A stretch of 45,701 nucleotides of DNA, from positions 1-45,701 of the forward strand of contig JAFGAR010000203.1 in the NCBI GenBank assembly GCA_016933575.1, written 5' to 3'. The stretch comes from Candidatus Thorarchaeota archaeon. Its GTDB lineage: Archaea > Asgardarchaeota > Thorarchaeia > Thorarchaeales > Thorarchaeaceae. The position numbers were made by a program, and so were the translations under genes. Below, piece by piece: positions 1 to 45,701 of the stretch (position 1 is its first letter; every line of letters starts with the position of its first letter). The notes beneath the pieces were generated by a model. It was not told where the DNA came from. It saw nothing but the letters and a program-made list of their open reading frames with translations, and ran no database searches.

Positions 1-146
1 CTCCAAAAACCTCATGTTTAGTTTTCACAAAAAAAAAAGACTGTCAAATTAAAGAAAAAATGGATAATGGGAGAAATTTCACATCCATAGACCAAACAAT
101 GATTCTGTTTATCATTGATAAAAATTCAATGGAGGTCATCATATCT

Positions 147-908
147 TTGAAATATAGCATAATTGTGGTGATAGCTAGAACTGAGCTTAAAATGGCTTTG
201 AAGTCAAAAATGGTAAAAGCGGGTTTCCTTGTTGTGGCGATATTAGGACCATTGATTACACTCATTTCTCTGGGAATACCTCTTGCTTTCCTAAGACCTG
301 GACCTGACATTCAATTGTTAGTAGATTTCATGATGCCAACACTTCCTGCAATGCTTGGAGTTTTTTCACTTGTTCCGGCTACATTAATTGCGGCTAATGC
401 GATTGTTGGTGAACGTGAACAGAGCACCTTGGAGCCCTTACTATGTACTCCTTTAACGGACAAAGAGCTTCTGTTGGGTAAGATGTTAAGCTCCTTCATT
501 CCAGGCATCATTGTTCTTTTTTTACAAATAATACTATCATTCCTTGCTGTTACAATACCTTTGGTTCTAATGAACAAACCATTATTTCTTTTTCCGAATC
601 TACCTGGTCTCTTTCTGCTCGTGCTTGTAACACCAATAATGTCAATAGCTGTTGTTTCAGCAGTCATTATTATCAGTGGAAAAGTCAGTAGAGTATATGA
701 AGCCTATCAGACTGCAGGGCTTGTGACTTTGATTTTTATGGTTCCGATGGTTGGACCATTGATGATACTTGAATCAGGAACAGAGAATATTCATCAAATC
801 TGGTTTTTGAATGTCTTGACTCTTTGTATTGCTATCATACTCACAGCACTATCATCATTGATTGCGTTAAATCGTTTCAACAGAGATGCTATGGTGTCCC
901 GAATTTGA
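147..908 (+). CDS. ABC-2 type transporter permease subunit
   Basis: About 6 hydrophobic segments and the ABC-2 motif 'IVGEREQSTLEPLLCTPL..ELLLGK'. The ORF track starts at 60, but GGAGGT at 131-136 precedes an in-frame TTG at 147 (MKYSIIVVIARTELK), which is the more plausible start. No ATPase partner is in the window. Confidence 0.85.
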   Translation: MKYSIIVVIARTELKMALKSKMVKAGFLVVAILGPLITLISLGIPLAFLRPGPDIQLLVDFMMPTLPAMLGVFSLVPATLIAANAIVGEREQSTLEPLLCTPLTDKELLLGKMLSSFIPGIIVLFLQIILSFLAVTIPLVLMNKPLFLFPNLPGLFLLVLVTPIMSIAVVSAVIIISGKVSRVYEAYQTAGLVTLIFMVPMVGPLMILESGTENIHQIWFLNVLTLCIAIILTALSSLIALNRFNRDAMVSRI

Positions 909-1056
909 TTGATACATTTATTGCTCTTTGAATTACACAAAGAACTCCAGTGAAGAAATCAACAATCAGATCAAGGATCTATCATTTTATGTTAGACAAA
1001 GTCGAAGTATAAAGTGACCTTTTAGTCTTAAAAAAAAGAACTAGAATGGTGAAATA

Positions 1057-1884
1057 CTACATAATCCTGATTACTTCATGAGTTAGGGTTGAATCAGTAT
1101 CAATGTTTAGTATCAAAGCGTAATTCTCACTCATTGGGGGCACAGAGAAACATATGGTCTTGCCAAGTTGCCACACACCACCACAATGGATATGACCACT
1201 AATAACAAATTGAGGCTGCCTAGCTACGACTGCATTTAGGAGGCCTTTAGATCCTATTGAAAAACCTCCCATTCTTTCAGAACCTGGAAATCCAAAAGGA
1301 GGAGTATGAGACAACCATATGTCACAATCAGATGCATTCAGAACAAAGAAATCATAGATTTCATTCTCTTCAAATTCGCAAGAGGAGCGAAATTTATCCC
1401 AGCCCAAAATCAAATCATCTGATTCAGGAGAAGCAACTAGTTTCTTTCCTTCGAATCTAAGTCCCAATGTTTGCATAAAGTCCTTTATCCAAGAGGATCC
1501 TTCTATTTGAGCGAGCGTTGATTCAATGAAAGTTTCAGTCCCACTCAAGAAATGAGCTCTCATTGCTCTGCTGTATGTTATAGCATCAACGAATCCACCA
1601 AAACCTGCAAAAGAGAAACCAGAATAATCGACTGTCTTTTTGTGAATATTTAACCCATCATGATATTCTAGGAACGAACTGAGACAATCAGTATCGCAAT
1701 TGCCGGGAATCATCAGAAACTTACCAGCCGATTTAAGCTGGAGTAAGAAATCAAAAGCTTTTGTTGTTATTTCTCCAAACTCAACCAAATCTCCAAGACA
1801 AAGAGTAATATCCGAAGCTTTCACAAGATCTACAACTGAATCGTTGAAATTGCCATGTATATCGGATATTGCAGTTATTTTCAT
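1057..1884 (-). CDS. Calcineurin-like metallophosphoesterase (Icc-related)
   Basis: All five motifs are present: SDIHGN, LGDL, PGNCD, SHTPP, SGHIH. Likely start is MKITAISD at 1884 (track start 1905). Confidence 0.9.
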   Translation of the reverse strand: MKITAISDIHGNFNDSVVDLVKASDITLCLGDLVEFGEITTKAFDFLLQLKSAGKFLMIPGNCDTDCLSSFLEYHDGLNIHKKTVDYSGFSFAGFGGFVDAITYSRAMRAHFLSGTETFIESTLAQIEGSSWIKDFMQTLGLRFEGKKLVASPESDDLILGWDKFRSSCEFEENEIYDFFVLNASDCDIWLSHTPPFGFPGSERMGGFSIGSKGLLNAVVARQPQFVISGHIHCGGVWQLGKTICFSVPPMSENYALILNIDTDSTLTHEVIRIM

Positions 1885-2313
1885 TGAATTCCACTCATAA
1901 AACATCTATCCTATCTCTGCCAAGTGTACTAACTAGGATTGTATAATATACTATGTACCATTCAGTGAGTAGAAGAGATCAAAAAAATCCAAGTAGCAGA
2001 TATTTCAAAGTCTTCAAAAAAAGTTAAGATACATGCATTATTCACTTGGGTCCCTAGTATAAAACCGCAAGATGATAATCATCACAAGTACCTAATTCGA
2101 CTAAGACACATCGCCCAAGGCACCTGATCATAATCCTCAGATTGATACAGAATAAGTGCAAATTCTCTATTGGAAATCAGTGGTTTTTATGACAAAGTGA
2201 GGTTGAATTATTATAGCTAAAATACTTGGAAGATTGCTTAGAATTATCTAGTTGTTACTAACTACAGTAATAAAAATAGAGACTTATGAAAAGCAATTTG
2301 GTAGAAATAAACT

Positions 2314-3144
2314 ATGTGCGACTACTGCGTTCAACATGGAGCTGGTAAGAGATGGTATTTGAATGCAAGGAATCTATCGAAAGAACTGGCTCAAAGTGAT
2401 TTGGTGCGAACGTTTGCTGAACAGTATTTCTCTGAGATTGTACCAGAGGGACCTGATGGTTTTTCAGATAAAATATCCAGAGTTGCTCGACCGGTTCTGC
2501 CTGATGAAAGGAAGAGAGTAGAAAATAGATACCGCAAATATCTTCACCATCAGGTTGTTACTACAAGTGAGGTTATCGAGATTCTGAATCTCTGCAATAC
2601 TCAAACAGAGGAGCATCAAAGGTCGGTTGTTAGATTTCCTTGCATATGCCGATATAGTGCCTTAGGAAAAGAGAAGACACTACACTGCTTTGGGATTGCT
2701 TTCACTGATATTTACACTAGACGTTTCCCTAAGTACCTTGGAGGAAGACATGAGTACTTAGATCCAACCGAGGCAATCGAAATAGTAACAAAAATGGCTG
2801 AAGAAGAGAGTGTGGTTCATGCTGTTTCTGCAGTAGGTGTTCCGTATATTGGTATGCTGTGTAATTGCGATATGAATGTGTGCCACCCATATTTGCACCG
2901 TTTGAGACTTGGAATCTCAGAACCTTTTCACAAGGGGCACTACGTGACAACTGTAGATGAGAAGAAGTGCGTTGGTTGCGGGGAATGCGAGCAAGCATGT
3001 CCATTTGGTGCCATTCAAGTCGATTCTAGAAGTGGAATTGCTAGAGTGAATATTGAATTATGTTATGGGTGTGGAGTCTGTAGTCGAATATGTCCTGAAC
3101 AGGCACTTGAATCAGAGAAAGAATTGAGATCTTCTGATTTCTAA
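2314..3144 (+). CDS. 4Fe-4S dicluster-domain protein with additional N-terminal Cys motifs
   Basis: C-terminal CVGCGECEQACP and CYGCGVCSRICP; extra CDYC..H, CICR, HC and CNC...C motifs upstream. Confidence 0.85.
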   Translation: MCDYCVQHGAGKRWYLNARNLSKELAQSDLVRTFAEQYFSEIVPEGPDGFSDKISRVARPVLPDERKRVENRYRKYLHHQVVTTSEVIEILNLCNTQTEEHQRSVVRFPCICRYSALGKEKTLHCFGIAFTDIYTRRFPKYLGGRHEYLDPTEAIEIVTKMAEEESVVHAVSAVGVPYIGMLCNCDMNVCHPYLHRLRLGISEPFHKGHYVTTVDEKKCVGCGECEQACPFGAIQVDSRSGIARVNIELCYGCGVCSRICPEQALESEKELRSSDF

Positions 3145-3281
3145 CTAATTGCAAAGGATGATAGGAGAGATTCTAGCAATTCCTCATAATCGAATACCAA
3201 GTCGTAATAATCGAAATTCTTCTTACAAGTGAGATATTATTAGCAACCTATTCTCACCTTAGAACGTAGCAATTTATCATA

Positions 3282-4628
3282 TTGAAAAAACAGTTTCGAA
3301 GTATGCCCCTGGAATTGGTTAGTAAAAAAAGATTGACACATCATTCATTGGTCAACATACCACATTATGGCACCTCTCTTCTTCTTGTTCTTTTTTTATT
3401 GCTGATACCCACTGCAAATACTAATTCTTTTGTACCTAATAGTATCATCAGACAAAGCCAAGATGTGATTCACTATCAACGTAGAGAGGGAGTTCTTCCA
3501 GCACCCTCCTTAAGTGGAAATTTGGTGGGTTGCCCCACTGAACAGCCCTATGTTGTCTTTTTGCCTCCAAATTATGACAACACAACAGCTAACTTTCCTA
3601 CCGTGTATTTCCTGCATGGCTTCTCTACTTCGGCGACCTCATTCAGGAACACATTCTTGGACCTGAATTATCCTCAAGATATGATTGTAGTTGTCGTGAA
3701 TGGACGAACAACAGTTGGGGGGTCATTCTATGAAAATTCAGAGGTCACAGGTAACTGGGAAGACTATGTTGTCCATGATGTTGTTTCCTTTATTGATGAG
3801 CATTTCCGAACAATAAGGAATGCCAGTTACAGGGGCATCTCTGGATTATCAATGGGCGGCTATTCAGCTTTGAATATTGCAATGAAACATCCGGATGTTT
3901 TTAGTTCTGTATTTGCAATAAGTCCTGGACTTTTTTGTCTAGATGGAATAGAGGAATCGCAGATTTACAAATCTGTGTGTATCAATTACATGTTAGATTT
4001 GGAAACGGAACTAGCGGCTCAAGAGAATGATTCAATTGCCCATTCAATATACCTTGAACGGCTGAATAATCTTATTCCAAGTGATGACAGACTATTCTCT
4101 CTTGCTTATGGTTCTGCCTTCGCTCCTAATGCCAATAAGAGAGCCCCGTATATCGATTACATATTCTATCGCGACCAGGGAACAATCTATGAGAATCATA
4201 CTTCACGCTTACAATGGGAGGCAGGATTTGGAGGAATTCAAGAGGAGGTAGGAGTGTATAAGGACAAGCTTAGGAGTCTCAAGGCAATCGGTATTGAGTT
4301 CAGCGACCTCGATATGAATAGTTGGATTCCAAAAGGTTGTCGCTATTACAACAGCACACTTCGTTCATTCAACATAACACTTACAATCACTAACACAACA
4401 TATGGTCACGCAAACTATCTCAGTGAACGAATCGAGGAGTACATGCTCCCTTTTTTTTCAGATGTCTTCCAGAGTATTCAAAATACTCAATCTCAAGCAG
4501 TTATGAATTCATTAACAATTGGAATAGTTGTAACCGTTGGTCTTACAATCATAGTTATGGCAATTGTCATAACTTCTAGAAACAAAGTCAATGCATTGTC
4601 CACATCAATCTTAAGACCATTAGTATAG
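3282..4628 (+). CDS. Secreted, membrane-anchored alpha/beta-hydrolase (putative esterase family)
   Basis: YFLHG oxyanion motif, GLSMGG nucleophile elbow, late GH catalytic His candidate, N-terminal hydrophobic stretch (LLLVLFLLLIP) and a C-terminal TM helix. Start codon is uncertain. Confidence 0.85.
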   Translation: MKKQFRSMPLELVSKKRLTHHSLVNIPHYGTSLLLVLFLLLIPTANTNSFVPNSIIRQSQDVIHYQRREGVLPAPSLSGNLVGCPTEQPYVVFLPPNYDNTTANFPTVYFLHGFSTSATSFRNTFLDLNYPQDMIVVVVNGRTTVGGSFYENSEVTGNWEDYVVHDVVSFIDEHFRTIRNASYRGISGLSMGGYSALNIAMKHPDVFSSVFAISPGLFCLDGIEESQIYKSVCINYMLDLETELAAQENDSIAHSIYLERLNNLIPSDDRLFSLAYGSAFAPNANKRAPYIDYIFYRDQGTIYENHTSRLQWEAGFGGIQEEVGVYKDKLRSLKAIGIEFSDLDMNSWIPKGCRYYNSTLRSFNITLTITNTTYGHANYLSERIEEYMLPFFSDVFQSIQNTQSQAVMNSLTIGIVVTVGLTIIVMAIVITSRNKVNALSTSILRPLV

Positions 4629-5153
4629 TCATGTTAGAATATTAGCATAAATTTAGTGCTTTTACCTAGATTTGATACTTTTACTTAGACTGATCTAATG
4701 TGGATTTAGATGTACAATCTCAACACATGAGATTATAGATGTAACGAAGAGAAAGCACGGAGTTAGTAAAACCTTCTGACTCCAAAACGAGAATTTCGAC
4801 CTACTACCTCAAACACGAACATTTCGAGAAGATTAGCAGATGCTAATAAATGATAAGGCAAAAAGCATCATTTGCAACTTAATTACAAATCAAAGAAATC
4901 TCTTAAGTCTTCAAGAATAACAAGTCATGGAGACTTGGTGACTTGACAACACTAGTTATCTTGAAAGCATAATGTCCACAGTGTAATGAAACCTTTCGAT
5001 GTATTGTTACATCTTCCTTTGGATTCAGTGGAATTGATTGGCAGTGTATGGGAAAAGGTTAGTAATTATCAATTGAACAAATATTATAATCAAAGATTCC
5101 GGTATCATTAATATCATAAGAGTGAGATAGGAATTTTCTTTTAGGGATGCATT

Positions 5154-6323
5154 ATGGACAACACAAAGATTCGAGAAGCATACAAAGAAATCGATACATT
5201 TGCCGATGTGAACGAAAGTCTATCTGTATGTATGGATAAGTTAACAAATCTTGGTCTAGAAGCCATCCCCGTCAAAGATGAAAATGGCGAATTTGTTGGC
5301 TTGATTTCAATGAGGCATCTTCGGAGATCTCATCTTAACCCTGCAGAGGTTAAGATTCGTAAGTTAATTAAACGGGTTCCTCAAATCCAAATAGATGACA
5401 CTCTTGAAGAAGCATCGAGGGTAATGCTAGAGAATAACATAATGCACCTACCAGTTTATTCAGGAGAGCAGTTTAAAGGAATCGTTACTCATAATGATAT
5501 CCTAAAGCATGCCTTTACAGGAACTGTGGGAGAGAAAACAGCTAGCTCTATCATGTCAAAAAATCCTGAATTCATTCATCCCAATGATACAGCTGCTCAG
5601 GTACTGAATTTGTTTAGGCAACATGGTTATTCTCATTTGCCTGTTATGGATGGCAACAAAGTAGTTGGTATGATAAGTATAAGGGATATAATTGATTTAG
5701 TATACAGAGAACGAAAAAGATCCACAGTTGGCGAAAGAGTTGGAGAACGTATTAGCATTTCTGACATTGAAGTAAAGAGTGTTATGAACCGCCCAGTTGT
5801 ACAAGTTGATGTGAGTGATACGCTAACAGAATGTCTCGATAAAATGTTCAGAAAAAATATATCATCTTTGGTTGTGACTGATAACTATGGTCTGGCTGGC
5901 ATCCTGACCAAGTTGGACTTTCTCGAGCTTATAGCTAAAGAAGCTGTAGAAAAAAGAAGGATAACAGTTCAGTTCTCAATAAAACCTTCGGTTGAAGTTG
6001 GTGATAAGGACCAAGAGATAATGATTCGTAACTTTATGTCATTCAAAAGGAAATATGCTAAGACTCTCGGAAAAGGAACTCTATTTGTCTACATGAAGAC
6101 ACAAGGCTCTGTTGATGGAAAACATATGATTGTTCAATGTAGACTGAATCTTAGAACAGCTCTAGGTCAATATCATAGTTCTTCAGAAGCATATGGTCCT
6201 TTGGATGCATTTTCGATTGCTCTTGATCGACTTTCAAGACGGATATTACAAGATAAAGAAAATAAAGATGGACCTAGAACGAGTCAGCGATATATTGAAG
6301 GATATTTAGATTCGGAATTCTGA
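5154..6323 (+). CDS. Four-CBS-domain protein with C-terminal HPF/RaiA-like domain (candidate ribosome hibernation factor)
   Basis: Four CBS repeats (e.g. HLPVYSGEQFKGIVTHNDI, HLPVMDGNKVVGMISIRDI). The C-terminal ~100 aa follow a beta-alpha-beta-beta-beta-alpha pattern ending 'SSSEAYGPLDAFSIALDRLSRRI', similar to the HPF consensus 'A...DLY.AID..+DKLERQL'. Confidence 0.75.
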   Translation: MDNTKIREAYKEIDTFADVNESLSVCMDKLTNLGLEAIPVKDENGEFVGLISMRHLRRSHLNPAEVKIRKLIKRVPQIQIDDTLEEASRVMLENNIMHLPVYSGEQFKGIVTHNDILKHAFTGTVGEKTASSIMSKNPEFIHPNDTAAQVLNLFRQHGYSHLPVMDGNKVVGMISIRDIIDLVYRERKRSTVGERVGERISISDIEVKSVMNRPVVQVDVSDTLTECLDKMFRKNISSLVVTDNYGLAGILTKLDFLELIAKEAVEKRRITVQFSIKPSVEVGDKDQEIMIRNFMSFKRKYAKTLGKGTLFVYMKTQGSVDGKHMIVQCRLNLRTALGQYHSSSEAYGPLDAFSIALDRLSRRILQDKENKDGPRTSQRYIEGYLDSEF

Positions 6324-6330
6324 ATTATCT

Positions 6331-6574
6331 CTATATAACGGAGGATTTTCCATAGACACTTATGTTAACAAGGGCAAATCCATCGCCCTGATCGGCAACA
6401 TAGGCTGTAGTCCCAACAACCTTAACATCCGTTGCTCCTCCGCCAGTATCAATTGAACCTATTTGGGCAATAGTCATACCAGTCGATGTGAAATTCATGA
6501 AATAGGGAACCAATAAGAATTGATATTGAAATGATTTTTGTGATCACAAAAGCCACTTGTTGAGATCGCTTCAA
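6331..6574 (-). pseudogene. Frameshifted, truncated relic of a secreted LVIVD-repeat protein
   Basis: SD-like GGGAGAG precedes a TTG at 6574 that opens a signal-peptide-like MKRSQQVAFVITKIISISILIGSLF. The frame shifts near 6500 into a single LVIVD repeat (IGSIDTGGGATDVKVVGTTAYVADQGDGFALVNIS), which then stops. Confidence 0.65.
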
Positions 6575-6675
6575 GACTCTCCCTTATGAACGAGATTATT
6601 GACTCAAATAATAAGTCACTCGTTCTAAGTAAACTTGGAGAGTCTATGAGAAACCAATGATGCTGTTGCGGTGTT

Positions 6676-8547
6676 CTATTGTCTTAACTCACGATAGACA
6701 AATACTGCTACACCCAATAATATGATTGCAGATGAAGGGGCAGCAATCAACAACAATGCTAGAGTACCACTCTCTGCAATCTGAGGATTTGTTCCACGCA
6801 GATATTCCTGTAGATTTGTATAGGTATCGTCGTCGGGATCTTCATCAGCATCATTTACGAGAGGATCTAGTCCATTTGCAATTTCCCAAGCATCAGGAAG
6901 TTGATCTGAATCAGAATCACTGCTATTGGGATTCAATCCGTAAGTAAATTCCTGCAAATTTGTTAAAGTGTCATTATCATTGTCTTCAGATGCATCAGAT
7001 GGGTCAATCGGGTTAAGTCCGTTCTCAATCTCCCAGTTATCAGGAAGACTATCATTATCACTGTCAGGGTTAGTTCCATCTGTCCCATAGATGATCTCCA
7101 TTGCATCACTGACCGAGTCAGAGTCGCTATCAACACTGAATAGAGAGGAAGACAACCAATACTCATACTGGTCTGAAACACCATTCCCATTTGTATCAAC
7201 AGGATAATCGAAATAGGCATCAATACCTAAGGAATCGCTACCGGTATCCCAAGTTTCAAGGAGATAGAGTCCTTTCTCAGTAACTGATGTTGAGAAGATC
7301 TGAGTGAAATCCCAAGGATGCCCGGTGGTAAAAAGTCTAGTACCAAGTAGTGAACCAGTTGGCGAGTACAATAGAAATGTAGCAGAGGCTCCATACCAAC
7401 GAGCTGTGATATTGATTGTTGTTGCCATAGTAACAGGGAAGTAATACAAATTAGAGCGGTCAGGATAAGCTACAGCTCTATTGAATAGGATGTGCTTATC
7501 GCCATATGCTTTACTCATGGAGTAAGCAATACTTGCACCAATAAGAGCTGTTGCTTCTCGACCAGTAGCATATGAATACTCCCCACGACTCCAGACATCG
7601 TCAGGTGTATGAGTTGTGACATCTTCAGAGTAGCCTGATTCAAAAGCTAATACAGCTGCATCATATCCTGCTTGAACGAATCTCCATTCATCACACCTTC
7701 TCCATTGGCTGAATAATTCAGAAGAAACAGTCTTTACAATTGTATTTCCATACCAATTGGACATAGTCTTTCCTAAATCAGCCCAATATTGACTAACATG
7801 ATAGCTTGCTTGACCTAATTCGTTGTAAGCCAGAATCAGTTTTTCATCTGGAGGTGCCGATGTAGATTGACGCAAGATTGTGGTGACATCAAAGAGTGCT
7901 AAAATTTCTATGCCAGCATCCTCAAACGCTTCGGCAACCTCAGGACTGCCTAGTAACCGACCAGGTTTTGGTATAAGTATATCATATAATGCTTGATTTC
8001 CATTAAACGCCATGAAGTAGATGTCCAGAGGCCATTCATAATGCGACATTATTCGGATTAGTTCAAGAACAGCCGCAATACCACTTCCATCATCGTTGGC
8101 ACCTGGTGAAAGGGGGACTGTATCATAGTGGGCACTGATAACAAAGACTGGTAAATCATTACTTGGAAGGTACCCTGGTAGACGACCAACAACATTCTTG
8201 TAGTCACCGATTATTTCAATCTCCAATCGATCATTCGATAATTCCATCATCTTATCAACAAGCCAATAGCGTGACATCTCATTGACACTGCCTGGAATAT
8301 CAATGTCCAAATAGATATGTCTGGAACCATTTGAGGTGAATTCTTGAATATAGCTCTTGTATAAATCCTGATTGACTGACTCAAAAATTTCTGGAGATAT
8401 ATCCACATCATAGATTCTGGGAAGACTCGAAGCAAAAGAAGCGTGACCAATTACTTGTGGTTCAAACGATACTCGAGTGTCAGATGCAGCTTGGATTGAT
8501 GTAAACATTAAAACAAAAATGACCAACATGAACCACAGGTTTCTCAT
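6676..8547 (-). CDS. M28-family peptidase-like cell-surface protein with Ca-binding DxDxD (thrombospondin type 3-like) repeats and C-terminal TM anchor
   Basis: Signal peptide; SAHYDT and PGANDDGSG motifs; HTPDD; repeated DSDNDSLPDNWE / DNDNDTLTNLQE units; C-terminal TM helix. Confidence 0.85.
   Translation of the reverse strand: MRNLWFMLVIFVLMFTSIQAASDTRVSFEPQVIGHASFASSLPRIYDVDISPEIFESVNQDLYKSYIQEFTSNGSRHIYLDIDIPGSVNEMSRYWLVDKMMELSNDRLEIEIIGDYKNVVGRLPGYLPSNDLPVFVISAHYDTVPLSPGANDDGSGIAAVLELIRIMSHYEWPLDIYFMAFNGNQALYDILIPKPGRLLGSPEVAEAFEDAGIEILALFDVTTILRQSTSAPPDEKLILAYNELGQASYHVSQYWADLGKTMSNWYGNTIVKTVSSELFSQWRRCDEWRFVQAGYDAAVLAFESGYSEDVTTHTPDDVWSRGEYSYATGREATALIGASIAYSMSKAYGDKHILFNRAVAYPDRSNLYYFPVTMATTINITARWYGASATFLLYSPTGSLLGTRLFTTGHPWDFTQIFSTSVTEKGLYLLETWDTGSDSLGIDAYFDYPVDTNGNGVSDQYEYWLSSSLFSVDSDSDSVSDAMEIIYGTDGTNPDSDNDSLPDNWEIENGLNPIDPSDASEDNDNDTLTNLQEFTYGLNPNSSDSDSDQLPDAWEIANGLDPLVNDADEDPDDDTYTNLQEYLRGTNPQIAESGTLALLLIAAPSSAIILLGVAVFVYRELRQ
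6780..7200 (-). repeat. About six intragenic Asp-rich Ca-binding peptide repeats (D-x-D-x-D-x-L-x-D/N-x-x-E...G-T/L-N/D-P)
   Basis: Units visible in translation: DTNGNGVSDQYE, DSDSDSVSDAME, DSDNDSLPDNWE, DNDNDTLTNLQE, DSDSDQLPDAWE, DPDDDTYTNLQE. Confidence 0.85.
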
Positions 8548-8671
8548 GAGCTTTCCGAGATGTCTTGTCTAAAAAAAGATAGTGTAAACGCAAAGGGGTT
8601 CCTTGAAGAAGTCATAGCCGACTGTGTTATATGGAACGATTCGGATATTTTAGATAATTCAATGTTTACAT

Positions 8672-10525
8672 ATGGACTACAGGTTTACAATGAATGAAAA
8701 CACGATTCTAAGAGATATCAGTAACACAGGTACCTACTCAAGAGCTATGAAGAAGAAGATAGGTTCATTTTACACACCAAAGGGACTAGCTGATGCAATT
8801 GCACTGGAAACACTCGATGCCTGGATGGTAGATAATCTTAGAGAGAAAGGAGTGAACGCAGGCAGTATTGATGCATTGAAACCATCTTCTAGAAAAAGGG
8901 TACTGGATGATATCAAAAGGGTTCGAATTCTTGATCCTGCAGTTGGTGCAGGCGCATTTCTGCTTGCAGCTGCTGAATGGTTGGAGAAAACAAGGATATC
9001 TCTCAATGATCAACATGATCAGAGAATAATTCGTAGGGAGATAGTAGAGAATAATCTCTATGGAGTTGACTTGGATGCAGATGCTGTGGAATCCTGTATT
9101 TATCATTTGAAAAATTGGAGCGTAAACAAAGTATCGGGATTCGTCGAGAAAACTGAAAATCAGATTAGTAGGATAAAACAAGGCAATAGTCTTCTTGGGT
9201 ATATCAACAGAAATACTGAACGTGAAGTATTTGGAATAGAAACCACCAGTATGTTTCATTGGTATCAAGGGATTGACGATCTTGATGTAGGATTTGATAT
9301 CATACTTGGTAATCCACCTTATGGCAATATTCTTGATAGTAATGAGAGAAGGTTCATTGCGTCTACATATGGTTACAATGTAGGAGGAGGAAAACAAGGA
9401 ACTTGGAATAGCGCTGCTCATTTTATCGTGCGCTCAAGAGAACTTCTAAGACCAGGAGGCTATCTTGGACTCTTAGTCCCTAATAGTATTCTCCGAGTAG
9501 GTCAATTCACAAAGACGAGAAAGTACTTGTTGGAAGATCTAAGACTCTGGAAAATAATTGATGAGGGAAGTCCATTTGATGATGTTACTTTAGAAATGGT
9601 TACAATATTCTGCCAAGCAAACAACTATCATAAGAACGACCAAGTAAAAATTGAATCAAGAAGACCGGGTCATGAGCATAATAACTCAATCGATTGGAAT
9701 CTACTAAAACAGGGGAGGATTTTCTCAATATACTACGATACCATATTCGCTAGAATATCTCAGAGAGGAAAAAAAAATATGCTTTCAGCATCAAGAGGGA
9801 GAGATATACCTAAAGAATATGTGAGTAGTTCAAGAAACGAGAGATTTCACATTCCATACATTACCAGCGGCAGAAGTGTTCAGAGATATCGCATTATCGA
9901 GAAGCACCAGATCTATGCAGATGAATGGTGTTTGAAAGATTGTGGTATGAAAGATTCCTTTGATAACGAGCTGTTGGTATCAACAAAAAACTTCAGACAT
10001 CCTCGTTGTGTGTTAAAACCGAAAGGAATAATCCATGGAGGAGGAATTGTTAGAATCATTCCACTCTTTCAAGGTTCAGATATTCGAGTTCTTGGGTTGA
10101 TTCTAAACTCACGCTTGATTCAATATATTTGCACAAGATACCTTACGAACTATTCCCAGTTGACTACATGCCTTAATACCGGAATTATGGAAGATATACC
10201 ATTGATTGTGCCAAAATATGCTCAGCCATACAAGGTACTGTTCGATTCAATTTATTCTCTTTATAATTCAGAATATGAAGAAACAAATCAAATTGCACGA
10301 TTCATAGAAACTGTCAGCGATGCGCTTGTCTATGACTTATATTTCAGCAATGATGAAGCATTCCAAGAAATGATTGCATCGGTTATGAATGATAGAGCAG
10401 GGAGAATCAAAGACCCATATCATCTCTACAAGATTCTATACAGAGAGGATGTCCTTCAAGCTATCAATACTATCATGAAGAACGTTTACGTGAGGAAAAT
10501 TGAGAAACAAATAGGGCAACACTAA
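8672..10525 (+). CDS. N6-adenine DNA methyltransferase, gamma-type (TaqI/Eco57I-like) with C-terminal target recognition domain
   Basis: GSFYTP (motif X), ILDPAVGAGAF (motif I), LYGVDLD and FDIILGNPPY (motif IV) in gamma order; C-terminal 'LGLILNS' TaqI_C-like region. Confidence 0.9.
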   Translation: MDYRFTMNENTILRDISNTGTYSRAMKKKIGSFYTPKGLADAIALETLDAWMVDNLREKGVNAGSIDALKPSSRKRVLDDIKRVRILDPAVGAGAFLLAAAEWLEKTRISLNDQHDQRIIRREIVENNLYGVDLDADAVESCIYHLKNWSVNKVSGFVEKTENQISRIKQGNSLLGYINRNTEREVFGIETTSMFHWYQGIDDLDVGFDIILGNPPYGNILDSNERRFIASTYGYNVGGGKQGTWNSAAHFIVRSRELLRPGGYLGLLVPNSILRVGQFTKTRKYLLEDLRLWKIIDEGSPFDDVTLEMVTIFCQANNYHKNDQVKIESRRPGHEHNNSIDWNLLKQGRIFSIYYDTIFARISQRGKKNMLSASRGRDIPKEYVSSSRNERFHIPYITSGRSVQRYRIIEKHQIYADEWCLKDCGMKDSFDNELLVSTKNFRHPRCVLKPKGIIHGGGIVRIIPLFQGSDIRVLGLILNSRLIQYICTRYLTNYSQLTTCLNTGIMEDIPLIVPKYAQPYKVLFDSIYSLYNSEYEETNQIARFIETVSDALVYDLYFSNDEAFQEMIASVMNDRAGRIKDPYHLYKILYREDVLQAINTIMKNVYVRKIEKQIGQH

Positions 10526-10586
10526 GAAAGATGTCGTAGATACTGATGCTTAAATATAGAAACGAAGGCTAACAAAACGAATTAGA

Positions 10587-11195
10587 ATGCACGAAGATAA
10601 TGATTCCACTAAGATGGCTGAAGACCTCATTGATGCAGTTGATGATGAAATAGAAACTGAAGAAGTAAGCGATGGACTTACTCCAGGTGAACGAAAAATC
10701 GAGAAGAAAAAAGTATCTGAACGAGAGAAAAGGGCTGAGGAACTTAGGAAACAGCTTAGAAAGCGGAATCTAGGAATGCTGAATTATCGATGGCCAGCAA
10801 TGCTCCTATTCTTTGGAGGAATCATGTCAATAATGACGAACTTCCTTCAAGTCATGACAAGACTGACAGGACTACCTCCAGAGGTCGGATTTGATACATT
10901 CATTGATGCACTCTATAGAACAGGAGGGGTAATCTACGTCTTCCCCATCATTGGTGGAGCTTTTATGATCGTCTTGAGCTATTTCGCATACACAACTCCC
11001 AAACTAACATGGCTAGCCATCATACCATCACTGATGATGTTTATGGCCGGAGGAACGGTCTATTTCTTGATCACATTTGCTGTAAGTGCTCAACCAGAAT
11101 ACACTGGTCTGATCTATGCAACAGGTGTACCTCTTGTTATGTTCATTGCAGGAGCGATTGCTCTAATTGCTATCTACATGAGAGAGAAAGAATGA
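10587..11195 (+). CDS. Hypothetical 4-TM membrane protein with acidic/charged N-terminal tail
   Basis: About 65 charged residues (acidic, then basic helical) followed by four hydrophobic segments. Confidence 0.75.
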   Translation: MHEDNDSTKMAEDLIDAVDDEIETEEVSDGLTPGERKIEKKKVSEREKRAEELRKQLRKRNLGMLNYRWPAMLLFFGGIMSIMTNFLQVMTRLTGLPPEVGFDTFIDALYRTGGVIYVFPIIGGAFMIVLSYFAYTTPKLTWLAIIPSLMMFMAGGTVYFLITFAVSAQPEYTGLIYATGVPLVMFIAGAIALIAIYMREKE

Positions 11196-11196
11196 A

Positions 11197-11766
11197 TTAG
11201 TCTTGGAGAAACTCATCAAGACGACCTTCTTCCTCAAGTTCACTCATCCAGTCTATACGCGCTGGTTCAGGTTCAGTTTCCAATAGTTCCTCAATCGTGG
11301 TAACAACTTCAGTCGAGCTCATTCCAGTTGTATCAATCTCATAGACGATCTCTTCACCAAAAGCGTCAAGAGCGTCGAGTTGACAGACTCCAAGTACTTC
11401 AGCCTCAACATTTTCTCGGATTTTGGCTTCAGAGTAACCTCGTTCCTTCAATCGCTCACGAAGTGTTTCAGGGTGTGTTCGTAGTACAATAACAATTTCG
11501 ACCGAATCACTAGGAACTAGATCGATGTAGTGACCCTCGATAATTATCTTCCTTGATTTATCATCGACGAGTTCCAACAGCGCTTCAACTAGACAATCTT
11601 CATCAACAATACCTGTATCCCTTGCCTTGTCTTGAGCTGATATGCATCCATTCCTATCAGCAAGATCACCTAGATTGACTATCTCTACAGCCATTTTGCT
11701 TCCTAGAATCTTGGCGACTTTCGATTTCCCAGTTCCAGGAGTTCCACCAATCACGAGAACGGGCAT
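11197..11766 (-). CDS. fap7: Atypical adenylate kinase / ribosome biogenesis ATPase (Fap7/AK6/hCINAP family)
   Basis: GGTPGTGKS P-loop, hhhEGH Walker-B variant, and 'L..RGYSEAKIRENVEAE'. Confidence 0.9.
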   Translation of the reverse strand: MPVLVIGGTPGTGKSKVAKILGSKMAVEIVNLGDLADRNGCISAQDKARDTGIVDEDCLVEALLELVDDKSRKIIIEGHYIDLVPSDSVEIVIVLRTHPETLRERLKERGYSEAKIRENVEAEVLGVCQLDALDAFGEEIVYEIDTTGMSSTEVVTTIEELLETEPEPARIDWMSELEEEGRLDEFLQD

Positions 11767-11893
11767 AGATAGGAGTCAATTAGAGATGAAGATAAGCTTT
11801 GAGCTGATGACTTGATACGAAAGAGAAGACACAAACTCCATTACATAACGGATAAAAGAAGCATGAATTGTCGATTTCATCGAAAAGCTCGAA

Positions 11894-12412
11894 GTGAGTA
11901 ACAACATGACAGAGGCCTACAGCATCCGGCAGTTTAACACTGATGACATCAAGCATGTAGTCCAGATTAACAAAGAATGTCTACCAGAAAATTATCCAGA
12001 CCAATTCTTCCTCGGTCTGTATTACCATGCTCCAAAAGCATTCTTAGTAGCTGAAGTGGACTCTAAACTTGTAGGCTATATCATGTGTAGAATTGAGAGG
12101 GGAATCTCATCATTTGGGCGCCTTCCTGTGAAGAAGGGGCATATAGTATCTGTTGCTGTTCTACATTCACAAAGGCATAAGGGAATAGGCACTGCGATAA
12201 TTAAGGCAGGTCTACGAGCCATGGAAGAATATGGTGCATCGGAATTCTTTCTAGAAGTGCGTAAGGGTAATGAAGATGCAGTTTCGGTCTATGAGAATCT
12301 GGGATTCTCCGTGCGCCGAGTTCTTCGAGGATATTATCGGGATGGCGAAGATGCGTATCTCATGGTAGCAAAGGCAGAGAATCCCGTAGAGGCTGATATA
12401 ATCGATGAGTGA
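11894..12412 (+). CDS. ard1: N-terminal protein acetyltransferase (Ard1/Naa10, RimI-like)
   Basis: LPENY substrate motif, GHIVSVAV, RHKGIG acetyl-CoA loop, LEVR and YYRDGEDAY. Confidence 0.92.
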   Translation: MSNNMTEAYSIRQFNTDDIKHVVQINKECLPENYPDQFFLGLYYHAPKAFLVAEVDSKLVGYIMCRIERGISSFGRLPVKKGHIVSVAVLHSQRHKGIGTAIIKAGLRAMEEYGASEFFLEVRKGNEDAVSVYENLGFSVRRVLRGYYRDGEDAYLMVAKAENPVEADIIDE

Positions 12413-13325
12413 GAGAATTCAAGTACCACTCATTCCGGATTGTGCGCCTTGTATAATGAGTAGTCTGAAAACACTTGTCCCACTACTCACTTCAGATTTC
12501 GAAGAACAGGCTGAATATTTCGCTGTTGCATTCAGTCTTTTATCTGAGGGATATGAAAAAAGGATTGATCCAGCTCCACTATCAATAAAGATCTACCAGG
12601 AACTATATCGCAAAGCTGGAGCCAACGACCCCTATGTCCAAATAAAGCGGGAAAGTACTGAAGCTGCTCTGAAGGCATTGCCAACAATTGAGAAGAAGAT
12701 TGAACCATTAGAAGGATATAATCTCTTCAGAGCCTGTTTGGCTACAGCAATTACTGGAAATGTGATTGACTTTAGTACAGCGGGACATGATCCGGATTTG
12801 GAGAGGCTCGTTGAGACCTTCGATGACATCCTGAAGGTCGGATTCGCGATAGACGATTCGATGGAACTCTGGCAGAAACTTACCACTAGTAAAGGCAATC
12901 TTCTCTTTCTGGCAGATAATGCAGGCGAGGTCATTCTTGACATTCCCCTTCTCAGATTTATCAAAGACTTGGTTTGGACCATTACATTCATCGTAAAAGG
13001 AAGACCAATGGTCAATGATGTGACAAGAGAAGACATTCATGGAACAGAGATTGAGCAATTAGTCAATATTGCAGATAGTGGTGCATGGGCTCATGGAGTA
13101 CCTCTTCGGTTTGTGAGTGAGGAGTTTCTAGACCTTGTTTCTAAGAGCGATCTCGTCATCTCAAAGGGACAGGCCAATATTGAGACCTTCCCTGAGATTC
13201 AACAACGGACAATGGTCGAAACCTATTATATCACCAGAGCAAAATGTCCTCATATCTCACAGGCAATCGGAGCGAAGAAAGGCGACAATGTGGTCCTAAA
13301 ACAGCCAAAGCAAAGAAATCGATGA
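12405..13325 (+). CDS. ARMT1-like / DUF89 damage-control phosphatase
   Basis: N-terminal CAPC, DPY..K, GNVIDF, DNAGE, NDVT, KGQAN and KC motifs; 8-bp overlap with ard1. Confidence 0.9.
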   Translation: MSERIQVPLIPDCAPCIMSSLKTLVPLLTSDFEEQAEYFAVAFSLLSEGYEKRIDPAPLSIKIYQELYRKAGANDPYVQIKRESTEAALKALPTIEKKIEPLEGYNLFRACLATAITGNVIDFSTAGHDPDLERLVETFDDILKVGFAIDDSMELWQKLTTSKGNLLFLADNAGEVILDIPLLRFIKDLVWTITFIVKGRPMVNDVTREDIHGTEIEQLVNIADSGAWAHGVPLRFVSEEFLDLVSKSDLVISKGQANIETFPEIQQRTMVETYYITRAKCPHISQAIGAKKGDNVVLKQPKQRNR

Positions 13326-13465
13326 TTTCATACCCACTCATAACAGCTTCAAGGTAATGTTTATATTTGCATATCTACGCGAAGCGCTTGTACAGTTTTA
13401 TTTGAACTGGCCAGAGTAGTGCGATTACTTTGTGCTACACGACCAGTAAAAGGAGGAACTAATTG

Positions 13466-15106
13466 ATGAGTCAACAGGTACCGGTGCTAGTACTAAGAGA
13501 AGACACCGAGCGAACACGCGGTCGTGATGCTCAGAGAAATAATATCATGGCTGCAGTTGTTATCGCAGAAGCTGTCAAATCAGCCCTTGGCCCTCGTGGA
13601 ATGGACAAGATGCTCGTGGACAGTTTTGGTGACATTACAGTTACAAATGATGGAGCTACCATCCTGAAAGAGATGGATGTTGCCCATCCAGCTGCTAAGA
13701 TGGTCATTGAGGTCGCAAAGACTGTAGACGACGAAGTAGGAGATGGAACGACAACAGCCGCGATTCTGACTGGAGATCTGCTAAAGCAAGCTGAAACATT
13801 ATTGGATCAGAAGATACATCCGACAATCATTATCAATGGCTATAGAAAGGCTGCACAGAAAGCCCTTGAGGTCATTGATTCAGTTGCTGAAAAGATTGAT
13901 CCGGCAGATGCAGACTACAAGAAAATTTTGATTGATGTTGCTAAGACCTCTATGTCTAGCAAGTTTGTATCAAACACCAGAGACCCCCTTGCAAAGATTG
14001 TTGTGGATGCAGTTCTCGCAATCGCTAAAGATCTTCCAGAAGGAGAGGTCTTGAACGTGGAGAACATCCCCCGTCAGAAGCAACATGGAATGTCAGTGGA
14101 CAAGACAGAGTTAGTAAAGGGTCTTGTACTCGATAAGGAAGTAGTTCACCCAGCCATGCCAAAGAGGGTGGAAGGTGCCAAGATTCTTCTACTGGAATCT
14201 GCCCTTGAAGTAACAAAGACAGAGTTTGATGCTAAGATCTCAATCACAGATCCCAGTGGAATGCAGAACTTCCTCCAAGAGGAAGAACGAATGCTCAAGA
14301 GAATGGTGGACAAGATTATCGAATCTGGTGCAAATGTCGTTATCGCTCAGAAGGGCGTGGACGATGTTGTACAGCATTTTCTGGCTAAAGCAGGTATTAT
14401 GGCAGTAAGACGCATCAAGAAATCTGATGTTGAAAAAGTCCATGAGACAACTGGTGCAACAATTGTATCAAAGATTCAATCACTCACAGCTGCAGATCTA
14501 GGAAAAGCCAAGCTCGTTGAGCAGAGAGATGTCGGCGATGATAAGATGTTATTCATTGAAGGAACACCAAAGTCAAGCGTAGTCACTCTCTTGGTCCGAG
14601 GAGGAACGGATCACATCGTTGATGAAGTAGACAGAGCCCTAAATGATGCCCTTCATGTTGTGGCGGATGTAGTGAAGCACCCATATATCACATATGGAGG
14701 CGGTTCTCTTGCTGCAGAGATTTCAAAGCAACTAAGAGAATTCTCATCAACACTCGATGGCCGTGAACAATACGCAGCAAATGCCTTTGCTGATGCTATT
14801 GAGTCATTACCAAACACTCTTGCTGAGAATGGTGGACTTGATCCCATTGACATAATTGTGCATCTCAGAAAGGCACACACCGATGGAAACGTTCATCACG
14901 GTATTAGTCTCGAAAAGGGAAAGGTTGATGACATGAAAAAGTCTCGAATAATCGAGGCTGCGATTGTCAATAGGCAGATTGTTATGTCAGCTGCGGAAGC
15001 GGCTCAAATGATTTTGAAGATTGACGATGTCATCAGCTCGAAGGGCGGCCCAGGTGGAATGGGTGGCGGTCCTGAAGGTGGAGACTTCGGCGGCGACGAC
15101 GAATAG
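13466..15106 (+). CDS. ths: Thermosome (group II chaperonin) subunit
   Basis: [31 protein letters not shown] and a GGM-type tail; SD AGGAGG at ~13450. Alpha/beta assignment is not resolvable by eye. Confidence 0.97.
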
Positions 15107-15142
15107 AAAGAGTCAAACGTAGAACAAAATCAGGTGTAGCTC

Positions 15143-15841
15143 ATGTCAGACGGCTCTGAAAAGAACGAAAAGGATACAGAAGAGGCTGAAGAAGCCGTAG
15201 AAGGTGATGATGAAGCACTTACTACGGAAGAGATTGTAGCCCTTCTTAGCCATATAGGCGGGGTTGGCCCCAAAACAGCTGAGAAACTTGCAGAGGCAGG
15301 ATACGATAGTATCGAGAAAGTATCACAGGCTGAGAAAGAAAAGCTTGCAGAAGCTGTCACAGGACTTAGTGTAGCAAAAGCTGAAGCTGTCATTCTTGAG
15401 GCTCTGGATCTTCTTGAGAAAATCGAGTCTGGAGCAGTTGACCTCAGTGGCAAATCAAAATCCAAGCGAAAGAAAGCCCCGGAACCGGAACCAGAGAGGC
15501 ATGAGCTTACACCAATTGCAGAAATCGAACGTGCAGAGGAACGTAAGAATCTCGTTACTGGATATGACGAAGACAAGGCCAAAATTGGGATAACAATTGG
15601 TCCGAAATGGCTTACGAAATATGAAAAAGCACGAATCATTGGTGCTCGAGCACTTCAGATTTCTATGGGCGCACCAGTAATGATTGATGTTTCGAATATA
15701 CAGAATGTAGGACGATTTGGTTTTGCTGAAGAAGAACTACGTTCAGGAATTCTTCCCATGACAGTTCGTCGAACACTGCCCACTGGTGAGTACTCAGATA
15801 TTCCATTATCGGTTTTATTGAAGCATACGAGGTTGGATTAA
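15143..15841 (+). CDS. rpo6: RNA polymerase subunit Rpo6 (RpoK/RPB6/omega) with N-terminal acidic tail and helix-hairpin-helix domain
   Basis: C-terminal 'LTKYEKARIIGARALQISMGAP...EEL..GILPMTVRRTLP' is the Rpo6 signature. N-terminal 'HIGGVGPKTAEKLAEAGYDSIEKV...GLSVAKAEAVI' is an HhH pair. Confidence 0.93.
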   Translation: MSDGSEKNEKDTEEAEEAVEGDDEALTTEEIVALLSHIGGVGPKTAEKLAEAGYDSIEKVSQAEKEKLAEAVTGLSVAKAEAVILEALDLLEKIESGAVDLSGKSKSKRKKAPEPEPERHELTPIAEIERAEERKNLVTGYDEDKAKIGITIGPKWLTKYEKARIIGARALQISMGAPVMIDVSNIQNVGRFGFAEEELRSGILPMTVRRTLPTGEYSDIPLSVLLKHTRLD

Positions 15842-15946
15842 TTCCAGCCTCTTTCTACTTTCTTTTTTCCAAATGCATACAATTCATATGTCATCATGCC
15901 ACGCCTTAAAAGCGACGGGTCCTTTACACATTACCCTCAGTGGTGA

Positions 15947-17269
15947 ATGATAGTGCAGGAGTTATTACCAGACGCTGAATTGATTGTCAAAGCTCTCCTT
16001 GGATTTGTAGTAGGCGCATTAATTGGACTAGAACGTCAAAAAAAGATGGAAGGAGAGAGAACAGCTGGCGTCAGATCTTTCGGACTACACAGTCTTCTAG
16101 GAGCCATGGTGGCATATATTTCTCAACTCACATCAAATTGGATTATTCTCGTCTATGGTATCGCGATTTCCTTAATTCTCGTCACTGGCCAAGTATACTA
16201 CAAGCTATTCCGAACAATGGGAAAAGGACTAACAACTCCACTTGTGTTCTCACTTGCTTTTGTTCTTGGCACCCTTGTTGGTTTTGATACGCCAATTCCA
16301 GGGCAATTATTCGGAACACTGCAAATATTCTCAATGACCGTTGCATTCTTGGTTTTTCTTGTTCTTGGATTCAAGGAAGAACTGGCTCATGCTGTGGAGG
16401 TTATCACTCGCGAAGAGATGATAAGCGCTGTTGAGCTTGGTGTGATTATTCTTTTCATCTGGCCTTTGATTCCCGAAACTGTCACATTAGGTACGATTGA
16501 TTTTCCTGCATTTCAAACATATCTTCTTATTGTAATATTGCTTGCAGTAAGTTTTGGTAACTACTTGCTTGTCAAGAAGTACAAAGATCGAGGCATCTAT
16601 TTCTTCGGACTTTTTGGGGGTCTAGCGAACAGTGAGGCTGCTGTATCAAGTGTAACCGATTTCTATGTAAACGAAGGTAGACGTGGCGCTGGGAGAATCG
16701 CACTGTCTATCAATTTGGCGAATGTAGCAATGGTCCTGAGAAACGGTTTACTAATCTTATTAATAGACAGAACGTACTTGCTATTTAGACTATATGTGAT
16801 TCCAATTGCAATATTGATAGTTGCAAGTATGTTACGGCTATTTCAAGAGAGTAGCTTAGACCATAAACCAGAAGGTAAACTTTTCGATACAAAACTGGTT
16901 TCGCCGTTTGAGTTTGGACCAGCTATAAGATTTGGTGTCATCTTTGTAGGTGTATATCTTGTCCAACTAGCATTCACACAGACATTCAGTGGAACAGGAT
17001 TAATCATAGCAGCATTAATCGGTGGATTCGTATCAGCTGGAGCTGTAATTGCTAGTTCAGCCACAGTGTACATACTCAATCCTGCTCTATACCAAGAGGT
17101 GTCGATTGCTATTATCGTTGCAACAATCGTCTCAGTTCTGAACAAAATGATCTATGTCTATCTCGCAGACCGTGAGACATGTCTTCTGAGAATAGTCGCC
17201 AGAGATTCTCTGGTTATTGGTTCATTGATACTCCTCTATCTCGTGCTGTTCATACTGGGCTTTGTGTAA
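15947..17269 (+). CDS. MgtC/SapB-family membrane protein with DUF4010-type C-terminal domain
   Basis: 'GALIGLERQ...AGVRSF' MgtC motif, 'GGLANSEAA', and about 12 TM segments. Confidence 0.88.
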   Translation: MIVQELLPDAELIVKALLGFVVGALIGLERQKKMEGERTAGVRSFGLHSLLGAMVAYISQLTSNWIILVYGIAISLILVTGQVYYKLFRTMGKGLTTPLVFSLAFVLGTLVGFDTPIPGQLFGTLQIFSMTVAFLVFLVLGFKEELAHAVEVITREEMISAVELGVIILFIWPLIPETVTLGTIDFPAFQTYLLIVILLAVSFGNYLLVKKYKDRGIYFFGLFGGLANSEAAVSSVTDFYVNEGRRGAGRIALSINLANVAMVLRNGLLILLIDRTYLLFRLYVIPIAILIVASMLRLFQESSLDHKPEGKLFDTKLVSPFEFGPAIRFGVIFVGVYLVQLAFTQTFSGTGLIIAALIGGFVSAGAVIASSATVYILNPALYQEVSIAIIVATIVSVLNKMIYVYLADRETCLLRIVARDSLVIGSLILLYLVLFILGFV

Positions 17270-17331
17270 GTTAAAATAACTGAACGCAAGACTTAAAGTA
17301 GGAATGGCTGTTCTTGAATATGGTGACAAAT

Positions 17332-17404
17332 GTGACAGTTGGTGGCTTTGTTCATCGGAATGATAGATAGAATTAGTCAATACTCCGCCACCCGCAGCTG
17401 TTAC
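17332..17404 (+). promoter_or_regulatory. Candidate structured RNA in the hisS 5' leader
   Basis: GTGACAGTTG (17332-41) pairs with CAGCTGTTAC (17395-404) using 2 G-U pairs; GTGGC (17342-46) pairs with GCCAC (17387-91); inner TCAT-CGGA-ATGA hairpin. It lies between a TATA-like CTTAAAG (~17292) and SD GGAGG (17418-22). Confidence 0.5.
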
Positions 17405-17429
17405 CTGATTGAGTTTTGGAGGATTATCA

Positions 17430-18737
17430 ATGAGTGAAATGCGAACCGTGAGAGGTATGAGAGACCTCCTTGGACCTGAGATGAGAGTCAGAGATTACCT
17501 CATAGCAACGGCGATAGAAGTCTTCCAAAAATATGGCTATGAGCCATTGGACTCACCGGTAATGGAATTATGGGAAACACTCTCTGCGAAGGGTGGAGAA
17601 GAAGTAGAAGCTGAAACATTCAAGTTCACTGATAAAGGTGAACGAGAGGTAGGATTGAGGTTTGATCTTACTGTACCGCTTGCACGAATAGCAGCAACGA
17701 ATCCACATCTTCCTAAACCGTTCAAGAGGTATGCTGTTGGAAAAGCATGGCGATACGATAGACCTCAAGCTGGGAGATATCGTGAGTTTGAACAGGCTGA
17801 TGTGGATATTATCGGAGCTTCTAGTCCTGCCGCCGATGCAGAGGTTGTTCTAGTCGCACTAGAGTTCCTTCGGAGAATCTTTGGTAACAATTATGCAATC
17901 AAGATCAATAACCGCAAGGTACTCAGAGGGCTGATTGAGAAGGCAGGAGTTGCTGACAATCTTGCATTTGAATGCTTTAGAGCCATCGACAAATTGGATA
18001 AAATCGGTAGGGATGGAGTCATTGAAGAGCTTGATGCAAGGGGTATCAGTAAGAAAGCAAGTAATTTTCTGATTGATGCAATTGCAATAAGTGGCCCTGG
18101 TGTTGAGACACTTCAACGCTTTAGAGACCTATTGAAGGGTTCTGAAGTTGGCATCCAAGGAGTTGATGAACTTACACTAATGGCAGAAATCTTCGAGAAT
18201 GCAGGAGTAAAAGAAGTAACAATTTTCGATATGTCACTTGCACGAGGACTTGATTATTATACAGGTCCGGTCTTTGAGGGACGCTATTTTGGTAAGCCTG
18301 ATGTTGGTTCCATTCTTGGTGGTGGAAGGTATGACCATTTGATTGAAAAATTCGGAGGACTTCCTACTGAAGCAACAGGCATCTCATTGGGAATTGGTAG
18401 AATGATTGAGGTTGTTGTGGGTCAGGGTATAGATGAAAAACTCACACCTCAATTAGACGTCTATGTAGCACCTATCAAACAGGAAATGATTCGCCATGCA
18501 TACAAGATACAGTCAGACCTGATCAAAATGGGTCTCTCCTGTGAAGTTGACATTATGGATAGGTCTCTCAAGAAGTCGCTCGAACAGGCTGATTCGAAGA
18601 GGGCTAGATTGATCGTCATTGTTGGCAAACGAGATTTTGAGAATGGAGAGGTCAGTGTCAGGAATATGAGAGACAAATCTACTGAACAGGTGAAAGTCGA
18701 TGGTCTTTTGAACTTCATCAAGAAAGCATTGAGATAG
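17430..18737 (+). CDS. hisS: Histidine--tRNA ligase
   Basis: VRGMRD, LRFDLTVP, WRYDRPQAGRYREFEQADVD, LARGLDYYTG, GGGRYD and a C-terminal anticodon-binding domain. The ATG at 17430 follows GGAGG (track start 17409). Confidence 0.97.
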   Translation: MSEMRTVRGMRDLLGPEMRVRDYLIATAIEVFQKYGYEPLDSPVMELWETLSAKGGEEVEAETFKFTDKGEREVGLRFDLTVPLARIAATNPHLPKPFKRYAVGKAWRYDRPQAGRYREFEQADVDIIGASSPAADAEVVLVALEFLRRIFGNNYAIKINNRKVLRGLIEKAGVADNLAFECFRAIDKLDKIGRDGVIEELDARGISKKASNFLIDAIAISGPGVETLQRFRDLLKGSEVGIQGVDELTLMAEIFENAGVKEVTIFDMSLARGLDYYTGPVFEGRYFGKPDVGSILGGGRYDHLIEKFGGLPTEATGISLGIGRMIEVVVGQGIDEKLTPQLDVYVAPIKQEMIRHAYKIQSDLIKMGLSCEVDIMDRSLKKSLEQADSKRARLIVIVGKRDFENGEVSVRNMRDKSTEQVKVDGLLNFIKKALR

Positions 18738-18800
18738 AATACACTCACAAGACCAAAGGCTTTTCTCACGGTGTAACATACCATTGTCAAGGGAGAATCT

Positions 18801-19640
18801 ATGACGAGAATGCCAGTTGTAGCAGGTAGATTTTACGAAGGCAAAGAAGACTTACTCATCAAAAGAATAGAGAGTTGCTTCACAGGGAAGCTGGGTCCTG
18901 GAAGACTACCAGAGGGCTCACCAGGCTCAACCAGAAATCTGAAGGCAGTGATAGCACCCCATGCAGGGTATATGTATTCTGGAATGCCTGCAGCGCATGC
19001 CTATCTAAATCTCTTTGAAGATGGAAAACCAGATCACATCGCAATTCTTGGGCCTAACCACACAGGGATGGGAGCAAGACTAGCAGTGTGCAACCAAGAT
19101 TGGGAAACACCATTAGGAAGGGCATTGTATGATAGTGGACTGGGATCAGCAATAATTGAACAGGATGAATATGCCACTACGGATTGTATTGCCCATAGCA
19201 ATGAGCATTCAATAGAAGTACAAGTTCCATTCTTGCAATACATCTTTGGAAGTGATGTTAGTATAGTCCCTATTTGCGTATCAGACCAATCGTACAGCGT
19301 ATGTGAGTCGATAGGTAAAACAATCGCCAAACTTGGAGAGAGTGAAGATATTCTCGTATTAGCCAGTTCCGATTTCACGCATTTTGAATCTGCAGATAGT
19401 GCAAAGAAGAAAGACAATCAAGCGATGGAATATCTAGAGTATCTAGATCCCAAGGGTTTTCTGAATTTTGTCCAGAGTCATAAAATCAGCATCTGTGGAG
19501 CGGGTCCAATTGCTGCCGCTATGGTCTACGCTAATGAACGAGGAGCAAGTCGATTCAATCTCTTGAAATACACAAATTCAGGAGATGTTTCAGGAGATCA
19601 TAACAGCGTTGTAGCTTATGTTGCTGCATCGATTCTCTAG
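18801..19640 (+). CDS. MEMO1-family protein (AmmeMemoRadiSam protein B)
   Basis: R.PVVAG.FY, PHAGY.YSG, GPNH, EHSIEVQ, ASSDFTH, ICGAGP, NSGD and VAY motifs. Confidence 0.95.
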   Translation: MTRMPVVAGRFYEGKEDLLIKRIESCFTGKLGPGRLPEGSPGSTRNLKAVIAPHAGYMYSGMPAAHAYLNLFEDGKPDHIAILGPNHTGMGARLAVCNQDWETPLGRALYDSGLGSAIIEQDEYATTDCIAHSNEHSIEVQVPFLQYIFGSDVSIVPICVSDQSYSVCESIGKTIAKLGESEDILVLASSDFTHFESADSAKKKDNQAMEYLEYLDPKGFLNFVQSHKISICGAGPIAAAMVYANERGASRFNLLKYTNSGDVSGDHNSVVAYVAASIL

Positions 19641-20008
19641 TTACTTCGTATAGTAATAAAAGAATGATATCCATGTGATAGCTAATGCAACAATCCAGAG
19701 AAGCATGAGAGCAGCGAATGCATCGACCATCACAACTCCAGCTATAACGAGAGTAGCCAAAGCAGGCATAGCAAATAATAGGAAGAAGAAAGCATTTCGT
19801 CCACTTAGGACCATTAATTGAATTGTTCGCTCATCTTTGCGAGCATCAATCTTTGTTGCTCGTAGAAGTATTGTCGTTCCGACTAGTGTGAGCAAAAGAG
19901 TAAGTGACAAATCAACAGCTTTGTCCGGATTGAACCACAAAACAATTGCTACAAAGACTAAGCCAAAAATGACGAATGATGAATTTTGATAATTTGATTA
20001 CGGTTCAT
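19641..20008 (-). pseudogene. DUF2178-like 4-TM membrane protein with an apparent frameshift near its 5' end
   Basis: 'KDERTIQL...GRNAF' motif. The ATG at 20008 (overlapping the HTH gene end) reads MNRNQIIKI, while the hydrophobic SSFVIFGLVFVAIVLWF continues in another frame. One missing T near 19982 reconciles them. Alternatively it is an intact short CDS from TTG 19940. Confidence 0.55.
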
Positions 20009-20249
20009 TGTTATCTCCCATATATTCGAAAATCTCATCTATAGTCATACCAAACTCATGTGCGATTTTGAATGCAAGCTCAAGAGTTGGATTGTACTTC
20101 CCACGCTCAATCGAAATAATTGTTTGACGAGTCACACCCACTCGTAGACCAAGACTCTCTTGAGTCCATTCACTAGGATTAGAGGAATTAGCAACCTTGG
20201 CTTCACGGAGTTCCTTGAGCCTGTTGGTTATCAAGTATATCACACTCAT
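19998..20249 (-). CDS. XRE-family (HTH_3) transcriptional regulator
   Basis: 'NRLKELRE...[35 protein letters not shown]...IDEIF'. Confidence 0.95.
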
Positions 20250-20252
20250 GAT

Positions 20253-20284
20253 GTAAAGTATACTTTACGTAAATTATACTTTAC
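20253..20284. promoter_or_regulatory. Tandem palindromic operator upstream of the XRE regulator
   Basis: Perfect 16-bp palindrome GTAAAGTATACTTTAC (20253-68) directly followed by GTAAATTATACTTTAC (20269-84, one mismatch), 3 bp from the start codon. Confidence 0.8.
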
Positions 20285-20343
20285 ATATTAAGTTTGCGAT
20301 AAATGAAACTATCTGGTAGCCTGCTGTAAATCAGATTGGAATA

Positions 20344-21681
20344 CTATTCAAGTTCACCAGCAATCTCATCAAGAATATCAGCTGTTTCCACACTATTGTC
20401 TGAAACTCTATCGCTGGGCAAACCTACAGCAGCTACGAGTCCGCCTGCAAGGGATACTCCGCCGGCAATGAGTAGTGAGGATATCGCATTCCCATTCAAG
20501 TCGAAGAGATAGCCACTCATTGTTGGACTAACGACATAGGCACTGTTACTTATTGCCCCAAATAAGCCCATTACGCTGCCATATGCTCTTGGATCAGTGA
20601 GATCTGCAATCATAGCCTGAATTGCTGGACCGCGCATTGACATTCCTAGAGAGAGCACTGCCCCAGCAAGATAGAAAGCTATTGTATCATTAGCACTGGC
20701 AAACATTAGCATCGAGAGAGTGCCAATTATTGCACCAAGAACGATAAGCCACTTGCGACCTTTGATATCAGATAATTTACCAAACGCAATATTCCCGAGG
20801 ATCATGAATACTCCAATGACACCAAAGAAGCCACCAATCTCAAGGGGACCTATCCCAAATCTAACAACTGCATCAAGCATGAAGGCAACTTCAAGAACAC
20901 CGATAGCAAACATATTCGCAAACATAGCTACGCCTAATGCACCATAACTCACATAAGCCCGTGAGAGGACCTCTTTAATAGGTACCTTGGGGGGACGCAT
21001 TCCATCACGTCCTACTTTTCGCGCTGGTTCAGTAATGAGTACTGAGAGGAGGAACATCGTCAGTATGGAGGCTAAAGCTGCAATGATGAATGGAAGTCGT
21101 ATACCTAGATATTCTGCTAGTACTCCCCCAACTACAGGACCAACAACAAAACCGACCATATTTCCTGTACTCAAGTATCCCATTGCAGTACCCCGATTAT
21201 CAGGTTTCGTTACATCTGAAACAAATGCATTTGCTGCAGGAAAGAATCCAGCTGATACTGCTCCTTCTAATGCTCTCGCAATTATCATCACAATTGCCTC
21301 TTGGGCAAAAGCATAGATTGCATTGGATATTGCAAAACCGAGTAGTGAATAGACAAGTATTTTCTTGCGACCAACCTTATCAGAGAGCCCTCCTAATGGT
21401 CCCGCAAGAAGAATTCTAGTGAGAGCAAAGGATGCCGCTAATACGCCAAGTTCGATACCACCCATTCCGAGTTCAGTAATATATACTGGAAAAACTGGTG
21501 TGACAAAACCGAAACCAATTTGTAGAATGCTAAGAGAAATAGCCAACATGATGACTTGGTACATACCAGTATGTTCCGTTTCTGAATGCGCCTCATCAAT
21601 AGTATTGCACATTGGTTCAGCTTCGGTTTCAGAATCCATCTGGAAAACACTCTCTCGCTTGCAGTTTTTCAGCTTTTTCAA
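20344..21681 (-). CDS. MFS transporter (DHA1/TetA-like)
   Basis: Motif A 'GGLSDKVGRK' and 'GKLSDIKGRK'; 12 TM segments. The true start is probably downstream of 21681. Confidence 0.92.
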   Translation of the reverse strand: MKKLKNCKRESVFQMDSETEAEPMCNTIDEAHSETEHTGMYQVIMLAISLSILQIGFGFVTPVFPVYITELGMGGIELGVLAASFALTRILLAGPLGGLSDKVGRKKILVYSLLGFAISNAIYAFAQEAIVMIIARALEGAVSAGFFPAANAFVSDVTKPDNRGTAMGYLSTGNMVGFVVGPVVGGVLAEYLGIRLPFIIAALASILTMFLLSVLITEPARKVGRDGMRPPKVPIKEVLSRAYVSYGALGVAMFANMFAIGVLEVAFMLDAVVRFGIGPLEIGGFFGVIGVFMILGNIAFGKLSDIKGRKWLIVLGAIIGTLSMLMFASANDTIAFYLAGAVLSLGMSMRGPAIQAMIADLTDPRAYGSVMGLFGAISNSAYVVSPTMSGYLFDLNGNAISSLLIAGGVSLAGGLVAAVGLPSDRVSDNSVETADILDEIAGELE

Positions 21682-21701
21682 GCTTTGGAATCGGGATGCA
21701 G

Positions 21702-22211
21702 TTATTTATCGATGATAACTTTGCGAACGCCTTTAATTGATGCAAGTGTCTCAATGACTCTTCCAGGAAGTGGATTTTGTGTAATGACTTTCAGACATGG
21801 TTCTTCATAGATTGCAACATCTTCAGCTAGGACCTGACGGATGGGTATCCCATAGCCTGCAATCATAGAAGTGACTTCTGAGAGAATTCCAGGATTTTCT
21901 GGAGACTCAACAAGAATTGTGACAACACCATAACCAAGTACGCGTCTGACTCCCTCAAGAGACGGTCCAGCTGGTCGCAATTCTTTGAAAAACGCACATA
22001 GATCCTTATTCGAGCAAATGTCCTCTGTTGTTGCTCGAACCGTACGTCGGTCAATATTCAGAGCATTACCAAGTGACTTCAGAGGTATCCGGATATCTCC
22101 ACACTTTATCTCACCCGGACCATCTACGCTGAATCCATGTCGTACAATGGCTTGAGCTACAATAAGTCTCTGTGGAGAATCTTTGAAGAAGTCCACAATT
22201 CTTCGCCACAT
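21702..22211 (-). CDS. Archaeal ACT-domain protein, predicted regulator of amino-acid metabolism (COG2150-like)
   Basis: N-terminal 'IPLKSLGNALNIDRRTV' helix motif and C-terminal ACT 'PGILSEVTSMIA..GIPIRQV'. Confidence 0.85.
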   Translation of the reverse strand: MWRRIVDFFKDSPQRLIVAQAIVRHGFSVDGPGEIKCGDIRIPLKSLGNALNIDRRTVRATTEDICSNKDLCAFFKELRPAGPSLEGVRRVLGYGVVTILVESPENPGILSEVTSMIAGYGIPIRQVLAEDVAIYEEPCLKVITQNPLPGRVIETLASIKGVRKVIIDK

Positions 22212-22225
22212 AATAGTGCACCTTG

Positions 22226-22762
22226 TTAGAGTTCCAATAGCTCTTTTTCCATAAGCACTTCATCAATAAAGCCCTTTGGCATATTGAAATGGTTCTTTCT
22301 AACGCCAACTAATCGGTATCCTAGGTTTCTGTAGAGATCTAAAGCTATGGTGTTATCCTCGAATGTGCTGAGTATAATTTTCATGTAGTCTTTTTCCATA
22401 CCAAATTCTTCAGCTGCCAACATGAGTGAACGGCCAACTCCAACATGTCGACATTCATTTACTACAATGATTCCGAGTTTTGCCACGTGTTGTGAAGCAT
22501 TCCACTCTTCAGGTTGGAGAGTGAGATGGCCAGCATATTTCTCGCCTAAGAATGCAATCAGGAGAATATCACGATTATGATTGGTCCTCTCAATCCAATG
22601 TACCCAATCAGAAACATGAGCATTTGCTACAAAGGTGGGCAGCCATCGACCTTCATCAACAACTTTCCGAAATCCTTCATGAAGATTTGTAGCATCGTCA
22701 CGTTGGGCAGGGCGTACGAATATCTTACGACCATCCTTTGATATATACTCCCAAGTTCTCAC
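22226..22762 (-). CDS. GNAT N-acetyltransferase
   Basis: 'LGIIV..ECRHVGVGRSLM' and 'N..A..LYRNLGY'. Confidence 0.9.
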   Translation of the reverse strand: MRTWEYISKDGRKIFVRPAQRDDATNLHEGFRKVVDEGRWLPTFVANAHVSDWVHWIERTNHNRDILLIAFLGEKYAGHLTLQPEEWNASQHVAKLGIIVVNECRHVGVGRSLMLAAEEFGMEKDYMKIILSTFEDNTIALDLYRNLGYRLVGVRKNHFNMPKGFIDEVLMEKELLEL

Positions 22763-22831
22763 CGGAATGCACCTTTTTACGCTTCAGAAAATGGATTGAA
22801 AAAGGGTTGTGGTGTGGCGAAAATCATATGT

Positions 22832-23662
22832 TTACTTCTCTGGCATTAGCATTGGTATATCCACACGTACACCCGGTCTTGGAAGAGAACAGGCATAGAC
22901 CCTATCTAGTTTGATGTACCCTGTGGAGTCATTGAGTTCCATAAATGTACCTTTCATTTGAAAGGCTGCAGGTTCTAGTGTTACTAGAGAGATAGCAACT
23001 CGTTGACCATCATGAAGATTGAAACCACGGCATTTCTCTTCTTTTCTCTTAATGACTATTGTATTAGTTGAAACTGGAAGCATTCCAAATTCAGGAAAAG
23101 CCACAGGATGACCAGCTTCGTCCACAAATGCTAGAACTTTTACAGCAGCCATTTGAGAGAGTGCATCAAACACATTCCTAGGCATGTTTCCTTCAACAGA
23201 GTTTTCAACAGGTACATGTCTCTTTGCTAGTCTAGCCTTCAAGAATGATGAAAGCACAGACAATTTAGATATACTGAATTTTTCGCTTGAAGAGATAGCT
23301 TCTGCTACACCAGCTGCTCTGGCATTTGTGTATTGGTTGTATCTGAAGAGGGGGGTCTGTGCAATGAATTCGTAAATCGGATCGTTTCGATGGAACGACT
23401 CGAATTTGGCTTTGATTAGCCAACTATTGAGGTCCATCGTAAATACTAGAATCGACAATAGATTGTTACCTTGTTCAAGATTCTCTCGACTCTTCACAGT
23501 CATGAAGTCACCATAGACGAGTGTATTATCTTCGTAGATAGTCCAAGTCATGACGAGACTGACATTTGGTTCATTATTGGAGTCCTTTGTTATCATGAAT
23601 TTCGGAGTCATGAAGACCTTGATAGCATCAGTAAGTTCATCATCTAATATTTCATTGGGCAC
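22832..23662 (-). CDS. Tandem pyridoxamine-5'-phosphate-oxidase-like (split-barrel, flavin-binding) protein
   Basis: Two homologous halves: 'PKFMITKDSNNEPNVS...KSRENL' and 'VKVLAFVDEAGHPVAFP...VAISLV...FQMKG'. AGGAGG precedes a GTG at 23662 that overlaps the activase stop (track start 23683). Confidence 0.75.
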   Translation of the reverse strand: MPNEILDDELTDAIKVFMTPKFMITKDSNNEPNVSLVMTWTIYEDNTLVYGDFMTVKSRENLEQGNNLLSILVFTMDLNSWLIKAKFESFHRNDPIYEFIAQTPLFRYNQYTNARAAGVAEAISSSEKFSISKLSVLSSFLKARLAKRHVPVENSVEGNMPRNVFDALSQMAAVKVLAFVDEAGHPVAFPEFGMLPVSTNTIVIKRKEEKCRGFNLHDGQRVAISLVTLEPAAFQMKGTFMELNDSTGYIKLDRVYACSLPRPGVRVDIPMLMPEK

Positions 23663-24629
23663 AGGGTTTTTCCTCCTGTTCATTACTTGGGTAATGGATT
23701 CTAGAATCCTTGGTCATTCCAGACCATGCTACATGGCGTACACCTTGATCTCTAGCAATCCCAGCTAATCGTTCCATTGTTGTTTCAGGAATTAAATCAG
23801 CATCTTTCAAGGGATATACGAGATTGAAGAGTGTGTACTTTTCAGTGCACATTCTATTAAACGCAAGTAAATCATATCTCTCGACATCCGGCATGTTTTC
23901 TACAATGAACTGAGCGATAGAACGAATATTCTCATCATCATCAGTGTGACCAGGAATGATTGGTGTGCGTATCCAAGTAGGTTTTCCACTCCGGGCAACA
24001 ATCCGGGCGTTGCTTAGTACTCGGTCGATAGGGACACCGGTGTATTCTTGATGTCGTATCGGGTCCATTACTTTCAGATCATAAAGAACCATATCTACGT
24101 GAGGAAGTATATCTCGAAGCACCTTCTCACTACAATAGCCACATGTGTCCAAAGCAACATGGACTTCATTAGCTTGGAGACCAGTTGCTACTGCGACAAC
24201 AAAATCCGCCTGATAGGTTGCTTCTCCGCCGGATAGAGTGACTCCACCGTTAGAAGTTGTGAAGAAGACCTTGTCCCTAAGAAGTTCCTCTACGAGGTCA
24301 TCAGAACTCCATATCTTGCCCATAATCTTCATTGCTCCAGTTGGGCAAGCCTCTTCGCATGCCCCACACACTTGACAGAGCTCACGATCAATCTTCATAC
24401 CATCTTCAGTCAATTCTAGTGCAGATTCAGGACATGCCCGAACACATGCTTGGTCTCCAATGCACTTTACTGCATACCACACAACTATTGGATCAGGGTC
24501 GATAGTTTCAATGTTGTGGCACCAAAGACACTTCATCGGGCAACCTTTGAAGAAGACGGTGGTTCTAATGCCAGGACCATCTTCTGTTGAACACCGTTGA
24601 ATATTGGTGACTATCCCTGAAACATTCAT
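23652..24629 (-). CDS. Glycyl-radical enzyme activating enzyme (radical SAM with ferredoxin insert)
   Basis: DGPGIRTTVFFKGCPMKCLWCHN (CX3CX2C); insert with CIGDQAC...CP and CQVCGACEEACP; GGVTLSGGE; shares base 24629 with the GRE stop. Confidence 0.95.
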   Translation of the reverse strand: MNVSGIVTNIQRCSTEDGPGIRTTVFFKGCPMKCLWCHNIETIDPDPIVVWYAVKCIGDQACVRACPESALELTEDGMKIDRELCQVCGACEEACPTGAMKIMGKIWSSDDLVEELLRDKVFFTTSNGGVTLSGGEATYQADFVVAVATGLQANEVHVALDTCGYCSEKVLRDILPHVDMVLYDLKVMDPIRHQEYTGVPIDRVLSNARIVARSGKPTWIRTPIIPGHTDDDENIRSIAQFIVENMPDVERYDLLAFNRMCTEKYTLFNLVYPLKDADLIPETTMERLAGIARDQGVRHVAWSGMTKDSRIHYPSNEQEEKPCAQ

Positions 24630-27031
24630 CAGAGTCTGTGCTCCGTACGTGTAATGATTTCTTCCTGAAGCTCCCTACCAATCTGTGTGAAGAAAGCATT
24701 GTAACCAGTTACTCTTACCATCAGATTGGAATAAGCATCAGGATTTTTCTGAGCATCACGAAGTGTTTTTCCATCTATGACGTTGATTTGAAGGGCTGTA
24801 CCGCCAACCTCACCATAAGCCCGAAGAAGCGCAGCTAGTTTCTCAATATGCTCAGGAGTCTTTACCATTGAGGGACTGAGTGTTATAGTATGACTCGCAC
24901 CATTCGGAACGGTCTCAAGTCCAAGTTTACCAACTGAACGAATTGATGCGGTAGGCCCTCTTGCATCCATACCGGGTACAGCTCCAACTCCTCCAGAGAG
25001 GAATTCGCCTCTTCGTCGTCCATCAGGAGTTGCAGCAGTTAAGGGAGCTAGTGGTACAAAATAATTCCAGGACAGATATCCCGCTCGATATTTACGTCCT
25101 GTATATGGATTTGAGTGAATAAACGCCTCTTCAGCCCAGAACATAGATAGTTCGCGAGCGATACTATCTGCATAATCATCATCATTGCCAAATTTCGGAG
25201 CCTTTGTCCTCATGAGTTGGCGTAATTCTTCGTATCCTTCATAGTTGGATTCAATTGCCTCTATTAGGTCAGACATTGTCACTTTTCCTTCGTCATAGAC
25301 CATCTTCTTTACAGCAGCAACCGAATCTGCAAGGGTAGCAATTCCCATTCCTTCAAGAGTATTGAAGTTCCAAACTGTGCCACCTTGATTGACATCTAGC
25401 CCACGTTTTGCGCATCCATCCATTAGAGCACTAAGATAGGGTGTAGGTTGATATTTCGCTCGAATAGTATCAGCCATATTGCCGCACTCTGTGAGAAGAC
25501 GGATGAGTTCGACAAGTTGTTTCTTTACAGCATCTAAGAATTGCTCATATGTTTCAAAATTCCTAGGATCTCCGGTCTTCAAACCCATTTGTTTGTTGGT
25601 TGCCAAATCCTTCCCGTCGTTCAGGGCAAACTCAACAGCTTTTACCAAGTTCATATTCACGTCTACAGTGTCAGATCGATCATTGCCTTGCATAGTATTC
25701 TCAAGACAACCAACAATGCCATAGTCCCATGCATTTTGACGTGGAACGCCTTGCCAGACTAGTCCCTCAATACTATGTTCGTCAAAATTAAGAAGGAATG
25801 GAGACCCTTGTGCCTTTGCTACCATCTCTGAAACGCGTAAGAGAAAATCTTGAGGAGTATTTCTATGCAATCGGACATTTGGTTTTGGTTCAAGAAGATT
25901 CATTTCTTCAATAACCTCAAGAGCAAGCCAAGTCAGATCATTCGTTAGATCCTCTCCATTCGGTCCGCAACCACTAAGGGTCATCAATTGCCCAAAGCTT
26001 GAGTTAATGCCTTGATTGATTCCAAGGCGTCCTTGATAATCGTAAACATAGTTGTGCTTGATCCAATAACATTCCATGAGCTCTTTTGCTTGGTCCCGTG
26101 TCAGTTCGCCTGATTCAATATCTCTCTTATAGAATGGATACATGTATTGGTCCCAACGACCATGTGAGAGACCAGCACCGGGATATGATTCAGCTGCCAT
26201 TACAAGCATATGAGTAATCCACAATGATTGAAGGGCTTCCCAGAAAGTAGTGGGTGATTCCCAAGGAACTCTCATACATATTTCTGCTATCTTTTCAAGC
26301 TCTACTCTTCGATCAGAATTCGCCTCTTCCTCTGCAGCAAGTTTCTTAGCATGCACAGCATAACGATGACTCAAGTCTCGTGCAGTTTCACAACTAATGA
26401 CAAGGGACTCAATGAATCCACGATGTTCATCAGAGAGGTCCTTCTTTAGAAGCTCTTCAAATTCCTTAACAATTCCTCTGAGTCCAATTCGCATGACTTT
26501 CGCATAATTAGGAATTACATGTCCTGGGACAGCTGATGCAGTACCTATCCCTATTTCATTCAATCTAGTCGCTTCTGCAAAATATTTCTTCATTGCCTTG
26601 TTTCTAGCGGAGGTTTCAGATTTGTTTAGGGAACGTGACAATGCAGTATTGAAGTTGAATCCGACGATGAGCTCACCATCAAGAATGATCACTGGCATAT
26701 AACGTGTCATCACTTCATGGAAGAAGACTGCTCGACGTTTTGGAAGACTTAGTGCCCAATAATTGTCAGGCAAGTCTACTTGCACAGCCATCGATTTTAG
26801 AGTCTGGTTGATGGAAGCAAAGAAGGGATAGATAGCTGGTTCATTTGCCCAGTCATGCACGGAATATACTTCATCCCAGTCAGTACCTGTTGTAAATGAA
26901 TATGGTTCATTAGTCACACTTCGACTATGAAATGAATAGAAGTGATTACGGAGATTCTGAACACGGTCTGAAAGATTGTCAGAAGGGGACCAGATCTTGA
27001 TAGAAGGATGAACAGAGGGATCTATAGTCAT
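24629..27031 (-). CDS. Glycyl radical enzyme of unassigned specificity (PFL2/eliminase-like superfamily)
   Basis: Cys loop GIVGCLEN (Cys442, nt 25706-08) and Gly loop VRVTGYN (Gly776, nt 24704-06); also GRWDQY, KFGNDDD.AD and ATPDGR. Confidence 0.95.
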   Translation of the reverse strand: MTIDPSVHPSIKIWSPSDNLSDRVQNLRNHFYSFHSRSVTNEPYSFTTGTDWDEVYSVHDWANEPAIYPFFASINQTLKSMAVQVDLPDNYWALSLPKRRAVFFHEVMTRYMPVIILDGELIVGFNFNTALSRSLNKSETSARNKAMKKYFAEATRLNEIGIGTASAVPGHVIPNYAKVMRIGLRGIVKEFEELLKKDLSDEHRGFIESLVISCETARDLSHRYAVHAKKLAAEEEANSDRRVELEKIAEICMRVPWESPTTFWEALQSLWITHMLVMAAESYPGAGLSHGRWDQYMYPFYKRDIESGELTRDQAKELMECYWIKHNYVYDYQGRLGINQGINSSFGQLMTLSGCGPNGEDLTNDLTWLALEVIEEMNLLEPKPNVRLHRNTPQDFLLRVSEMVAKAQGSPFLLNFDEHSIEGLVWQGVPRQNAWDYGIVGCLENTMQGNDRSDTVDVNMNLVKAVEFALNDGKDLATNKQMGLKTGDPRNFETYEQFLDAVKKQLVELIRLLTECGNMADTIRAKYQPTPYLSALMDGCAKRGLDVNQGGTVWNFNTLEGMGIATLADSVAAVKKMVYDEGKVTMSDLIEAIESNYEGYEELRQLMRTKAPKFGNDDDYADSIARELSMFWAEEAFIHSNPYTGRKYRAGYLSWNYFVPLAPLTAATPDGRRRGEFLSGGVGAVPGMDARGPTASIRSVGKLGLETVPNGASHTITLSPSMVKTPEHIEKLAALLRAYGEVGGTALQINVIDGKTLRDAQKNPDAYSNLMVRVTGYNAFFTQIGRELQEEIITRTEHRL

Positions 27032-27291
27032 GCGATGAACACCAACTGGAATGAGTGTCGAAGGAGAAGCATGACCATCTTAAAAGCTTGCATATTCTGA
27101 TAAAATTTAGATTATTGATTCAAGTGCATCTGTGTAAGTTTGACCCAGAGTTCCTTGAGGATTTCTTGTTACAATTGAAACGAAACTAACCATTGTACGA
27201 CCTTCTAACTGGCGCTACGCTTAAAAGCAGTGCAACTTCTCTGGCCTCAGACGCCCGACAAGACATAACTGGGTTTTAGGAAGGCACCAGA

Positions 27292-29469
27292 ATGAGAAGA
27301 ACAAGTAGATTAATGGCGCTCATATTTGTCGCGTTCATAATCCTAGGAAGTATACAATCACAACAAGTTACTCCAAATGTTATGGGTAACCAACCTATGA
27401 GCGCTCCACTAAGCATTCTGAGGACAGCAGCTTATGATTCACCAAACATCACTGCTTCGCTCTCTAGTCCAGCAAACGGAAGTACAGTATCAGGAACCTT
27501 TGATATAGTACTAGATATGACCAGTGATTTTGTAACACTTAATCTTACACTCTTCGTAGATGGTGCTATCTATCCAGCATATAACAATACTGCGATTATA
27601 GCTAGCTCGAGTTGGATAGAAACAATCAGTGTAGATTCCACCACCCTAAGTGAAGGAATGTTAAATTTCACAGTCCTCTTTGAAAACTTAGCAGAGAAGG
27701 AATCTGTCTATCTTCTTTATTTCGTAGACAATTCAGGTCCGAATTTTGAAGTGGCGTTGTACACACCAGCAAATCTCAGTACACTCAGTGGTATTGTAAG
27801 CATTGATCTCAACATCACATCGGACTATGATGTTCTAAATCTCACAGTCTTTGTTGATGGCGAAACTCAGTCGCCCTACACACCATTATTGATTGGTACT
27901 GGTAATGTGAGTGTAATTATTGACACAAGCTCGGTCATTGAAGGATTTGATAATTTCACATTATTCTTCGAATATGAAGTTCTTGCAACGCATTTCTCAT
28001 ATTCTTACTACCTTGTCTATCTAGTTGATAATGATGGAGTGCCAATTACGATTGACCATCAGAGTCCAGCTAATCAAAGCGAAGTATCAGGTGTTTTCAA
28101 TCTTACACTTATTATAGGTTCGGAGTATGATCCCCTCAACTTCACTTTATTTGTAGAAGGAGTCATTCCCTACTCTCAATACAACAACTCCCACATAGGT
28201 ATTAAGGATCAAATCATATCTATTAACACAACATACCTCGATGAAGGCGCACTGAACTTCACACTGTTGTTTGAATACAATGTCACAGGGGAAAATGCGC
28301 ATGTAACATATTATCTTATCTTCACTGTGAATAATTATGGAGCTCCTAACATTGTTATCCTAGCTCCAACCGAAGGAGAAACTGTTACAGGACTCTTTGA
28401 TATGTGGTTGAATATTACATCGTTGAATCCTGAATTGTATCTCAACATTACAATTGACCATACAATTACTTCTGAATTCAACGCCACTCCAATTGTTGCG
28501 GGAGCTTTCAATTATAGTCTAAATGCAAGTAGATATGAAAACGGAAACCATGCCATTATCATTACTGCTTACACATCAGAAGGAGCCTACATCACTATTA
28601 CTCGAAATGTCATCTTCTTGGATTACGTGAGAGTCTGGATATCTAGTCTAACAAGCTATAGTGTCATTAAAGGTGATACGGAATTCAATGTCCGTGTTGA
28701 AACACCATACGATAACATATCTCTCTCGCTCTATGTTGATGATGTTATCGCAGATGATGTTCAAAACATTACACTTGTGCAAGGAAGTAACACTATTAAT
28801 TTTGATACAACTCAATTCTCTGAAGGAGAACATAATGTAACTCTCAAAGCATATGATGACTTTGGTCATAAATGGGAGTTTACGATGGTCCTAGTAATCG
28901 ATAACTATGGACCACCAACACTACGATATGCTACAACAAATAGTGTAGTCACCGGATATGCGTCATTCACTCTCAATGTGGATTCGGATTGGAACTCTCT
29001 AGTGGCAGAAATCTTTGTTGATGATGTGATTGTATCCACTTACAACAATGTCACTGTAGATGTGAGCTCAGGAACATTTACCTTCCATATTGATGTTGGA
29101 GAATATAGTAAGACAGAACATACTGTGAGAGTCATAATGACGACTGAAGAAGGAGAGAGTGGGCAGACTGAACGTGTCTTCGGATTTGCATCATTCAGAA
29201 TTGAAGAGATCGCTAGCTTTGCAATTCTGCTTGGTCTAGGAATCATCATTCCCCTCTTTCGATGGAGGAAAGGGGCACCTCTGAAACCAGTGATTCTTCT
29301 AGATGCTGTATTTGCAATCGTGGTGATTGGAGCATTTCTTGTCCTAGGCATAAACACTGTGGCATTCTTCACCTGGCATTTCAATATGGCAAGTATCTGG
29401 GCAATAGGTGGAACTTTCGTATTTGCAAACTGGGCGCTCCCATTCATACTGGAAGAATCAGAGAAGTAA
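27292..29469 (+). CDS. Cell-surface glycoprotein with ~6 Ig-like beta-sandwich repeats and C-terminal multi-TM anchor
   Basis: Signal peptide; repeating 'SPANxSxVSG...NLTLFVDG...DTTxLxEG..NFT...VDN' units of ~95 aa; about 26 N-x-S/T sequons counted by eye; 3 terminal TM helices. Confidence 0.8.
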   Translation: MRRTSRLMALIFVAFIILGSIQSQQVTPNVMGNQPMSAPLSILRTAAYDSPNITASLSSPANGSTVSGTFDIVLDMTSDFVTLNLTLFVDGAIYPAYNNTAIIASSSWIETISVDSTTLSEGMLNFTVLFENLAEKESVYLLYFVDNSGPNFEVALYTPANLSTLSGIVSIDLNITSDYDVLNLTVFVDGETQSPYTPLLIGTGNVSVIIDTSSVIEGFDNFTLFFEYEVLATHFSYSYYLVYLVDNDGVPITIDHQSPANQSEVSGVFNLTLIIGSEYDPLNFTLFVEGVIPYSQYNNSHIGIKDQIISINTTYLDEGALNFTLLFEYNVTGENAHVTYYLIFTVNNYGAPNIVILAPTEGETVTGLFDMWLNITSLNPELYLNITIDHTITSEFNATPIVAGAFNYSLNASRYENGNHAIIITAYTSEGAYITITRNVIFLDYVRVWISSLTSYSVIKGDTEFNVRVETPYDNISLSLYVDDVIADDVQNITLVQGSNTINFDTTQFSEGEHNVTLKAYDDFGHKWEFTMVLVIDNYGPPTLRYATTNSVVTGYASFTLNVDSDWNSLVAEIFVDDVIVSTYNNVTVDVSSGTFTFHIDVGEYSKTEHTVRVIMTTEEGESGQTERVFGFASFRIEEIASFAILLGLGIIIPLFRWRKGAPLKPVILLDAVFAIVVIGAFLVLGINTVAFFTWHFNMASIWAIGGTFVFANWALPFILEESEK

Positions 29470-29476
29470 ATTAGCC

Positions 29477-30340
29477 TTAGATTAATCTGGTCACAGGGAT
29501 ATCTGTTGACAATTCAGAGGACCATTTGGAAAGTGTGGAATACACTTCTAATTGGTCCTTTGGAATCATTGTTTCAACACTCTTGACTTTCCAAGAAGAT
29601 GCGCTTAAGGCAGTTCGAGATATGACAATATCAGATGACCCAATACCTCTCTTTGTGATATCTGCAACAAATACTGCAGATTTAGAATCTTTCTTGGTTA
29701 TCGCACCAATACCTATGAGTTTGTCATCTTGTTGAAACTCGAAGATCTTTCCAACAAATCTCCCATCAATGATATCTGCAGCAAGCTCTGCAAAAGCTCC
29801 AGGATATGCAATGTGAGAGAATTTCAGTGAGGCAGGCAATTTTCGCAAATCTTTCAATTGATTGGTTTTAATCTTTGTTGTCTTTCGTGTAGGTATCTTG
29901 CCAAGGGGTGATTTCAGCTTTGCAATTGAACCTCGTGCAAAGTATTTGACCTTCATCCAATAATTATACGAAGCAGGAGGAGTAGTCGCTATAACACGAG
30001 CAACATTCTTCGATTTCATCACTTTTTCTGCTGCTTGCGTCAATTGAGTTCCAACTGTGGTCTTCTGATTTCTGACGTCGACATCAAGATTCCGGATTAT
30101 GCCAATTTTACCAGAGATGGGATTCTTCTCGATTCGAAAGACAATCTCTCCGATTACTCGACCCTTTTCCTCAGCAACTAACCAACCCCATCGCTCAAAG
30201 GCAGCTCCACGATGTTCGTCTTTTACATGTTCCACTGTTGTATAGCCGCCTTCTCTGATACGATAGAACCAACGTGTGCCTTGATAGACTTCAAGGAGGT
30301 CTGTGCAGTCCTTCATCATACCTTGACGAATCTTGACCAT
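29477..30340 (-). CDS. GNAT-family acetyltransferase with a second, degenerate GNAT-like domain
   Basis: 'WLVAEEKGRVIG', 'IRNLDV..RNQKTTVGTQL'; Lys-rich C-terminal half with 'KLIGIG'. Confidence 0.7.
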   Translation of the reverse strand: MVKIRQGMMKDCTDLLEVYQGTRWFYRIREGGYTTVEHVKDEHRGAAFERWGWLVAEEKGRVIGEIVFRIEKNPISGKIGIIRNLDVDVRNQKTTVGTQLTQAAEKVMKSKNVARVIATTPPASYNYWMKVKYFARGSIAKLKSPLGKIPTRKTTKIKTNQLKDLRKLPASLKFSHIAYPGAFAELAADIIDGRFVGKIFEFQQDDKLIGIGAITKKDSKSAVFVADITKRGIGSSDIVISRTALSASSWKVKSVETMIPKDQLEVYSTLSKWSSELSTDIPVTRLI

Positions 30341-30411
30341 TCTTAACGCCTCGGACTATTGGTTAATATTCTTAGGAGTGATGAAAATAAAAGGATGTAA
30401 GACAAAACCAC

Positions 30412-31344
30412 CTAATTCAGAAGTGAATCACTGAGCTGTATGCACATCTCGGAAATTCTTCTTGCACTTGTTCCGAATAGATAGAGAATAGGCTCAATAC
30501 CAATTCCTCCGGGAACATGAATGGCGGGGCAACTTGCGTTCTTAGTTGGCAATTTCTTCATAGCTGTAAGGGAATGAATGATCTTGGACGGATCAATCTC
30601 GGGTTCCTCAGTGGAGACTACATGAAATCCGACACCAGTAGCAGCTTTCATTATTGAAGAATGACCACTGACGCATAGACATGCAGTAGTTTTTGGCCAG
30701 ACATCTCTCACTCTCAGAAGCAATTCAGCTGTGTGTCTTGAAGCGCCGAATTCGGGTCCAATGAGTGCTAGAGCTCGACCACCAACAATCGTAATTCTAC
30801 CAGGAACTCCAGCAACATCTTCAATGGTTCTTGATGTCTTATGACATGCAACAAGATTAGCTCGTACTTGAGGTACAATCCTCTCAAAGGTTATTGAAGA
30901 TTCAATTGCATAAAGTGCATCCTGCATATCACGGATTACTTCTGCTCGCTCAGATAGATTGTTATCGTGACCACCAAGGAGTTCTGAGCATATCTGACAA
31001 TTAGCGTCCTTTAATGATCCAATATTCTTTTGGTGAATCTTGCATATGGTAAATCCTAGTCGTGAATACATGCATGCTGAACAGAGTTCCTTAACGATTT
31101 TATCAGCGGTAATTTCTTGATTCAGTACCATTGAAGTCAATCTGTCGACAAGCTTGTTTATTTCACCTGTCAATTCAGTGTCCGAAGACTTTTGAGCTAG
31201 GTACTTGCTAACAGCTGCTTGTGTAACATTCATGCGGGAAGCTATCTCTATTTGAGAGAGCCCAGCGTTTCTAAGAGACTTTGCTAGTTTTGTTCGAACC
31301 TCAGGAAGGAATTCTCTGTGGACAACTTCACATGGAGGACGCAT
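30412..31344 (-). CDS. thiR: Thiamine-responsive regulator (HTH + ThiN-like domain)
   Basis: MRPPCE + HTH 'LSQIEIASRMNVTQAAVSKYL', a Cys cluster, and a ThiN domain 'VPQVRANL...DVAGVPGRI...PEFGASRH...GGIGIEP'; divergent from thiBPQ. Confidence 0.85.
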   Translation of the reverse strand: MRPPCEVVHREFLPEVRTKLAKSLRNAGLSQIEIASRMNVTQAAVSKYLAQKSSDTELTGEINKLVDRLTSMVLNQEITADKIVKELCSACMYSRLGFTICKIHQKNIGSLKDANCQICSELLGGHDNNLSERAEVIRDMQDALYAIESSITFERIVPQVRANLVACHKTSRTIEDVAGVPGRITIVGGRALALIGPEFGASRHTAELLLRVRDVWPKTTACLCVSGHSSIMKAATGVGFHVVSTEEPEIDPSKIIHSLTAMKKLPTKNASCPAIHVPGGIGIEPILYLFGTSARRISEMCIQLSDSLLN

Positions 31345-31363
31345 TGTTATTCCTCAGTGTAGA

Positions 31364-31392
31364 TTATAACACCATTATATAAAGTGTTATAA
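31364..31392. promoter_or_regulatory. Candidate ThiR operator bracketing the TATA box of the thiR/thiBPQ divergon
   Basis: Perfect inverted repeat TTATAACAC-N11-GTGTTATAA whose spacer contains TTATATAAA. Confidence 0.8.
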
Positions 31393-31430
31393 GAATGCTT
31401 TGATTGTGTGTCAGTCAGGCGGTCATTGGT

Positions 31431-32555
31431 ATGAGTGAATATCCTGTCCGAAGAGACCCAAAGAAGATTCTCGGAGTCATTGCAATTGTCGTCATATTAG
31501 TTGTTGCAACATATGGGATTCTAACTTATTGGAAACCAAGATTTGTAGTCTATACTTACAGCAGTTTCATGGACTGGGGGGATGAAGGAGCAGATGTTGT
31601 TCTTAATCGTGCTTTTGCTCCCTTTGAAGAAATGTATGGGATAGAGATCGATTTTGTAATTCTTGAAGGAGATGCAAATTTCATTGTATCAAAACTGAAT
31701 GCGGAAGCAGCAAATCCAGTAGCAGATGTAATAATTGGTATTGATAACATTCTCATTCTTCAAGAATCTGCACGTAATGTTCTAGAACCATACATCTCAC
31801 CAAATCTAGCGTTGATTAACAAAACCTTGGTGAATGCGCTTGATACAAATCATTATCTCACGCCATTCGACTTTGGTCTTGTAACATTAATCTATTCGAT
31901 GAATACAATCAATACGACTACGAATCCTGAATTAGCAAACTTGACTTTCTCAGACCTTGCTGATCCGGAACTTGCCTCTGCTCTTGTTACTGAAGATCCT
32001 AATCTAAGCAGCCCAGGGCTCTCATTCTTTTTATCGCAGATTGCAATTTATGAAAAGATACTTGACACAGATTGGACTACATGGTGGGATACTGTAGAGG
32101 AGAATATTGATGTTGAAGAGGGATGGACTGAAGCATGGTCAGCTTGGTCTTCAGACCCGTCAAAGCATCTTCTCGTGAGCTATGGAACAGATCCTGCATA
32201 CTCAGCCTATTATTCGGGGACATCTCCTGATACAGCAATTGCTCCATTCTATTACAATAATGAACATTGGGCATGGATGCAGGTTGAGGGCGTCGGTCTT
32301 GTTAAGAATGGACCGAATCCAGAACTTGGAAAGGCTTTCATTGATTATTGCCTAAATCAATCAGTACAACAAGAAGTCGCTCTCAATCAATGGATGTTTC
32401 CAGTCAGGGCTGACTTGCCACTGCCAAGTGTTTTTGATTATGCCATTCATCCAGATGAGATCAGCGTGTTGAACACCTTACTTAATAGCACGGAGATTGC
32501 AACCAATCTTCAGACCTGGCTTCAGCAATACAATTCAGTCATGACACCAGGATGA
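31431..32555 (+). CDS. thiB: Thiamine ABC transporter substrate-binding protein
   Basis: VYTYSSF..WG, ADVIIGIDN, PFDFG, SSPGLSF, GWTEAW, VSYGTDPAY, QVEG and QWMFP. Likely ATG at 31431 (track start 31404). Confidence 0.92.
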   Translation: MSEYPVRRDPKKILGVIAIVVILVVATYGILTYWKPRFVVYTYSSFMDWGDEGADVVLNRAFAPFEEMYGIEIDFVILEGDANFIVSKLNAEAANPVADVIIGIDNILILQESARNVLEPYISPNLALINKTLVNALDTNHYLTPFDFGLVTLIYSMNTINTTTNPELANLTFSDLADPELASALVTEDPNLSSPGLSFFLSQIAIYEKILDTDWTTWWDTVEENIDVEEGWTEAWSAWSSDPSKHLLVSYGTDPAYSAYYSGTSPDTAIAPFYYNNEHWAWMQVEGVGLVKNGPNPELGKAFIDYCLNQSVQQEVALNQWMFPVRADLPLPSVFDYAIHPDEISVLNTLLNSTEIATNLQTWLQQYNSVMTPG

Positions 32556-32567
32556 GAGGAACAATCA

Positions 32568-34208
32568 GTGACGATTCATAACAAGGGAAGATATGTTATA
32601 CTGGCTTTTCCATTCATCCTACTATCAATATTCATACTTTACCCTGTTGTAAGAGTGATTATAGAGGGGCTTCTATTCGGAACCGGTCTTAATTTTCTGG
32701 AATCAATTTCCTATAACTCCAATTATCTCAGTTTTACATTTTTCCAAGCTTTGGCAAGCACTCTATTATCCGTTATAGTAGGTCTTCCAGGTGCAATATT
32801 ACTGGCACGTTTGAAATTCAGAGGAAAATCTCTAGTTAGAGCACTTATCGTTGTACCGTTTGTATTGCCGCCGATTGTTGTTGTCATTGGTTTCATGCAA
32901 ATGTTCGGGTCATACGGTGTTATCGATTCGATTCTCATGAGTATTCTTCAGACTACAGATTCTGTCATGAACCTAGCAACTGATATTCCAGGTATCATTC
33001 TTGCTCACACCTTCTACAACGCGCCCCTAGTGATTCTGCTAGTATCTGCTTCGATGGAGAGAATGAATCCTGAAATAGAGGAGGCTGCGGATATTCTTGG
33101 GGCTGATTCTTTACAACGATTTCGACGAATAACATGGCCTCATATCATGCCCTCACTTGCCGCAGCAGCCATACTAACATTTCTCTTCTGTTTCATGTCA
33201 TTTCCAATTGTTCTAGCGTTTGGACATGGAACCTATAGGACTATCGAAGTTCAAATATGGAATGCCTTTAGATGGTCAGATTATAGTCAGGCCAGTTCTC
33301 TTGCACTTGTACAACTTGCGTTTACGATAACTCTAGCTATTGCATATATGAAAATAGGAAGGGAGAAAGGAGATAGTTCAGGCCCGACAGCATCCATAAA
33401 AACATCTAGCTTGCGAAACTATGGAAACGGTGAGATTGCCCTAATTATTATGTATCTCCTTGCGATGTTAATTCTCGTTGCTGGACCAATCATCTCAATA
33501 GTAAGGGCATCAATTTTTGATCCCGTTTCGCAACAATACACCTTGGATGGATTTCTCTATTTATTTAGCATGGATTCTGGAGGTGGCGTTCGTCCATTAA
33601 TCAACTCCCTCTTCTATGGTGGCGTAGCAACACTACTATCCGTGGTTCTAGGCATTCCTCTTGCCTATGCTCACAGATCAAAAGTACAGGGATTGCCATC
33701 TCTATCATCGATGATGGTGCTATTACCACTTGGCGTGTCTTCAATCACTATTGCATATGGTCTCATGACAGCCATTGCTGTGCCCACGGGTCTTAATATT
33801 AATCCGTGGCCAATCATTGTAATCGCACAGACTATGATTGGCCTTCCCTTTACAACAAGATCCATAGAGATTGCACTCAGGAATATCGATCCAAATTTAA
33901 TCGACCAAGCTGATTCACTTGGGGCCTCACGACTGCAGAGGCTATTTTTTGTTGAACTCCCTCTAATTGTACCAGGTATACTTGTAGGAGCTGTCTTTGC
34001 CTTTGCTATGGCAATAGGCGAAATGTCAGCTACATTGTTTATTGCACTTCCTCAGAACTATACTTTAGCTGTCGCAATCTATGATAATTTAGGAGTAAGG
34101 AAGTTTGTAGAAGCCGGGGCTTCTGCATTAGTCTTGGTAATATTATGCATTCTAGCTTTTCTTACGATGGAGAGAATCTCTGAAGGAAGCACTGGAGGAG
34201 CACTATAA
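32568..34208 (+). CDS. thiP: Thiamine ABC transporter permease (two BPD_transp_1 domains)
   Basis: FTFFQALAST, PFVLP, LAHTFYN and two EAA loops (EEAADILGA; DQADSLGA). Confidence 0.92.
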   Translation: MTIHNKGRYVILAFPFILLSIFILYPVVRVIIEGLLFGTGLNFLESISYNSNYLSFTFFQALASTLLSVIVGLPGAILLARLKFRGKSLVRALIVVPFVLPPIVVVIGFMQMFGSYGVIDSILMSILQTTDSVMNLATDIPGIILAHTFYNAPLVILLVSASMERMNPEIEEAADILGADSLQRFRRITWPHIMPSLAAAAILTFLFCFMSFPIVLAFGHGTYRTIEVQIWNAFRWSDYSQASSLALVQLAFTITLAIAYMKIGREKGDSSGPTASIKTSSLRNYGNGEIALIIMYLLAMLILVAGPIISIVRASIFDPVSQQYTLDGFLYLFSMDSGGGVRPLINSLFYGGVATLLSVVLGIPLAYAHRSKVQGLPSLSSMMVLLPLGVSSITIAYGLMTAIAVPTGLNINPWPIIVIAQTMIGLPFTTRSIEIALRNIDPNLIDQADSLGASRLQRLFFVELPLIVPGILVGAVFAFAMAIGEMSATLFIALPQNYTLAVAIYDNLGVRKFVEAGASALVLVILCILAFLTMERISEGSTGGAL

Positions 34209-35269
34209 TGGCGAATGTGGAATTAAGAGGGCTCGTGAGAGCTTTTCCAGATGGAACACGAATTGGACCAGTGAATCTTGAAGTCCAGGATGGTGAGTTA
34301 ATGACGCTTCTCGGTCCAAGTGGTTCAGGCAAGACAACTACACTCAGAATGATTGCGGGGTTCATTGATGTCGATGATGGCGAACTTCTATTTGATACAT
34401 CTAACGTGATTGATATTCCACCCCGTGAGAGGAATATAGGTATGGTCTTCCAATCAGTTGCATTATTCCCAAACATGACAGTGTACCAAAACATCGCATT
34501 TGGACCTGAAATGGCAGAATGGGAACGTAAAGACACTATAGAAAGAGTTGAGGAACTTGCAGAACTATTAGGTATACGTCACCTTCTCATGAGACGGACC
34601 AGTGAAATTAGCGGAGGAGAGGCCCAACGTGTGGCGGTGGCTCGTGCGCTAGCCAAGAGACCTAATTTACTTCTGTTGGATGAACCATTATCTGCCTTAG
34701 ATCCACAACTTCGTGAACATCTACAAACTGAGATTAGACATATACAGAAGAAATTGGGAATCACTACAATATATGTTACACATAGTCAGGATGAAGCATT
34801 TGCTATCTCAGACCGTGTTGCTATCATTGATGATGGTAGAATTGTACAAGTTGGAACACCAGAGGAACTCTATGATAGACCTGCAAACGAGTTTGTTGCC
34901 AGGTTTCTTGGGAGTGGAAATGTCCTTGAAGGGGTTGTGATGAAAAATGAGGGAGGAAAACAATGTATGGATATCAAAGGGCTAGAGATACCAATTTCTG
35001 GAGAACACATCTTAGGACAAACAATCAAGCTCAGTGTAAAACCAGAGGATATCTCGATATCCACAAAGAACATCCCAACGAATGGTTCTGGAAAGATAAT
35101 CTCAATCATTCCTCAAGTTGGGTCATTCAAGGTAACTCTTGATTTTCATGGAATACCGATTATTGCATTGACATATGATGAAAACCTAGTGAAATTACTT
35201 CGAAAGTATGGAGATAGACTTGTGTCATTCTCATTTGACCCTGAACTAGCTGTCATCCTCAAGGGCTAG
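34208..35269 (+). CDS. thiQ: ABC transporter ATP-binding subunit (thiamine)
   Basis: GPSGSGKT, ISGGEAQR, LLLDEP and VTH motifs; coupled to thiP (TAATG). Confidence 0.9.
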   Translation: MANVELRGLVRAFPDGTRIGPVNLEVQDGELMTLLGPSGSGKTTTLRMIAGFIDVDDGELLFDTSNVIDIPPRERNIGMVFQSVALFPNMTVYQNIAFGPEMAEWERKDTIERVEELAELLGIRHLLMRRTSEISGGEAQRVAVARALAKRPNLLLLDEPLSALDPQLREHLQTEIRHIQKKLGITTIYVTHSQDEAFAISDRVAIIDDGRIVQVGTPEELYDRPANEFVARFLGSGNVLEGVVMKNEGGKQCMDIKGLEIPISGEHILGQTIKLSVKPEDISISTKNIPTNGSGKIISIIPQVGSFKVTLDFHGIPIIALTYDENLVKLLRKYGDRLVSFSFDPELAVILKG

Positions 35270-36310
35270 TTCAGATTCTTCTAATAATTCTGGTTCATTA
35301 TCATCGTCAGTTTCAACTTCAGATATTACGTCAAGGGAAGACGAGATAGTGTCCTCGAGGTGAGGTTCTGATTCGATGATGTCAGCAAGCACTGGGGTCA
35401 TTATGAGATTTCGATCAACCAGTGATATCACACGATCTCGAATATAATCGGAGGATGATAGTATATCCGGCACCTCGTATTTTGCACTGAGGCACTCCAT
35501 CATTGAAGATGTGGCTTTATTCCTGAAATAAATAAAGACTAGTGTAAAATTGAGTACTATGGAGAATAGTGGACCGAGGGGGATGAGAATGATGAATACA
35601 GGTAACCATGGTGCTGACGGACCAACACTTATTGTGAGTTCGAGGAGGAGGAATAGGATGTCGACTCCAGCAAAGAACTCTAGTATATCTTCTAAGTCAT
35701 CACCAACATTGCTTAGGGATCTATCACGTTCATCAAGATGAAAGAGACCGGAGTCTTTCATAAGCCATGGACCAAAATAGAATTCCATCACTGTGAAAGG
35801 GAGTACGATTATACTTGCCAACATGAGAAAAGTGCCGCTGGGAATGATTTCTTCAGCATTGGCTACCATGAGGTCGAATCCAAGAATCGTTAATGAAATT
35901 CCAACGACGAGGATTGACCCATAGAGTGATCGGCGAAGTACAACGCTCAAGCCTTGTTCGGGGGTTTCAGGACTTAGAAAGTACTCGCCCGTATTTCGCT
36001 TGGCAAAATGATGAATTTTCAGAGGCAGACTCACAATTCGAGGCCAACGTGTCATTCCAAGACAAATAAGTATGGCAATCACAATCGAAAGGGCAGAGGC
36101 AAAGAGCATATACAAAGTATAAGGAACTATTTTACTCAAATCGACAGGATAGACTTGAACAAAATTCAGGAGCGATAGAACACCCCAGGTTGAACCAATC
36201 ATAATTAGTGTTGATGCAAACAGTCCTAGCAGGATCTGTTTGTTAGTCAATCTATCGGTTTCTTCGAAGTGCTGAGTAAACAAACGAATTGATTCTGACC
36301 TACTTGCCAT
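35246..36310 (-). CDS. Hypothetical multi-pass membrane protein with acidic C-tail
   Basis: About 6 hydrophobic segments. Likely start MASRSES at 36310 (track start 36349). Its 3' end overlaps thiQ by 24 bp. Confidence 0.75.
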   Translation of the reverse strand: MASRSESIRLFTQHFEETDRLTNKQILLGLFASTLIMIGSTWGVLSLLNFVQVYPVDLSKIVPYTLYMLFASALSIVIAILICLGMTRWPRIVSLPLKIHHFAKRNTGEYFLSPETPEQGLSVVLRRSLYGSILVVGISLTILGFDLMVANAEEIIPSGTFLMLASIIVLPFTVMEFYFGPWLMKDSGLFHLDERDRSLSNVGDDLEDILEFFAGVDILFLLLELTISVGPSAPWLPVFIILIPLGPLFSIVLNFTLVFIYFRNKATSSMMECLSAKYEVPDILSSSDYIRDRVISLVDRNLIMTPVLADIIESEPHLEDTISSSLDVISEVETDDDNEPELLEESELALEDDS

Positions 36311-36546
36311 TGCAACTAACCAAAAAATATGAATGCAGACCTTATTCATAAGGATATTTCACATTGATTCAGGTCTATTAATAGGAAATGACGCTAAATA
36401 GTTCTAAATGTGTTATTGATATCTAGCACAATAACAATCATATAGCACAAACAGCGATTAAGCTGTGTGCTGGCAAAGTATCAAGACATGTGTTTTGATG
36501 CACCGCTTTGCAGTAAACAAGATTAACAGTCGCGTAGTGATTGATT

Positions 36547-37461
36547 ATGGTTATAGGTTACGAGGTTCTGGAAGATGGAACCCTAAATGAAATAGAGCTG
36601 TCAAAGGATGAGTTGAATTCATCACTCGTAGTATGCGTTGTTGATGATGAAACTAAAAGCATCTATCTCTGGAAGGGAAGTCAAGCAGGTGTTAGAGTGA
36701 AATTCATTGGTGCACGAGTCGCCACGAATCTCAGAACAGAGTATGGATTTCATTTCAAAGTTAGGCCTCTTGATGAGGGAGAAGAACCCCCGACTTTCTT
36801 CTCAGCTCTGAATGGAACGACAGCAGCCACACGTGTGATGAAGCCGGGTGATAAAGCACCACCTCCAGCTCCTCCAAAACCGAAAAAAGAAACAGAAATC
36901 ACTGCAACCACTACACCGCCTCCAACACCAAAAATTACAGAACCAGTAACGACAACAGTCACTGAAACGACTTCACCACCACCAAGGCCGCAAACAACAA
37001 CACAACCAAGAACAGCTCCACCTTCAACAGTAGCAACCAGACCCCCTGCAGCTCAAGGAGAGATTGCAGAGATGCTAAAAGAACTTGAAACTGTAGATCC
37101 ACCAGAAGGGTATCAGAGAGAGCTTGTAATTGTCTATAATGATCTTTATACAATTGCAGAACACAAGACCGCTGTCTTTGGTCAAGAAAAAATTGAGAGA
37201 AGAATTGAGAAAGTCAAAGATCCTCCAGAGGGTACTTTCATGGCGGAAGGATTCATTCCAAGAGTTATCGTCAAAGACGGAAGAGTGCTTGGAATTGAAT
37301 TGCTGAAAGGTACTCCGGATGCTATTCTAAGCCCCATTAAGGCTGAGATGAAGGAACGACTGAGTGACCTGATAACCTTCTTCAAATCCGAAACCGAAGA
37401 AGGCGATAAAGCAAGTGCTTCAGGGAAGACCAAGAAAGGCAAGAAATTGGTTGCCAAATAA
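36547..37461 (+). CDS. Gelsolin-like domain protein with Pro/Thr-rich linker and C-terminal domain of unknown function
   Basis: 'ELNSSLVVCVVDDETKSIYLWKGSQA...KFIGARVA...LDEGEEPPTFF' matches the gelsolin-repeat pattern (L.S..V.hhD....IYhW.G......EG.EP..F). Likely ATG at 36547. Confidence 0.8.
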   Translation: MVIGYEVLEDGTLNEIELSKDELNSSLVVCVVDDETKSIYLWKGSQAGVRVKFIGARVATNLRTEYGFHFKVRPLDEGEEPPTFFSALNGTTAATRVMKPGDKAPPPAPPKPKKETEITATTTPPPTPKITEPVTTTVTETTSPPPRPQTTTQPRTAPPSTVATRPPAAQGEIAEMLKELETVDPPEGYQRELVIVYNDLYTIAEHKTAVFGQEKIERRIEKVKDPPEGTFMAEGFIPRVIVKDGRVLGIELLKGTPDAILSPIKAEMKERLSDLITFFKSETEEGDKASASGKTKKGKKLVAK

Positions 37462-37502
37462 TTTCACAAAATAGAATATGAAATAACAAGAGGGAACAAG
37501 TT

Positions 37503-37892
37503 ATGTCATCACATATTGATCCTGCTAAAGAAAAAGAGCTCGTGGAGCTACTAATGGGACTTACTAACTATGCAGACCTAGATGCCATTGCGGTAGTGAG
37601 CAAGCAAGGTGTAAAACTTGCATATTTTGCAACTGAGGATTCAGACGCAGATCCAGATCTTATGGCAGCAGTAAGTGCAGCTCTTCTGATGACTGGAGAT
37701 ATGGCTGCAACAAAGCTGGGCCTTAATGAACTCTATGAAGTAACTGTACGTGGCAAAGATGGCTTCGTCGTTCTCTCGCATGCTGGAGAATTCCTACTTA
37801 TGGGCTCAGCACGAGACCTTACCTCAATGGGCCTTGCCGTGACACAGATGAGGAAGTATGCACGAGAGGTAGGAGAACTTCTAGGACAATAG
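37503..37892 (+). CDS. Roadblock/LC7 domain protein
   Basis: 'AIAVVSKQG', 'DLMAAVSAALL..G..A...LG..EL.EVTVRGKDGFVVL' and a terminal helix. Confidence 0.9.
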   Translation: MSSHIDPAKEKELVELLMGLTNYADLDAIAVVSKQGVKLAYFATEDSDADPDLMAAVSAALLMTGDMAATKLGLNELYEVTVRGKDGFVVLSHAGEFLLMGSARDLTSMGLAVTQMRKYAREVGELLGQ

Positions 37893-38013
37893 TAATACCA
37901 ATGGTTAGATATCTTGGCTAAGTAGTATTTTGGTAATTGATTAGGAACTACAAAGATACATAATACAGGTCTTCATTAATAAAATCATTAGATGTAGAAT
38001 GGTTGATGATTAG

Positions 38014-38391
38014 GTGAAGGGTATACTTGTGCTGGATGATGCAGGATTAACAATTGCCGCGGTTGGTTTAGAGGAGGTCAGTCTTAACACCGAATTATTC
38101 AGTGCCTTCATTTCTGCTATCCAAACCTATGCATTAAGATCAATAGGTACTGAGATGAAATCATTGACCTATAGCCAAGTCATTCTCATGATTGGACAAG
38201 CTGGAGACAAGATTGTAGTTACTCTCCACTCATTAGACGACCCCGATTCAGATTGGAATCATCGAGCAACCCTACGGATTATGGAAGGCGATGGATTTAG
38301 ACTTGATGACCAGTATCTTGGAATCTTGAGAGAACTCCTTACAGAGGGACGATTGTCGCCAGATGAAGCCAAATTAGTAACAACATCATGA
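38014..38391 (+). CDS. Small longin/roadblock-like (profilin-like fold) protein
   Basis: 'ILVLDDAGLTIA...NTELFSAFISAIQTYA....G.EMKSL' resembles the N-terminal pattern of Asgard longin-type domains. Confidence 0.6.
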   Translation: MKGILVLDDAGLTIAAVGLEEVSLNTELFSAFISAIQTYALRSIGTEMKSLTYSQVILMIGQAGDKIVVTLHSLDDPDSDWNHRATLRIMEGDGFRLDDQYLGILRELLTEGRLSPDEAKLVTTS

Positions 38392-38407
38392 TTGGTGGGA
38401 TCACCTT

Positions 38408-39493
38408 TCATTTCGGACCAAGCTGCTTGAAAGTGACTATTTCGTGGAGAGTACTACCCGTTTCCTCATCGGTTCGCCCTTCATGTATTACCTTTACTTT
38501 GAAATCAGAATTTAGTCGGAAATAGCCTGGTTTCATTCGAAGTACATTCTTTGCAAGAAATGCCAATACAGGATTGAACATATCAAGCATATTCACTTCT
38601 TCATAAACCCTAGCTACATCTAGTTTGACTTCTAATTCTCCAGGGACTTTGATTGAGATTGTTCTTGGGAAACTATGTCCCGCAGCTTCACTGAATTCAA
38701 AATCTTCCTGAGAAAATTCATACTCGCCCGAGCTGAGAAAAACTTCACTTCCTTTCGCAGCCATCAGCACTTTCACAGCGTGTCTGTCAACCTTATCATT
38801 ACATTGAATGAATGCATAGGCAATCGTGTAGTTATCAGAATACACTCGACCCCACATCCAATACTCAATGATACTTTGGAAGGAAAAATTCAGCCAGTTG
38901 TGATCGTGATATCCAACACCTTTCACAGATATTGTTTTGTTTCCATCTCTGATTGATCCTTCAATTGAAGCTCTTGAAAAAGGAACAACCCATGCAAAGT
39001 AGCCCAAGTCAGCAAAATGTGAGTAACCAGTTCCTGGCATCCACCCCTTCACAGTTGCCTTGTAAGTCAGGTCGAACATCAAATCTTCATCCTCAAGAAA
39101 GATTTCGTAAACTGGAAGATCATCATCAGTGAAGGTTGCTTTCATAGTATTGTTACCAATCTTGACATCAGGAATCTCTTTAGATGCATAGAACTGCGAT
39201 TTCTTGTACTTGATAACTTTTTGAGTCTTAGTGCCATCAGGTCTCAAGAGTGTGAGTTCAACAGCTATCTTACCTTGGTCCAAACCAGGATTGGGATAGG
39301 CAACATAGAAGAACGCCACCAAAGTGTATCCTCCTTCCAGATGCGCGTCAAAATACCACCATTCGAACTGGTTCTTCGCCCCTACATCGATATGCAGTGC
39401 ATCGTCTTCGGGTTTCATCGGAATGATTGTTCCGTCACGTCGTCCGGGACCGGTCCAACCTTCTTTTACGTTAGGGTTAACATAGTCAGTCAT
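38408..39493 (-). CDS. CrtC/AttH/tocopherol-cyclase-like (lipocalin-like double barrel) protein
   Basis: 'DDALH.......FEWWYFDA', 'GYHDHNW' and 'W.WGR'; ATGA overlap with the upstream oxidoreductase. Confidence 0.75.
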   Translation of the reverse strand: MTDYVNPNVKEGWTGPGRRDGTIIPMKPEDDALHIDVGAKNQFEWWYFDAHLEGGYTLVAFFYVAYPNPGLDQGKIAVELTLLRPDGTKTQKVIKYKKSQFYASKEIPDVKIGNNTMKATFTDDDLPVYEIFLEDEDLMFDLTYKATVKGWMPGTGYSHFADLGYFAWVVPFSRASIEGSIRDGNKTISVKGVGYHDHNWLNFSFQSIIEYWMWGRVYSDNYTIAYAFIQCNDKVDRHAVKVLMAAKGSEVFLSSGEYEFSQEDFEFSEAAGHSFPRTISIKVPGELEVKLDVARVYEEVNMLDMFNPVLAFLAKNVLRMKPGYFRLNSDFKVKVIHEGRTDEETGSTLHEIVTFKQLGPK

Positions 39494-41073
39494 TTCTTTC
39501 TCTCTCTTCCTTTTACATAGTGACTGGGATCAGAGACCCCGTTCGGATCAAATGCCGCCTTAATCTTCCGAATCCAATCAGCATAGTTCATTGTCCTTTC
39601 AGCATAGAAATTATGAACATCATCACCTACGATGAAGAAGGGCATTCCTAGAGCTTCGTCGAGGTCCATCTGATTGCACTCATCTTGGTAGGCAGCATAA
39701 CCAAGACAAGAATCTACGGAGGTAGGATCGTATACCGTAGGAGTTTCCATATGTGCCATATGACCGGATTCATAGCTTGTAATCCAGACTCCGAGACCTC
39801 GGTCATCACCAATCACACCTTTGTCGATGTATTTCTGTTTGACAGGCTGATTCAATTGTGCTAATCGAACAGCCATAGCTATCGTATCCATACCGCCATG
39901 GGTACTCTGGAAGCAGTTTGAGAAACGGAATGCATGACCTCCAAGCATATTTCGAACGGTCTCTCCGTAGTGCATTGGTTTTGGAATTGTCACGCCTTCT
40001 TCAATGAGATCATTTCCTCCATATTTCTCCATGATTAATCGAACTAGCTTTGTTCTGAACTCGAACTCTCGCTTAGTATGTGCGGCCACTAGCATTACAA
40101 TGTAGTTCCGAGTCTTGGCAAGTAATCCAGCAAATATCGATTCGATTGCCTCCTGCTTTGTATTTGTGAACAAGGCAGCTAGTCCCTCGGGTGCAGAGGT
40201 TGTTGCAACCATAGTTACTTCGCGGTCACTTAGCTCATACATAGCATTCTGGTACTCTTCCCACTCTTCGAAATTCAGTACATACATTTTCCAGAATGGT
40301 GGGATATCCCAATCGTATTCAGGAATGGTACCACTCGTCTTCCATTTCCATTCCTTTGGAGCTGGCCATGAGAACAACCGAATGGCAGCCTTAGTGAAAA
40401 CTCCCAGACCACCATATGCACCGAGCCATCCTCTCATGATTCCACGAAGACTTATACCAGGCCCATCACCTGTGAACCATTTGCCACTATAATCGTATGA
40501 TCCAAGTCGAATGATTTCGCCATCAGGAAGAACCCATTCGACGCCAAGGACATTCCTTCCACTGAATCCAGTGTAAGGTGAAGTGAAGCCGGGTCCAACG
40601 AAGGAAGTATGACTTGCAAGGGGGGATGTCTGTGGTCCAGCTCCTTGAGCATGATGCATCAGACCAAATTCAAATAGTTCAGACTGAAGTTGTGCATTTG
40701 TCACATATGGTTCGATCACTGCATACATATTCTGCTCATCAATCTCAAGAATTCGATTCATTCGCCGCAGATCAATCTGGATAGCGCGAGGATTACTTAG
40801 ACCAGCCCATGGTCCCATCCCAGTGCAGAACGCCTTGTAACCGACATTATGTTCATTGCAGAGACGAACAATAGCCTGAACTTCCTCGGTAGATTTTGGA
40901 AGAACAACAGCAAGTGGTCTAACACCAAATCGTTGTGGCTCTTCTCCGCGTTGAGCACTCTCAATCTCGTTGCACCACTGGAAAGCGTACGAATCCATGA
41001 CTGCGAGGTCTTGGGAGATATTACGTTCTCCGACAATCTTCTCAAAGGCTGAGTAGACATTCTTTTCCAGCAT
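39490..41073 (-). CDS. FAD-binding oxidoreductase, VAO/PCMH (GlcD-like) family
   Basis: 'AVVLPKSTEEVQAIVRLCN', 'IDLRRMNRILEIDE', 'GVEWVLPDGEI', 'GGLGVFTK' and 'KIKAAFDPNG'. Confidence 0.9.
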   Translation of the reverse strand: MLEKNVYSAFEKIVGERNISQDLAVMDSYAFQWCNEIESAQRGEEPQRFGVRPLAVVLPKSTEEVQAIVRLCNEHNVGYKAFCTGMGPWAGLSNPRAIQIDLRRMNRILEIDEQNMYAVIEPYVTNAQLQSELFEFGLMHHAQGAGPQTSPLASHTSFVGPGFTSPYTGFSGRNVLGVEWVLPDGEIIRLGSYDYSGKWFTGDGPGISLRGIMRGWLGAYGGLGVFTKAAIRLFSWPAPKEWKWKTSGTIPEYDWDIPPFWKMYVLNFEEWEEYQNAMYELSDREVTMVATTSAPEGLAALFTNTKQEAIESIFAGLLAKTRNYIVMLVAAHTKREFEFRTKLVRLIMEKYGGNDLIEEGVTIPKPMHYGETVRNMLGGHAFRFSNCFQSTHGGMDTIAMAVRLAQLNQPVKQKYIDKGVIGDDRGLGVWITSYESGHMAHMETPTVYDPTSVDSCLGYAAYQDECNQMDLDEALGMPFFIVGDDVHNFYAERTMNYADWIRKIKAAFDPNGVSDPSHYVKGRERKK

Positions 41074-42344
41074 TACTTGCCACCTCCAATGCTACGAAGA
41101 ACAAGTTCCGTGAGATCGAAATATTCCATATCCGATTTCCGAGATTCAATTCCATCTTTGAAATTCGTTCCACAGAAAGGACAAGCTGAAACAAGAGTCG
41201 AAGCTCCAGTGGACTCAGCTTCCTCTAGTCGCTCGTTTGCCGCCCAGAGTGCAAAATCGGGGTACGCAGACTTACATCCTCCACCTGCGCCGCAACAATA
41301 GGAGTACTCACGGATTCGCTGCATCTCAACCAATTCAAGACCAGGAATCTGTTTCAGAACATTCCGAGGTGCATCATAAACTCCTCCAGCTCCTCTTCGT
41401 TCAGGCTTGGGTGGGTCATAGATGTACACCTGTGATAGGACCTCAATCTTCTCACCCTCCCATGGAATGTAGGGTTCAGCCATTCTACCAAGGTGACAAG
41501 GATCGTGATAGGTCACTTTCATTGGAACTTTTTCAGTAAGTTTGATCTTACCATCTTGTAGAAATTCTTCAATTATCTGAGAGGTATGAACAACCTCGAT
41601 GTCATGCTCAACGAAGCGAGGATATTCAACTTTGAGCATATTGTAACATCCACTGCATGAAGTGATAATCTTCTTAATTCCTGCCTCTTTGAACTGCTCG
41701 ATATTGCTCTTCATTATCTCAATTGCTCTCTTCTCATCACCAACACGATAGACAGGACTACCACAGCACATCTCATCTGAACCCATCAAACGGAAGCCTT
41801 CACCAGCTGAGTTCAGAATCTTAGCAGTAGCTACTGCAATCTCTTCACGTCTATAAGATGCAGTACAGCCTACGAAATAGAGTGTGGATGAAGATTCATT
41901 TGTTGTGATACCATCTGTCAACCATGCAGGTCTCTTTTCAGGGTCCTCACCATAGGGATTCTTGTCACGTTCAACAAGCTCTATGTACTTCTTGTGCTTG
42001 GGCATTGGTCCTGTCCCAGATTCAACAGCCGCCACACGTAATTCATGAATTGCTTCATTGGGTTCTAGTTCATAGACCCATTTACAAGAAACCTCACATC
42101 CGCCACAGTTTGTACAACTGTAGATTACATCAAGCATCTCCGGTGTAAGTTCGACACGCCCCTTGTGATAAGCACTGGCTACGATCATTCGACCACCGCC
42201 TGAATACGCATGGAAATTGAAGTAATCAATTGAGGGGCAAATGCTCGACCACCGTTTGCTTTGAATCACAAGTTGTGGGATGAATTTGCATTTGGAGCAC
42301 CGTACACAACTGTCCATCATGTCCTCGAATTCACCGAGAGTCAT
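41073..42344 (-). CDS. HdrD/GlcF-type Fe-S oxidoreductase (2x4Fe-4S + two CCG domains)
   Basis: CVRCSKC...CP and CTNCGGCEVSC; YFVGC/CCGSP/CSGC; YHDPCH/CCGAGGG/ACPFC. Confidence 0.92.
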   Translation of the reverse strand: MTLGEFEDMMDSCVRCSKCKFIPQLVIQSKRWSSICPSIDYFNFHAYSGGGRMIVASAYHKGRVELTPEMLDVIYSCTNCGGCEVSCKWVYELEPNEAIHELRVAAVESGTGPMPKHKKYIELVERDKNPYGEDPEKRPAWLTDGITTNESSSTLYFVGCTASYRREEIAVATAKILNSAGEGFRLMGSDEMCCGSPVYRVGDEKRAIEIMKSNIEQFKEAGIKKIITSCSGCYNMLKVEYPRFVEHDIEVVHTSQIIEEFLQDGKIKLTEKVPMKVTYHDPCHLGRMAEPYIPWEGEKIEVLSQVYIYDPPKPERRGAGGVYDAPRNVLKQIPGLELVEMQRIREYSYCCGAGGGCKSAYPDFALWAANERLEEAESTGASTLVSACPFCGTNFKDGIESRKSDMEYFDLTELVLRSIGGGK

Positions 42345-43792
42345 TATGGCACCTCCTTGAAACAGAGTGTCCCCGGATTCAGAATATTGTTGGGGTCAAA
42401 GATTGATTTGATACGTTTCATAGCCTCAACTGTCATAGGGCCAGACTTTTCAAAGACCAAGTCGGTAATTGCACCATAGGGTCTGCTGAAATATGCACCT
42501 TCGTCTAGTAGTTTCTTCTGCCCTTTCGCGAGAAGCGTAATAGCAGATTCTGTGTCTTCATCAAGACTGTAGTATAAATCAAATCCAACATGAGTATTGG
42601 TTCCTTGATTCGTTGGTTGGACATATGCTCCAATTTGACTTCGGGGAAAATCGCATTCATCTGCAACATCACAAAACATGTCATAGAACTCTTGTGTTCT
42701 ATCAAACGTTGTTGTGAACATAACCTCCAAGCAATTACCAGCTATGTCAACTTTCCAATAGGGAACTCGACTTGCCCGATTGAGGATTCCTTCAATATCA
42801 GAAGAGCGGATTGCCTCGAAGTTCTCTTGGAGGTCAACATTGGTTTCAGATCCAATGTCCCGGATATCACTCACTCTATACTCAAGTTCCTCATCTGCAA
42901 TCATTCCGTGGCCCGATACACCAATTATGATGGTCCAAGGAGAATAGATTTTGGTTGTTGAGAATATCCCTTTGAGACTGACAGAGTTCAACATGAAGTG
43001 TTCGTCAGCAAGCCTACGTCTGAAAAGCGCATAATTGAACTCTTGGAACGAATTAAGATCTTCACCCTGAGCTAGGAGAAACAACTGTTTGTCAGGTAGT
43101 TTCTCACACTTCATTGAAATCCAACTGACAATTCCGATTGTGCCCTGAGCACCTTGTACTAATCTGAATGGATCGAACTGAGAAGGTCCCTGAGGATTCT
43201 TCTGTGCTTGACCAGACTCCCATTGTTCCTCAAGTGTACCAGGACCTGCAGCAGCACCAGTCCTAAGAACATCACCAGTTCCAAATACGGTCTCTGTGCA
43301 GAGAAGAGGGTCGGTTGTATCCCAGTGATATCTTGGTGTCGTAATTGGCTCTCTATCAAGACAACTTGCCAAGACAGACTTGGATGCTTTAGGTAGAAGT
43401 GGCATTAGTGGACGAAGACCTTCCTTCTTTAACTCGGAGATCAAATGGTCGTAAGTCACACCAGGTTCAATCATTGCAACTTTGTTCTTCGAATCAATTC
43501 GTAAAATATTCCGCATCTTGCTCAAATCGACAATTATTGCATTCTTTACCTTAGGGAGAGATGAGCCTCGCAGTTTTGGTCCTGCAGAACTAGTAGGAAC
43601 TAGTGGAATAGAATTCTTGTTAGCCCATTTCACGAGCTTTACTATTTCTTCAGTAGAAGTAGGCCAAACCACAAGTGAAGGTGGTTCCTTACCTGAGTAT
43701 ACTGAGAGTGTCTCATCTGAATTGGATACCTTTTCTTTCCCAAGTATTTGCTCTATCTCTGCTATCAGAGTTTCGTTCATGACTGTCCACAC
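42344..43792 (-). CDS. FAD-binding oxidoreductase, VAO/PCMH (GlcD-like) family
   Basis: 'VVWPTSTEEI', 'VDLSKMRNILRID', 'IEPGVT', 'GAQGTIGIVS' and 'IKSIFDPNNILNPG'. The true start may be ATG 43780. Confidence 0.9.
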   Translation of the reverse strand: MWTVMNETLIAEIEQILGKEKVSNSDETLSVYSGKEPPSLVVWPTSTEEIVKLVKWANKNSIPLVPTSSAGPKLRGSSLPKVKNAIIVDLSKMRNILRIDSKNKVAMIEPGVTYDHLISELKKEGLRPLMPLLPKASKSVLASCLDREPITTPRYHWDTTDPLLCTETVFGTGDVLRTGAAAGPGTLEEQWESGQAQKNPQGPSQFDPFRLVQGAQGTIGIVSWISMKCEKLPDKQLFLLAQGEDLNSFQEFNYALFRRRLADEHFMLNSVSLKGIFSTTKIYSPWTIIIGVSGHGMIADEELEYRVSDIRDIGSETNVDLQENFEAIRSSDIEGILNRASRVPYWKVDIAGNCLEVMFTTTFDRTQEFYDMFCDVADECDFPRSQIGAYVQPTNQGTNTHVGFDLYYSLDEDTESAITLLAKGQKKLLDEGAYFSRPYGAITDLVFEKSGPMTVEAMKRIKSIFDPNNILNPGTLCFKEVP

Positions 43793-43811
43793 ATCCTTGT
43801 TTTTGTCGAGG

Positions 43812-44087
43812 TTAGCCCTGCTCGTATACTATTCCAGTACCACCGGCAGGGAATCGGAATTCAATTGCATCACTCTCACATACCTGATAACAAGCTCCGC
43901 ACTCTAGGCAATGTGATACATAATCGTCTACGATATAGATGGTACTTTCACGTTTCTTCCAGAGATTCATAACACAGATGAGAAGACAGCGGTCGCATAG
44001 AGTGCACTTCTCATTGTTGATTTTGATGAAATCACCTGTTCCTGGAATTCTCGTCACGAGTTTTTTATGGTCTATCTTCATTTTCAT
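43812..44087 (-). CDS. FixX-like ferredoxin
   Basis: CTLCDRCLLIC and CLECGACYQVC plus the FixX-type tail 'FRFPAGGTGIVYEQG'. Confidence 0.85.
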   Translation of the reverse strand: MKMKIDHKKLVTRIPGTGDFIKINNEKCTLCDRCLLICVMNLWKKRESTIYIVDDYVSHCLECGACYQVCESDAIEFRFPAGGTGIVYEQG

Positions 44088-45487
44088 TCCTCCTCAGGCG
44101 CATCCATGAAAGCTTTAGTTAATGCTTCTTCAATCTCTGGCATCTCTGCAAGTAGTTTCTCGGGATCTGTAAGAAGTGCCATCTTGTCTTCCCCTAGAAT
44201 CGTTGTTAGCAGAGGAATTACTTCTTTCATGATGAAGGGTACAGCTTGCGGCAGATGCATCTTGAGCCTTCGAGCAATCTGCCGGATTCGAACAGCATGC
44301 GGTTCAGACCAGTCAATTATTCCTCCAATTATCTCCATGAACATCGGAATAAACCAAGACATTGTCTTGTGTGGGCTGAATGGTAGTGCTCTCCATATGC
44401 TCGCAAGCTCTGGTCCAGCTGTGAATTCTTCACCAACTGAGGTTGCCATCCACTTCTTATCGTACAATGATAGGAATTCATTGGATGTGTCATCTTCTGC
44501 AAGGGCTTCAGCAGCAGCCGCAATCGCAGCTCTAGCTGTAATCATTGCTGGATAGATTCCTTCAGCTTCTAACGGGCATGGAAATCCTCCTGCATCACCT
44601 ACTAATATCACATTGTCAGTATGTGTATTGTAGGGTTTTCCTTGCCACGGAAGAAGATGAGCTTGAAACTCTCTTGGTTTTGCATCAAGGATTCTAACTA
44701 ACCTCTTGAAATACTTCAAACTTGTGACTCTATTTAGATAATACACGGGGTTCTTATCCCACCAGGTCATCCAGTTTCCAAGACCGATATGGAATCCTCC
44801 GTTGAAGAATACTTGATATGCCGCAGGGAAGACTGCAGACCACCATACAGCTAGTGCCTCATCTCCCATAATATCATCAATCTTTGAAGGTGAACACTCA
44901 AAGTCATATTGTGGCACAATGGTTACTTCTTCCTGCTTCCACCTTTTTCTAAGCCCAGATTGTTGCGCGACCATTGAAACAGCACCATCTGCTCCAATCA
45001 CAAATCCTCGATATTTCTCACCCTTTTCATCAATGACACCAACTACCTTACCATCCTCTTTCAAGAGTCCCGTAACTAGAGTTGAAGTCTTGAGTTCAGC
45101 TCCAGCATCGACAGCATATCGAGCTAGCCAGGGATCGAAATCACTTCGGTAACAATTCAGAGTTATCCAGCTCTTTGCTGGTTCATACGTAACGGAAGCA
45201 GTAGGAGTGGTCATTATGTAACCAGTTACCTCTCCCTCTTCATCGACAAAATAGTTACGAGCAGCACGACCTTCCCGTATTGAAGGGCACACTTCAGGCC
45301 CAATCTCCTTCATAATATCGAAGTCGCGCCACATACGAGGACCAAGACCACAACCAGACGAGTTCTTCTCACCCGGCTTTCTTCCACGCTCAAAGAAAAT
45401 GGTCTTGAGACCCTTTTCTGCAGCTTCTTTTGCAGCAGTTGAACCTCCGGGACCAGCTCCCACGATAACAATATCATATTCGTTCAA
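44084..45487 (-). CDS. FixC / geranylgeranyl-reductase-family flavoprotein
   Basis: VGAGPGG, ERGRKPGEKN, R..FD.WL, GADG and LVGDAGG..PLEAEGI..AM; TTG start preceded by SD AAGGTGA. Confidence 0.88.
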   Translation of the reverse strand: MNEYDIVIVGAGPGGSTAAKEAAEKGLKTIFFERGRKPGEKNSSGCGLGPRMWRDFDIMKEIGPEVCPSIREGRAARNYFVDEEGEVTGYIMTTPTASVTYEPAKSWITLNCYRSDFDPWLARYAVDAGAELKTSTLVTGLLKEDGKVVGVIDEKGEKYRGFVIGADGAVSMVAQQSGLRKRWKQEEVTIVPQYDFECSPSKIDDIMGDEALAVWWSAVFPAAYQVFFNGGFHIGLGNWMTWWDKNPVYYLNRVTSLKYFKRLVRILDAKPREFQAHLLPWQGKPYNTHTDNVILVGDAGGFPCPLEAEGIYPAMITARAAIAAAAEALAEDDTSNEFLSLYDKKWMATSVGEEFTAGPELASIWRALPFSPHKTMSWFIPMFMEIIGGIIDWSEPHAVRIRQIARRLKMHLPQAVPFIMKEVIPLLTTILGEDKMALLTDPEKLLAEMPEIEEALTKAFMDAPEEE

Positions 45488-45496
45488 TTGATCACC

Positions 45497-45701
45497 TTAC
45501 CGATCCAAATCTTTTAGATGCTTTTTCACCAATGTAATTTTTCTCTCCAAGATCTTTTTCCTCCTTTCAAGGAAAACTCTCCTGAGTTCTTTGTCTGGAA
45601 GCTCTCGAACAGCGTCCAGAATAGGAGCTTCAGGAATCATCTCATCAATTCCAGCTAGGTGTATTTTCATGAAGACTTCCTGTGTGAAAGATGCAGGCAT
45701 A
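45497..45701 (-). CDS. 3' end of an unidentified gene truncated by the window edge
   Basis: Open frame reaching the window end, stopping 9 bp before the FixC-like gene; charged helical C-terminus. Confidence 0.55.
   Translation of the reverse strand, partial: MPASFTQEVFMKIHLAGIDEMIPEAPILDAVRELPDKELRRVFLERRKKILERKITLVKKHLKDLDR

Follow-up and report, generated by a model that had tools for sequence, protein, structure and literature searches.

A conserved, tethered helix-hairpin-helix module on RNA polymerase subunit Rpo6 in one family of Thorarchaeota

Rpo6 is ordinarily a stand-alone archaeal protein that has neither a folded helix-hairpin-helix (HhH) domain nor a basic patch, and the unfused forms of Asgard archaea are about 95-110 amino acids long. 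In a contig assigned to a Candidatus Thorarchaeota archaeon (JAFGAR010000203.1, assembly GCA_016933575.1; the window, i.e. the whole stretch of DNA analyzed here, has 45,701 nucleotides), the gene for this subunit also appears to encode an HhH domain. The locus thus raises the questions of whether the two domains are truly parts of one protein, how and when they were joined, and what a tethered domain might do on the polymerase. The fusion in Thorarchaeota is already known, from a brief mention in a recent paper (Shematorova and Shpakovski, Int J Mol Sci 2026;27:4679; PMC13257274) and from public databases, which annotate these proteins as subunit K. That paper concerns this very protein family and feature: in Thorarchaeota Rpo6 it describes a long N-terminal sequence that is modelled by AlphaFold3 as a folded helical element, and it cites the HhH-fold paper of Shao and Grishin. 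It contains no analysis of distribution, conservation or linker, and does not treat the reverse fusion in Kariarchaeaceae, the co-occurrence with eL32 or the Top6A-array relatives described below. In our literature search, no other paper on the Thorarchaeota HhH-Rpo6 was found. As far as can be told, what is added here is a family-level census, the recognition of the HhH domain and a basic patch as one selected unit, a co-occurring fusion of eL32, and an independent fusion in Kariarchaeaceae.

The HhH domain and the Rpo6 core do lie in a single full-length frame, and the domain boundaries proposed in the preliminary description hold to within a few residues (Table 1). Neither a stop codon nor a frameshift was detected between the domains, the frame was also uninterrupted in relatives, and a Logan contig from the probable source run had 0 differences to the rpo6 stretch, which, coming from the same sample, is not independent support. 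Between codon 1 and codon 175 of rpo6 there is no in-frame ATG, GTG or TTG, and codon 175 is already within the core. Therefore, a separate core could not be made by ordinary internal initiation, and an internal translation start is ruled out. The GGTG element was found 6-10 nt before the first ATG in 20 of the 20 orthologous rpo6 loci examined. In a six-frame search of the whole genome the fused gene was the sole Rpo6 match; the source MAG is 85.5% complete with 6.9% contamination, which leaves some room for a second Rpo6 copy. It is possible that the thermosome gene and rpo6 are co-transcribed. Two metatranscriptome runs from the source study yielded zero contigs on this stretch and were uninformative on expression, and a promoter scan with the sigma-70 model, which is not relevant to archaea, gave only background-level hits. 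An antisense open reading frame of 169 amino acids (window 15130-15639, minus strand), which overlaps the 5' two-thirds of rpo6, matched no family; most probably it simply reflects sense-gene codon composition.

Table 1. Features of the rpo6 locus and segments of the encoded protein (window coordinates)
Feature	Position	Strand	Remarks
Thermosome subunit gene, conserved neighbour	13463..15106	+	Ends 36 nt upstream of rpo6
Shine-Dalgarno-like GGTG	15133..15136	+	6 nt upstream of ATG; read from sequence
Complete rpo6/rpoK gene (HhH-Rpo6 fusion)	15143..15841	+	232 codons plus stop; ATG start; no internal stops
Acidic, disordered, fast-evolving N-tail, residues 1-27	15143..15223	+	pLDDT <50 for residues 1-25; pN/pS about 0.6-1
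(HhH)2 domain, five helices, residues 28-95	15224..15427	+	Pfam HHH_5, AF2, Foldseek
Conserved basic patch (Lys/Arg run, net +5), then PEPEP, residues 100-118	15440..15496	+	Alignment, charge count
Acidic, mostly disordered tether, residues 119-143	15497..15571	+	H-x-L-P-P and L-x-T-G motifs conserved; pLDDT 45-74
Rpo6/RpoK/Rpb6 core, residues 144-232	15572..15838	+	NCBIfam NF002207, Foldseek
Hairpin and T-rich run after the stop codon, likely transcript end	15829..15871	+	Terminator-like site 15829-15851, then T-rich tract; consensus match only

Within the genus, where synonymous sites are saturated, pN ranged over 0.09-0.21 in the HhH domain, 0.11-0.18 in the linker and 0.12-0.19 in the core. 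By this measure the HhH domain and the linker are under purifying selection and about as constrained as the core, and free evolution is confined to the first 27 residues. Purifying selection on both segments, together with more than 100 orthologues of the same architecture, shows that the gene is not a chance open reading frame. We also considered an artefact, in which a frameshift or a missed stop had joined the gene for a small HhH protein to an Rpo6 gene, or in which an internal start yields the core alone. Apart from the incompleteness and contamination of the MAG, nothing was found in its favour. On the other hand, the same unbroken frame recurs in some 80 independent genomes and in over 100 proteins from metagenomes, selection at the amino acid level extends across the domain junction, the Shine-Dalgarno-like site is kept at the first ATG while in-frame starts before codon 175 are absent, and the source run, assembled a second time, gave an identical sequence. 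An annotation or assembly artefact is effectively refuted.

The two folded parts of the protein were assigned by sequence models and by structure prediction. Pfam HHH_5 (PF14520) matched residues 34-87 (E 4e-12, 46.8 bits against a 27-bit cut-off), whereas at the other end RNA_pol_Rpb6 (PF01192) matched residues 154-199 (27.7 bits against 26) and the NCBIfam RpoK equivalog NF002207 matched residues 144-231 (E 1.4e-28, 99 bits against 71). In an AlphaFold2 model built on 38 orthologues, residues 1-25 were disordered, residues 28-95 formed five helices (28-35, 43-52, 57-62, 65-71 and 77-95) with pLDDT of about 80, residues 96-139 were unstructured, and residues 140-232 formed the core with pLDDT >90. 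A Foldseek search with the core returned chain F of Pol I/II/III and chain K of archaeal enzymes (TM (target) 0.7-0.88, rmsd 1.2-1.6 A, 39-56% identity). By sequence and predicted fold, residues 144-232 are a full member of the family that comprises archaeal Rpo6/RpoK, Rpb6 (RPABC2) and bacterial omega. The best structural match of the N-domain was the N-terminal domain of RadA/Rad51 (for RadA, an rmsd of 0.9-1.0 A across 57-58 residues and 38-40% identity), and its PDB sequence matches included an (HhH)2 repeat of Topo V (residues 624-681, the best one, E 2.7e-7), a RadA/Rad51 N-domain (that of Pyrococcus RadA) and the N-terminus of H. marismortui (Haloarcula) L32e; the N-domain of Rpo6, that of RadA/Rad51 and the Topo V repeats share the Pfam HHH_5 class. 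Unlike RadA and Topo V, however, Thorarchaeota Rpo6 has no recombinase or topoisomerase core, and the recombinase model TIGR02236 scored 32 bits against a cut-off of 361, matching the N-domain only and not the full length.

Conservation is not limited to the helices. Across 38 aligned sequences, G42, K48, S76, K79 and A80 of the HhH domain were invariant, and surface positions outside the hairpins were conserved as well. The first hairpin has the canonical form L-x-x-I-x-G-V-G-P-K, with G40-V-G42 conserved, and the second (G74-L-S76) is a degenerate form that is also present in the N-domain of RadA/Rad51. The linker motif quoted in the preliminary description, SGKSKSKRKKAPEPEPE, corresponds to residues 102-118. 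The Lys/Arg run, the Pro/Glu stretch (consensus PEPEP) and H-x-L-P-P are kept in all 16 genera of the family, with a net charge of the patch between +4 and +8, and the tether up to the core is nearly constant in length (31-32 residues); the N-tail varies from 11 to 69 residues. Median net charges alternate along the chain (tail -5, HhH -5, patch +5, tether -4.5, core +4); in the protein studied here the net charge is -10 in the tail and -7 in the HhH domain, for which the family range is -10 to +2. Two Thorarchaeota species have an Rpo6 variant (P0002, 325 aa; P0003, 320 aa) in which the HhH domain, the basic patch and the Pro/Glu stretch are tandemly duplicated before the core. Since these elements were duplicated together, the basic patch belongs to the module. 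Judged from these alignments, the so-called linker is no neutral filler.

To place the fusion among Asgard archaea, 400 species genomes of the phylum were searched with the fused protein. It was present in 79 of the 85 genomes of one Thorarchaeota family and in all 16 of its genera (52-82% identity), i.e. the fusion is shared by the relatives. Five of the six fusion-less genomes were searched again: four had no assembled Rpo6 core at all, and in one a contig edge left just the final 38 residues. The genomes checked are assembly gaps. Unfused Rpo6 was not found in any of the 85 genomes of this family; one apparent stand-alone Rpo6 of 90 aa (in G327) was rejected because it is truncated by the end of its contig. 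Outside the family, among the matches listed, only the core was covered, starting at residue 103 or later. Open frames of 185-192 aa upstream of Rpo6 at two loci of other Asgard archaea (L050 and L051) were dismissed as AT-rich read-through and are not extensions. A word-index protein search returned 278 matches; the 120 that were listed almost all had 200-260 aa and an HHH_5 annotation, most were also annotated as Rpb6, and the named ones among them were RNA polymerase subunit K of Candidatus Thorarchaeota. Among 1.84 billion representative proteins, only three full-length N-terminal fusions were found, all Thorarchaeota-like, in addition to fragments.

The genomic neighbourhood helps to date the insertion. 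The gene order thermosome, rpo6, membrane protein, hisS was observed at every family locus that was long enough and also in the sister family, whose Rpo6 at this locus has 153 aa with an acidic tail and no HhH domain. Two loci of a distant Asgard family (L050 and L051, in G067 and G077) have two thermosome genes before a plain Rpo6 of about 98 aa. This adjacency in a distant family implies that the linkage of thermosome and rpo6 genes is older than the HhH insertion, and the tail of the sister family suggests that an acidic tail was already there when the HhH domain was inserted, on the stem leading to one family. From these comparisons, the HhH domain looks like a late, family-specific insertion into a pre-existing acidic tail. 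The suggestion that the fusion could explain how the eukaryotic RPB6 tail originated is not supported by this comparison: the HhH domain is limited to one Thorarchaeota family, and the sister family and other Asgard archaea have acidic or plain N-termini at the same locus. The fusion therefore has no bearing on how the RPB6 tail arose.

A second fusion with the opposite order was detected in six protein clusters (P0152, P0164 and P0276-P0279), in which the Rpo6 core is followed by a charged, Lys-rich linker and one or two C-terminal (HhH)2 domains. The core of these proteins most resembles that of another Asgard family, in which 10 of 12 genomes gave a match, and a 190-aa form (L054:655-1227, plus strand, in G049) is named by NCBI as subunit K of Candidatus Kariarchaeaceae. 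Most genomes of that family (Kariarchaeaceae, of the Heimdall group) have a plain Rpo6. On the sequence comparisons, the C-terminal HhH domain of Kariarchaeaceae was gained independently of the N-terminal one of Thorarchaeota; it is not mentioned in PMC13257274. That an HhH domain was added twice independently, once at either end of Rpo6, suggests that selection favoured such a domain in this part of the enzyme. In one Kariarchaeaceae genome (G052:C157:4677-4940), the Rpo6 core lies within a 536-aa open frame shared with an upstream LarA-like (lactate racemase) gene, with a corresponding protein of 553 aa (P0205); this is either a real fusion or the result of a missing stop between neighbours.

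The HhH module of Rpo6 has several relatives, some of them in the same genome. Its nearest paralogue there is the N-terminal HhH domain of ribosomal protein eL32 (46% identity, E 1e-11), in which an N-terminal (HhH)2 domain is followed by a Lys/Pro-rich tether of ~100 residues and then the core. The gene for this 287-aa protein (L058:1054-1917, minus strand, equal to G000:C57:188056-188916) lies within an S8-L6-L32e-L19e operon. Full-length matches to HhH-eL32 were found in the same Thorarchaeota family only, in most genera and with one to three or more HhH copies, and the sister family and other families matched the extended eL32 with core-level E-values only. In two genera of the family, at the loci examined, the eL32 extension has no HhH domain. 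Nothing relevant on the HhH extension of eL32 was found in the literature. Haloarchaeal L32e (NCBIfam PRK12766) and the eL32 of this genome share the layout of HhH domain, Lys-rich tether and conserved core subunit with the fused Rpo6. They differ from it in that eL32 is ribosomal, its linker is much longer and Lys/Pro-rich, and its HhH domain is about neutral (hand count). Two paralogous multi-pass membrane proteins (L059:592-2304, minus strand, in G000:C156; L060:1-1017, plus strand, in G000:C135) carry an acidic linker and a C-terminal (HhH)2 domain, and HHH_5 is their sole Pfam match. By analogy, their layout resembles that of a membrane-anchored DNA receptor. Counted by hand, the HhH domains of eL32 and of the membrane proteins are roughly neutral to slightly basic, in contrast to the acidic one of Rpo6.

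Outside this genome, the best matches other than Rpo6 were multi-HhH forms of eL32 and HhH arrays on Top6A/Spo11-like proteins. The latter occur in Thor- or Loki-labelled MAGs (P0124, 950 aa; P0128, 746 aa), have seven and four N-terminal (HhH)2 domains, respectively, and are reminiscent of Topo V; the Top6A of the genome studied here is unfused (G000:C7:40482-41507). We rejected the possibility that the module was copied from radA, as the N-domain of the genome's own RadA is dissimilar (E 0.43). The Rpo6 HhH domain has much the same similarity (38-46% identity) to those of eL32, the membrane proteins, the Top6A arrays, Topo V and RadA, and a domain of only ~60 residues is too short to point to a donor.

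What might the module do on the polymerase? We tentatively prefer, as a possibility that falls a little short of probable, that the arm is a tethered, sequence-independent grip on duplex DNA near the cleft. In this model, the core of the single 232-residue chain should sit in the polymerase as it does in every archaeal and eukaryotic enzyme. The family ancestor would have inserted a composite module (the five-helix (HhH)2 domain, the Lys/Arg patch and the Pro/Glu stretch) into the older acidic tail, with ~45 disordered residues connecting it to the core. The hairpins and the adjacent basic patch would hold the phosphate backbone without sequence preference, and the tether could let them reach the cleft or downstream or promoter DNA, so that the enzyme would bind DNA more tightly while initiating or elongating. 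In cis, the grip may be modulated by the acidic N-tail. Both DNA binding and the docking site are inferred; the AlphaFold2 model is silent on docking, and pLDDT in the tether is low.

A grip on DNA is favoured by the canonical first hairpin with invariant K48 and K79, by the basic patch that travels with the HhH domain as one unit, by the closest relatives of the module (arrays of four to seven HhH domains on Top6A/Spo11-like subunits, with Topo V as the best PDB match) and by the convergent gain of an HhH domain at the C-terminus of Kariarchaeaceae Rpo6, there too beside a Lys-rich linker. The N-terminal tail of Rpb6 in yeast and mammalian pre-initiation complexes can enter the active-centre cleft and touch its basic residues (PMC9935396; PMC10237034); therefore, an arm on ~45 disordered residues at the same point could reach the cleft and the entering DNA. 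An engineering precedent is the fusion of HhH motifs to Phi29 polymerase, as the title of PMC8313265 indicates. Some features, however, cast doubt on DNA binding. In contrast to its paralogues, the HhH domain carries a net negative charge; its second hairpin has the degenerate form; and the occurrence of the same module on ribosomal and membrane proteins shows that it is promiscuous and may not bind DNA everywhere.

The acidic character of the domain leads to a different reading. (HhH)2 domains of acidic character, among them the NusA acidic repeats, serve in protein binding; NusA AR2 binds alpha-CTD, and ERCC1 pairs with XPF. It is somewhat unlikely, but a real possibility, that the arm likewise recruits or contacts a basic partner, i.e. 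a transcription factor, a chromatin protein or another HhH domain, and that the patch has another role. The median charge of the HhH domain, the acidic tail that flanks it and the conserved surface outside the hairpins would fit such contacts. A transcription-factor-like role was suggested in PMC13257274, and the eukaryotic RPB6 tail binds TFIIH p62 (PMC8754651). However, the nearest relatives of the module are multi-copy arrays on a topoisomerase subunit, which is typical of DNA binding, and a Lys/Arg patch that accompanies the HhH domain fits contact with nucleic acid. The acidity could also serve a third purpose, which we regard as very unlikely: the tail and the HhH domain might act as a DNA mimic that occupies the positive cleft of idle polymerase, as an enlarged version of the yeast Rpb6 tail, which fills the Pol II cleft via acidic residues and clashes with nucleic acids (PMC9935396; PMC10237034). 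Both segments are acidic in Thorarchaeota, and the corresponding position in the sister family is occupied by a purely acidic tail. Nevertheless, charge mimicry needs no folded 68-residue domain with canonical hairpins and invariant lysines, the tail evolves fast in sequence and length, and the conserved basic patch speaks against a purely acidic mimic.

The paralogues on other proteins could instead mean that the HhH and Lys-rich module does not tune transcription but keeps the expression machinery on the nucleoid or close together, a reading that we consider quite unlikely. The similarity of the eL32 and Rpo6 HhH domains, the long tether of eL32, the restriction of full-length extended-eL32 matches to the same family, in most of its genera, and the two membrane proteins with a C-terminal HhH domain would all agree with shared localisation. 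Still, co-occurrence in one clade amounts to a single evolutionary event and not to a correlation, and ribosomal proteins have also gained an HhH domain where Rpo6 is not fused, as in haloarchaeal L32e. The predicted complex of the Rpo6 HhH domain (residues 25-100) with that of eL32 (residues 1-66) had a score of 0.00, which is evidence neither for nor against pairing. A broader proposal, which is more speculative and unlikely, would be that Asgard archaea repeatedly armed omega/Rpo6 with a tethered HhH domain, at the N-terminus in Thorarchaeota and at the C-terminus in Kariarchaeaceae, and that the Thorarchaeota modules on Rpo6, eL32 and membrane proteins tie the polymerase, the ribosomes and sites on the membrane to the nucleoid, resulting in a lineage-specific organisation or coupling of gene expression.

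We return to the tethered grip and to how it compares with known polymerase arms. The likeness to the alpha-CTD raised in the preliminary description is fair as an analogy, in that a conserved, small helical domain of the HhH type sits on a flexible tether of a polymerase assembly subunit, here the only Rpo6 of the genome, and would be able to reach DNA or regulators. It does not extend to membership of the alpha-CTD family: PF03118 (RNA_pol_A_CTD) was absent among the 13 Pfam families that the Thorarchaeota protein studied here matched with E up to 1, and it overlapped only faintly with the Kariarchaeaceae protein P0152. In addition, the alpha-CTD is located on alpha and is present in two copies, whereas the Thorarchaeota HhH domain is on the omega homologue, in one copy, and is net acidic. 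To our knowledge, there is no UP-element-like target for the Thorarchaeota arm. Rpb6 has in common with it an acidic, disordered N-terminus, but itself has neither a folded HhH domain nor a basic patch. Another lineage-specific, small helical element of an archaeal polymerase is Rpo13 of Sulfolobales, which makes non-specific contact with duplex DNA near Rpo5 (as summarised in PMC13257274); it is a separate subunit with a different fold, and homology to the Thorarchaeota arm is not expected.

As a small domain that is easily expressed in isolation, the arm lends itself to direct tests. It sits on the subunit whose eukaryotic homologue has a tail that enters the cleft and binds TFIIH. If it does bind DNA or a factor, the fused Rpo6 of this Thorarchaeota family would carry an arm within a core subunit and would represent a natural archaeal counterpart of the bacterial alpha-CTD.

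Follow-up and report, generated by a model that had tools for sequence, protein, structure and literature searches.

Asgard archaea carry a conserved operon that couples a FAD-CCG-FAD triad of a benzene-linked flavoprotein family to FixC/FixX-like and CrtC-like proteins

In 2026, the 'Magic' or BzS1_12970-90 flavoprotein family became known from anaerobic benzene degraders (PMC13101534, PMC13416013), and these triads are the most abundant proteins in anaerobes grown on benzene, a substrate that is hydrophobic and unactivated; Etf is abundant in them too (PMC13416013, PMC13101534). Musat et al. gave other functions to distant homologues with 23-42% identity (PMC13416013). Saturation of archaeal lipids is a known function of GGR and ferredoxin gene pairs (PMC10821996), and FixC and FixX belong to the bifurcating EtfABCX complex (PMC10734219). 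Here we analyzed a window of 45,701 nucleotides, the entire contig (C198) of a Thorarchaeota archaeon, whose minus strand carries an operon at 38408-45487 with relatives of the triad and of FixC and FixX. A preliminary description of this DNA knew of no pathway with such a combination. We also found no published description of the whole gene combination, but the core triad now has a described family, the one from benzene degraders.

The operon consists of six minus-strand genes in which four junctions are ATGA or TAATG overlaps and the fifth is a short gap, and the open reading frames and overlaps read directly from the sequence bear out the coupling noted before. In the order of transcription, the genes encode a FixC/EtfC-like flavoprotein of the GGR superfamily (44084-45487, 467 aa, from its ORF and domain calls), a FixX-like 2x[4Fe-4S] ferredoxin (43812-44087, 91 aa), FAD1, a VAO/PCMH-superfamily flavoprotein with a divergent cap domain in the 'GlcD' position (42344-43792, 482 aa), a CCG/HdrD-GlcF-like iron-sulfur subunit (41073-42344, 423 aa), FAD2, a second VAO/PCMH-superfamily flavoprotein in the 'GlcE' position (39490-41073, 527 aa), and a CrtC/AttH-fold two-barrel protein (38408-39493, 361 aa). 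The ATGA overlaps are at the FixC-like/FixX-like (44084-44087) and FAD2/CrtC-like (39490-39493) junctions, and TAATG is found at the FAD1/CCG (42344) and CCG/FAD2 (41073) junctions. The gap between the ferredoxin and FAD1 is 19 nt with a GTG start or 31 nt with an ATG start, and Shine-Dalgarno motifs of the GGAGG type are located within the ends of upstream genes. Pfam/NCBIfam-type profile calls agree with the earlier domain labels for all six proteins, and no transmembrane segment was predicted in any of them.

Upstream of the FixC-like gene, an ORF on the same strand (45497-45701), truncated at the contig end, encodes the C-terminal portion of a PadR-family transcriptional regulator. A full gene of 183-202 aa, with which it shares 55-70% identity, abuts the FixC-like gene in three loci of the same genus (L012, L015 and L016), and one of these counterparts (L012:11706-12314) matches Pfam PadR (E 3.9e-14). 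A PadR gene is found in 15 of the 23 Thorarchaeia loci. EtfAB, which had been guessed to lie upstream, is present in bacterial relatives, but the upstream gene here is the PadR gene. TetR and receiver-protein regulators and an adjacent MFS transporter are also seen among the cluster neighbours. Together with PadR, they point to a small molecule as the inducer.

The gene order and domain layout of the triad are those of BzS1_12970/80/90 and of ORM2a proteins 24-26. However, the benzene-linked triads are flanked by CoA-ligase, CoA-transferase, MaoC and Bam genes, none of which is near the Asgard clusters. FAD1 matches FAD_binding_4 (E 1.4e-16), while FAD-oxidase_C is matched only at its tail (profile positions 219-247) and the glcD equivalog model gives 78 bits against a cut-off of 568. 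The best scores of the FAD1 family profile were with PCMH (1wve, E 8e-32) and D-LDH (8jdc, 1e-26); among the phenolate-binding residues of PCMH, the Arg alone is retained (invariant R437) and both Tyr positions are changed. For FAD2, FAD_binding_4 (E 8.9e-25) is the sole domain recognised, the cap domain having no match in the Pfam search, and a profile alignment to 7pbg found none of the three 4-phenol-binding residues of VAO/PCMH. The CCG subunit contains Fer4_8 and two CCG domains (E 3.9e-37), with two CxxCxxC...C motifs and two CCG motifs all intact. Its top NCBIfam match is TfrB (202 bits, cut-off 385), GlcF scoring 49 bits (cut-off 333), and its PDB matches are 9ojn and HdrB. An ordinary glycolate/lactate dehydrogenase, raised in the preliminary description as a possible identity of the triplet, was rejected: the GlcD, GlcE, GlcF, Dld and LdhH equivalog models were all missed by a wide margin, and FAD-oxidase_C, reduced to a tail match in FAD1, has no match in FAD2. 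Natural in-frame FAD1-FAD2 fusions occur in four genomes (L093, L096, L101 and L106), which argues for a heterodimer.

The FixC-like protein scores 133.9 bits with TIGR02032 (cut-off 158.8) and 72.9 bits with the FixC model (cut-off 610); eight GGR paralogs of the genome are above the family cut-off, while the operon copy is below it. Its top PDB sequence match is FixC itself (7koe_C, E 1.9e-18), followed by TaGGR (3oz2, 2.4e-16), and in the structural comparison its model (pLDDT 85) is closest to Thermotoga FixC (7koe_C, Z 42.0 over 415 residues, rmsd 2.7), with lower scores for 3oz2 (Z 39.3) and SaGGR (Z 34.9). Nine further GGR paralogs of this genome were included in a tree, and all of them fall outside the single clade (54 rows, SH-aLRT 99) into which the triad-linked FixC-like proteins group. 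Cys46, which aligns with the catalytic Cys47 of SaGGR, is kept in the Asgard clade members and in 38 of the 54 members overall. The ferredoxin, recognised by Pfam Fer4 family matches, has two complete CxxCxxCxxxC motifs (C28-C38 and C60-C70), and its residues 25-90 align with residues 30-91 of the 92-aa FixX chain 7koe_D (E 5e-6). The earlier 'FixC/FixX' label is thus upheld by sequence and structure matches.

FixC-type proteins usually require EtfAB and a quinone. Of 80 loci from Bacteria and other archaea, 17 have EtfA/EtfB genes inside or beside the cluster, and no Etf gene came closer than about 9 kb to the triad in any of the 66 Asgard loci. EtfAB is encoded elsewhere in the genomes of Asgard carriers, and it was not found in one carrier that is 92% complete (G202). 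Futalosine-pathway genes (MqnA/D) were found in none of five genomes tested and MenA was above the cut-off in one of them, so that a quinone acceptor, if any, would be exogenous or of another kind; the menaquinone pathway was not found in three of five carriers.

The CrtC-like protein matches the Pfam CrtC N-terminal lipocalin domain (E 6.5e-6, 27.3 bits, cut-off 22.5), and no signal peptide was predicted. Its model (pLDDT 91) matches CghA/Fsa2 (Z 28), AttH (2ich, Z 25), kievitone hydratase (7a0q, Z 23.6) and a 25-phosphosteroid lyase (9fzn, Z 21), the latter two being enzymes that work on terminal prenyl units. Aromatic and acid-base motifs are invariant (EWWYFD, GxGYHDHNW, WxWGR, PGYFR and HE). 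The modelled fold makes it a candidate hydratase, lyase or cyclase of prenyl C=C bonds, or else a lipid-binding subunit; catalysis is only putative because the fold is common to non-hydrating Diels-Alderases and to AttH, whose function is unknown. In two loci, a Tocopherol_cycl protein (Pfam, E 1.6e-24) that has EWWY/EGWY and GxGYxxxxW motifs in common with the CrtC-like protein occupies the CrtC slot, and genes for SCP2 or SCP2-fold carriers are present in 31 of the 66 Asgard loci.

All seven genes, PadR included, occur in the same order in other species of the genus, with protein identities of 61-86%. Whether the FixC-like and CrtC-like genes accompany the triad elsewhere had been left as a check, and they do: among the 66 Asgard loci with the triad, the FixC-like/FixX-like pair lies within four genes of it in 40 and the CrtC-like gene in 36, the ferredoxin is beside the FixC-like gene in 39/40, and both links recur in Bacteria. 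The Thorarchaeia layout is colinear, PadR-FixC-FixX-FAD1-CCG-FAD2-[CrtC or SCP2], that of the Lokiarchaeia-type family f9 is divergent, FixX<FixC< and FAD1>(RR)>CCG>FAD2>SCP2>CrtC, and that of Dehalococcoidia is FAD1-(EtfBA)-CCG-FAD2-FixC-FixX; bacterial arrangements include CCG-FAD-FAD-CrtC and FAD-CCG-FAD-FixC-FixX. Because the order is kept within the genus and the same neighbours are found together in other Asgard classes and in Bacteria, the arrangement goes beyond chance. Among 400 Asgard genomes, counted with the proviso that kin genomes are not independent and MAGs are incomplete, 114 have the triad and the FixC-like gene, 7 the FixC-like gene alone, 32 the triad alone and 247 neither. 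The FAD2 family, found in 146 of the 400, is widespread in anaerobic Bacteria and Archaea. Triads without FixCX or CrtC-like genes are frequent (Helarchaeota and others), and both are therefore accessories, not obligatory subunits. The cluster is found in 90/135 genomes of family f9 and is patchy within the genus (17/27 genomes). Modules homologous to this one occur at 56-77% identity in Dehalococcoidia, Myxococcales, Nitrososphaerales, Methanomassiliicoccales and Bathyarchaeia, which points to a horizontally exchanged accessory trait. Copies of the CrtC-like protein from Bacteria and other archaea share 57-58% identity with the one here, against only 31-36% for their triads.

Our preferred reading, to which we give a probability of about 0.4, is that a soluble dehydrogenase passes electrons through the FixX-like ferredoxin to the FixC-like flavoprotein and acts on a hydrophobic, probably prenylated compound. 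We infer how the complex assembles, the route and direction of the electrons and the substrate class as follows. The genes would together encode a single soluble electron-transfer system that handles a water-insoluble substrate and is inducible, with expression under the control of PadR. FAD1, the CCG protein and FAD2 would form a heterotrimeric dehydrogenase of GlcDEF architecture within the 'Magic'/BzS1_12970-90 family, in which the substrate may be dehydrogenated at one or both flavins and electrons would exit via the [4Fe-4S]/CCG clusters. The ferredoxin would then ferry them to the FixC/EtfC-like flavoprotein, a putative terminal reductase for a lipophilic acceptor, for which the candidates are a quinone-type head group and a prenyl C=C, of the same molecule or of a second lipid; in bacterial relatives EtfAB would enter the chain. 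The CrtC/AttH-fold protein would bind the hydrophobic substrate and most likely carry out a proton-initiated hydration, elimination or ring closure at a trisubstituted prenyl double bond, a role that an SCP2-like carrier or a tocopherol-cyclase-family protein may share or assume in relatives. The fold kin of the CrtC-like protein, the tocopherol-cyclase-family protein in its slot and the SCP2 genes are the reasons for proposing a hydrophobic or prenyl substrate, for which an exogenous compound with an isoprenoid tail is the likeliest candidate, for example a free isoprenoid, a prenylated quinone or a prenylated phenol. The earlier suggestion of a prenyl, lipid or aromatic substrate fits these folds and neighbours, and we retain it in this conditional form.

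The cluster could instead degrade or activate non-isoprenoid aromatics such as benzene, alkylbenzenes or lignin-derived 4-alkyl/alkenyl-phenols, in parallel with what has been proposed for the homologous triad of BzS1, ORM2a and Pelotomaculum BPL, with the FixC-like protein and ferredoxin disposing of electrons and the CrtC-like protein hydrating an alkenyl side chain. We consider this unlikely. The gene order and layout shared with BzS1 and ORM2a speak for it, the top PDB kin for FAD1 and FAD2 alike are 4-alkylphenol oxidoreductases (PCMH, eugenol oxidase and 4-ethylphenol oxidase), and homologues exist in hydrocarbon-associated Helarchaeota, Methanolliviera and Syntrophaceae. Phenolic acids are the classical ligands sensed by PadR regulators, and prenylated phenols are substrates of kievitone hydratase and tocopherol cyclase. 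However, the phenolate-binding residues are missing from FAD2 and reduced to the Arg in FAD1, the CoA-ligase, CoA-transferase, MaoC and Bam neighbours are lacking, Musat et al. assign other functions to the distant homologues, and SCP2 and the prenyl-type fold kin point to longer lipids. A biosynthetic role, in which the cell's own isoprenoid membrane lipids are remodelled or a chromanol- or quinone-like lipid is made by saturation, hydroxylation or ring closure, would suit the Cys aligned with SaGGR Cys47, the lipid-saturating GGR-plus-ferredoxin pairs (PMC10821996), the classic biosynthetic settings of CrtC-type and tocopherol-cyclase-type enzymes and the commonness of the cluster in family f9. 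It is nevertheless improbable: the eight paralogs above the cut-off could saturate lipids while the operon copy models nearer FixC, and the patchiness within the genus, the modules in Bacteria and other archaea with fundamentally different membrane lipids, and the regulators and transporter suggesting induction by an external ligand also disfavour the ether-lipid remodelling offered as an example in the preliminary description.

We likewise have little confidence in an energy-metabolism module, that is, an Etf/FixCX-type, possibly electron-bifurcating dehydrogenase of an ordinary soluble substrate for which the CrtC-like protein and SCP2 merely supply or hold a lipophilic electron carrier. Such a module would account for the Etf genes of the bacterial and other archaeal loci, for EtfAB elsewhere in Asgard carriers and for the likeness to FixC and FixX of EtfABCX (PMC10734219), and the VAO-type LctD, which partners EtfAB in lactate confurcation, is among the matches (7qh2_C). 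Yet the curated 2-hydroxy-acid dehydrogenase models all fail, the cap domains are divergent, adjacent Etf is seen in 0/66 Asgard loci, Etf was not found in the 92% complete genome nor the menaquinone pathway in three of five carriers, and the CrtC-like protein is conserved above the triad across lineages, which is unexpected of a passive holder. That a lactate/glycolate-type dehydrogenase, a lipid GGR with its ferredoxin and a lipocalin are two or three unrelated units brought together by chance is hardly credible; every unit is found alone in some genomes, but the genes are translationally coupled, their adjacency survives three rearranged layouts and two domains, the FixC-like proteins form a dedicated clade, and the triad is present in 114 of the 121 Asgard genomes carrying the FixC-like gene. 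In the reading we prefer, a triad-type dehydrogenase would serve a hydrophobic substrate. The family of this core enzyme has recently been implicated in oxygen-free benzene activation, and the gene set is found repeatedly among Asgard archaea and also in bacteria.

The stretch 38408-45487 is filled by six open reading frames on the minus strand, and the junctions, read directly from the sequence, bear out as written the preliminary description of six coupled genes with ATGA/TAATG overlaps and one short gap. The first gene encodes a 467-aa flavoprotein of the geranylgeranyl reductase (GGR)/FixC superfamily, hereafter the reductase, and overlaps through an ATGA at 44084-44087 with the gene for a FixX-like ferredoxin of 91 aa that has two complete CxxCxxCxxxC motifs. 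After a gap of 19 or 31 nt come FAD1 (482 aa; FAD_binding_4 and just the last 29 positions of FAD-oxidase_C), the CCG protein (423 aa; two [4Fe-4S] motifs and two intact CCG domains) and FAD2 (527 aa; FAD_binding_4 as its sole domain), which are joined by TAATG overlaps at 42344 and 41073 and are hereafter called the triad. FAD2 overlaps in turn, through an ATGA at 39490-39493, with the gene for a CrtC-like protein of 361 aa that narrowly passes the Pfam CrtC model. Ribosome-binding sites of the GGAGG type are located within the preceding genes. Neither a signal peptide nor a membrane segment is predicted in any of the six proteins, which makes the system cytoplasmic and soluble. The window is the entire 45.7-kb contig of a Thorarchaeota MAG of 85% completeness, and its end truncates the next upstream reading frame, a partial PadR-family regulator on the minus strand (45497-45700); the full version of this frame in genomes of the same genus is a PadR-family regulator of 183-202 aa abutting the FixC-like gene. 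The downstream flank holds a gelsolin/roadblock/longin set.

FAD2 orthologues were found in 146 of the 400 Asgard genomes sampled, over many families. We annotated 66 triad loci, taken from 12 GTDB families, with the help of clustering and profile searches. The FixC-like/ferredoxin pair lies at most four genes from the triad in 40 of the 66; a CrtC-like gene is near the triad in 36 loci and an SCP2-like one in 31, the SCP2 calls being made by Pfam for the Thorarchaeia type and by the SCP2 fold for the Lokiarchaeia type (Atlas structure search, TM 0.62-0.71). Hhalign returned no match between the 138-aa Lokiarchaeia family and the Thorarchaeia SCP2 family, because the alignments are shallow. 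Over the 400 genomes, the FixC-like gene and the triad occur together in 114 (of 121 with the FixC-like gene), the triad only in 32 and neither in 247, counts that are descriptive only, since the genomes are related and incomplete. The layout in Thorarchaeia is colinear (PadR-FixC-FixX-FAD1-CCG-FAD2-CrtC or SCP2), and in a large Lokiarchaeia-type family it is divergent (FixX<FixC< / FAD1>CCG>FAD2>SCP2>CrtC); this adjacency, kept through rearrangement, argues for function. Between the Thorarchaeia and Lokiarchaeia types the FixC-like protein is 66% and the ferredoxin 63% identical, compared with just 38-50% for the triad. Nine loci of the Lokiarchaeia-type family carry a receiver-domain gene between FAD1 and CCG (for example L051:12049-12924), and in all nine the C-terminal half of the inserted protein, some 170 aa, is uncharacterised.

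More than 550 relatives were obtained when each prokaryotic species was represented by one genome in a scan. One subfamily is 56-77% identical over Dehalococcoidia, Chloroflexia, 'deltaproteobacteria', Myxococcales, Nitrososphaerales, Conexivisphaerales, Methanomassiliicoccales, Bathyarchaeia and one Promethearchaeota MAG, and is laid out as CCG-FAD1-FAD2-CrtC-like or CrtC-like-CCG-FAD1-FAD2, in one instance behind a TetR gene. A second one, mainly from Dehalococcoidia, reads FAD1-CCG-FAD2-FixC-like-FixX-like. Judged from sequence, so high an identity across domains indicates that the cluster is an accessory module passed on horizontally. The upstream neighbour here is PadR and not EtfAB, which the preliminary description had raised as a possibility; of the 80 bacterial and other archaeal loci, however, 17 have EtfA and/or EtfB within the cluster or next to it. 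The supposition that CrtC-like and FixC-like genes accompany the triplet elsewhere was confirmed by the Asgard counts and holds for bacterial and archaeal clusters as well.

Several observations were made in passing at these loci. At the bacterial loci L099:9726-10847, L103:9913-11034 and L113:9643-10860, a URO-D family gene (Pfam E 9.5e-26; uroporphyrinogen decarboxylase/MtaA-type methyltransferase fold) follows FAD2, in the slot taken elsewhere by the CrtC-like gene. A contig binned as 'Candidatus Deferrimicrobium' (loci L019/L156; GCA_035531115.1, DATKTP010000051.1) carries a Helarchaeota-type FAD1-CCG-FAD2-FAD2' together with an Arf/Ras/RagA-type GTPase gene in a layout identical to Helarchaeota contigs, and is probably a misbinned Asgard contig. 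In another genome of the genus studied here (L012:14459-17693), a phytoene-desaturase-like amine-oxidase flavoprotein, an unknown protein of 204 aa and a GFO/IDH/MocA oxidoreductase are encoded upstream of PadR, across a CitMHS transporter. In a closed Asgard genome (L014:15300-17432), a gene for a dTDP-glucose-dehydratase-type epimerase is split by an intein with a LAGLIDADG domain.

The triad is similar to GlcDEF of E. coli and to related D-lactate dehydrogenases with HdrD-like partners in that two FAD_binding_4 subunits are combined with a Fer4_8/two-CCG subunit. All curated equivalog models (GlcD, GlcE, GlcF, Dld and LdhH) were, however, missed by the triad, about four- to eightfold in bit score: for GlcD the scores were 78 and 72.7 bits (cut-off 567.9), for GlcE 24.5 (284), for GlcF 49.3 (333) and for LdhH 123.9 (800). 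The FAD-oxidase_C cap is matched by FAD1 at profile positions 219-247 of 248 only, and FAD2 gave no match to it. In GlcD-like enzymes the complete cap domain has a conserved His/Glu site, and an EHGxG-type motif is expected ahead of the C-terminal FDP motif; at the position of this motif FAD1 reads AYFSRPYG and FAD2 reads IVGDDVH. The gene order also differs (D-F-E, not D-E-F), and the operon's complex would be soluble, with several carriers having no evident quinone pool. Since the equivalog models were missed and the cap domains were barely or not recognised, we rejected an ordinary glycolate/lactate dehydrogenase, in agreement with the earlier view of the triplet as something else.

The best PDB profile matches of the FAD1 and FAD2 families are 4-alkylphenol oxidoreductases (PCMH, eugenol oxidase and 4-ethylphenol oxidase), followed by D-lactate dehydrogenase, alkyl-DHAP synthase and glycolate oxidase. 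A canonical 4-alkylphenol oxidase was dropped as an identity for either protein because FAD2 lacks all three residues of the VAO/PCMH phenolate triad and FAD1 keeps just the Arg. When the C-terminal 168 residues of FAD2 were used as a profile against the PDB, only a weak match was obtained (7pbg, E 0.023), and it gave no active-site assignment. Four genomes, namely a Promethearchaeota MAG and three from Chloroflexota, encode FAD1 and FAD2 as a single in-frame fusion (L093:6444-9692, L096:6492-9707, L101:6273-9689 and L106:1-2307; fused frames of about 1070-1140 aa), which supports a FAD1/FAD2 heterodimer. FAD2 orthologues from one Lokiarchaeia genus (G299:C37:8578-10140 and G274:C36:954-2516) have two in-frame TAG codons each, and several others have one in-frame TAA; these stops could reflect sequencing error, recoding or pseudogenes.

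Among PDB entries the reductase is closest to the FixC subunit of the electron-bifurcating EtfABCX of Thermotoga maritima (PDB 7KOE; PMC10734219), whose FixX subunit its ferredoxin resembles. FixC of that complex is the best PDB sequence match of the reductase (E 1.9e-18), and the predicted structure (pLDDT 85) aligned with 7koe_C at Z 42.0 (rmsd 2.7, 415/438 residues), the top of 1000 chains, compared with Z 39.3 for the GGR of Thermoplasma and Z 34.9 for that of Sulfolobus. The ferredoxin, with its two 4-Cys motifs, matches the 92-aa FixX (7koe_D) nearly end to end over residues 25-90 (E 5e-6). The pair shares with FixCX a FixX-sized partner with two [4Fe-4S] clusters encoded by an overlapping gene, and the bacterial versions of the cluster include EtfAB. 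On the other hand, identity to FixCX is about 20%, and both proteins score below the curated models (reductase, 72.9 bits against 610 and 58.6 against 466 for FixC; ferredoxin, 20.8 against 166 for FixX). The Asgard copies also differ from FixCX in lacking adjoining EtfAB and in having a Cys aligned to the catalytic Cys47 of the Sulfolobus GGR, and their synteny suggests a VAO-type/CCG dehydrogenase as electron partner, not NADH-Etf alone.

Archaeal GGRs with a cognate ferredoxin are known, for example from Methanosarcina acetivorans (reviewed in PMC10821996). The operon pair shares with them the superfamily, the FAD motifs (GxGxxG, LxGD) and a neighbouring ferredoxin gene. Cys46, which aligns with their catalytic Cys, is present in the operon reductase and in 38 of 54 members of its clade and is Phe in Dehalococcoidia. 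The GGR region PxxYxWxFP reads AVWWSAVFP in the reductase, partly kept and variable over the clade. The reductase differs from GGRs in scoring 133.9-135 bits with the GGR family model TIGR02032, under the cut-off of 158.8; eight of the 12 GGR-family paralogs of this MAG pass that model and the operon copy does not. In a maximum-likelihood tree a single clade (SH-aLRT 99) unites the triad-linked proteins from Thorarchaeia, Lokiarchaeia, another Asgard family, Dehalococcoidia and Syntrophaceae and leaves out the nine other paralogs of this MAG placed in the tree. The clade, the best PDB matches and the structural alignment make the early label 'FixC/GGR-like + FixX' an apt one. The 12 paralogs, on contigs C38, C57, C51, C166, C163, C156, C150, C80, C116 and C28, are themselves an unusually large set.

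Etf genes were found neither in the window nor near the triad in the 66 Asgard loci. In this MAG the only EtfB/EtfA copies are on another contig, of 1 kb (G000:C42:1-1009), and in one carrier of 92% completeness no Etf genes were found at all. The futalosine-pathway MqnA/D were not found in any of five carriers, and MenA scored above its cut-off in one of the five. For the Asgard copies, an ordinary FixABCX feeding menaquinone was set aside because no Etf is adjacent and because Mqn/MenA went undetected in most carriers tested.

The CrtC-like protein scored 27.3 bits with the N-terminal lipocalin domain of CrtC (PF07143), above the cut-off of 22.5, and its confident model (pLDDT 91) has the two-barrel AttH fold. 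It aligned with fungal decalin-forming Diels-Alderases at Z 28, with AttH at Z 25, with kievitone hydratase at Z 23.6 and with the 25-phosphosteroid lyase of anaerobic cholesterol degradation at Z 21. Kievitone hydratase and 25-phosphosteroid lyase both work on a prenyl unit at the terminus of their substrate, and a prenyl C=C is what tocopherol cyclase protonates. The invariant residues of the CrtC-like family include many Trp, Tyr, His and acidic residues and an HDHNW motif; such conservation of aromatic and acidic residues would be expected if the protein carried out carbocation chemistry at a prenyl C=C. With CrtC, kievitone hydratase, 25-phosphosteroid lyase and AttH the protein thus has in common the fold (Z 21-25) and the weak Pfam CrtC match, whereas its identity to them is 12-19%, it is cytoplasmic, it has no carotenoid (crtI/D/F) or steroid-degradation neighbours, and it always adjoins a flavoprotein/Fe-S dehydrogenase. 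A Pfam scan of ten flanking genes (27292-38391) detected no crtI, crtD or crtF family, and no carotenoid-type family recurs as a neighbour in the Asgard loci.

The window's CrtC-like protein has no match to the tocopherol cyclase family PF14249, and in two Lokiarchaeia-type loci a PF14249 protein (E 1.6e-24) occupies the CrtC slot (L058:11068-12051, and the same slot in L065). The two families have EWWY/EGWY and GxGYxxxxW motifs in common, and hhalign related them at E 3.9e-4 with a probability of 36%. The CrtC-like protein of this archaeon is 57-58% identical to bacterial or other archaeal copies (loci L084, L088, L097 and L022), where FAD1, CCG and FAD2 are only 31-36% identical; that it out-conserves its triads suggests either that the protein is strongly constrained or that its gene has been transferred separately. 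Fusions of the CrtC-like protein were all distant ones, to domains of membrane acyltransferases and aromatic-acid exporters, besides a single tandem duplication, and no fusion to FAD, SCP2 or FixC was found. A predicted complex of FAD2 with the CrtC-like protein scored 0.00 in both runs, which had no controls, and weighs neither way.

From the observed parts list and linkage we infer, with a probability of about 0.4, a dehydrogenase for a hydrophobic substrate that is coupled through FixX to the FixC-like flavoprotein and assisted by the CrtC-fold partner. The dehydrogenase would be a FAD1-CCG-FAD2 heterotrimer, whose Fe-S/CCG subunit would pass electrons to FixX. FixX would in turn reduce the FixC-like flavoprotein, and the latter would reduce a lipophilic acceptor, which may be a quinone-type group or the double bond of a prenyl chain. 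The CrtC-fold protein, together with SCP2 or substituted by the tocopherol-cyclase relative, may bind the lipid and hydrate, eliminate or cyclise at a prenyl C=C. PadR, TetR or the receiver protein, and in the Lokiarchaeia type an MFS transporter, would make the system inducible.

Triads of the same layout are known from anaerobic benzene degraders, where the corresponding proteins are the three most abundant ones in BzS1, ORM2a and Pelotomaculum BPL (PMC13416013, PMC13101534): BzS1_12970/80/90, called a 'conspicuous flavoprotein' (Musat et al. 2026, PMC13416013), and the ORM2a 'Magic' proteins 24-26 (Toth et al. 2026, PMC13101534). They are described there as GlcDEF-like by AlphaFold 3 yet at most 23% identical to GlcDEF and of unknown substrate, and distant homologues at 23-42% identity are presumed by the authors to have other functions. 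The Asgard triad fits this published description in gene order and domain layout: a FAD protein with a C-terminal oxidase remnant is followed by a two-CCG Fe-S protein and by a FAD protein with only the PCMH-type FAD domain (PMC13416013, section 3.5.2), and in both the architecture resembles GlcDEF although the identity to it is very low. A link to Etf has been proposed for BzS1 (PMC13416013), and Etf is seen in the bacterial relatives of the Asgard operon. These likenesses would suit a catabolic role on aromatic compounds or alkylphenols, parallel to that in the benzene degraders, which we consider improbable here. The Asgard clusters differ from the benzene-linked triads in having no flanking CoA-ligase, CoA-transferase, MaoC or Bam genes; CoA-ligase, CoA-transferase, hydratase and Bam neighbours are absent from the window flanks, and none recurs in the 66 Asgard loci. 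They carry instead FixC/FixX-like, SCP2-like and CrtC-like genes, which the available text of the two papers does not mention (PMC13416013, PMC13101534), and the host is a sediment Thorarchaeota archaeon with no shown benzene link.

Two further explanations seem to us more improbable still. The pathway could serve the biosynthesis of endogenous lipids or quinones, as the kinship of the reductase with GGRs might imply; a distribution that is patchy and crosses domains speaks more for an exogenous substrate than for the membrane lipids of the cell itself. To a similarly small degree the cluster could be an Etf/Fix-type energy module acting on a soluble substrate, with lipid-carrier accessories, a view that accords with the FixCX resemblance and the bacterial EtfAB and less well with Asgard copies that lack EtfAB alongside. 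That the genes are adjacent by chance is very hard to credit in view of their rearranged and yet linked layouts. The reading preferred here, a hydrophobic-substrate dehydrogenase wired to FixX and FixC, could also be part of something broader, which we put forward as a tentative and rather doubtful proposal: an unrecognised, horizontally mobile system for the O2-independent functionalisation of unactivated hydrophobic compounds. In such a system the VAO-type two-flavin/CCG enzyme would act on an isoprenoid-tailed lipid, quinone or aromatic by taking hydride from a position that is allylic or otherwise unactivated, the CrtC-fold partner would add or remove water or close a ring, and FixX and FixC would recycle the electrons to the lipid itself or to a lipophilic acceptor.

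The operon is made of parts that are each of a known kind, the triad family having been published in 2026. A conserved combination of the triad with FixC/FixX, SCP2 and a CrtC- or tocopherol-cyclase-fold protein is described by no paper in the literature searched, and the available text of the benzene papers does not mention it (PMC13416013, PMC13101534). Those two papers tie the triad family to the long-standing question of how strict anaerobes attack benzene. Our results show the family to be far more widespread: about one third of the Asgard genomes sampled have it, and so do Dehalococcoidia, Bathyarchaeia, Nitrososphaerales, Methanomassiliicoccales, Myxococcota and Actinomycetota. Hard-wired to the triad, in many lineages, are a FixC/FixX-type module (with EtfAB in Bacteria), an SCP2-type carrier and a prenyl-hydratase/tocopherol-cyclase-fold protein. 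These partner genes narrow the chemistry to hydrophobic, probably isoprenoid-bearing substrates and suggest where the electrons go, so that the function of the family becomes directly testable with recombinant proteins. If the proposal is true, the accessory genes would give the first mechanistic handle on the benzene-activating 'Magic' flavoprotein family, and detrital prenyl lipids would serve many Asgard archaea (146 of the 400 genomes sampled) as food, or be transformed by them. Asgard archaea are usually modelled as fermenters of peptides and sugars; for their biology, the operon points to an unrecognised transformation of lipids or terpenoids.
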